DNA from: Paragordius varius
Lineage: Eukaryota > Animalia > Nematomorpha
Assembly: GCA_964247055.1 (NCBI GenBank)
Contig: OZ176054.1
Span: 5,084,001 to 5,148,000 of the forward strand
Direction: 5' to 3'
DNA length: 64,000 nt
Part shown: positions 1-64,000 of the stretch, piece by piece
How positions within the stretch are numbered: the first letter of the stretch is position 1
How the letters are laid out: every line of letters begins with the position of its first letter
The notes under the pieces: model-generated
The model's input: only the letters and a program-made list of their open reading frames with translations
What the model was told of the DNA's origin: nothing
Database searches by the model: none
Program-made: the position numbers and the translations under genes

Positions 1-376
1 ACCATATAGGTCTATGGGCTACCGGTTTAAAACTGAGACGCCATACAAAAATGGCGTGGCTTTGGAGCTAATTTTCAAAAAACTTAAGAAGCGTTACGAG
101 TTCAATAAAGGCTTTAAAAATTACCCATGAAAAGGTAAATATTATAGTATAGCGCTTTTTTCCGTTAGCCCTCAATTTGGGGCCTTTACACCAGTAAAAA
201 TATATTAGTATGAATGTACCGTTTTGAAAATCTCATGAGATTATAGCTATTAAATAATGTTTCGAAATAATCCACATATATAGATCATTTTATTAACTAT
301 TTTTTAAAATAACCCCCCTAACCCTCAAGTCGGAAGGACTTCCTCGGGCTGCGTAGCAGCACGAGATTTAAGCTAG
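1..376 (+). mobile_element. 3' part of the same Helitron family (cut by the window edge)
   Basis: Hairpin GCTGCGTAGCAGC 348-360, CTAG 373-376 followed by T; 330-376 nearly identical to the reverse complement of 9609-9655; 20-110 matches the reverse complement of 60015-60100. Confidence 0.75.
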
Positions 377-1335
377 TAATATATATAATATGCAGTTTTG
401 TTGTAATGGCCAAGGAATAGTTTTTAATTTATTTAGAGCGCTGAAAAAAGGTATTTAGTTATCCTAAATATCTGTATTTTCAATTTTCCTACTGCTCCAA
501 AATAGGAGAACCTATTTCCAAAGTTTTTTTGAAATTAAAAAATGGACTTATTTTTTATAGGCATTGTTATATTATTTTTGGCTATATATTATTTCGTGAT
601 TGTGAAATTCGAACACACTTTAAACGGGATATGTAAGAAATTTCATTATTAATTTAGAATTTAAATACTTCATCGTATAAGTGATATATAACTATATTTT
701 TTATAGAGATAAGCTATTCTCTTTCCAAAGTAATAATATATTTAAAATCTTTATAAAATGGCTGAACCATCCTCTGCTAATGAATTCAGTTGAATATTTT
801 ATAAAAATTATCATACTCTTGTATTTATCAACATCTAAAGCAGGCTGTCTAACATAAATGGATTCGCGGGTAGCATTTTTGACTCAAAAATCCCCGCGGG
901 CCGCATTTAAAATATATAGAGGCATTTTTAAGCATAAATGCAAAATATTATAACAAATTTGTATAGTTCTTGTCGATTAGAAAGATTTATTAAATAAAAT
1001 TGTTTGAAAATATCTATTTTATTGAGGTTTTGTGGGATATTTTTGCAAATCATAGATTTCCAAATTTTTCGCTGATCGCACATGAAGTCTTGGGGGTCAC
1101 TTGTTGGTGATAAAGGTAAATAACACGATACTTTTAAGATGATCGTTCTAGATAGCCTTATATAATGTTAACTCTTTTACATGTAGATAAATAGGATAAG
1201 GGAACTATTATATAATTATTTTTTAGAGCGACAGTTTTACTGTCAAAATAATCGCTGGAATAGGTTATAATTGGAATTATATTTATTCTGATACCATATA
1301 TATTATCTAATTTTTACATGTGCAGTTTTTACAGA

Positions 1336-4300
1336 TTACAATATATTACAAAATTGACTTTTGATGCGTGTGAATGAGTTTGGATAACTAGTTGTGTGGG
1401 AAGTCAAAGTCGATTTACGATCCAAACATGCTGTCGAAACTGATTCGGAAGTTACCTTATTTGTCGTGTGAAGAGATTTAAAAATTGAAATGATTTTATG
1501 AGTCGGAGATATTGTTTTAGCCTTAACCTTGTTGGCGGCGTCATAAAAATTGACTTTGGAGTGTTGATCCACAGAAATTTTGGGAGGATCGGCCGAAAAA
1601 TCTAACGAATGCGGATAGGAAAATGTATTGGTTGTTTGGAAAGATTCACGGTTATCGAGCGCTGATACTAATTTGAGGGATGGATTATGTATCATGTTTG
1701 AATTTCCGGATGTAGTGGGCTTATTTTTTTTAATGTCATTGGAAATATCTGGGAAAACGATACTTTCCATACGAGTTGGATCTTCGTTATTCAAAATAAT
1801 TGTTTTATCAGAGGAATACGACATTGGTTTTATTGAAGGTGATGGTTGTGTTGTTTCAAACGAATAATTTTGGTTTTCACGCTGATTATTAAAGGTTTCC
1901 GTTGGTTCAGACAATTGCATCAAAGTTTTTCGCCTTGTTAATAATCTGTTATCATTATTAATATCATTGTCTCCGTTATTACTTTTTAGACTGGTGTCAG
2001 AATTTGTAAGATCTGAAATTTTTACTGGTACATATTTGGATGGAGTAACGCTTATGACACTTAGTAAATCTAGATTCCCTTCATTCAACAAACTCAAATT
2101 TTGTGAATTGTTTCCCACCATATCTATTAAAAAACCGGAACTTTCCGGTGTCGCTCCTTCCTGTACTTTCATTTTTCCATGTTCATTCGAAAGAATTTCA
2201 AGTTTACGCGTTTCAAATGTCGGCGAGTAATCCGGATTAGTTTTGTGAATTAGCCAATGAGTTATCATGGATCCTTTGCCCTAAAAATCATAAAATATAA
2301 CTAATATCAATTTATAATTCTTATTATAGATACTTTATCATGCTAAATATTACTGATTCAACTTTAGTTAGCCTAAACACTTTACCTTTTAAGGTAGTGT
2401 TTTTCTCCAAAGTAAGAAACGGCCAAATTAAAAATAAGCATTTTTTGCCAGGAGCTTAATCAATTTTTTTACCTTCAATATTATAAATGATTTAACCCGT
2501 TGTTTTTCTTATATAGATATAATTCCTATAAAAATATCTCTAGAAATTACATTCTAAAAGTCGCTAATATGGATATTTAATAATCATATTTATCAAAAAC
2601 AATAACTTTCATATTTTACAACTTTAAAGCTCTGGAATATATAAAAATCCAATAATTACTTATTTTCATATGTAAAATAAAAAGTAATGGCGTTTCAATG
2701 TGATATCCAATTTTGTATGTACAAACAAAAATAAAATATAGCGTTTAAAATCTCCTTTTTTTCTTTTTATAATAAAGGGTAGAAAACAAATATATCAGGC
2801 CTTATGAAAGCTTTAACACTCGCCCACCCAGGACTGAAAATGATGATAGAAATGTTCCAAAATTCGGGATTCGACCCTGGCCTGCCACACGCAAAATGCT
2901 TGAGTCTATTGTCATATATACTATACCACGCTTTCTAATTGAGAACAAAATTTCCTTAAATAAAATAGGATGAAAAACGTCATATTAACTAAACCAAAAG
3001 AAATACGTTTAACAGCTGATTTTATATCATTAAGTGATTTAAATGTTAAATTCATATGGAAAAAAATATTAAACGTTGAAATTTATGTTTAAATAATGTA
3101 TCTATTGTACATCGAAATAACCGAAAAAGATTCGGACAAAATCTATAAGAAAAAATATTATTTATTGGATAATTGTAGGGATGTCAATGCACAAAAATAT
3201 ATTAAGTATGTGAGTGGATATACCTTTATTTCCATAAGACCACGCCTTTCAATTTTATAGGGATAATCCTCTAATTCTCTTTTGGTACTATCACTAATAT
3301 GAATCTTAAGTGGCTATATAAAAATATATATTAAGTATATAATTTAAACAAACTAAATGCGCGATTAAAAATATCTTACATATAATTCAAAATTAATAAA
3401 TTATAATTTTACCAATCCTGATGATTGCATACGAGAAGCTGTGTTTACAGTATCTCCAAACAAACAATACCTTGGCATTTTAACTCCAACGACACCGGCT
3501 ACCACAGGGCCTGAATGCATTCCTAATTACATTTTGTTATAAATCTAAATTAACAATTATATTTTAAAATATTTGGTTTGTTTCCATTAAGTTAATGAGC
3601 CTACCATTATTGAGATATATCCAAATAGCTTTAAATGTATGCAATTAAATTAATTAATAATGAGAGTTATATACCAAGTCGTATTTGCAGTTCTGAACCC
3701 GTATATGGATCAATCAAATTTTTGGATTTTTCAATAATATCTAAGGCTGCATCGGCCAAAAATTGAGCATGATATTGTGCTGGGATAGGAGCACCAGAAA
3801 CCATCATATAAGCATCTGCAATAGTTTCGACCTACAGCAAAAATTATTTTATATGGACAAAACGTAAAATATAAAGACAAATAAAATTTTGTAAACGAAA
3901 GACAACCATACTTTTTTAACCTTCATTTTTTTACATATACCTCATTGGTTAAAATGAAAAGTATAATATAGAGATGTATATTAGTAATACAAATTATATA
4001 TTCTACATAGGTTATTCCGTTTCGTATGTATAGTTTAAATTTTTACTCTATATAACCCAATTGAACTGTGTAATTCTTTATAAAACCAAATCACGTTTCG
4101 TAATATATGATAGTGTAGGAACAATAAACTGTATTTTTAAAACAAAAGATATGATAAAGGGGTGATTAAAATACATTTTAATGTCTTAGATTGAATTTTA
4201 CCATTGATTTTTTGTATACTAATTTTATAGTTTTCGCACGTTTTGTCAACTAACCATTATCGAAATTTGTCAAAATTTTGCGATACATTCTGCTGGCAAC

Positions 4301-7300
4301 TTTAACAATCTTCGCGCTTTGATACTTTTTAAATTGGAATATTTTAAATATAAATAGTTAAAGAATTTAGGATTACCTTATAGACAGAGTTTTTTTCTTC
4401 GACGATTTTGTCAAAGGTTTGATACATATTGTTTAAAAGTGTCACCACATCCATAGGTGATATTTGCTTACATATTTGATTGAAATTTGCTATTTCGCTG
4501 AACAAGATCGTAACTGATTCAAAAATCTAAAAACAATCATCAAATTTGCTATTTCGCTGAACAAAATCGTAACTGATTCAAAAATCTTAAAACAATCATC
4601 AAATTTGTAATATGCTATAAAGAGAAAAAATTATGATAGGACTCAAGTTTATATTATATTACTCCCTTATCCCCGTTATTGAGGAAAAAAAGTTTTTTTT
4701 TGCTTTATAAAAATTTAAAAAAAATCGGAAAACTTCACACGTATCTACTGCAGGTTCGCCTTTTCTTAATCGATCAGCCACGGCACGTGGTATCATTTGA
4801 TACAGGAGTTGAACTGTTTTTTGCATTTCCTCATTCAATTGTTTCATATTACTCGATATTTTCTTGCTTTTCAGTTGTTCCTGCCGTAACGTACAAAAAC
4901 CACGATTTTAATTTTGATTACAACATATTTAATATGTATTGAAATTAAGTTTAAAAAAATATGATAACCATATCTACGGCAGCTTTAAGATCCGGATTTT
5001 GTTGAATCCCAGCCAGCAGCACGTCTCTTGAACAGTCGTGCATACTTAAATCATTGATGAAAATACCAAATTTTGTTAAATCATCTAATTCTGACATCCT
5101 ATCATCCCATGTCATAGTAGTTAAATTCAGCGTAGACATACAAATTAAAAATTGTATTAGATAAAACTTACACAGGTGACCCAATAAAGTTGAGGTATTT
5201 CGATTTTTCGATGTAATCCATTTGTCCCTTGAGGTGAATGGATTGGATATTTTGTTCTGTGGCTAAATACATTTTTTGTCCAATTTAATTAAATATATAT
5301 TTATCAAACAAAATGTCGAGCTTACCTATATTATCTACCATCTCTTCCATTTCTGTCATTTGTATTATGGAAGTAATTTCAAACATGTTATTTCTGTGGT
5401 TTATGATCTAGTAAAATATAATAAGTTTTAGGATAAATTTGGATGCTAACCAGTGATAAATTTGAATGGTTCGATAGGTTAGAAAATAAACAGAATTTGT
5501 AAAGAAAAAGCGTCAATTTTAATACAAGCGGCATTTTACCCAAATTTTTATAATTTAATTAATTAATTTAGGGGAAACTAAAGTTAAACTTGCCTTTCAA
5601 AAAATAAGAAACAGCATTGTTTATAAATTATTGTTTTTTTTTGATAACCCTATCCCTATTTTTCCCATCATAAATTTTCAGAAAGTGTGTTCGCCCTTTT
5701 ATTAGTCAATTGTTTAATTCAGACTTTTATTATCATAAAATACCATTTATGAGAGTATTAAATCGTTAATATTAAAAATAAATATTTTTCATTTATAATT
5801 AGTCATTAAGTTTTGCCTGGTCAAAAATGTGACTATTCGGACGGCTAATAATAAAACAAGATCTCATACATTCAATCAATACTAATAAATGTTATATATA
5901 ACCAATTAGCATTTTCGTATATATTCACAAATTAGATATTGAATACTTTGCAACTAGACTTAAATCAATCCAATCCCCATAGAATAATTTTTTGGTTTAT
6001 AATTTTTGGAGAAATGTTACTTTTATAAATGCCACTATAAAAATTGTTGTATACCTTAAGAATGGTCTAGAGCCAGGCTTTTTGGGTAGATGAGCCGTCC
6101 CAAATGCTTTTAGTTTTTAAATATCTTACGGCTCAAAAGTTAAGATGAGATAATTTCAAAACTTAAATAGGAATAAGAAATTGTGAATTATACAAAGTGT
6201 GTTATGACCACGTTTATATGGATAAATTGGGCGCCATATTGACTCATTTGGCCCCAAAACATTGTAATGCATGAAAAACGAATGAAAACTATTGGTATAT
6301 AAATATATGATCAACAACTTTTAAAAGTAATTCTTAAAAAATACTAACAACCTAACCTTGGACCATGTAAATTCTATCGGAGGTTTAAGAATGGTAAATA
6401 TTTCGTCTGCATTTTGACCTACGACATCTGGAATAATTGCCACTAAAGCTGAACCAGCGCTAATCACAGTTAATCCGGCATCAATTACAAGATGAAAGGG
6501 AAAAACATCAAAATAAACTGAGGTGTCAACGATCAATGCATGTTTTTCATGCCTTGAGGGGTTATCGAATGAAACTAAGTAATCGCTGGTGCTTTCAATT
6601 AAAGTGTTGGCAAGGCCATCATTTTCAATAGTATTATCTATTTCTTCAACGACGTTACTGGATGTCGTCGCATCATTTTTTATTTGTTTTGCCATGCTTG
6701 ATGATTGTGTTTTAACACTATGGGATTTATTTTGCAAATTTTTTTGTTCGCGTTTAGAATATAAATTACTCATAGTATCGCTGTTAATTGCTTTCAATGG
6801 AAGGGCTGCGGAATTAGTTAAGGAAAATGTATTATTATCAAAATACAGTCTATAAATAACTGTGTAGGAATCCTTTGAAGCAAATTCTTTGACAGTTGTC
6901 ATCCCGATATCTAATTTATAGAATATTTGTCCAACTTTCTGAATTTGGCCGCGAACATAATGCGAGTAACCCCTTCGTTTACTTTTGTATATAAGAGTTA
7001 GTCCTTCTCGCGTCTCTTCAGAAACGCCAAATGAAGGTGCTTTAAGTCTCGGATAACTAAATCTCAGGTATTCATGCAGGTTATCCAGTCCTACTAAGAA
7101 ATCACGCATTTTTCGACCCAGAACACACAATATCTTTTCGTATCCATAATGGCTTAAGAATGTCACGAAATATACACCGAATTCTTCCATCAATGTATCA
7201 CGGTTTTGACCGGTTATCTCTTCTGTGGCTTTTGCCAACCGAAGTATTAAAGTTTCCGAATAAATTTTATGGATGGAGAAACTTCTATGTTGCAAACCTG

Positions 7301-7385
7301 CTCTCACAATTATCCGATCCCAAACAGATTCTCCAAATTTTAGTTTTAGGTGCTCAGCGATGCTTTCCAATAACAGTCCATACAT
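1336..7385 (-). CDS. Gyc88E: Atypical (O2-sensing type) soluble guanylate cyclase, Gyc88E-like; 10 exons, about 976 aa
   Basis: Exons (minus): 7385-6357, 5407-5326, 5262-5172, 5098-4969, 4880-4734, 4526-4377, 3831-3675, 3522-3413, 3313-3224, 2280-1336; all GT-AG with consistent phases (2931 nt). H-NOX start [32 protein letters not shown] (YxSxR); H-NOBA/PAS HLKGQM and DLSMHD; coiled coil LLYQMIP; cyclase VETIADAY and [20 protein letters not shown]; long low-complexity tail ending CNIL. The symbol denotes the closest recognised family, not proven orthology. Confidence 0.93.
2866..2930 (-). pseudogene. Possible degenerate tRNA-derived SINE head in the last cyclase intron
   Basis: Minus strand GCGTGGTATAGT..TGCGTGTGGCAGGCCAGGGTCGAATCCC has A-box- and B-box-like words (loosely tRNA-His-like) but no complete cloverleaf. 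Confidence 0.25.
4483..4607. repeat. 59-bp tandem duplication spanning the guanylate cyclase intron 5/exon 6 junction
   Basis: Units start at 4483 and 4542 (2 substitutions), with a partial third AAATTTG at 4601. Confidence 0.92.
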
Positions 7386-9608
7386 ATTTACAGTAAGATG
7401 TGTAGTTTTATTATAATACCATACTATAATGATGGAGAGAACATTGATTAAAGAAAAGGAATAAAAGCATTGTGACAATACATTATCTTGTTCACACTAA
7501 CAATAACTGTCAAAATTAATTTACTTATTTTAAAAAATTTTTAAATATTACTAAATTATAATTTTGCATTGACCTTAATTCCTTTTACAATTGGATTTAT
7601 ATAATCTCATCTGCACCACAAATTCTATTTCAAAAAACCTATTTTCAAGTTTTAAATTAATATTTTCCATAAACTTAATTAATTTTAATATTCAAATATT
7701 TAATATATATTCATGAGGTATTAATAAATTTTGAAAAAGAAATAATTTACATTAGATAAAATTACCAACACATATTCATAGTAAGACCTACCTGTAATAC
7801 AAAAATTAGCTACTTGTTATTTTAAAACCTTTTCTTTAATAAGGGAAAGTGTGAAAACTTAGTTTTTGACCTTGAATTTGAAAGAATGTTTTGGTGTGCT
7901 CTATACAATAAAATTAAATGTGTAATTTATAGCATGACAAATAATATATTAAATATATTACTAAAAAGGTTGGATGGCTAATACCAAAAGTGGGTTTAAT
8001 TTCGACTTCATTTTCATTTTTATAGAGAATAATTTAATGTCAAAAATTAATATATAAATTTTTGCACAAAACCGCATAGCATATTTATATAAATTAATTA
8101 TTATTTGGGATAGACAGTTTATTTAGGACATATATTTTTTTAATCAAACCAATTAAAACATCGCGAGCCTTATTTTTAACTTATAAACGGCTAATTATCA
8201 AATATTTTATTAGGTTTCAAACACCTTTAAAATCCAAATATAATATAAAAAAAATTTAATTCGTTGCAAAGTGGATAACCTATTTTGAGAATTTGTTAAA
8301 AAATTATGAATTTTAATAAGAAATTTTCCGGGTCGCATATTGGACACCGCTGCTCTGGTTTAAGGTTAAAAATATTAAGAGTGTTAATTAATCATTTCAC
8401 ATAAATTGACTAAATCCAAATTTATAATAGTTATGTGAAATGTTTTTATGCCACAAACGGATAAAAAACTTTTTCAGCCAGAATCTTTCATATACCTATA
8501 ACGAAAATTATAGAAATTTCATTCCAGGGTATTTAAATTTAAGTAATAAAATATTATAATTAATGGATGCTTTTTATATGTTAAATTTTTAAAGCTTATG
8601 AAGTTCGATGAAAACAGCTGTCAGTTTTTCAGTTTGGACTTTTTTGTGCATAATGTCAAAAAGTCTCCAGGATAATATCTTGATAAAGGCAAAACACTTT
8701 AAAGCAAATTGTTAATATATTATAAAACACAAAAATGTGAAACAATTTAATAATTTATATTACAAATGGATAGACTTTTTAAATTAACCTAACAATGCCG
8801 AGATTACGCGATAACAACTTTAAATAAAGGCTGTATTGACATCAAAATATATTATTTTGAGAAAATACACTCTTAAAATTATATTATTGCAAAACGTATC
8901 TCATGATATTTTCAAGCATGGATACGATATATACTTTTTTTCTTTATAGAATTCTACAGAAGTTTCTATCATTTTACAATATTAATAAAAAGTTTCGTTT
9001 GTTAACTCAATTTAGCTATGAATATTATCATATAAGACGTTTCTTACATTTGCAATGGAATTTTATTAAAATCTAACTTCCAGCTGCATTTTTATATAGG
9101 AAAAGAGTCTATCATGAAAGTGTTTCTACATTGTTTATGCTTTGAAACAGGAGTGTCCAACACAAATAGATCGGGCCGCATTCGATATTAGCATTTATAA
9201 ATAATTTATTTTATTCAAACATAAGACTGTAAACACAATATAGCAATTTGTTTTATCCAGTTCATGGCAATTCGGTAAATTAATTTAAATATTGTATGAC
9301 AAATAATTTATTTTATTAAGAGTTTGTAGCATACCTTGCAAATTATGGACTTCCAATAGCCGCACACAAAGTATCGGATGGCTTCGTGCTGAACATACTT
9401 GCTTAAAAATATGATAAATAACAAATTTTAGAAAACCTAAAACCAAAAGCCCCAAAATAATCTTGATGTATACCAATTTTTAAGAGTATCCTCAAGCATT
9501 AAGAGTGTCCTTAAATACTCCAAATTGGTCTTTGAACATTTTAAGTTTGGATTTAACCATAATTTTTGCATTCTTTTATTTTTAATTTTTTAACTTATTT
9601 TTTTATTA

Positions 9609-10266
9609 CTAGCGTAAATCTCGTGCTGCTACGCAGCCCGAGGAAGTCCTTTGGACTTCTGGGGAGGGGGGGTTCGAATGGATTTGAATGGGTCTACCGG
9701 TTTTCCGGTAGCAGATCACAAAGTTACATGAGAAATCAGTTTTTAGCGGGTAGCTCCTTACCCAGCAGCTATAATCAAAGAAACGCCTGACTAAAATTTT
9801 TTCCTTTTAACGGGGAATACGTGGAATCCATATTAAATTTTTACGGTCTCATACCTAGGGCGAAAAATAGATTTAAAAAATTATTTTTGTGGACTGTTTT
9901 TTGAAAAAAATGGCATTTTACGGGGATAGCGGGTAAAAAGAGGGCCTAAATCAAAAATGTGACTCGACTATGTTCGGCGCAATCGAAAATAAGTAAACAA
10001 AAATCATATTTGAAATTGAATGTTCCAACACGTTCTCCGGAAAATTGTCTCAAAGACACGATTTTTGTGGACTTCAGTTTTCAAAAAAAACCGTTTTTCA
10101 CACGGGGTGGGCCCGAACTGGGGGTCTATATCAAAAAAAGGGCGAAGCTATTGTCGGGGCATTCATTACTGATTATATTTTTTCGAAGTTTGGATTTGAA
10201 TGGGTCTACCGTTTTTCCTGTACCAGATCACAAAGCCAGCATTTTCCATTTTTATAAATATATAGA
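9609..10266 (-). mobile_element. Complete non-autonomous Helitron-like element (658 bp)
   Basis: Minus strand begins A|TCTATATATTTATAAAAAT at 10266 and ends with hairpin GCTGC-GTA-GCAGC followed 12 nt later by CTAG|T (9612-9609); no TSD, A/T insertion site. Confidence 0.8.
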
Positions 10267-10626
10267 TTATATATTTCAATTAAAATCAATATTTTTCATT
10301 CATTTTTTTTATTGCGAAATAATTTTTATATTGAACAATAAATGTTTTAACGAAAAATTGTAATTAACTAAAAGCTTTTATATTTTTACCCGTCTAAATT
10401 TTGTTAATATATAAATATCTTTTATTTAATTTCCATTTTTAAAATAAGAGTCTATTCAAATCGCAACTACAAATTGATTTGTAGCGAACTGCTGCTGATG
10501 TCAACACAATTCTAAAATATTTATGATATCGTAAAAAAGAAATGCAGCATATTTTTCAAAAAAATTGTAAATGCTCCTTTCCTAAAGTTATATTTTTTGC
10601 AATAGCATTTAATTAACTTTGCAAGA

Positions 10627-11719
10627 TAGTTAAATCCCCCAGGTCTGTTTAAAATTGAATTCTTTTAAAAATATTAGAGGAATTGAAACCATGGCAAAAT
10701 TTTACATTATATAACATTAATAAACCTAAATATGTAAAAAATTTTATTAAAAAATACTTGATATTACTTATTTTAAGCTAAAACCGAAAAAAAATTTAAT
10801 AAAGCGACATGTGTACAATGGTAAAATTAAAAAATAATACAAAATAAAGCGCTTTTCTATTTCTACCAATGTTAGATGTATTTAAATAAAAAAATTATTT
10901 TACCCTTAACACTTTGATTTTAGTTTGGGGTATCTAAATGCCCCAGACTAAATTTGAGTTGGGATTTTTAAAAAAAACTACTGAAGGAAACGGTGCCAAT
11001 TTAAATTTATGCTTCTATCCTAATAAAAATAATGTAATTTTGCCAAAATATCTAAATAAAATTTTGTTTTGAAAAAAAAGTTCCATGTCAAACTACTTCG
11101 ACGCTATTTTTATTTAAATTTTTTTTTGCAAAATATCGTCTTATTTTAAGGGTAGATTAAAGCCTATATTTCATTTAAATTACATCTAACATTGATAGAA
11201 ATATAAAAAGCGGTTTATTTTGTAATTTTTTAACATTACACACTGTCTCGTTGACTAAACCTTTACCTTTCGGTTTCAGCTTAAAATAAATAATAACAAG
11301 TATTTCGAATAAAATTTTTTATATATTTCGGTTTATTAATGTTATATAAGTGCAAAATTGTGCCATGGTTTTGATTCCTTCCATATTTTTTAAAAATTTA
11401 ATTTTGAACAGGCCTGGGGTATTTAACTACCCCAATTTGAATCGAAGGATTAAAATGAATATGTTGTATCCAAGTGTTAAAATTAAATATAGACGATATT
11501 TTGCAAAAATTTTGTAAAATAAAAATAGCGTCGAAGTAATTTGAGTTGGAACTTTTTTTCAAAACAAAATTTAATTTAGATATTTTGGCGTATAAATATA
11601 TATATATATATATATATAATTTTTATTAGGATAGAAGCATAAATTTAAATTAGGCGTTTCCTTCAGTAGTTTTTTTAAAAATCCTAACTTATTTAGGTAC
11701 CTTAATTTGAATCAAAGTG
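10627..11719 (+). mobile_element. piggyBac-like MITE, left-truncated host copy split by the 10910-11476 insertion
   Basis: 10627-10909 plus 11481-11719 rejoin to the family sequence (..TACCC TTAA AATTAAAT..); right end GTG-TTAA at 11717-11723. Confidence 0.75.
10910..11476 (-). mobile_element. piggyBac-like TTAA MITE, full copy inserted into another copy of itself
   Basis: TTAA TSD 10906-09 and 11477-80; termini CACT..AGTG; subterminal inverted repeats (TTCGATTCAAATTGGGGTA type). Confidence 0.85.
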
Positions 11720-11723
11720 TTAA

Positions 11724-11906
11724 AATAAGTGATATCATTTTTGAATAAAATTTTTATATATTTCAGTTTATTAATTTTATATAAGTGCAAATTTTGCCAT
11801 GGTTTAGATTCTTTCCATATTTAAAGAATTAAATTTTAAACAGGCCTGGGGTGTCCAACTATTCTAAATTGAATCGAAGGACTGAAAAATGTGTTGTATC
11901 CAAGTG
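11724..11906 (-). mobile_element. piggyBac-like MITE, partial third copy
   Basis: Matches the family from its internal TTAA (TTAA AATAAG..) to the terminus GTATCCAAGTG-TTAA (11907-11910). Confidence 0.7.
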
Positions 11907-12400
11907 TTAATAGGCAATTTGAGTTTTGATGAAAGGATGGTAGCTATGAAAGCGTAACAGAGGCCATATTGACATGCAATTTGTTGCCAACTAGGCCCAC
12001 TACTGTTATTGAAGAACTAATTTGTTCAAAGGTTATTTAAATATTATCAAGTTTCGCGAGAGCAGAAAAATTTAAAAATATGAGAGTCTCTCTGTTATTA
12101 TAGTTTGAAACCGAAAATCCTGACTTTCTTATAAATTTAATTTTTAACAAAATGTTAATGACCAGTTTTATGATATTTTGGAGCTATGTGATATTTTATA
12201 AAATTATAATAGATGGTGTTGAATATATAAACCTCGGAATTTCATTTAAAAAAAATTTTGTATTCAAATAAGGCATAGTATATATTTTTCACATATTTAC
12301 TTTTTTGAACACAACAAGTGATATTATCTAGAGATGATATATATTTTGCCGAAGATGTTTAGGCTGAAATCCCTTTATACCGTTTTCATCATGCTTTTAA

Positions 12401-12962
12401 ACTTCGATTAAATTGGGCTCCCTAAATAGCCCAGACTATTATTAAGTGGATATTAAAAAATACTGAGAGAAACGGTCCCAATTAAAATTTATGCTTCTAT
12501 CCTAAAATATATATATGCCAAAATTCTAAATAAAATTTGGTTGCGAAAAAAAGTTCCATGTAAAACTACTTCGACGCTATTTTCATTTTACAAAATTTTT
12601 GCGAAATATCGTATTCATTATAAATTTAAGTGTATATTAAAGATTTTTTATTTAAATTACATTTAACATGGATAGAAATAGAAAAAGCGATTTATTTTGT
12701 ATTATTTTTAATTTTAACATTGCACATATGTCACGTTGCCTCAATTTTATATGACGGTTTTAGCTTAAAATAAGTAATATCAAGTATTTTTGAATAATTT
12801 TTTTTATATTACCATTTATTAATGTTATATAAGTGGAAATTTTTGCCATGGTTTCAATTCCTTCCATATTTTTTTAAAAATTTAATTTTAAAAAAAGGCC
12901 TGGGGTATTTAATTACCTTAATTTGAATCAAAAGATTAAAATGAATGTGTAGTATCCAAATG
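12401..12962 (-). mobile_element. piggyBac-like MITE, degenerate full-length copy
   Basis: Same internal blocks (GCTTCTATCCTAA, ACTACTTCGACGC, GCCATGGTTTCAATTCC, GGCCTGGGG); TTAA at 12397-400 and 12963-66 with mutated termini. Confidence 0.75.
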
Positions 12963-13043
12963 TTAATAGAGTTATTGGGGTAAAAAATTTATTTTAAATT
13001 ATATGCCTATTTTGTGTAAATTCATAAAATCACTTGTCTAGTT

Positions 13044-13922
13044 ATGAATTTTAATGAAGATTTATATTCAAAGTTTTTTAAAGAAATACCCCGGTCTATT
13101 TTAAAAAAATCTCCAAGTTTAGAATCCAATTTACAAAATCAAAATTTTTTAACATCCAAAAAAGCTCCCAAAGGTATTCTAAAGAAGAAAAATTTATCTG
13201 AAAAAAATTTGAATGAAGGGGATTTATCTAGAGATTCTTCATATTTCTCATCTAGTGATACAGTAAATGGGGTGAAAATTAAAAGTATTCTTAAGCGAAA
13301 ATTAACTCATGAATGGTGTTCGGATGAAAGCGGTCATGCTTCCTTTGATTCGGAAAAGAAGTACGAGTTTGAACCATCGTTTCATGCTCCTTTAAAAAGT
13401 ATTTTAAAAAACAATACTGACTCAAAAAATACTGATATTCAATTAACCGGAATATTAAAGCGGACTAGCATTTACGACGAACCCGACAAATCTATTCTTA
13501 AACATCGTTCCAGTTTAAATTTTTCAAATGATTTAGTCCAATTATCCTTATCGGCCCGACGCGCATCAAACCCCGAACGCAGATCAAAATCATGTTTTGA
13601 TAATGCCCAATTTCTAGATTCATCCACAACAAACATATTAAGTGGTGACACTAATAATGCTCAGGAATCTCGATCAATACAACAACAACCCAAAAGCATT
13701 TTAAAGAAAAACACAACTAGTGTTGAAAGCAGTGCCACAGTCGAAAACTTTAACACAGCTAATCATTATAATGGTAACCATACTAGTAATTATAATAAAG
13801 ACCGTATCTTCCATCATTTTCGCCTAGGGAATCAACAAATTCGTTTTGATTCACCTCCCAGTCATCCGCCGCCCGGTACCGTTAGGGGTATTTTAAAACA
13901 ACAAAATACCACAGATATCTAG
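13044..13922 (+). CDS. 292-aa low-complexity protein with eight [SG]ILK motifs (putative PP1-docking protein); may start at ATG 13003 via a 26-nt intron, or be the terminal exon of a larger gene
   Basis: 879-nt open frame in DNA where stops are otherwise very frequent. Repeated RSILK/KSILK/KGILK/TGILK/RGILK with Ser/Asn-rich spacers. No globular domain recognised. Confidence 0.7.
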   Translation: MNFNEDLYSKFFKEIPRSILKKSPSLESNLQNQNFLTSKKAPKGILKKKNLSEKNLNEGDLSRDSSYFSSSDTVNGVKIKSILKRKLTHEWCSDESGHASFDSEKKYEFEPSFHAPLKSILKNNTDSKNTDIQLTGILKRTSIYDEPDKSILKHRSSLNFSNDLVQLSLSARRASNPERRSKSCFDNAQFLDSSTTNILSGDTNNAQESRSIQQQPKSILKKNTTSVESSATVENFNTANHYNGNHTSNYNKDRIFHHFRLGNQQIRFDSPPSHPPPGTVRGILKQQNTTDI

Positions 13923-16544
13923 GCACAATTTTTGTTTAATTGATTAATTTATGGGACCTTGTATTTGCTTTTCTCTTGTGTCAAGTCCATTGAATATACT
14001 ACTATTATACATTATTCCTAAACCTTTTTTTAATTTATCATCAAAATGTTTTGCAATCTAGTTGATATATAAATATAATTATCATTTATAGATAGATGTA
14101 TATATATATATATATATATTTAATGATTTTTTACAAAAAATACAAATACATCATGTGTACAATTAATGCATTTGTTTCAAAACCGTTTTTATATCTCGTT
14201 AAATTTTTTAATTTTTACATATGATACTGATATGAATAACTCGAATAGCTAAATTTATCAACCTAATTTAGACTTGAAAAAGCGCGTATTTTATATATAT
14301 ATTATACAAACAATACAAGAACATATAATCCCTTTTTAAAAATCTAACTAATATATAATAATATTTTTATATAAATTAATTTAGTATGAATAATTTTATA
14401 GCATGTTTCATTCATTAGAAGTTATACAAGAATTTAGCGGTTTTGACGAAATCTAGTTATATTTTGAAAAAATTCTCTTTCGTGTGTTACTTTTAATATT
14501 ACGGTAATTTTGTTTACTAGTATAGAAATGCGCTCGCTATATGCTTGATTGGTATTGAATATTTATGATATGGATGTGTTATTAGCAAATTTATCTAAAT
14601 CTCAATGAATAGGAAAAATCTGGTTAGTAAAATGTGAATACAGTTTTATACCATATGAGGTAGTTTAAGTGACCCATATAGAGTATAAAATGTATTTCTT
14701 CCCATCAATTATAATATTTATTAAATATTGAAGTTTTGGGATATGTTTCATATCTTATGCATAGTTGACGAGTCCAACCCTTTAGCCTTATATCTGCTTC
14801 CATCATTAATCTTTCATATATCTTAAAAAAGAATGATACATTAATTGAAAATTAAATTACATTTAGTGATTATAAAGGAGAATATCCTAATTTATATCCT
14901 TGAAAACGGTTGATGTCTCAAATAGATATACTTCCCAAAATTCCACATCAAATTTTTCATGCCAAATTATCTAATATTTTATTGGGATTTATTTACTATA
15001 TTGAGATGTACTTAAAAATCGTAAATTAAATTTCAAATGCAAAGTTTTGGTTTCACTTGCATTTAAAAAACGTTCTTAATTGAAATTATTTCGGGTTTTT
15101 CGGTTTAACGGATTAATTCGCCAAAAATTAATTTTACGAATAATTGCTACAATGTAAAATATATAAAGTGCCTCTTTTGCAGAAAAATCTCAAAAATATA
15201 AAATATTATGTATATATAGAAACAGTGAATTTTTGGCCATGGCACAGAATTATTTCAATTTTATCTTAACTGCTAATTTTCAACTCCGCATTTATCATTT
15301 AACATGAGGATATTTAAAAAACGATCAAAATTATCTTATCGTTTCATTATTATCAAAGAAAAAGCTATTAACTGTTGACTAAACTATTTAATCAACGTTT
15401 GCTTCTTGAAAAACCTTTATTTGGGCAATATGACTGTCAATTCAAAATATTGTTTAGATATTTACAAGCGTTTTTTAACGCTTAAAATTAGTTTTTTAAT
15501 TTATGGATCGCTGTTTTTTAAGTTTCAAATAAAAATAACTCAAATTTAACGGGCTTAAAAAGCATTTTTTTAGCGTTTAAAGTTTTTTCTTCCTGTTCCA
15601 GGTTGTTTTTTATAATAATTTATTAATGAGTACATTTATATCATGTATAAGCTGTTAATATACATGTACCTTCATTTTATGTTGCTTTTATTATTGTATT
15701 TAACAGAACACAAGGTGCTTGTAATTAATGTCAACAGTTTGTTTTTGGATGCGATTCAAGTTAAAGCTTATAAATTACATATTATTTTAACGAAAATTGA
15801 AAACTTAAACACAATAAATCAATAATATATTAATAAGTATATACATATAAATATATATATTAAACACTTCGTAATTTTTGTTAAAATGTTAATTAGATCA
15901 TGTGGTTTTAAGAGATTTCAATTGTTCAATATATGTTATATAACACATTTAATTATTACTTGTAGTTTTTTGCAATGGAATTATTTTGATTATAGAAAAC
16001 AATCCAAAGTATAATATTTAAAAAATTCAAAATGTTGCAAAGATTTAATTGAGCGCTCTGATACAAACGCGCCGCCAATGATTCTGATGTCTTACAAATT
16101 TTATTTAAACCTTCATTACGTTTTAAGGTATTATTCTATCGAGCGATCATATTTAAATTTTGATTGAACCAAATATAATGTATGATTATTTGTACTTATA
16201 GACTTATTATTTAAACAAAAAATGTTAAAAAATGAAAATTAAAAAAATAATATTCCTCTTTTTGCCGTGAAATTTTTTTTATTTTTATTGTTGGTATGGA
16301 TTATTTAATATCATATTTAAAAAAAATGAAATAAAAGGTTAAAAATTAGGTTTTAATTTAATCGAATACCTTTTCTATTAAATGTTATTACATTAGGTCT
16401 CTGCGACAAAAATTACCTTAAATTTTGTTCGTAACAGAAATAACCAGCAACACAGTGTTAAATAAAACTTTTTCTACATAAAAACCCAAATAACGGATTC
16501 GATGCATTGGATTTAAGATTAAATACAATAGTCGACAAATTTTG

Positions 16545-16690
16545 ACATTTTTAAGCACCACCACTCAAACTTTTTAAATTATGACTAATTTCAGTGTTTT
16601 AAAACCGAATTTGAAAATTTTTTTGATCCCGCCAATCAGAATTTTGAAATTTTATAGGTTTTTCAATTTTTCAAAAACAAGTGAAAATCG
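16545..16690 (+). repeat. Dispersed repeat; inverted copy at about 56600-56725
   Basis: GCACC..ACTCAAA..ATTTCAGTGTT.TAAAACCGAAT.TGAA..TTTTTGATCCC.CCAATCAG is shared with the reverse complement of 56600-56725. Confidence 0.6.
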
Positions 16691-18604
16691 AGAGAAAATT
16701 AAATATAACTTTATAATAAAATGTTATTATATTATAAACTTAATATCATTTAATAAAGCGCTTTAAACTCTATCTTTTGAATATAAATATGTCATTTAAA
16801 TATCGGAGAGAAAAAAATAGTACGGACTTAAACGTCAAAATTTAGTCTTTTTTTCAAGTGAATTTTTAACACATATAAAATTTTTTTGAAAAAATACTAA
16901 AAAAGGCATTCTATGGTTTAAACCTTAGGCTTTCAGATAGGCTATATTTTTTTTGTTAGATTTCGTTCTTTCGAGTACTTATTAGACTTTTTCTCTTGAG
17001 TTGATTCTTATAAAAAATCCTTTATTTATACCTAGTGGATATACCTTATTTTTTTTAAAATTATTGGTTGTTTTGTATTTTGAATTTCAGAGAAATGTTG
17101 TGTAGCCACTTTTAGTATGGGGTTGGACCATGTATTTACCTAATTTATATTTAATTTAATTGTAGAATTTATCTAACTATATTCTGTAAATTGGTTAATT
17201 TGACATGTCAATTTGCCTGGATTTTGCTTGCAAGTCTTTCTTATCGGTTACGATTACTTATTGTTATCTTTGCCATATCTGGCATAATTGGATTGCTTGG
17301 AGGATATGCAGAGCTTGTGCAGCCGCCCATATCTATCACACTATACATAAGCCCCTTTTAGATTTTTAATACTTTGGCTCTTAGCTTGTTTAGTATCTTA
17401 TTTAATACCTAGAATTTTGTTATCCATGCATGAAATATTAGTTGTATCGACTTGCTTGTTTGAATATTCAAACATATGTACACGAGGAATGATTGTAATT
17501 TTTGAATTCAATACAAATTTTAAAATTAAATTTTGTAAAAATCCTATTGGTGGCTTCAATTTTCTTTTTTGTTTTGGCCTTTCCATGCCATTAGGTATCA
17601 GAAAATGCAAGAATAATGGGGTGGTGCAAAACCTTGTTGAGCAGTGATATTGAAAAAATATTTATTAAGGTCAAAGCTATCCCAATTGAAATAAATTATT
17701 CGAACGATGCTTTTTACATGATTCAGAGTTATGATAAAATTTTATAATATCTACTGCTTTTAACAGCTAAGCATCATTCCAATTTTAGGTATTATATAAA
17801 AATTTATCGTTACTAAACTCAAATCGACGTAAACGGTATTAAAATCGATGCATTAAATATTTTCCTTGACACGACTCATTTTACTCATTTTTATATACGT
17901 CAGATTTAGGTAATGCGTAAAAACGATAAATTTAACTTAATAATTAAAACTGTCCATTTGAATAGCATGAGGATTTAATCATCCTTATAGAAAGGCCCAA
18001 TGATTAAATATTTTCCTAAGTGCATTAGGATGATTTAAAGTTTATTTGTGATATTTTAGTTTCAGCATTTAATAGAAAAGATATATGTTTGACGAATAAA
18101 TTATAGAGGAAAGAATGGTGATTTAACCTGAGTCTACAGAAGGATTAAATTTTATAATTAGAATAGCAAGGTAACAGATAATTATTCAGCAAACGTTCAA
18201 GCAGAAATATTTCCACATCCTGGTTCTTATAACCATTAATGATACATTCTCGAACACCCACTTCATTTTACTTTATTAGACCTACCTCGTTTATTAAAAA
18301 TCAACCTGGTTTTGTACCGAATTCAACCTCATCTTGTGCTGAGGTCCCCAATATATATTTTAATTTTATAAACATATCTGGATGCTGGCTAAGTGAGAGA
18401 CCTTAAAAATGATTTTCACTAGGTGAAGCCCTATTTTATTAAATGTATCCATTAAAATCAACATAATCTTCAAAGACAAGTATGAAAATATATAATCTAA
18501 AAACGTTAGCATTTTATTAAAGCGCTTTTTAATTGCAATCAATTTTGTTGAACCAGATTGTAATTTAGCTGGGATATAAGGTCGTCGTATTGGTTAATTT
18601 AAAA

Positions 18605-20873
18605 CAGTGGTACTCACCAAAAAAATTTGACGGGCCAAATAAAATATATTTATTTTTCGAGGGCCATGAACCTTATAATGGCAAATATCCTATAGCTATT
18701 TGACACATATGCACATATTTATACTTTAAATCAGCACAATGAATTTTTTGCGGATGTAATCCAGCTAAAAACTCGTTTTGCACCATTTAGTTTAAAAAAT
18801 TAAAAAATTTTGATAACAACATTATTTTGATATTAACCAATAATTTTTAATTTCGCCTCAGGCCAATCTTAATACGTAGTCCATATAATCATCGGTTAAG
18901 CGATTTATGTATGTATTCTTGACATACTTCATCTTTGAATATGCTGTCTCAAACGTGTAAGGAGAGGGAAAAACAGTTAGGTTAACTTGAGCACATTTTT
19001 TATATTTTCATATTTATTTGGCACATGCAAAAACTTTACATATATTTCTACTCTACGATTTTCCTAGAATATAGCCTCCAAATTGGAATCATTTTTAAAA
19101 TCTACGTTCAATAATAGCACCTGATCAAAACCGAAATGCCTAAGTTGCTTAATATTGGATATATCCATATGCCAGGGATTTTTAACGAGTTTTAAGCAAT
19201 ATTTAATATTTTATAATTCCTGAAATCTGAATTTCATCTCATTGGATAAAATTAAATAATTGTCTATTATTAAATTAATCTCCATTAGCATATTGGGATA
19301 TTATTTTGTTCCCTTGACTTGTATTAAAAATACTAATTTATAAGTAATGACACAGAGGTAGGTTAATAAAACCCACCATTTGTCACTATTAATTTCCTCG
19401 CCAAACTTTCTGTTATCATTTATAAATATTATGTCTTAAAAAAATCTATTTAATACTTTGCTAAGGTTTAACCATCTTACAGCGATACAAAAAATATCAT
19501 CAAACTCACTGTAGATATCTTTCAGAAGGTTTTTGAATTTACGGCGGTTGAATTCTCTGCCCTTGTGGTTTACCATATCCACAACCGTTTTAACTGAAAT
19601 GAGTATTCATCTTTTACACGCGAAACCAGGTTTTGTTGATGAATAAAGCAGTGAAATGGTCAAATATTTTGCAAATTATATTTGTTTTTAAAAGAGGAAT
19701 AAATCCTTTGTTTCCAATCATAGAGCAGCCATCTGTGCAGATCAAAACCAATTTCTTCATATCTATACCATTATTATCGAAAAAGTGCTAATTATTGGAG
19801 AAAATCACTCTCTTTCGTGGTATTATTTATTTGTAAAAATTTTAAATATTCCCCGTTGATTATGTTGTCGTTGCAAAATCTCACAAGAGCAATTGAGGAG
19901 CTAAACTAATATTAAGCTAGAACCAATAGCAATACTAAAATATTTGCAATTTTTTAGAGCCAATATATTTAAACATATCTTCAATGCGTTTAGCACATGT
20001 TGAATCAAAAAGTTAAAGTTTTTTAATTTGGCTCATGATTGATCTTTACTATGGAATTTATCAAATAAAAAAGTGGAACCATTTATTAGACATTTTTTTA
20101 TTAGTTGCCAATCAGTAAACGGTTTAATATTTTTTCCTAGTATAATTCCAATCTTTTAATATTTTTCGTTTCTTTCCTCATGATTTTTTGGTAATTTGTA
20201 AGAATGATGAATTAAATCTCCCTCAATATTGTATTTTAATTATTTGTCCATACATATAAGGCAGGTGACATTTTTATTTAAAACGACAAAGAATTTTTCT
20301 TCCCATTCTCTTTATAAAAGGAGCGATTTTCGTCGGATAATTTACGTTTTTCAGCATTAGATATCATCCGTTGAATTTATGTTTAAATATTATGTAATTT
20401 TTTTCAAAAAAAAAATAATTTGAATTATGCTATAAAAACTAGGTCGAAATTAAATGATGTTGATTTGAAAAATATTTTATGGGAATGAGTTATAAAAAAT
20501 GATGCAGGATAGCTGAAAAGAATATGTATATACAAGTTTGGATGAAAGGCTTGTTTAAATACAAAAAAGGAATTCAATAATTTCAAAATAAAAAAGAAAA
20601 TAGAATGCTGAAACAAAAACAACGTGTGCCAAAATTTTAAAATCATTTTAATGTAAGGAAATTTTTCTACATTTCAAAATGGGTAAAAATAAAAATTATC
20701 AAAATTAAATCTAAATAAATTAAATTAATATTGAAATAAGCGAAAATCCGATTATGTGTATTTTAAAAATTCATCAATAAAAAAATAATTTAGGTATCAA
20801 TATGGTCATAGGGCAATTTTAAAGGACTCTTAGGGCCGCATGCGGCCCGCGGGCCGCGGTTTGAGTATCACTG
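18605..20873 (-). mobile_element. Decayed Buster/Charlie-type hAT transposon (2269 bp) with transposase remnants
   Basis: TIRs CAGTGGTACTCA / TGAGTATCACTG; perfect 8-bp TSD ATTTAAAA (18597-18604, 20874-20881) with the central TA typical of Buster elements; palindrome GCGGCCCGCGGGCCGC near the right end. Minus-strand fragments KLVLICTDGCSMIG (about 19700-19760), HCFIHQQNL (about 19630-19660) and AVRWLN (about 19465-19485), broken by stops and frameshifts. Confidence 0.88.
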
Positions 20874-20978
20874 ATTTAAAATATCAAAAGTGTAAATCTC
20901 TCAATATATGCAAAACATCTAAATGGAGTCATAATATATTGAATTTCCACAACTAATTAATAGAAATTAAATTATTAA

Positions 20979-21560
20979 CACTTGGATACAACACACTCAT
21001 TTTAGTCCTTCGATTCAAATTGGGGTAGTTGGATACCCCAGGCCTGTTTAAAAACAAATATTTTAAAAAGTGTGGAAGGAATTGAAACCACGGCAAAATT
21101 TTGCACTTATATAACATTAAAACACCGAAATATATAAAAAAATTTATTTAAAAATACTTGATATTAGCTATTTTTAGCTAAAACCGAAAGGTAAAAATTT
21201 CGTCAACGTAACATGTGTCAAATGGTAAAATTAAAAAATAATACAAAATAAACCGCTTTTTCTATTTCTATCAATGTTAAATGTAATTTATATAACATAT
21301 TAGTATTAGTTTTACCCTTAAAATTAAATGAGGACATAATTTTCCAAAAACTTTGTAAAATAAAAATGGCGTCGAAGTAGTTTGAGATGGAACTTTTTAT
21401 ACAAAACAAAATTTTATCAAGTTATTTTGGCATATTTATATAATATTTATCAGGATAGAAGCATAAATTTAAATTGGGACCGTTTCCTTCAGTAGTTTTT
21501 TTAAAATTAAAACTCAAATTTAGTCTGGGGTATTTAGATACCCCAATTTGAATCGAAGTG
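20979..21560 (+). mobile_element. piggyBac-like TTAA MITE, full copy (582 bp)
   Basis: TTAA 20975-78 and 21561-64; CACTTGGATACAAC start, ATCGAAGTG end. Confidence 0.88.
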
Positions 21561-21948
21561 TTAATCTTAAACGATGCAAAATATGCTGCATGTTTTATAT
21601 TTCACAGATAAAATAAATTTTTGATGAAAAGATATTGAAAAAAATGTTTTAGAATTCTCATGGTGCTTTGGGGTTTACGTGTATTTATGAAAGTGTTTTT
21701 ACTTTTAGGAATTTCTGCCGCCTAAAATGGCTAGTTATTCTAAAATGAACGCATGCCGCTTGTGATATTTTTTAATATATTATAATTTCTATCAAAAATA
21801 TATTTTGAGAAGTTCATGGTTTGTTCAACAATTTTTTAGCAAAATTTTGATAAACCGTATTTCAAGATATTTTTAAGGCATTGTGGAAATACTCTTTTTT
21901 TAATTATGATTATGGACAATAAACAATTCTACTGAAAACATTTATTAA

Positions 21949-22486
21949 CACTTGGATACAACACATTCATTTTAGTCCTTCAATTCAGATTGGGGTAGTT
22001 GGATACCCCACCTGTTTAAAATTAAAATCTTTAAAAAATATGAGGGAACCGAAACCATGGCAAAATTTTGCACTTAAAGAACATTTAAAAACCGAAATAT
22101 ATAAAAAAATTTATTCAATACTTGATATTACTTATTTTGAGCTAAAACCGAAAGGTAAAAATTTAGTCAACGTGACATGTGTGAAATAGTAAAATTAGAA
22201 AATAATACAAAATAAACCACTTCTTATATTTCTATTAATGTTATATGTTGTTAAAAAAATTAGCTTATTTTTCAAAAATTTTGTTAAATAAATATGGCGT
22301 CGAAGTAGTTTGACATAAAACTTTTTTCAAAACAAAATTTTATTAATATAATATGGCATATTTATATAATTTTTATTAGGATATACGCCAAAATTTAAAT
22401 TGGAACCATTTCCTTCAGTAAACTTTTACAATTATTAATTTAAATTTTGTCTGGAGTGTTTAGATACCCCATTCTGAATCGAAGTG
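21949..22486 (+). mobile_element. piggyBac-like TTAA MITE, full copy (538 bp), 72 bp upstream of the PRP31 ATG
   Basis: TTAA 21945-48 and 22487-90; same termini and body as 20979-21560. Confidence 0.88.
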
Positions 22487-22558
22487 TTAATTATTATCAA
22501 CCCGATTTTGTACAGTTTAAATATACCAAATGTAAATTTAATTCGGGTCTAACTTCAG

Positions 22559-25142
22559 ATGTCTCTTGCCGATGAGCTCTTAGCCGATCTTGAAGGCGAA
22601 GCAGAGGAAGATTTGTATGATACAATTGTGGAAAAGGAGATCGAAGATATTGATGATGTTGATGATAATGATGTGTCAGATTTAAGGTCAAAAGATTCTG
22701 TCCAAAATTTAGCAAAACTTTGGAACAGTGATCAAGTTAATAATTGTTTTAACATTTATAGCTTAATAATTTAATTAATCAAATTGAAAATAAATGTGCA
22801 CAGCATTCTAATGTTAACGACTTTGAGGGTCAGATAGAAAATCATGATGAATATCAGTTAATTGTTGAAGCCAATAATATGGCAGTTGAGATAGAAAATG
22901 AAATTAGTAACTAATAAAATTAATCAAATAGATGTTATACATAAATATGTTAGGGATATTTATACAAAGCGTTTTCCTGAGTTGGAATCTCTCATCCCGA
23001 CACCCTTGGAATATCTGTTAACTGTTAAGGTAATTATTTTCAAATCATATATATTTAAGGAATTGGGTAATGACATTGAAAAAACGAAAACAAGCACAGA
23101 ACTTCCAAAATTTTTAGCACACGCGACCATTATGGTGTTGAGTGTTACCGCTTCTACTACCCAAGGGTAGGTATCTAAAACTATTTTAAACCTTTTATAT
23201 CACATAAATTAGTCTTATTCTTTTAATAATAAAATTTATATAGAAATCCTCTTGATGACACTGATTTTCAAAAGGTGGAAGAATCTTGTGATATGGTATT
23301 TTTTCCTTTTTTGTTTATTAAAAAAATTGTTATTCTTTCCATCATATTATTAAACATATATAAAGAAAACGAAACTCATATAAAATTTAATATTTTTTTA
23401 TTTTAGGCTATAAAACTGAACGATGCAAAATTAAAGATTTTGCAATATGTGGAATCACGAATGATGTTTATAGCACCAAACCTAACATTCATAGTCGGTT
23501 CTACATGTGCTGCGAAATTAATGGGTATGGAATTTTTGAATATTCTCAAATTATTTAATCCTTAAGATATTAGACCGTGTATGAAAATATAAAAATATGC
23601 GGAAAATTTTTAAATATAATAATTTAAAAAAACTTTGAAATACTTATGTGGCTCAAATCGATATCGCTGTTTTGTATGGGCCGGTTTTAAATAAATTGTG
23701 AAAAAAATTACAATGAAAGTATAAAAACATTTTTTTATAATTGATGATGCTGAACATTTCTAATATATCGTTTTGATTAAGGATTTTCAAAATACTTGAA
23801 AAATAATTTATGTAGGAGGTTAAATCTTAATTGGCAATTTTTTGCATATAAAAAAAACTTTAACCATTTTTAAAAAAAACATCTACAAAAATAAGCTAAT
23901 ATCTCCCGTCCATATACCCACATGAATTAGTCCCCAAATTACAACCATTAATTTAAGCTTCACAAGCTTTTACTTTTATGCAATGTCAAAATTAATTGCA
24001 TTTAACCAAACTTCCCGTTGAAAATTTTATATTTAATATTTCTAGATACCCTTTATGAAAGCTTCTTAAATCATTTTGTCTAATATCAACATTATCGAAT
24101 TACATTAAGATATGGCGGATCACCTCTCTCTTTGAATAATACTTGAATTGGTTTAAAATAGAGTCGCTCTCCGTTTTAAAACTTTTGACAAATTAAAAAT
24201 GTTTATTCTCGAATATATTATATTTTTGGATTGGGATCTCGATTACCAATTTTAACTCCTATTTAAATCGATATTTAACATTATAATCGTATTCAAGGGG
24301 GGAATCCATCGTATTAATAATAATTTTCGAATCTCTTTTTCTTAAATAAAATTATTTCCCAAGATTTATGATTTGTACTACTTGTACGGGTTCTCTTTAA
24401 TGAGGCACATATATCTGCAAGAATTATTTATAGCTTTTTTTATGAATAGGGGCCGCTGGTGGTTTGACCAGACTTTCCAAAATACCTTCAGCCAATTACA
24501 TGGTGATTGGTGCACAAAAGAAGAGTCTTGCTGGATTCTCAAGTGCCACTTTGAATCCACACTTGGGATACATTTATATGAGCCCGATCGTTCAATCGGC
24601 TCCCCCTGTAATATAATTTTTGAATCATTTTTTGTAGGATATTTTTTTAAAAAATATTATTTTATATATAATATAATATGCTTCTGGCTAATCTATTCTA
24701 TTTTAGTTAAAAAATTTCTATTTTTTAGAGCCATGCATTGAAATACATTTTCTAAAATATTTAGTATTTTAATTTTTTAGATATATTATAATAATGATAA
24801 ACCAAAAAATATGTATTATTAGTTCAACAAATCAATATTATTGATGTACTTATTAAACGAATTATTTACAAATAAAAAATAGTATAATATTGATCAAGAA
24901 TTTTTTTGTAGGACATTCGAAAAAAATTATGTCGCTTGGTAGGGAACAAATGTGCATTGGCAGCCCGCATAGACAGTTTTCATCAAAATCGAAACGGTTC
25001 TATTGGGCAAATGTATGTTGAACAAATAAAGAGGTAAAAAATTGTTATGAAAAATTTTTGGTTAAAATATCAAAAAATAAAACTTTTACTCTTGGTGCTT
25101 TTTTATACGATAACTAATGAATGTTAAAATTATTATTTTTTT

Positions 25143-25202
<60 letters not shown>

Positions 25203-27127
25203 AAAAGATTCCTAGATAACTTAAATGTAAAAACACACCTCCACCGAAAAATACTTGGCTTGAAATTTTAATTTTTTTTTAATTAAATTGTAATTAACAT
25301 TTGATTTCTTTATTACTATATAATATTTATATTATTCTTCAAAATGAAAAATAATTTCATATATATTTAATGTTTTTGACCCATTTTGAGTGCGCCAAAA
25401 CATATATAAACTGTTAAGTTTTTGGGAAGTTATACCCAATTTAATTCATAAATTTGCGTGGTTATAAGCATGAGCTCATTAGATTAGAAACACTTTATTT
25501 TTAGGGGCGGAATTTATTTATACTTAATATGAATGTCATTTTTATATGTTTGGTATTTAAAGGCATCTGGATAAATTGCAAGAACCACCCCCCGTGAAAT
25601 TGATTAAACCGCTCCCGGCACCAACTGAAGGTCCTCGTAAACGGCGCGGTGGACGAAAGTATATTGCCATATTAATATATATACTTTTTAATTCTGTAGT
25701 TTCTAAATGGCTATAATTCGTATTAAACCTTTTTATTTTATAAACAACATTAAAAATTCTATTACGGTAATTTTTTTGTTCGAAAGACATTTTTATTTAT
25801 GTCTCAAAGTAGCTAAAACACGTATTATTTTAATAAATTATGGGATATGTGGACTGAGCTGAGACATCTTGTAAATAAATATGTAATAATGATACCATTG
25901 AGGCTACGTTTCATATTTAATTTAAAGTATAATTACGGTTAAAAGATATTTTTAGCACTTATCATTGACACAAAAACACTCTCTTTGTTATATTAACATA
26001 AAAGTTATTTATATAAACCAATTAATATGGGAATTATCTCTAAAATATTGTTTTTAAATATACCATGCTTTGTTAAGGTACCGTAAAATGAAAGAACGGT
26101 TTGGCATAACAGAAATGCGAAAACAAGCGAATCGCGTTACATTTGCCCACATAGAGGACGATGCATATCAAGAGGACCTAGGTTTTAGCCTTGGATCATT
26201 GGGTCAATCTTCGGGAACCGGAAAATTACGAGTTGCACAGGTAATTAAATCAGTTTATAAAATGATTGATTTTCCAGATAAACGGAACTTGAACTCTACA
26301 AAAATGTTTTGTCAAATAAGTTTTGGTTAGGCTTCCATTGTTTTTTAGAGGACAAATGATTGTGAATTTAGTTTTTTTAAAAAAGATGATTTAAACAGCT
26401 TATACATGATTTATTTTCAAGAATTGGAATTAGAATCCATTCCCGAAAAACTGACAAATTTTAGATCCGTTTCCATAGTTTTCAGGTCAAATAATTTAGA
26501 ATTTAGTTCCTTTTCTTAACTAATTTTTTATGTGAATCGATAAGTAAATTAAAAATTATTAAAAGCTTTACTGTTCTTTTTGCCCTAAACAGGGTTTGTA
26601 AAACGCTGTATTGTGTTATTTTACGTAATTTATATTATACATAGATTGACAACAAAACGCAAGTTAAATTATCCAAAGCCCTGCAAAAACAATTGCAAAA
26701 ACGAAATAATATGGGACATTTATCATCGCTGGGGAAAACGCCATCCATTTCATCTACGTTTGGCGCAAACACGGCCGGTGGGAAATCAACCATGTATAAA
26801 TCGGGTATGGGGACGCATTCTTCAAACATTAACTCTCACATTGCTGGAACAGCCTCATCTATTGCTTTTACACCGGCACAAGTTTAAACTTTTTATTGGG
26901 ATTAATTATTTATTTCAAATAAATTTTGTTTTGCTTTGTTAATACGTAAAAGTTGTGAAAAATTTACCCTATAAAGATACTTGACTGCATGCATGTTAAA
27001 TTTTTTAACACATGAAATATAGGGTTTGGAAATTGTTAATCCACTGGCCGCTGAAAAAACTATGGATGATACAACAGCCAAATATTTTAGTCAAAGGAGT
27101 GGTTTTTCAAATTTGGTCAAGAAATAA
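22559..27127 (+). CDS. PRPF31: U4/U6 snRNP protein Prp31; 12 exons, about 525 aa
   Basis: Exons 22559-22735, 22762-22906, 22932-23029, 23060-23166, 23244-23295, 23407-23524, 24450-24607, 24912-25033, 25563-25658, 26078-26240, 26645-26881, 27023-27127 (1578 nt). Motifs MSLADELLADLE, KRFPELESL, VLSVTASTTQG, FIAPNL, KPLPAP..RKRRGGR, EMRKQANR, GTASSIAFTPAQGLEIVNP are colinear with human PRPF31. Confidence 0.96.
25147..25199. repeat. (TA)n microsatellite in PRP31 intron 8
   Basis: About 26 TA units; shorter (TA)n runs near 11600, 14100, 29240, 52145 and 52330. Confidence 0.95.
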
Positions 27128-27370
27128 TTTATTATTATCATTTTTTGCATGTATATGTGTATCAACATAAAAACTAAAATTATATATGTTTATATATATA
27201 ATAAATAAAATTGTTATATTATATACATATGATAAATAAAAATTGAGATTTTTGGTAAGGAATATCTTGATGATTATCAGAGAGAGAGATTTAATTTGTA
27301 TTGCATTGACAAGGCTTATTACTTTTTAGATTGATAAAAAAAATGAGATTTATTGGGTTTTTTCATAGTT

Positions 27371-30300
27371 TTAGAAAGTCCATCCAGTATGTATGTTATG
27401 TAAGTTAACTTGATATTCCAAATACTTCACTAATGGGGTAAAGTACTCGATTAAGGGTTCAATATCATACGTGTTTTTACCGGTCAATAAGTAAAGCAGC
27501 GACTTCCAATCATATGAACCACCCAGTTTCATCATATTCCTAAAATGAATTTAGAAAACACTGTATAATTGAGGGGGCGCCCATATAATTATTTAAAACT
27601 ATAAAGTTATATAAAATATTTTACCAAAGCGTTTTCCCGGCACTCTTAGAATTTTTTAGGTTACATTTATGGAGCGGGATATTTTGCTTGAGGGAATCAT
27701 AGCATAGTATCTAAATTTGATAAAGAAAATGGATATTTTGGTTCATACACCATTTACAAGTTTTTAATAGCTTTTTATTTGACAAAAACCGTAGGTAATA
27801 TAAGTGAAGAAACAGTTTACTGATATATACCTTCAAAAGCTGAAATTGTAAAACAGTTGCTCCGAGATATTCCAAAAAATTTTGATTTTTCACAACGTGA
27901 AATTTGAACGCTGGATCAAGATTGTTTTCCGATCTTGGGACGGGCGGGGATAATCCTTGGTATTTGGCCACCGCTTTCCACCACTCTGTATTGTAATCAT
28001 TTGGTTTTATTTCACCAGTTAATGCTTTATGTCTCCAATCCTCCAAACTGTAAGCAAACATAAACAAAGGGAATTTTCGCAAGGCTTGACTAAGGAGAAA
28101 TTCCATTTCTAAATTATGAAACACAAATATGAATGTCAAAAAATAAATGCCACACATTACAAAACTTAACTAAATTGATAAATCAATCAATTATGATAGA
28201 AGAAATGATTTCGAGTTACTGAAATTCGGATAAATAATTATATAAATCAGGGATTGGAGGCGGAGTTTTTTGGTGATACAAGTCAATTTCTAATCTCTAA
28301 GAGTGGTTTTACACATTTGAAAAAATTAGTTTCGGATTTCCCATTTTAAATGATTTATTAGCTGCAAAAACTTAACAAATAAATATATATATTACTTATT
28401 ATAGAATTTAAAATTTTTTGGGATCATAAAATTTTATTTAGAAACGGTTTAAATCACGTATCTGATGCTAAAAACTATTTCATAACCATTTTTATATTAT
28501 TTGGTAAAAAAAGTTTGTAGTTTTTGTCCTAAAAACGTTTTCGATTCCAATCTCTTATTTCAACCCTCATTAATTTTATATGTGATTGATGAAGGTTCAA
28601 CACACTAAATATATATTATATTGACTAAACCCTGATTCTCATTGAGTATGAATTTAGGCCAGCTGTTGAGATTGCTCCATGGAGAAAGGGCAGATAATGC
28701 GATTGTGTCTCCGACCGATTCATGAAATGCCAAATTGGGTGACATTTGAAGTAAGATTGGCAATTTCTTATACGCCATGTAATAGTATATATGGCCAAGT
28801 TCATGGAACACATTTAGCCACGAGGGATAATTGGCTTTTTGACAAAACATTATCCTGGGTTAAAATACATTAATTATGGAAGAGACATACATATTTTAAT
28901 AGGGAGTATAATGAGATGAGAAATAGATATTTAAATTGCATCACCTAATTATTTTTTATCGGTTTAATGAAATATATAATTCAATCGGGTTACATCGGAT
29001 TCTAAAAATCAGTAAAGAGCTAAGAATATAAATGAAACAGCATAGATAATTAGGAATAGTGATGGAGGGAAATATGTAATTTAAGAAGAAAAGGAGAAAA
29101 TTCAATTAGGGTATTACTATTAATTGGTAAAAAAATATTTAATTTTAAAATTTAATATAATATATATATGTTAAATCATCATTATTTAAGTAGATGATAT
29201 CGGAAAAAAATAAGGAATATTTTTATATACATACATATATATATATATATATATATTATCCAACTCTATATGGTTTGGATATTAAAACTGTTTTATAATA
29301 CTATGTATCCTAAAACATTATTCGTCCTAAAATAACACAATCATGCACACATTCATGTAATTTTACCTATAATCATCACCATCAAACATATTCCATGCAG
29401 AAGGGTAACAAAGGGAATTGTTTGAATAATCAGAAATGTACGATTTGGTCCAAAAATCGTTGGATAATTTCGGCAACCCCATTGATACAAAATATAACTC
29501 TGCTAGTTTGGTTAGATTGTGAATGTGTAAATTTCCTCTCTCCAATAACAGGTTCATCATTTCTTTGTAAGAAATGGAATTCATTTGAAATATTTTGGTA
29601 GAGATTCCTTCCCAATTTTGTCCCCATGCGTTTTCTATAGACAATGTAAATAAAAGTAAGTAATGCGCAAATTGACCCTTTATTCCTTATAATAATTTAA
29701 AAATCTGAAATTTTGTAAATATTTTACACACAAAATGCCAAGTGTTTATTTCTACCTGTAAGTTGTAAAGGGATTTGGCCATTCACAAAATCTTTATCTG
29801 ACATGTGATAGTATTCTTTTAGTTTGTGGCGAACGAAAGCATGTAGTAATTCATACAAGGGTTTAATTTTGACAATTGTTTCATTGATGTATTCGGAGGC
29901 AAAAGTTTTTGTTTCTAATTTTGAAATGAAAAAGGAAATATATTTTAAAAGACATTATCAATACTATATATTTTCAAAATAGGGGGTTTTATTAAAATCC
30001 GATTTTAAATGCATCCCAAAAACTGATACGCATTTTTAATGCTGGCTTGTTGTCCATAACATAGCATTAATATATTGGAATTTATCGTAAATGGAAAGAT
30101 TCATTAACAAACCACTCTTTCTTAATTATTCGCTGTTTTCGGAAATTTTTTATACGAAATTTACGAGAAATAAACTACAACAATTTATCTTTTATCGAGA
30201 AAAACTTCATCAGATTTATCTTATGATAGTATAAAAACCGTTCCCTTTAAATTATTTAATACAGACACTAATGTCAAACACGGTTGATTATCTTTTAATG

Positions 30301-32721
30301 CTATATATGCTTCACGTGATATGTTTGATCGCTTTCTTTCATCTTTGTAGTTCTTTAGGATAGATACGACTTGCATTCTTATGACGTCAGCTATTTTTGG
30401 ATCTATACGAAAGAGACCTGCTTCAACGTTTGAAATAATTTATTCTACTGGCACAACTGAGGGAGAAATAGCAAATTTTAGACCTTTATTTAAAATTGAG
30501 ATCATATGGTCATTAAGCACCATCGATCAAACATATCACGTGAAGAATATATAGCATTAAAACGGTTGATTATCATTGAAAAATACTTTCTTAACTATCA
30601 TAAATGGATCGATTCCGAAAATTTTTAATGCATTCATCCTGAGATTTTACGAAACATATTATAATAACCAAAAAAATTTGAATTGTGATATATATTAATA
30701 AGGTTTAATCTAACATCGGATAAACTCAAAGAGGGATTTTTTCTATAAGCTATAAATAAAAAAGCAAATATTACTTTTGAGAACAAAGACTACCATTTTT
30801 CCTTGTCAAATTACCGGTAATAAATACATTACATTTAAATAGGTTTGTTTTAGGTTTTAAAAACCCTATTTAGTTTTTATTTCATATATTTACATATCCA
30901 ATATATAAGAATGTAATGGTACTTGCTTCATCCATACAACAGGCCTTATAAGCTTGTGCCATTCTCGTAAAGGTTTTTCGCAAAAGTTTTTCGGGACCTG
31001 TTCTGTGCTGGATCCAACTGCATGTTAACGTTGCTCTTTGATGTTCATATAATGGATTTTGAGGTGGTATGTTATATGGGCATACAAAAGATTTTCGTTG
31101 ACCACGTATTTGTGCATAAGCTTTCAGTAAATCACTTTTTGATTGCTGATAGTCCCTGGTAAAAAATATGTATCATAGTTATTGTTTAGGATTGATTCTG
31201 CTAAAAATAATAGCTGCTCTCGATCGCTTGATAAATTACGATCATACACTCACTTATATCACCAAACCTAACTGATTTTACTTTTGAAATTTCTTAAAAT
31301 ATTTCATTACCTTTTAGGGTATATTTACCTCAAAGCGATTAAAATGTATGAAAACATTGGATTTTGTGGTCTATATTGTGTTTAATAAAATAGCCTATAA
31401 ATAAAATAAAGTTTAGGAAGCATAAATAAATATGATACACCCCTGCAAAACAAATAAAAACCAAATAAACACAGAGCAAAAGTTTAAAAGGAGCTTTATA
31501 TTTCCTCCAACGGATAAATTACGATCAAGGAAAATATTCATTTTTATCGCAATTAAATTAACTATCGAAAATCATTCAAGAAAAAGTTTATAATTTTACA
31601 ATTTTTTACAAAATAAATAATATATATACATTATTTTCAGGCATAGAATAAGTTATAAGGGCCCATCGATATATACTTTAATTAATTATATTTTTGATTA
31701 TCAGGACAATTAAATCTCAGATTTGTTTCAGGAAGCGTTTTCAAAATAATTTATATATACAGTTATCAGTCTTACTTTTAAATATAAATAAAAAATGGCT
31801 TATATAAATAAAAAATATATTTTCCGTGTCATGATATTTAATAAGTCCATGTAATTGATTTTCTTTTATCATTAATATATTAATTAATTATAATATATAA
31901 CAATTTAAATTTACAGTTAAATTCACCGTCGAACAATTCAAATTCACCCTAAAATAAATTATATGTTTTTTAAGAAAAATCTTTATTTTTTAATATTTTT
32001 AAAATATTAAATTCTGTTTCAAATTAACACAAAGCGGAAATAATAAACTATGCGGTAAAAATATATATTTCATATTAATGATGAGTTTTATTAGCCCGAA
32101 ACACATAATTTATTTTTAGGGTGAATTTGAATTGTAAATGGTATATTAAAAATTTCCCATATATTTGGTGTTTTTACCGCCTGTACCATATTTATTAATT
32201 ATAATTGAAATATAAAATCAATAGGAATAATATTAAGTACATATAGCTTAAAATCATAGGAAATACCTGTATTCAGCAACATTTTTGTACAAAGGATTAT
32301 ACGGTATTTTGGTGATTAAATTTATTGTGAATGCATCAAGATCTAATCCTTTCCCTAATTTATACAGCTTTATTTTCCAGCGATTATCGAAAATGCGCTT
32401 GTAAGTTGTAACATTTTTTAGGAATCGTTCGTTGGCTTTACTGGGGTCCAATGTGTAATTCCAACTAATGCTCGATATTATCCTTTTCTGCAACAAAGAT
32501 TGTTTTTGATATTCATTTAACAATTCTAAAAAATGAAGATATAATGAAATAATTATCATTTATATATATATATGATGATGTATCTTCAAATATATATGAT
32601 ATATAAAAAATGAGCACATACCTTGGATTTGGACGGAATTCAAGGCTGATAATATATGCCACGGTAGAATTAGATATATACAAGATAATACGATAAAAAG
32701 AGTGTGATTGAAGTAGTTCAT
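27371..32721 (-). CDS. ACE: Angiotensin-converting enzyme-like peptidyl-dipeptidase (M2 family), single domain, signal peptide, no TM anchor; 9 exons, about 591 aa
   Basis: Exons (minus): 32721-32622, 32525-32267, 31155-30923, 29914-29756, 29634-29367, 28854-28631, 28108-27831, 27710-27625, 27539-27371 (1776 nt). Hydrophobic N-terminus; PLYELLHAFVR, NAWGQNW, zinc motif HELGH plus FHESVGD, LDPAFKFH, PLHKC, C-terminal GWTF-stop. Confidence 0.9.
30281..30574 (-). mobile_element. Penelope-like retroelement fragment with a 39-bp inverted duplication, flanked by a 12-bp direct repeat (ACE intron 3)
   Basis: Minus-strand translation MISILNKGLKFAISPSVVPVE*IISNVEAG..IRMQVVSILK..SNISREAYIALK resembles the region upstream of PLE RT (LSKGLNFA..NLTKEE..ALK). 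Inverted repeats 30293-30331 / 30524-30562 (38/39); direct repeat CGGTTGATTATC at 30281-92 and 30563-74. Confidence 0.65.
31933..32135. repeat. Foldback/MITE-like inverted repeat in ACE intron 2
   Basis: ACAATTCAAATTCACCCTAAAATAAATTATATGTTT (31933-31968) is inverted at 32099-32135. Confidence 0.75.
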
Positions 32722-35161
32722 CGTTTAAAAATATATAATTTTTAAAATCAATTTAAAAATAATTTGGCTGTATTTTTTTTAATTAAAAAAATAGATGTTA
32801 TAGTAAATATTTTAAATGAAAATTCTTTTATTTAAAGAGTACAAGTGATATTTTTCTAATGAAAAAAAAACAAATACAACCTTAGTAATTGTTGATCTCA
32901 TTTTTTTCATGTTTGAGATATTTTTTCTTTTTAAGCCTCTGCTCACCTTTCACAATGGTGTACACCTCACAAAAGGATAATAGACAAAAAAGTAGAATCT
33001 TATAAATATAAATGATGTAATCGTTAATTATGTTTGTTAACATTTCTTCAGGTTTTTGCATCGGTATTTTGTCTTGATAAAAAATTACTTTTACATGCTT
33101 TTATCAATTACACCTCCTCTGATTGCATCATACTCAATCGTCATTTAAAATAAATTCTTAGCAAACATAATATTATCATATCCAGTATTATCTGGTTTTA
33201 AGAACGATACAATGGACAAAATCACAAAAAAAATAGTTTTCCGCATTAAAAAACGATATATATTAAATAAAAAAATTGATGTACATATCTTTAATAATAT
33301 AATTTTTTAAAGCGTATAATCAAAATAAATATGGGTTATAGATTACGATTCTCAATAAGTGAGACTCATCTTAGAAAATAATTAATAAAATCCAAGAAAA
33401 ACAATGATAGAAAATTTAAAAAATTATTTTCTTAGAATAAATTTATCAAATTCTAAAAATGTATCAGAACTCTGCAAAATCAATAAGACCTCATTATATT
33501 TCTTATGTCAGAATATAATGAAAAATAAATTTTATTAATCCAGTAATGTGGGAAACATTAAAATTTTATAAATCTGTGGCAATGGATATAAAACGTTTAA
33601 TATTTTTGTAATGTTTGGAATTTTTGATATTACAAATTAATTCATATAGTGTAAACCAAAATACAATCTTAATTTTTTTTGAATATCAAGAAAGTTTTGA
33701 GGCGGCATATAGCTTTGTGACAGCTCCCACACTCGAAAATGGGTAAAACTTGTGGGCTTATTTAATATATCAGCTGTGAATAAATATAAATGAGCTTTTA
33801 AGTATAAGGCTATGTTTCCCAAAAAACTACTTCAAATATATATTTTTAATATTAATTAATGTCACAACTAAAAAAAATTAGGGTTAAACATCCTATTAAT
33901 AGATGGTTAAATTGCAGTTATAATATGCTAATGCATATACAATACAGTTATTCCAATTAACAACCAAAGAGCGGAGGGATTTTTTAATCCATCTCTCAAT
34001 ATTATCACTTTCCAAATTGTCACTGCAGAAACCATCTCAAAAAGCTCACGACAGAACCGAATTGAGGCAGTTTTCCTACAAAATCGCTAATGGTCGATAA
34101 CCGACTACAAGCTCAACAACAACATTGCAAGCGGATGGACTCAATGCTAAAGTACAATAAATGTGGTTGCCTTCAAGCATTGAACTGATGTATCGCCTTG
34201 GCTGAGCAAAGTTGCAACTGTAAGAGATGGGACATTTTCAGTCAAAATGAAGCGACTCCTGAGTAAGACCGATCATGCGGGAGAACACAGCAGCAGTGGA
34301 TATAAATGCGAGCTCAACGGGCTACCGAGGCGTATGCAGTAGTGACACATGGAGTCAGGGGCGTACCGAGGGGGGGGCAAGGGGGTGCATAATGCCCCGG
34401 GCGCCGTTATTTAGGGGCGCCTAAATCCTAAATGATTTTTTAAAATTAAATTTTAATTATGCAAAATAATAAGAACTTTCATATGATTAGCAATTTACGA
34501 AATAATCCCTAAAATATATTCTATAATAAACCATAATTTTTATCTAAAATCTGGGAAAATATGTTTTAATAATATTTTATTTTTACATTTTTCTATCGCA
34601 ATTTAAAATCCAAATATGCATATTTTACATATACCAAGAATCCCTAATTCATAAACTATCCATATCCCCCTGTTTTTTTTAAAAAACTGTTTTTTATCCT
34701 ATTTTGCACTAACAATGTTTTAGCCATACGCTACTGTGATATAAAAATTATATAAATGAGATCAAGAGCAAACATTATGCAAAAAACAACTTTCATGTAG
34801 GTATTCCCTTCAACATGTGCAAACTTATTTTTTCGCTCAAAAGACGTTTCTTTATCACGCACATATTGTTAATTCTTTTATTGCCTTCAATTAAATTATT
34901 TCCTCTCTCTCTGTTCAAAACCTTATCTCTTATTCTTATAATTTATTATTGCTTTTTAATCATATTCAATTACAAACCCAATTTTATTTATTTAAATCCC
35001 CAAGATATTCCATCTCTAACAAGGTAGGTTTTTATTATTGATATAGCTTATTTTTTATAATTACAGTCATCTAAACTTTATTTTATTAAAAATTTACTTT
35101 TTTTCGTTAAATGGGTATTAATATTTGGTAAAGAATAGAAAAACAAGAGCTATGGTATTAC

Positions 35162-35829
35162 TAGGGTTGTGCATTTGACTGCTTTTCCATAAAAGTCCGG
35201 TCAGACCCAGTCAGACCATGGTCATGACCACATTTTAAATGAGTAAATATCATGCGATAGGATTGTGAAAATAATGTTCGAACACTTGCGTTTCACTAAT
35301 GTCATGTTTTTTCTTAACGGCTTAATACATTTTTTTGATATTTATTATTTACAAATATTTTCAATCAAATTTATACAAGAATTTTGTTTTCAAATAAATT
35401 TAGACGCAGGTTTGTGGCCTTCTGAAGCTTCAAATACATAGCTTTTAATACTAGATATTTCAAATAAAATTTTACCTAGTTTTACTTTTTTTTATCACTG
35501 AAATATCCAATTATAAAATGTTTTTTCATTTTATTGGTTCACATATATAATTGCATTTGCAAGGTGCTTGATTGTTTTTCGAAATAACTGGATGTGCTTA
35601 AATGATAAGGTTATATGGATGCATTTTTAAAAATTTTATATTGTTAAATAAGCATATTTAAATTATTATTTTGTATTTTTTAAAAAAGATATAAGAAACA
35701 ATAAAATCTTACTATCTCTCTTCCAAAAAAATTTACCAGCAATTTTTCAAACAACAGATGTTTTTAAATGACCAAGGTCAAAAAATGAATAGTCACTGAC
35801 CGGGTCATGACTTGGTCAGCACAACCCTA
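35162..35829. mobile_element. hAT-type MITE (668 bp) nested in the Tc1-like MITE
   Basis: TIRs TAGGGTTGTGC / GCACAACCCTA; perfect 8-bp TSD GGTATTAC (35154-35161, 35830-35837); subterminal TGACC/GGTCA repeats at both ends. Confidence 0.9.
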
Positions 35830-36194
35830 GGTATTACCATATCATATTTTTTAAAAAAGTAAAAGTGTGGGGGAAGGGCGTCGGAAATCTTTGGCAAAAA
35901 ATGAACATACACTAACTACTAACCCTTCACTTAAAATTATTGTATAAAAGGGTTAGGAAAATCGTAATTATCTCAATTATAATTTTTTTTTGTTTTGATC
36001 TGGGAACGATTTTAAAAGGGATATTTACGATAGATGCTATATTATATAATCAATTTGATTCAATTTCGTTAGGATGTAACCCCGTTATATTTTTGTTTTA
36101 TTTATTGTGATATCCTATTAAAAAAATTATAATAAATATTTTTTTTACCTATACATAAAAATCTTTATTTAAGTGGTTAATTTGTTTTGTTTAA

Positions 36195-36604
36195 CACTTG
36201 GATACAACACATTCATTTTTAAGCTAAAACCACAAGGTAAAAATTTAGTCAACGTGAAATGTGTGCAATGGTAAAATTGAAAAATAATACAAAATAAATC
36301 GCTTTTTCTATTTCTATCAATGTTAAATGTGATTTAAATAAAAATTAGCTTTAATTTTACCCTTAACACTAAATGAAGACGACATTTTGCAAATATTTTG
36401 TAAAAAAAAATGGCGTCGAAGTTGTTTAACATGGAACTTTTTTTTCAAAACAAAATTTTATTTAGATATTTTGGCATATTTATATAATTTTTATTAGGAA
36501 AGAAGCATAAATTTAAATTGAAATCGTTTTTTTCACTAGTTTTTTAAAATCCAACTTAAATTTAGTTTGGGGTATATTTAGATACCCCAATTTGAATCTA
36601 GGTG
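36195..36604 (+). mobile_element. piggyBac-like TTAA MITE, internally deleted copy, nested in the Tc1-like MITE
   Basis: TTAA at 36191-94 and 36605-08; starts CACTTGGATACAACAC; the body matches the copy at 20979-21560. Confidence 0.85.
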
Positions 36605-36876
36605 TTAAACAAAAATTTTATCAAAAAAAATTAATATATAAAATTTTGCTAAAAAATTAACAAAAATACCATTCTTCTATAACAATATTTTAAGATTTTC
36701 ATTTTTTACCAAAGATTTTCGACGCCCTTCCCCCACACTTCTTTTACTTTTTTAAAGTAATACCATATAGCTCTTGTATTTTCTTTACCAAATATTTATA
36801 CCCATTTAACGAAAAAAAGTAAATTTTTATTAAAATAAAGTTTACATGACTGTACTTGCATTTTAATTAGATATCA

Positions 36877-39387
36877 ATGCCTAAACTCAGCGGTTGCGCA
36901 AACAGGAAACGAAAAATCCAGGAAGAATTAAAAACAAATAAGTTACGAATAAGTATGAAATCTTATTTAACGAAAATATCTGACCATAGCAATGAAAAAA
37001 GTGTATGCGACACAAACATAACGGTACCCCTTAATAATAATAATAACTTAAATACACCTGAAACCCTAGTTAATGATCCAATAAATAGAGATGAGAATAT
37101 AAATACACCATTAGCAATTCCAAGCGCTATACCTATAGAGTTTAATGATGTAGCCTTTTTAAAATTTACTAATAATAATGTTCCCGTGATATCTAATCAA
37201 CTTCGCACAGAAATGATTATTCGTGGATCTCAACAATTTCAAAATAAATCTAATCTCTTTGAAACAAAAAATCATCGTTCAATGCCCCAATCTTGGTTTT
37301 ATCGACGTGTCGGTAAAAAAGAAGGATTTGAAGTTGAGAGGTCTTGGCTTTTATATTCACCAAAGAACAGATCTGCGTATTGCTTTTGTTGTCTACTTTT
37401 TGATCGCTCTAGTTCTTTACCATCATCTTTTATAACTACGCATGGCTTTAATAAATGGAGGAAAAAAGATAAATTAATTCATCATGAAAATAGCCTCAAT
37501 CATCGTAAAGCATTTACTACGTGGAAAGAGGCAGAAAGAAGATTAATAAATAAAACAGGAATCGATTCTGCTCTAGAATCTCAAATACAATCTGAAAAAG
37601 ATCGATGGCGAAATATTTTACATCGAATATTAGCCTGCATAAAATTTCTAATCACCCAAAATCTCCCTTTTCGAGGACATGATGAAAGTTTAATGTATCT
37701 TGATGACTCAGCACCGAATCCTGGAAACCTTTTATCCTTATTAAAACTTATAGCTCAGTTTGACCCAATAATGGGACAACACATGAAAAACATTGAATCC
37801 CCCAACACTTTATCCTATATTTCACCCAAAATCCAAAATGAATTTATACATCTTTTAGCTTTAAGAGTTAAAGCAAAATTGATCGACGAAATTAAAAAAA
37901 GTAAATATTATGGACTCATATTTGATTCAACGCCAGATATGGCCCACCGGGAACAAATTTCTCAAGTTGTAAGGTATGTGTATATTGATTATGAGAAAAA
38001 GAAAGTTTTCATAAAAGAATCCTTTTTGGGTTTTTTTCAGTTATTTAACAAAGATGCAATGTCAATTGAAAAGGTTATTTTAGAAAATCTAAATATGGAT
38101 AATATTCAGTTATCGAATTGTAGATCTCAATGCTATGATAATGCAGCTGTGATGTCGGGTCACATTTCAGGCGTTCAACAAAGAATTCTGGAAAAAAATA
38201 AAAGAGCAATATTTGTCAACTGTGACAATCATTCCTTGAATTTAGTAGGAGTCACGGTAGCAAAACAAGATGTTATTGTTGTGACCTGTTTCGGTATAAT
38301 TGAAAATATCTATCTTTTTTTTTCACGTTCAACTATAAGATGGGACCTTTTAAAAAATAAACTAAAAAAAACTGTTAAACGTGAGTCTGAAACCCGATGG
38401 AGTGCTAGGATTCAAGCAGTTAATGCCATTGTTGAGGGGATAGATGATTTGATAGAGTTATTAGAAGATTTAAGTAAAAATACTTCAAATACTATTGAAA
38501 CTAGAAGTGAGGCATACGTTTTACTTCAGAGTGTTTTAAATTTCAATTTTTTAACATTAATTTTTTTCTGGCATCAAATACTTAGAAGAATCGATAGGGT
38601 TCAACATAGATTGCAAGATCCCAAAATTAATTTTAATGAAGCATTTAAGGACCTTGAATCCTTAACTATTGAATTATCAGATATTCGGGATCAACTTTGC
38701 GAGGAAGCCATAAAAAAAGCTAAAATTGTATGTAAAAACTGGGATGTTTCTATATCTATATCCCGTGTTAGAAAGCCAAAAAAATTCCCAGGAGAATCAG
38801 ATGGAGTGATTCTTTCCGCAGAAAGTGAAATTTCACGGGTTATGAAGCACGTACTGGATAAATTGCAAAATGAAATGGAAAAGCGATTCTCTAGGCTAAG
38901 AGACGTAAATTCTAAATTTGGATTTTTATTAGATATCAAAAATTTATTGTCACGTAATAACAATAACAATAATGATTTAAAAAATAATTGTAAATCTATG
39001 GGCGAATTTTACAATACAGATTTTAATGGAACAGATCTTTTTATAGAAATTTGTGACTGTAGGATGTTACTCCTAAGTCGAAAAGATGTCGAACCTAAAA
39101 CTCCGTTAGAACTCTTAACCTTTATAATTTCATACGGCGAAGATGTGTTTCCCAATCTAAGGGTGGCACTTCAAATACTTTTAACTATTTCAACATCTGT
39201 CGCTAGTTGTGAAAGGTCATTCAGCAAATTGAAATTAATTTTAACATATATGCGATCGACGATGGGTCAAGATCGTTTGAATGACTTAACATTGTTGAGT
39301 GTGGAAAAAGAAAAATTTAATATGATAGATTTTAATGATATAATTGATAATTTTGCAACATCAAAAGCCAGAAAAATTTTTACCTAA
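36877..39387 (+). CDS. hAT transposase, 836 aa, uninterrupted
   Basis: TTF-type Zn finger (RSWLLYS..AYCFCCLLF..H), DUF4371-like region, catalytic D in FDSTPD, D in CYDNAA, CxxH (CDNH), ETRWS, and hAT dimerization domain SCERSFSKLKLILTYMRSTMGQDRLNDL containing the catalytic E. Confidence 0.95.
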   Translation: MPKLSGCANRKRKIQEELKTNKLRISMKSYLTKISDHSNEKSVCDTNITVPLNNNNNLNTPETLVNDPINRDENINTPLAIPSAIPIEFNDVAFLKFTNNNVPVISNQLRTEMIIRGSQQFQNKSNLFETKNHRSMPQSWFYRRVGKKEGFEVERSWLLYSPKNRSAYCFCCLLFDRSSSLPSSFITTHGFNKWRKKDKLIHHENSLNHRKAFTTWKEAERRLINKTGIDSALESQIQSEKDRWRNILHRILACIKFLITQNLPFRGHDESLMYLDDSAPNPGNLLSLLKLIAQFDPIMGQHMKNIESPNTLSYISPKIQNEFIHLLALRVKAKLIDEIKKSKYYGLIFDSTPDMAHREQISQVVRYVYIDYEKKKVFIKESFLGFFQLFNKDAMSIEKVILENLNMDNIQLSNCRSQCYDNAAVMSGHISGVQQRILEKNKRAIFVNCDNHSLNLVGVTVAKQDVIVVTCFGIIENIYLFFSRSTIRWDLLKNKLKKTVKRESETRWSARIQAVNAIVEGIDDLIELLEDLSKNTSNTIETRSEAYVLLQSVLNFNFLTLIFFWHQILRRIDRVQHRLQDPKINFNEAFKDLESLTIELSDIRDQLCEEAIKKAKIVCKNWDVSISISRVRKPKKFPGESDGVILSAESEISRVMKHVLDKLQNEMEKRFSRLRDVNSKFGFLLDIKNLLSRNNNNNNDLKNNCKSMGEFYNTDFNGTDLFIEICDCRMLLLSRKDVEPKTPLELLTFIISYGEDVFPNLRVALQILLTISTSVASCERSFSKLKLILTYMRSTMGQDRLNDLTLLSVEKEKFNMIDFNDIIDNFATSKARKIFT

Positions 39388-40417
39388 AAGATATTTTTTT
39401 CTTAGTTGCCTTTTTCCTTTCCAAGCGATAAAATCTTCATATTATTAATATTTTATTAAATAAATTGCATTATAATTCTGTTAAAATTGTATTGTAAAAT
39501 TAGCCTAGATTTACAATTATTTTTTAAATCATTATTGTTCGCCATTATTATAAGATCAATATATATGCAACAAAAACATTATTTTTATATATAATTTCCC
39601 TATTATAGAATTTATTAGAATATTTATGTATTTAAAAATGAATAAATTTATTATCATATAAATATATATATTTAATAGATTTAAAATTTATAAGACTGTG
39701 CTGTCTTATCTATGGTGTTTAGGTTACAACGTTTTTTTTTACTAAAATGTTTTATTGGCTTTTTTAAAAAAAAAAGGGGGGGGGGCGCTATAAAAGTTTT
39801 ATGCCCCGGGCGCCGCAAATGCTCGGTACGCCACTGCATGGAGTTGTAGGCAAAAACGGAATGCGCTTAATGTTGACGTGGAAGGCTATGGTGGAAGCAA
39901 AGTACAAACATTCGGCTTGATTATATTTTTTGTTGGGTCTACTGGTTTTAAAATATTTGTTTTTTAAACTCATTTCTTTCTTAATTTTTGGTTGCAGTGG
40001 CAAGCCTTTCGAATTAAGAAATTAACTACGGAACCTATTAAATATCCTAAGTTTTCTTCGCAAAAAAGATCGTTAAATTTATTTAAAATGCTTACATTTA
40101 AGTAATAACAATGTTTATTTCGCAAAAAAATCGGCAAATTTATTTAAAATATTCACATTAATGTAATCAATGCGTATTCTCAGGCACCTTAATCCGATCC
40201 CAACCAACATTAAAGGTAGGCTTTGTTCATACACGGCGCATTGTAACCGTTCTACGCGATTTCCCATTTCAACTCATAGCTCTACCTTGCACAAGATGGG
40301 GACAATATCGATATATAGCAAGCCCTGAGTAAGATCGATCGTGTTAGAGGACCCAGCAGAGGAGATAAATGAGAGCCTCAACCGTACTAAGAAATTATCA
40401 ATTGTGACACCATGATA

Positions 40418-40600
40418 ACACTAGACAACAAATTTTTCTGCCACTCGAGTTATTTGCATTTTCTGATATTTACTATTATTTTAACAACAAATCTGCATTA
40501 AAAATTATAATTTCATCTAAGAATTTTGTATAATTTAATTTTTTGATTATGTGTCCTCTTTTTACTAAAAAATGTTTTTCTTTGAATATATACAAATGCC
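40418..40600 (+). repeat. Tc1/mariner-like element end, copy 1
   Basis: CACTAGACAACAAATTTTTCTGCCACTCGAGTT.. matches 53178-53360, which starts TA-CACTGGAC. Confidence 0.65.
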
Positions 40601-40639
40601 CGTTTGTAATATATCATTCGAAGAGTAATTAAAACTCTA

Positions 40640-41502
40640 TAAAATACATACATAGTCTCATAGGTTTTCTGAAATTTGGCTCCACCATGCTGTATCGATA
40701 TGATGGCGCAGTGGTAGGCGGGTAGCTCCCTACCCAGAGGCCAATATAAAAAAGACGTTCGATAATATTTTTTGCCTTTATATGGGAATACCTGGAATTA
40801 GGATTGATTTCACATGTGGCTTCAAAACTAAATAATAGTTCAATGATAGCGCATTTTTAAAACCTAAAGGGCCTATTAATTTAAAAATCCGCTCGACTTA
40901 AATATTTACTTTTTACGGGTAATATTTTAAGCACGGATTGAACTCATATGGCCTGATATGTTTTCTGAAATTTAGCCCCAAAGGCACGCTATTTCGATAT
41001 GACGGGTAGGTTTTTAGCGGGTCTCTCCTTACCCAGCAGCCAATATAAAAAGAAAGCACGGCTTAAGTTTTTGCCTTTAAAGGGAATACCTGGAATCCTT
41101 ATTGAATTTTTACGGTCTCATACTTTGGGCGAAAAATAGATTCAAAAATTATTTTTGTGGACTAACTTTTTTGAAAAAAGTAGCATTTTACGGGGGCGGG
41201 AAAAAGTGGCCTAAATTAAAAAAGCGAGCCCACTATGTTCGGTGCAATCGATAATAAGTAAATAAAACCATATTTGAAATCAGATGGTCCAACACGTTTT
41301 CAGGAAAATTGTCTCAACGACACGATTTTTGTGGACTTCTGTTTTCAAAAAAAAACGTTTTTTCCGAACTGGGAGTCTAATTCAAAAAAAGAGCGAAGCC
41401 ATTGTCGGGGCATTTATTAAGGATTATATTTTTTCGATATAGGGATTTGAATGGGTCTACCGGTTTTCCGGAAACAGCAACGCCACCACTTTCTATTTTT
41501 AT
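40640..41502 (-). mobile_element. Helitron family copy with tandem internal modules, 3' end missing
   Basis: 41000-41470 matches 9740-10230 (GGGAATAC.TGGAATC, GACACGATTTTTGTGGACTTC, GGATTTGAATGGGTCTACCGGTTTTCCGG); about 300-bp module repeated at about 40650 and 40950. Boundaries approximate. Confidence 0.7.
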
Positions 41503-42039
41503 AAATATATATGTGTCTTATTGAATTGTATCAGAAATCTTAACAATCATTGATTATCTCGCATACTATCTTATTTTAAAAGGTATAAGTGAGATCGGTG
41601 CATATAAATGAAAATAATTATTTTCGACAGAATAATGTTTGATGTATTAATACTTCATGACCTTTTGGAGTAGTTTAACCCCAGGGCCATTTAAAATGTA
41701 AATATCTTGAAAAAAAAATTTTTTTAGCCACAAATGTAAAAAAATAATTTTTTAAAATATGAAAACAATGTTTAAAAATTTTAGCTAAAATAACTTTAAA
41801 ACAGTAGTTCATTCACCAAATTGAGTTCTGGAATATAAAACTACCCCAATATGTCAGCTAAGCAAAAAAATGAAAAGGTATGAAGCTGAAACTCTTTGCT
41901 CATGTATAGCACAGTCTATAAAATGAAGAGGTATAAAAAATGTTCTAATGAAATATATATAGATTCTGATAGCTAAATGTATCAGGATTATTGTTTAGTT
42001 TCGGTCTTTACAAATGCTTTAGGAAATAATTTAAACTTT

Positions 42040-44430
42040 TCAATCATCGGAACAGACAAAACACCTCCTATGACGGGCGGCATGGGCTTGGACATAAAAA
42101 ACGAGAGAGGAGACAGATTGATTGAATATTGTGCTAACCATCGTTTCTTCATCGCAAACAGCTTTTTTAAACAACCCAAACGACGTCTATACACATGGCG
42201 TTCCCCGTGTGAAAGATACCGTAACCAGATTGACTTCATATTAGGTATGGTAAAATACAAAAGTTCATTTCAAAATGTCAAATGCCTACCAGGATCGGAT
42301 TGCTACAGCGACCACAACCTATTGATCGCCAAACTCCGAATTAAATTACAACTTCCTATAACATCCAAACCCACAAGAACAAGATTAGATTATGATACAA
42401 TCGACGACAAGTTTAGCACCGCTTTATCAAATCGTTTCGATTGTCTTGATCATAATTTCGAAAACTATCAGGATATAAACTTCTTTTGGAACGATATATA
42501 TACAATCTGCCGAGACACAGCCGACGAATTCATTCGGCCTCCCAAACGCAATAAACAAAAAATAAAATTGTCAACCAAAAGTCTCGAGATCGCAGAAAAA
42601 CGTAGAGAATCCAAAATCAAATGCAAATGGGATGAATACAAACAACTAAACAGTGAATTTCAGAAGAGTGCAAGAGAGGACACAAATAAGTATTATGACC
42701 AACTATGTGAAAAATTAGAAACAGACGCCAAAAATAACCAAAACCTCTTTGCCCATGCAAACAATATTATTCCACACAAAAAAGTTTTTTATAAGGGACC
42801 TATGAGAAACGACAACAACTCAATCGTCACTGAAAAAGAAGAAATTCGCAAACTATGGCACAAACATAAACAAACTATACAATGTAAATAACCCCCCAAC
42901 TATTAACGAACTTACTCAACAAAAAGAACCACCTATTATGAAAGAAGAAGTGGAACTCGCTATAAAACACTCTAGCACCGGTAAATCAGAGGGCCACAAA
43001 GACATCCCTACTGAAATAATAAAATACATTCCAATCGATATACTCACCAAATTATTTCAAACCATATTTGAGATGGAAAAAATTCCTGAGGATTGGTGTA
43101 CATCCATTATGATTCCGATTTTAAAAAAGGGTAACCCAGAACTGTGTGACAACTATCGCACCATAGCGCTCATAAACCAGGTGTCCAAAGTTTTTCTAAA
43201 AATAATACAGTTTCGTCTAAATTCCATTCTTGACCCCGAGATATCCACGATTCAGGCTGGTTTTCGAAAAGGTAGAGGATGCCGAGATATGATATGTAAC
43301 ATGAGGTGGATAATCGAGAAACACATCGAATTTAACAAAGAATTGCATATGTGCTTTGTCGATTTTTCCAAAGCATTTGATTCCATCCAGCACAATAAAC
43401 TACGGAAAGCTCTAAAACAACTCGGAGTGTCAACACATTTAATCAACATCATATTTTCAATTTATTCAAATTCCATGGCTGTAGTATCTACACCATACGG
43501 TATATCTGACCCATGTATGGTACAAGTCGGCCTCCGTCAAGGATGCGTTTTATCACCAATTCTTTTTAACGCATACCTGGAGTGCATTATAAGAAGTATC
43601 CCACAAACTTACGGCATCAACGTAGGTGGGAACCTACTTACATCCGTTCACTACGCGGATGATACAGTCTTATTCGCAGACAGTGTAGACACATTATCGC
43701 AAGCCTTGCAAGTGTTTACAACTGAATGCAATAAATTTGGATTAAATATCAATTTCAAAAAAACAAAAGTCATGCAAATAAATCCGGCTCAAACCAATCC
43801 AATAATCCTCAACGGCAACCAGATCGAAACAGTTAGCAGCTACATGTACTTAGGTAGCATTATAAATAATGAGAACAACTCTACGCCTGAAATAAAGCGA
43901 AGAATTGCTATTGCTAAAGCAGTAACTTTTAAATATAACAGGATTTGGATGTCGCATGACATTATACAAACAAAAATCAGATTAATCAAAGCTACAGTTT
44001 TCCCCACATTCATGTATGGGGGGGAAAGCTGGACACTAAAAAAATATGATGAACGTCTAATAAACTCTTTCGAATTATGGGTTTGGAGGAAACTTCTTCA
44101 AACAAAATGGACAGACAAGTTTCAAACACCACCATTCTAAATAAAATTAACCCAGAAATGTCACTTCTTGGCAGCTTAACACGGCAAAAACTCTCCTTCT
44201 TCGGACACATCATGAGATCCAGCTCACTTGAAAAATCACTGATGCTGGGGAAAGTGAGTGGTGCCCGAAAAAGAGGGAGAAGACGAACTCGTTGGATGGA
44301 TAACTTAAAGAAACCAACCAATCATTATCCGACCTAAACACCAAAACCGGAAATCGCAATGAATGGAGAAGCTTTATTTTCAATGTTGCAGTTAGTCGGA
44401 ATCGACTTTAGCAAACAACAACAACCACAA
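42040..44430 (+). mobile_element. 5'-truncated RTE-clade LINE (APE endonuclease fragment plus reverse transcriptase), frameshifted
   Basis: EN motifs NERGDRLIEYC, YTWRSP, RNQIDFI, SDHNLL; RT motifs NYRTIAL, QAGFRKGRG, FVDFSKAFDSI, GLRQGCVLSPILFN, YADD, YLGS. Split over ORFs 41977-42891, 42938-44140 and 44077-44337. (CAA)n tail at about 44413-44428. No clear TSD; 5' boundary approximate. Confidence 0.93.
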
Positions 44431-44858
44431 ACGATGGTAAATTTACCCAAACTTTTTTAAAAAAAATATTTTTGGCGAAAGCTATATATGCTTTATTCAA
44501 AAAATATTAATATATACATAAACTACCTATAAAAGGCAAAACAAGATTTTTAAAAAAATTCTTCTAAATGTAGGCTGCTAGAGTCGCATATTTTTTTGGC
44601 CAAATTAGTTTATTTTCTTAAAATAACCAGGAAAAAGCCAGGATTGCGCAAAAATGTTAATTATAAGCCAAATTTGGGTATCAGCTAAAATATTTATCAA
44701 AAATGCATAATTTTTCAATGTAATTTTTACAAATTTTGGTTGAAGGGTATCTCATTCTATTTTTGAGACATCGTAGATACAGTTTAAATTTAAAAAACGT
44801 TTTAAGGTATCTTAAAACACTTTGAATTCAATAATGCCTAAAATTTCTATCGCTTTAA

Positions 44859-45410
44859 CACTTCGATTCAAATTGGGGTATCTTAATACTCCAGACTAAA
44901 TTTAAATTAATATTTTTAAAAAACTACTGAAGGAAACGGCAATTTAAATTTATGCTTTTATCTTAATAAAATTGATATGAATATGCCAAAACATCTTGGT
45001 AAAATTTTGTTTTGAAAAAAAAGTTTCATAAACTACTTCGACGCCATTTTTATTTTACAAAATTTTTGCAAAATATCGTCTTCATTTAATTTAAGGGTAA
45101 AATTAAAGCTGATTTTTAATTTAAATTACATCTAACATTGATAGAAATAGAAAAAGCTATTTATTTTATATTATTTTCTAATTTTGCCATTTCACACATG
45201 TCACGTGACGAAATTTTACCTTTCGGTTTTAGCTTAAAATAAATGATATTATACAGTATTTTTGAATAAAATTTTTTATATATTTCGGTTTATTAATGTT
45301 ATAAAGTGCAAAATTTTGCCATAGTTTCGATTCCTTCCATACTTTTAAAGTATGATTTTAAACAGGCCTGGTGTATTCAACTACCCCAATTTGAATCGAA
45401 GGACTAAAAT
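44859..45410 (-). mobile_element. piggyBac-like TTAA MITE, one end truncated
   Basis: TTAA 44855-58 then CACTTCGATTCAAATTGGGGTA; homology stops near 45410 before the other terminus. Confidence 0.8.
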
Positions 45411-46580
45411 AAATTTTAAAAGTTTTTTCCTTCTGGAATTCAGATAGCTACAAATCATTGAGACTAATAATCTATAATTATTTTTTGATAATTCCCGATT
45501 TTACAAAAAGGCAGGGAAAAGTTTGAGATGGTGCATTTTAAAATTTTTCCTTTTTTCAATATTTGGACATGCGAAAATTAGGATAGTTCCAAAACACGAT
45601 TTAAACGAATAACTGATATAAAATCAAAATTTAATAGGTTTTGCTGATAAAATGTTGCCTGAAAGCTTTTTAATGTTAATTATATACATTTTCAACCATA
45701 ACATTCAAAATTTTATAAAAAAAATTCCGGCCAAAGTGTTTGAGATTTAAAGATTCATTAATATTTTACATTTGTAAAAAATTTATTTCACAATGCGCCT
45801 AAAGGCTAAAGAAAGCATTATTATATTTGGGCAAATACCATAATACTTTTTATCACCATTTAAAATCGCTCTTTAAAACTACCCCAAAAGGTCATGCAAG
45901 GAAATTTAAATAGAGTATTCTATACTACTTTATACTCTGGGGTAAACTAAAATCATCGCGCAAGTAATCAAGTGTTAGATTTTCAAAAAAATTAATATAA
46001 ATGCTATGCCAAATGTTTGCAAAGTCGCAATAGTGCGGATAAAACATTTTCAATACTTCATGACCTTTTTACCTTTTTAACCGCGATGACATATTGCTTC
46101 TAGGATCAATTGAGATAGCAAACCGATTGTAACAGATCTCCACAATTTTATTTCCCAATAGCCCCAAAGGGTAATGTACTAACATTTTTTTCTTTTTTGA
46201 TATTTCATATATATGCTATTATAGATAAAATAAAGAGTTTATTCCTTTATTAGAAGAATTTTTTATGACATAATCTGTATTGAAGTATTATTTCCCCAGT
46301 TAAATTTTATTCAGGCAAATTCAAAATTTTGACTTCTCTGATTATATTATTAAATTTTTCTTACATTTTTTATCATTTAATTACAATTATTTTAAAAGTT
46401 TTTGATTTGATAGCGAATATTATATATTCTCTATAAAAGTGGTGGCCAATAGGCAGTAGATGACATTAATTTAATATTATTATAGACCCACCCATTGGTG
46501 AATAATCTCGTAAAAACAAATGTTTTATTACATATGACGTTTGTAAACAATTAATTGTCACAGGCAAATTTTACAAACCA

Positions 46581-51797
<5,217 letters not shown>

Positions 51798-53177
51798 TTA
51801 TTTTTTATTTTTGATACATATTTTTCCGGTGGTGTTTACATACCTAACATTTACTAATTAAACTTTTATGTATTTGTGATCATTCCATTATGGACCAAAT
51901 TTTTATCTGGTGATTTTCGCAAACAATATATAACTAAAGAAATGCAATAATACCAAATATAATGGCCAAATTTATATCATACTTTACTTATATATTCAAG
52001 TTATACATAACTTATATGTAATAATGTCTTATATTTTATAATAGATATATATATAAGGTTCCAAACTTTTTTTCTTGTGTCCCAAATCGGTTGTTTTATA
52101 TTTCAACTTTCTATTTTCGCAATATTAAATATAACATTGCTATATATATATATATATATATATATTATATGATAAATTATGCAAATTCTTGATACATTTC
52201 TTTACTGTGCTATGTCATGGATTGAAAGAAAAGTGTTTTGATTCATTACTAACCATAATACAATTTGCATATTAATCACATTATGCAAGAAATTACTTTA
52301 TCAAATATTTCATGATATAGTATACATATATATATATATATATATATATATGAATTAGCCTCGTCCAATTTACTTAATTAGTCATCATATCAAGGTCAAA
52401 TGACAATTTTTCCCCACATCTTAATAGCCATGTTCGTATTAAACCAGTGTGAAAATCAAATTTTTGTTTTTTTGGTTTATAGAAAAAAATAAATTTTGCT
52501 ATTTCTCATATTTGTACAGAAAAAACTAAAATATTTTAGCAGCTTTTCTTTACAACCATTGAAAATCGCGCGACTTTTACATAACAACTGTTATTGATAA
52601 CGAGGTTTTTTTCATCCTATGAGAAGATGTGCAAAAATCAATAAATGCCAGAAAATCTTTGGGTAGAAAAATAAGGACATTTTTTTAATTAATTATTGGA
52701 TGGTGCAATAACACTGCCAGTCTTTCCTTAGATTAAGTACAAATTTATTAATTTATAAAGATGAATATAGTCTGGACCCACACACAAAACTAAAAATAAT
52801 AAAATAATGCCACAAAAGGAAATATACCCACCAATTCTTTTAATGTATTTCGTTTTTTAAGCGACCAGATGTTAAAAATCCTAATTAAATCAAATAATTT
52901 AAACCTTATTTAGTAATGGTATACTAAAGTCGATCGGAAAATAATTCCTCAGTAATTTTAATTTATTTAAATCTAATTTTAGGTTAATTCAAGTAAGCTG
53001 TAAAAAAATAAAATAGGAATATGCGATAATTTATTGAAAAAGTTTTCATATAAAAACTATAATTTGTTTGAACGTTTTCCGATTATTGTATGCTTAAAGA
53101 TAACGAATATGAAATTAAAAGATCAGAGTAAAAATTATCACTCGGTTCGGTAATTGTAATTTTTTTTGGGTTAATTA

Positions 53178-53360
53178 CACTGGACAACAAATTTTTCTGC
53201 CACTCGAGTTTTTTGAATATACTGATATTTAGTATCATTTTAACAGTAAATCTGAAATAAATATAACTCGTTGGAGGTTTGATTTTTTTGATTATGCGCC
53301 CTCTTTATCAAAATTTTACTAAAAAATATTTTTCTTTGAAAATATACAAGTAATGCCCAT
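53178..53360 (+). repeat. Tc1/mariner-like element end, copy 2
   Basis: TA then CACTGGACAACAAATTTTTCTGCCACTCGAG; direct match to 40418-40600. Confidence 0.65.
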
Positions 53361-53381
53361 TTATCGATTTCATTCTTATTA

Positions 53382-53700
53382 CAGGGGTGTCCAACACAGA
53401 TGATATGCTTAATATTTTCTCTATTTTAAGCTCTAATTTTGATGATTCTTCTAAATCAGGGCATGCGGCCCGCTACAAGAATTTAGAAATTCAATTTACA
53501 AAATGATGCCCACAATTGTAAAATTGATTTTTTAAACAATTTCGCCAAAAAAATATATCCAATTCGCAAGAACTAGAGAAAAAATTGTCATATGGTGTTT
53601 GCATTTTGCACAATTATGTACGAAATATAATAAATATTAAAGAATGTCCATATAAATTTCAAATGCGGCTCGCGAAGCAATTTGTGTTGGACACCCCCTG
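53382..53700. mobile_element. Charlie/Buster-type hAT MITE (319 bp)
   Basis: TIRs CAGGGGTGTCCAACACA / TGTGTTGGACACCCCCTG; internal GCGGCCCGC; TSD not preserved. Related solo ends at 841, about 8330-8353 and 9148. Confidence 0.7.
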
Positions 53701-56700
53701 TTCTAAATAATAGCTATTTTTTATTACAATTTTTGACTTTTTAAACATTTTTTTGAGCACTTTTGCGTACTGAACAAAGCGAAGTGGATATTCCTGGTAG
53801 AATATAGAAATTTTAATATTTTAAAATCAATTTTTTCCAGGAATTATTTTTTTAAAAAAGACAAATCTTGCCTAATGCAATAAAATGCGCTTAAATTAAT
53901 TCTTAAATGTGCATTTTGATCGATTAATCCGCATCGGGATCTTCATCATTAAAACTTCAAAAAGAGGAGAGAAAGGGAGAGCTTTAATTCAGTTTAGTCA
54001 AAAAATTTCTAATTGATTTATCAAAGAGAATTTTACGCGTGTCACAAATCATATCATATAATTAGAGTTTTTGATAAAACGATTTTTTTTCATAAACTTT
54101 TGCAACATTAATCCTTTTAAATTAAATTTATATGAGTGTATTTTTTTCATAATATCTACATTGTTGTTGGTTTTTTATCATAACTTTACTATTTTGCCTT
54201 TAACTTTAATCTAGTGGTAGTTGGTCACAAACATATTAAATTAAATTTTAATTGAGCTAAATATCATTCGTTTATAGAGGAGGTCATTAATTAAATGTAT
54301 GGCTTAAATCTCCAAAGCTATTTAGTGTTTACGTGACACGGCATTTATTGTTTAAATTTTATGGATATAATAATAAAAATAATCCTAACCGTGAGGTATG
54401 GAAAATGTCACGAAAAACTAAAAGTTTATTTATGGGCTTATATTTACACTTGTTTTAACTCAACATTTACGTTTAATGGCATTTAAAAGTGGTAAAAACA
54501 GATTCCGTCCTCAATCTCTGATATATTCACATAAACAATATATCTAGTTTAATCATTATTTTCATCTTAAGAATTCTGCTGAAATTTAATTCTGGCCTGA
54601 CTGAAGACATTGTTATTGTCTCCATTATGAAAAAAAAATGAATAATATTTGTACTAAAATATATTTATTCGTTTACTAGCTTTTTCTAACTAATTAATGG
54701 TTTTGTCCGATTTGTCACGCACAACTAACTACTTTTAATTGACGACACACTGTCTCCCAACTTTTATTATCATGAGTATTATGTAACAATTTTAATTTCC
54801 AAATGCTCCTTAATCTATAAATTAATATAATATTTTTAAATTTTGCTGGCATTTAAAATTTTATTTTAAATAAATTCGTTGCTTAGGATTTTAACCATAA
54901 AATTCAAATTATACGGACAAAACGTGCAATTATAAGGACAAATATTTTTTCAAAACACAATTGTACTTTTTAATCTCGAATTTTGAAAATATAAATAATT
55001 AAAATTGCAATTTGAAATAGAGATTTATATTGGCATCACAATCAATTATATATTTTATAATTGTAAATAAATATTTACATGGGCAAAATTAGATCTAAAA
55101 AAGTATGGTTGTCTTTTAGTTAAATTATATGTTTAGGTCGTTATTCTACGACGATTTCCAAATCATTTATATTACAAACCTTTGTTGTTACACTCAATTT
55201 GTCCCTATAATTTCAATATTTATTGTATTAATACATATAATTCAAGATAAGGAAATTAAATGTTTACATACATTACATTAATATGATTATTGTCAAATTA
55301 TGTAATTTGTATGATTCTAGCCAAATTTTCTAAGGAACATAACATTATTGTAACACAACATAATTAATGTTAAAACAATATAAAACAGGAGGGAAAATCC
55401 AATCGTAATAAATTACTTCATATATAGATAAATTACAAAGTTATTTAAGATTGTAGTTAACTAAACCACATAGTATTCTAATATGATAGATTAGTTATGT
55501 AATTTTTATGTTGGTGCAGTGCAGTCATTAAGCTAAAAAACTCTGTAATTTTAATTAAAAATAATTCATATTTTTTATGCTGCAAAATTATAATTTATAT
55601 TAAATGATAGATAGTACTAATAATAATTGGTCGTTTGCATAATAAAGCTTTGTGGTTATTTAAATAAATATAATATATGTTTATCGCGTTTTAAATTAAA
55701 TATGAAGAATTTGGGAATAAAATATAGAGTGGATTATTTCCCCTATATAAAGACCCCGGTCATAATGAGCTCTTTAAATTAAATTATATAACGTTTTATT
55801 TTATGTTAATATCGCTAAAATTTGAACCTACCTTAGCCTATAATTGGACATTTTTAACCCCTCCTGATAATGAACTATAGTGAAAATAAAAATGTATGAA
55901 AAATGATTTTAATATAACACAAGTCAACAAGGTTTTGCACCCCCCATCCTTTTTGCATTTCCTGTTAACTTGTTATAGAGAGGCCAAAACAATAAAAATT
56001 TGAGAGCGGCAATGGCATTTAAAATGATTGTTTATTTTTTATTTATTTTAAACATTATTCCTGTATCATAAATTCAAATAATTAAACGAATAAATCGATA
56101 CAAGTGAGATTTCACAGGCAGGATTTTATTAAAATTTTAGAACATGAATTTTAATGCTATATCAATTATTTTAAATGCTAATAATTAATATTCCATTTAT
56201 TTATATGTTATATCGATATATATTGAAATAATTTTTTTTAATATGAAATAATTTATACTATTAATCATACAAAGAATAAGAGTTTGAGAGTATTCTCTGT
56301 TAGATGTGTTAAAACATTAATATTTTAATGAGAACATAAATCCTTTATTGCTTTTAAATCATATTTATATTCCTTTTGTTTTGGGTTAATTTACCTTATC
56401 CTTAAGATCTATATCTGAAATTCAAAATATACCGCATCCAATTATATTTAAAAATAAATATCCACTAGAAAAATTAACTAGAATTAACCAAATAACATAA
56501 TAACAACTAAAAATAACTAAAAACTAACAAAATAAATATAGCTTATCTGAAAGATAATGGTTAAAACCACAAAATGCAGTTATATTTGTTTCTGCATATT
56601 TTCTCTTTTGAAAAATTAAAAAATCTTATGATCTCAAAATTCATCTGATTGGGGGGATCAAAAAATTCAGATTCGGTTTAAGAACACTGAAATCGGTCTA

Positions 56701-59465
56701 ATTTATAATTTGAGTGGTGCTTGATAAAGTATGAATTTGTCAGTATTTCGCTTAAAAACCTAACTTCAAAGTTTTACAAGCAAAAATTTGATTAAATCGC
56801 TAAAACTTGCAAATAAAAATATGCTAAAAAAACTAATATCCTTTTAAATATTAATGAAAAGGCAGTCTCTTTCTTTGAAATTTTACAGTAAAAATTAAAA
56901 TTTTAAAAAGACAACCATACTTTCAAATCTTTTATTTTAATCATCATTCTGGGGGAATTGTTTAAATTTTAACACACTCGATTACATGTTTTGAAAATGT
57001 AAATAAATCGACTGCTTATATGGGAAGCAATGTTTTTTGAAAAAATATGGGTATCTTTTTTAAAATATATTTAAAGAATGTTTTATTTCATTAATAAATA
57101 TCTGTTTAAATTATATTTTTATATAAAACTACGTCTAGTATTAATATATTTACATGTGTGTTGTCTATGGGGTGGATTTTATTTGGTAGCTTAATTCAAC
57201 TAACCTATGTGAACGGACTACCAATTAGTCGTAATTTTGATTAAAATTTATACTTTTAATATTTGTTGAAACTTGTGACCAGAGGGTAGCCGTAAGATTT
57301 ATGACATTACAATTATTATCTAACGATGAAATAATTGCGTATAGAGGAGTTTTTACTCTACAATAGCTACGAATGCTTAATTATTTCCTAATTAAATTAC
57401 GATAATCTTTCTTTTTCTTTTCGAGTGGATGTGTTTCTTAACACTTTTCTTAACGTAGGCTATATTGCAAAGAATGACACCAACTTTTGAATTTAATTAA
57501 ATTAAATTCATGCTTTGAAAAATGTTTGACTGATTAAGGGTGCATAACAAAATTATGTCCAAAGAACATTAAAAGATAAGAGCATGATATAAAAAACGGG
57601 ATTACACCATTTTGAGATGTAGAACAACGACAGCTTTGTCTCATAAACTAAGAAAAAATGGCCAAAGTATACTATTTCTATCAAACTCACAATAATAAAA
57701 AGTCTCCTAATATATAAGTTTATAAGGGATAAAAATTGTAATTAGCTTTAAGGTAACGTATAATTTTTCAAATAAGGATGTCAAAAATCGAGCATTACAA
57801 TTTAACTAAAAATGATTTTATTTAGCTAGATATCATGTTAAATAACCCAATAAACTTTTTTCTGTTTAAAAAAGTCGGTAAAGAGCTTACTTTTTTACCA
57901 TATCTAATTATTTTTAAATTTTTGAAAAAGTACTTTAAAATTGAATTAATTCAAAAAATAATGGTCCACGTGCATAAAGTAAAATATTAAGAGCACAGAG
58001 CGCAAATCACAGCTTATGCATATACTATTTAGTAGGAAAGTTTTTTCTCGGTGGTTTCTGTAACGCAGATAGAAGCATAAAATAATTTATTAATATTAAT
58101 GGTAATTTTGCCATTTTTATGCTGAATCAGGAAAATGGACCATGTGTGATTATGTATTAATAGTAGTATGAAAGAATTAATAATAATTATATGCTAAGGC
58201 AGCAAAATTTCTTTGAAGCACACCATACTTTTCGAGAGAGAGGCCAACCACAGTTTTTGGATTTTGAATTCTTCTCTTCACCCTGATCATCACACACACT
58301 AAAATTTATAGGACCGCATGTTTGTGGTTTTTTTTTTTGAAAAAGCACATTTTTACTTAAATAAAAAGTTTCCAAGTCTTGCATAATTTGCAGATATTCA
58401 ATTATATTTTGTGATTTTAGCTTTATAAATTATTCATATATGGAAGAGAGATACGACATTAGAGTGACCTAATGCTATGCACAGTTTTTTTAAAACAACT
58501 TTAAAAGTTTTTTTCCCATTATTACAGGCTTTACAGCTGTATAGCCACTTATAAATTTATATTATTTCATTTTTATGATGAAGAATTTAATTGCAATAGC
58601 TGCCTGCCTATCTCTCTGTGAAAAGGTTAATTGAAATTGAAAATATATTGTTAGCCAGCTAATTATCTAACGTAAATTAATAAAAAATCTTATTGCTTGC
58701 TTGCTTGATTTTGGTTTATAAATATTAATTTTGGAGACCACAATGACATAAAAATTTAAGTTATACACTGAAAAGAAATAAATGATTTTTTACTATTTCA
58801 AAAAAATCCTGACATCAACTTTCAAATTTTAAAATCTTGGTTGATGAATGTTACACTACATGCTGAAGTATGGGATAGTTTAATCAAAATATAAAATCAT
58901 CAATTTCGATTCCCAAGATAATACCTTTGACAATTTAAGTCAAAATTCACAGCTTAAGTAAATTTTTGATTTTCGTAATGTTGTTTTGAGCAATTTTAAT
59001 TTATTTTAAAATTTGTTGGTGGTGTGGAGCAAGCCATATAATTGCAAAATTTTTAATAAATTAAAATGTCATTTACTTAGTTACGTGAAATAGTGCACAA
59101 GTTTAATTATATTCAAGTAATATGTGCAATTTTTTTGTTGAAAAGTTAAAAAAACTTAAATATTTTCAAAAAGGAAAATCCTAATAATATTATGGTTAAT
59201 AATATTGTTTTACATAAAAATTATAAAAAGTATATTTTGGGGATGAATGGTTTTATTGTCAAGACAAGAGTTTAAATTTTTTTTGATGTCCATCTAGACC
59301 GAAGAATAAAACATTATTTAAAAAAATTCCGGTATTAAAGACTAAACAAACCTTTTACGAAACCATAAATAAGACAATAAATCAATGTTTGTAGACAACC
59401 ACACTCTCATACTTATTAAACATAGCATGACCTGTCCATACTATAACTAAATTATTTAACAAAAT

Positions 59466-61030
59466 CAGGGCTTCTTAAACTTTTGTAGTTGTCGACCCCA
59501 TTTATGATTGCGAGTTTCTTCACAACCCCAACAAATATAAAAGAAAAAGCTTCTTCAAAATTACACTTAGAAATTTTGTTGATAATTTTATCAGGATTGT
59601 TTAGGTTTAAAGAGATTGACAAAAATAAATCTACATTTTTTACTAATTTCTATAACATTTTCTGATTTAAAGTAAATTTATACAAGATACTAGCGGGCCC
59701 TGTCAGGCTTCGCTGTGACGTAGTTTCACCGATAATCATTCTTAATAATTTGCAATAAATAGAGATAATGGAGATAAAAAATATTCTAAAACATATGTAA
59801 TAAAAAAAATCAATTGTCCCTTATTAAAGTTAATATTCAACTATCATTAGTATTTAAAGATTTTTGTTTTACAAAATCATGTTTAAAAGTTCTATTTTGA
59901 AATTTGTTCGCACAGCTGAGACCAAGGGATATAAAAAGTAAATCATTTGTGGTCCCTTTTTAAAGGAAGGAATGATATTATACAAATTCCCCAGAAATGT
60001 ATTTAACTGATCTCGCATGGCTTCTTAAGTTTTTTAAAAATCAGCTCCAAAACTACGCCATTTTCGCATGGTATCTCAGTTTTAAACCAGATGCCCCATT
60101 GACTTATAAAGGAAAAGCGCTGAGTTAAATTTTTTGCCTTTATAGGGCAAATATTTGGAATCATCTTTGATACCATCGTCTCATGGGTTCTTCGAAAAAA
60201 TACCTCAACACTAAATAATCGTTACATGATGGCGTATTTTTAGGGCATAAAGGCCCCAATTAACGGCTAATAATTAAAGCCCGATTATTTCAAGCTTTTA
60301 ATGAGCTCATATGGCTTCATAAATTTTCTGGAAATCAGTTCCAAAACAACGCAATTTCTATATAGTGGCGCAGTTTTAGCGGCTATCGTTTACCCAGCAG
60401 CCAATATTAATAACTAAAATTTTTGCCTTGAATCCTCATTAAATTTTAACGGTCTCAGACCCTGGGCAAAAAATTATTTTGTCTTTTATGAAAAAAATGG
60501 CATTTTACGGAGGGAATGGGTAAAAATAGAGCCTAATGCGATATTTTCGCGCAATCGAAAAAAAGTAAAAAAATCATATTTGAAATCGAATGGTCCTACA
60601 CGTTTTCTAGAAAATTGTTTTAAAGACACGATTTTTGTGGGCCTCTGATTTAAAAAAACGTTTTTTACACGGGGGGCCCGATGGGGGCCTATTTCAAAAA
60701 ATGGGTGATAGTATTGTCGGGCCATTCATCAGATTAAATTTTTTAACATTTGGATTTGAATAGGTCTACCGGTTTTCCGGAAACAGATCACAAAGCCAGA
60801 ATTTTCTATTTTTATAAATATATGGAATATAAATGATCATAGAAATGCTGGTATAAACAGTTTTTTCCTAGCCAGAAGATTTTATGATATATTTATCTAC
60901 GATGATTGTTATTTTTATTTATAAAAAATTTTACAAGTTAAAAAACATTTTTTGTTAAATTGTATTTTCATCACTCGCGACCCCATAATTTTGCTAGGCG
61001 ACCTTAAATGGGGTCGCGAAAGAAGCCCTG
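59466..61030. mobile_element. hAT (Charlie/Buster-type) MITE interrupted by the Helitron
   Basis: 11-bp TIRs CAGGGCTTCTT / AAGAAGCCCTG; subterminal CGACCCC/GGGGTCGCG; degenerate 8-bp TSD AACAAAAT vs TACTAAAT (6/8). Confidence 0.7.
59690..60826 (-). mobile_element. Helitron family copy with a different 3' terminus, nested in a hAT MITE
   Basis: 60340-60826 matches 9740-10266. The 3' end at 59690-59693 is CTAG|T preceded by a different imperfect hairpin (GTCA-CAGCGAAGCC-TGAC on the minus strand). Confidence 0.7.
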
Positions 61031-64000
61031 TACTAAATGGTTAAAATTTAAGTATTCGGGTATTTTATATCTTTTACACTATCTGATTTTCTGACTCAGG
61101 CAAGAGTCACTAGAATTTGCACAGACATGAGTTAAATTATGGTGTGATGCGTTATTCGCTGTTTCCCATTTGCCCTTGTGAGTAAACTAATAAGCGACCT
61201 TAAAAGACTATAACTGCGTCTATACACAAATCTGATATAAATATTTTATTGGTAAAAAATAGAAAAATTGTATGTCGAATATAAATAGATTACGCTTTTA
61301 AAACGGAGCAAATTATTTTAAAATTTAAATATGTAGATAATAATATTTAAATACCATATTAAATTTCATGATGCACTTAAAAAGAAAAGGCATTCTTAAT
61401 TATTCTTCATTCAAGTTTTTGTGTTAACTCTTAATCGCTTTACGATATCTCCCTTTTTTGGTTTTTGTAACATAATAGCTTGTTGAAAACAAAATGTGCG
61501 TATTATTAAAATTAATAATTTGATACTAATGGGACAAATTTGTATTTGTCTTTAACATAGGAAAAAACACTAAATTTTCAAACTTAATAAAAGCCACAAA
61601 TTAATTACTTAGTTACTACTAATGGACATGGAAATGAGCTACTTTTTTGCACCATTTTCTTTTCTTTTTTGTTAAAGAGTATGTAACAAAAAAACAAACA
61701 AATGACCAAAATATCGATTGGATAAAAGTTGGTTAACATATACATTTTTTTTCCTTATTCATATATTTTTTTATACAGGCAAAACAATCTTCTTTCAGTT
61801 TATAGATAAGGAATAAGAGAGAAAAAAGAAATTGTGTAGTTTATGGAATTTGGTTATAATAATAACTGGACCACATGACATTTGTCCAAAAATCCCGATA
61901 TATATATATAGTTAAATCTTTGCTCAATAAAACAAAAATTTTGTAAAACAGCCACATTAACGACAATGTTAGCTAATGCTATATCTGCAAATAACAAACA
62001 AGCTAAATTCTTTCCTACTTAAAACATAAAATATTTAGATTTGTAAGATTTTTCATGTAAACACTGAATAAACAGCCATCTTTAATTTGTTGCTAAAACG
62101 AATAAAGGGCTCATTTTTTGAATCCTTGCCCCCTATTTTCTAATTTATATGTAATATAAGTCAGTCTATGATTTAAAATCTGCTATTTTTTCACTTAGTG
62201 TAGCCAACATCTAATGAAATCTATCCATCCATCACTTTATGTAATATTGCGTATTTAGATCAGAACATATTCATTCAATCGGAGAAATTGATTAAGCATA
62301 AATCATAAAGGAGCACAGTTACTGTTTTAAGCCATTCCAATTTTATTTCTCGCTATACAGTTATAATGATAAATATAATCCAATAATATTGGAATTGGTT
62401 TTTTTTTGGAAAGCAAAGTATCATTACCATTCTTTATAGTACTTATGAAAGAAAGATTAATATTAGTATTTCGTATGTAATTTATTTTTATAAGAAAGTT
62501 AATATCATTACATCCTAAATTAAATTTGAACACGAAAACGTGCGGTCAATTTTCCCAAAAAATCAATCCATTAAAATTTCATCTTATTAATATTGCCAAA
62601 ATTGATTTTTGATTTCTAATCTTAACTCTAGTAGTATAATAATTTTTGAAAATGGATGGCATTATAACTTTTGCTTAAAAGTAATAATATGGACCTAATT
62701 CACATTCTAATCCAATTCACCCATCAAGCAATCTTAATCAATATCACAACTTTAGTCTTTGTTTCATAGCTTATCGATTTGGGAAAAAAGTAATTTTCTT
62801 AAAATTTATATAGTAATAAAACTTTTGATGATTGTTTTAACAAAAAATATTAAATATATTATTATTCTGACAAGATAATTTAATTTATATATTTCAGACT
62901 GTCAGTTATTTGTTTCCAATTATTCTTAAAGTCAAACATACAAACTGGAGAAATAAAATTTTGATATAATAAAACCAATCATTAATTAAATTCGGTATTA
63001 TTAATAGTTAATATTTTTAAGTGATTGGAAAAAATATTTTTCTTTGATATACACATACACGTATATAAATTTTGAAGATTTTTAATCCCATAAATTGAAT
63101 TTGAAGTGTTGGTTATTTTATCGCAAAAAACTAAACTTTTGAATTTAGCGCATTACTCTAGCTAGCAAAACACAAAAGCATTACAAAAAAATTGTTACTT
63201 TTAATCAAACAAATTGATTTGGTTGATTGAGAGTGCAATCAATGAAAACTTCAAAAACAAATAAACGAACAAAGAAACATTTTTTTGGTTCTTTATATAT
63301 CGAGAAAGGCAAGAGAAAAACGATTAAGTCCTTTAACTTTCGATGTGAAATTACATACAAATACATAATTAAAACTTCTAGTCATGTCTACATATAAAAA
63401 GCTAATTACTATGAAGTATTGTAAAAGTGATGATTATCATTGCAAAAATCGGTACTTAAGATATGCAGAAATATAAAATTTTGCGCTGGTCGCAAAAATT
63501 ATATAATTGCAAAAAAATGAAATTTTTAATCAATTTTCGCTTTGTTCTTTAGTGCACATTTAATTTAACATTTTTTCTCAAAAAAAAATAATCAGGCTAT
63601 ATCGTAAATTAGAGAGACATGGTTAATGAAATACTAAATTATATATACCGAATAATTTATGTTTGGTTTTATCACTCATCAATACAATAGTAGTATACTA
63701 TATGCGAAAAAAGTTCCACTTTTTATTTTTTAATTAACATATCAAAGACAATGTTGGAAAAAATAAAACGGCGAACTTCCGTTTAAGATATAATGAAACC
63801 GCGTCTTTAGAGACCCATAAATATGTCCTTCTGTTACCAAAAAAATGTTAGTATTATTTTTCTAATTAACACAAGTATGTTATATTTTTTTTCATATAAA
63901 AAAACTTTAGATTCAATACCCTCTCGAAATATTACTTATTATACTACTTTAAAAGTTTATCTTTTGGATTTTCTTACCTGATATCAAATTTATAAAAATG

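What the first reader, a model, noticed from the sequence alone, without database searches (positions are those of the whole stretch)
22736..23059. Three consecutive 25-30 nt introns in the PRP31 gene
Seen: colinearity with human PRPF31 (LWDSKM-FAEIMMKIE, IENEL-N-IIHK, TVK-ELGN) requires removing 22736-22761 (26 nt, GTTAATAATTGTTTTAACATTTATAG), 22907-22931 (25 nt, GTAACTAATAAAATTAATCAAATAG) and 23030-23059 (30 nt). Retaining the first two gives premature stops. Of the 36 coding introns modelled here, 4 are 25-30 nt, none is 31-62 nt and the rest are 63-1111 nt. Known: typical animal introns have a minimum near 45-65 nt; 20-30 nt introns are known from ciliates, nucleomorphs and dicyemids, mostly in compact genomes. 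Inference: a separate micro-intron class coexists with long, TE-filled introns, which implies a spliceosome that assembles on much shorter substrates.
Basis: partly seen in the sequence, partly recalled or inferred. Interest (0 to 1): 0.85.

Follow-up and report, generated by a model that had tools for sequence, protein, structure and literature searches.

The report
Tiny 5'-end introns in animal PRP31
The first three introns of an ordinary splicing-factor gene (PRP31) in this AT-rich animal, probably a horsehair worm, are only 25-30 bases long and sit exactly where humans and fish have normal introns; introns this short are published for only two other animal groups, but no RNA could be checked here.

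Summary
Observation confirmed. 22736-22761 (26 nt), 22907-22931 (25 nt) and 23030-23059 (30 nt) are GT-AG segments in an intact 12-exon, 525-aa PRP31 gene. They follow coding bases 177, 322 and 420, the same numbers as the human PRPF31 exon boundaries. A fish and other animals have introns of 59-1354 nt at these sites. Every alternative GT/GC-AG pair fits homologues worse. They are therefore ancestral introns that have shrunk. Of 37 introns modelled in the window, five are 24-30 nt, none 31-62 nt and 32 are 63-1111 nt. All five lie within 500 nt of a start codon, so the class is tied to the 5' end. Sub-30-nt introns are published for myxobolids and Dicyema; 5'-clustered 32-37-nt micro-introns for flatworms. 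A special spliceosome is not shown. This scan noted the same class earlier on several other pieces of this genome. Verdict: new variant of a known kind.

The parts
22559..27127 (+). PRP31 (PRPF31) gene, 12 coding exons, 525 aa; exons 22559-22735, 22762-22906, 22932-23029, 23060-23166, 23244-23295, 23407-23524, 24450-24607, 24912-25033, 25563-25658, 26078-26240, 26645-26881, 27023-27127
22736..22761 (+). Micro-intron 1, 26 nt, phase 0, after coding base 177; possible branch A at nt 17 (TTAAC)
   Evidence: same site in human, fish L002 (78 nt) and L003 (59 nt)
22907..22931 (+). Micro-intron 2, 25 nt, phase 1, after coding base 322; possible branch A at nt 17 (TTAAT)
   Evidence: same site in human, L002 (83), L003 (63), L004 (416), L006 (528)
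23030..23059 (+). Micro-intron 3, 30 nt, phase 0, after coding base 420; 3n and stop-free
   Evidence: same site in human, L002 (96), L003 (64), L006 (1354)
23167..23243 (+). Intron 4, 77 nt, first ordinary-sized intron, 608 nt from ATG; later introns are 111-925 nt
   Evidence: human boundary c.527
22532..22558 (+). Candidate 27-nt 5'-UTR intron ending directly before the ATG (GTAAAT donor, CTAAC, TTCAG); unproven, other donors or a trans-splice acceptor are possible
   Evidence: fish L002 also has AG directly before ATG
21942..22491 (.). MITE-like element with terminal inverted repeats, ending 67 nt upstream of the PRP31 ATG; second copy at about 20972-21565
46730..46758 (+). UAP1 intron 1, 29 nt, phase 2, 149 nt from ATG
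46896..46919 (+).
   Evidence: composition test weak

Best explanation
These are genuine ancestral U2-type (GT-AG) spliceosomal introns that have been shortened to 24-30 nt, selectively near the 5' end of genes, in an animal whose other introns are 63 to over 1000 nt. Shown: positions, boundaries, need for the reading frame, size gap, 5' restriction in this window. Inferred: removal by the major spliceosome through intron definition, with a branch A about 7-10 nt before the AG (lariat loop about 17-21 nt) and no pyrimidine tract. The 5' restriction is most simply explained by cap-proximal, co-transcriptional help to spliceosome assembly (the cap-binding complex promotes U1 and tri-snRNP recruitment; own knowledge), which would let weak, sterically tight introns be tolerated only there. 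This last step is a hypothesis.
For: Frame restoration and best fit to homologues. Seven intron positions share the numbers of human PRPF31 boundaries: 177, 322, 420, 527, 697, 855, 1073. Same sites in fish and other animal loci with 59-1354-nt introns. 47 of 51 genomic ORFs that break off after exon 3 do so with Val (GTN), a donor read through at the intron-3 site. Cores are 4-20% GC against 37% coding. Two more such introns in UAP1. 5 of 5 within 500 nt of ATG against 2 of 32 (Fisher p about 5e-5, introns not independent). Precedent for splicing of 22-27-nt introns in animals (PMC13644364) and 5'-clustered micro-introns in flatworms (PMC4040987, PMC6530080).
Against: No RNA or raw DNA reads were seen. 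Only four genes, and only two carry micro-introns. The ACE-like gene has 96- and 1111-nt introns within 500 nt of its ATG, so 5' position is not sufficient. Branch motifs are weak in such AT-rich DNA and absent in two of five. The cap-proximity mechanism is untested.
Confidence: 0.88

Rival explanations
1. Real introns, but poorly spliced or regulated by retention. Retention of 1 or 2 would truncate PRP31 (a possible feedback on a splicing factor); retention of the 3n stop-free ones would add 10 or 8 residues. Compatible with the main reading, but it changes what they do.
For: Microsporidian tiny introns splice at about 25% median efficiency (cited in PMC13644364). Two of five here are 3n without a stop. 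Donors are weak: 0 of 5 have G at +5.
Against: PRP31 is an essential tri-snRNP protein (own knowledge); three inefficient introns in series would cut output sharply. No homologue in the alignment carries the intron-3 insertion as protein.
Confidence: 0.2
2. Assembly artefact: the middles of ordinary introns were lost in the assembly.
For: No reads could be laid on the locus.
Against: It would have to hit five non-repetitive introns in two genes, all 5'-proximal, leave both splice sites intact, give 24-30 nt each time, and leave 525 codons error-free.
Confidence: 0.03
3. The true introns are longer and use other GT/GC-AG pairs (for example 22736-22803, 68 nt), or the short exons are skipped.
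For: In-frame alternatives exist; the 68-nt option has a CAG acceptor in a moderately conserved stretch.
Against: All alternatives score lower and delete conserved residues; the 68-nt option removes a segment present in the aligned homologues. Skipping exon 2 or 3 gives stops. The short pairs match ancestral boundaries to the base.
Confidence: 0.04
4. A dedicated or remodelled spliceosome (variant snRNAs, lost or trimmed factors, an SPF45-like route) handles this class separately from the long introns.
For: Clean size gap between 31 and 62 nt; no pyrimidine tract; the human A complex covers 79-125 nt and human short introns use SPF45 (10.1101/784868); Stentor has altered branching factors (PMC9505925).
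Against: No snRNA gene in the window, so nothing could be tested. Splice-site ends look alike in both size classes. Myxozoans keep U2AF and a canonical U2 (PMC13644364).
Confidence: 0.25

Closest known systems
Ultra-short introns of myxobolid myxozoans and Dicyema japonicum (PMC13644364)
   Same: Under 30 nt, GT-AG, donor reduced to about GTa, little or no pyrimidine tract, at ancestral positions, adjacent to one another.
   Different: There they dominate the genome (median 22-27 nt). Here they are 5 of 37, the median is 286 nt, the genome carries MITEs, hAT and LINE elements, and they are limited to gene 5' ends.
Flatworm 5'-clustered micro-introns (Gyrodactylus modes about 32 and 58 bp, PMC4040987; Opisthorchis 37 and 90 bp, PMC6530080)
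   Same: Two size classes; the short class sits at intron positions 1-2, clusters, and loses the pyrimidine tract, alongside long introns.
   Different: The short class here is 24-30 nt, below those modes and at or under the 30-nt limit. Probably a different phylum (not confirmed by me).
Ciliate tiny introns (Stentor 15-16 nt, PMC9505925; Paramecium about 25 nt, PMC5014332 abstract)
   Same: AU-rich GT-AG introns with a very small predicted lariat.
   Different: Unicellular hosts in which all or nearly all introns are tiny; no kilobase class beside them.
Human ultra-short introns, 43-65 nt, a subset SPF45-dependent (10.1101/784868)
   Same: Short introns with truncated pyrimidine tracts coexisting with long introns.
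   Different: About twice as long, rare, and not described there as a 5'-restricted class.

Membership tests
U2-type spliceosomal intron | GT...AG ends whose removal restores the conserved reading frame | tested here: met
U2-type spliceosomal intron | Position and phase shared with orthologous introns | tested here: met
   human boundaries from PMC7065041; loci L002-L006
U2-type spliceosomal intron | Branch-point adenosine motif | tested here: inconclusive
   TTAAY at -7 to -14 in 3 of 5; common by chance in AT-rich DNA
U2-type spliceosomal intron | Excised from mRNA through a lariat | not testable with these tools
U12-type intron | RTATCCTT donor and TCCTTAAC branch site | tested here: not met
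   neither motif is in the five sequences
Myxobolid/dicyemid-type ultra-short introns | Length of 30 nt or less with reduced GTa...AG signals | tested here: met
   24-30 nt; 0 of 5 with +5 G; no pyrimidine tract
Myxobolid/dicyemid-type ultra-short introns | Genome-wide shortening (median under 30 nt) | tested here: not met
   median 286 nt over 37 introns in this window
Flatworm-type 5'-clustered micro-introns | Short class concentrated at the first intron positions, clustered | tested here: met
   PRP31 introns 1-3 and UAP1 introns 1-2; four genes only
Flatworm-type 5'-clustered micro-introns | Short mode at 32-37 nt | tested here: not met
   24-30 nt; none at 31-62
Nematomorpha (host taxon) | Closest homologues are horsehair-worm proteins | tested here: inconclusive
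   three homologue searches found no close relative (best 50-55% over long stretches) and ten ORFs are absent from the collection; GC about 27% with many DNA transposons fits the published Gordionus figures (26.9% GC); the assignment rests on earlier AI notes

The most novel reading that the evidence does not exclude
A third animal lineage with introns under 30 nt, and one in which a single cell runs two splicing regimes: a cap-proximal route that excises 22-30-nt introns only within about 500 nt of the transcript start, beside ordinary splicing of 60-nt to kilobase introns. That would make the minimum intron size depend on position in the transcript.
Probability: 0.35. Interest if true: 0.8.

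Novelty: new variant of a known kind. Interest (0 to 1): 0.62.

Why it matters
A 2026 survey of 51 animal genomes found introns under 30 nt only in myxobolids and Dicyema, both with genome-wide shrinkage. A lineage where such introns coexist with kilobase introns and occur only at 5' ends separates 'tiny intron' from 'compact genome'. It gives a within-gene control for asking what sets the lower size limit of splicing: the machinery or the distance from the cap. In practice, default minimum-intron settings would mis-annotate the 5' ends of housekeeping genes in this animal.

Tried and rejected
An alignment of separate exons with a homologue (A1) was poor and was not used as a query. Three homologue searches (sGC exon, UAP1 exon, PRP31 exon 11) and an exact look-up of ten ORFs found no close relative, so there is no sister-species locus or transcript; by the operators' note these blanks say nothing about full-length kin. 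Rfam found nothing in the window. The Atlas gave nothing for ORF 13044-13922. No human contig was fetched: two hits (P0102, P0108) look human-like and were not looked up, human exon boundaries came from a paper, and I did not scan metagenome contigs because the conserved peptide could have returned human DNA. Rejected: pseudogene (525 intact codons), longer alternative introns, exon skipping, U12-type introns. Literature searches found no report of short introns in nematomorphs, but the library lacks most subscription journals.

Full report
Observation. Removing all three gives an open frame. Keeping the first gives a stop at codon 72, and keeping the second alone a stop at codon 110. The third is 30 nt, in frame and stop-free, so the frame does not require its removal. 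However, the read-through ORF aligns to human PRPF31 with exactly a 10-residue insertion at that place. Its core (8% GC against 37% for coding DNA) scores more intron-like than every coding window of equal length.

The gene. With homologues from the representative search I modelled a complete 12-exon PRP31 gene, 22559-27127, 525 aa, with no disablement and 51% identity to the best full-length homologue. Intron lengths in order are 26, 25, 30, 77, 111, 925, 304, 529, 419, 404 and 141 nt. Enumerating every in-frame GT/GC-AG pair around each of the three sites, the short pair fits 20 homologues best each time. The closest competitors are a 68-nt version of intron 1 and a 36-nt or retained version of intron 3. 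Skipping exon 2 or exon 3 gives stops.

Ancestral positions. The introns follow coding bases 177, 322, 420, 527, 579, 697, 855, 977, 1073, 1236 and 1473. Human PRPF31 has boundaries at c.177, 322/323, 420/421, 527, 697/698, 855 and 1073 (PMC7065041): seven identical numbers, including all three micro-introns. A fish-like genomic locus, L002, has introns of 78, 83 and 96 nt at the three sites. An unidentified animal, L003, has 59, 63 and 64 nt. L004 has 416 nt at site 2, and L006 has 528 and 1354 nt at sites 2 and 3. Among database ORFs that break off after exon 3, 47 of 51 continue with Val, the GTN codon of a donor read through. These are old introns that have shrunk, not new insertions.

The rest of the window. 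It holds a soluble guanylate cyclase (- strand), an ACE-like peptidase (- strand), UAP1 (+ strand), a hAT transposase, a LINE remnant and many MITE-like repeats. It matches an 8-9-residue gap against mammalian UAP1, and genomic ORFs of other animals show an acceptor at the same glycine. Its composition test is weak. Of 37 introns, five are 24-30 nt, none 31-62 nt and 32 are 63-1111 nt (median 286). All five lie within 500 nt of a start codon, against 2 of 32 longer ones (Fisher p about 5e-5, but the introns are not independent and only four genes count). Those two exceptions are the ACE-like gene's first introns (96 and 1111 nt), so a 5' position allows but does not force shrinkage. The PRP31 ATG is preceded directly by TTCAG, as the fish ATG is by an AG. 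A 27-nt GT-AG segment with a CTAAC motif fits there, and a MITE-like element ends only 67 nt upstream; this fourth candidate is unproven. The long introns are mostly not filled with repeats detectable within the window.

Signals and mechanism. The micro-introns have GT(A/T)A-type donors, none with G at +5 (8 of 30 longer introns had it), an A/T-rich 3' part without a pyrimidine tract, and TTAAY motifs that would put a branch A at nucleotide 17 in introns 1 and 2 (weak evidence in such DNA). The most likely reading is excision by the major spliceosome by intron definition, with a small lariat. This is inference, with precedent: myxobolids splice 22-27-nt introns while keeping a canonical U2 and U2AF (PMC13644364), and Stentor splices 15-nt introns with the branch A at position 10 (PMC9505925). 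For the 5' restriction I favour help from the cap-binding complex in early assembly (own knowledge; untested). A dedicated machinery remains possible but is not shown.

Comparison with what is known. A September 2026 survey of 51 animal genomes found introns under 30 nt only in myxobolids and Dicyema, with medians of 22-27 nt for the myxobolids; its main text does not mention nematomorphs. Flatworms have the same architecture as here, a short class at the first intron positions beside longer introns, but with modes of about 32-37 nt (PMC4040987, PMC6530080). The finding combines the size of the first with the layout of the second, and fails one defining feature of each. I found no paper on short introns in horsehair worms.

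Limits. The joined spliced model was left out of all search tools; exons were searched by reference. My homologue searches did not reach a close relative, so the horsehair-worm assignment rests on earlier AI notes of this scan and on a compatible GC content and transposon load. Those notes report the same intron class on several other pieces of this genome; they gave me leads (the 5' bias, the flatworm comparison), not independent evidence.

Verdict. Real feature, very probably spliced introns (0.88). New variant of a known kind. Interest 0.62, rising to about 0.8 if RNA and a genome-wide analysis show a position-dependent minimum intron size.

Noticed in passing
   Followed up: yes
window 22532-22558 (+) and 46539-46563 (+): Possible 5'-UTR micro-introns (27 nt before PRP31; 21 or 25 nt before UAP1), or trans-splice acceptors.
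   Followed up: partly
window 13044-13922 (+): 292-aa ORF with repeated KSILK/GILKK motifs (resembling PP1-binding SILK motifs, from memory); no Pfam or Atlas hit; may be a single-exon gene or a last exon.
   Followed up: partly
window 1336-7385 (-): Soluble guanylate cyclase of about 976 aa with a 1-kb first coding exon, a roughly 55-residue insertion after the H-NOX domain and a long low-complexity C-terminal tail; no micro-introns.
   Followed up: partly
window about 27350-32721 (-): Divergent ACE-like M2 peptidase with a signal-peptide-like start and an HELGH zinc motif, convergent with PRP31; first introns 96 and 1111 nt.
   Followed up: partly
window 36877-39387 (+): Intact 836-aa hAT transposase ORF (DUF4371 plus dimerisation domain), possibly recently active.
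   Followed up: no
window 41977-44337 (+): LINE-type reverse transcriptase remnant split over several ORFs.
   Followed up: no
window 20972-22491, also about 10.5-13 kb and 36.2-36.6 kb: Abundant roughly 550-nt MITE-like family with about 34-nt terminal inverted repeats; one copy ends 67 nt before the PRP31 start codon.
   Followed up: partly
window 26645-26881 (+): PRP31 exon 11 carries about 25 extra Ser/Gly/Thr-rich residues in the C-terminal region against the best homologue; no database protein shared three 5-mers with it.
   Followed up: partly
window about 4520-4600 (-): Short tandem duplication of the acceptor and start of a guanylate cyclase exon, giving two possible 3' splice sites.
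   Followed up: no
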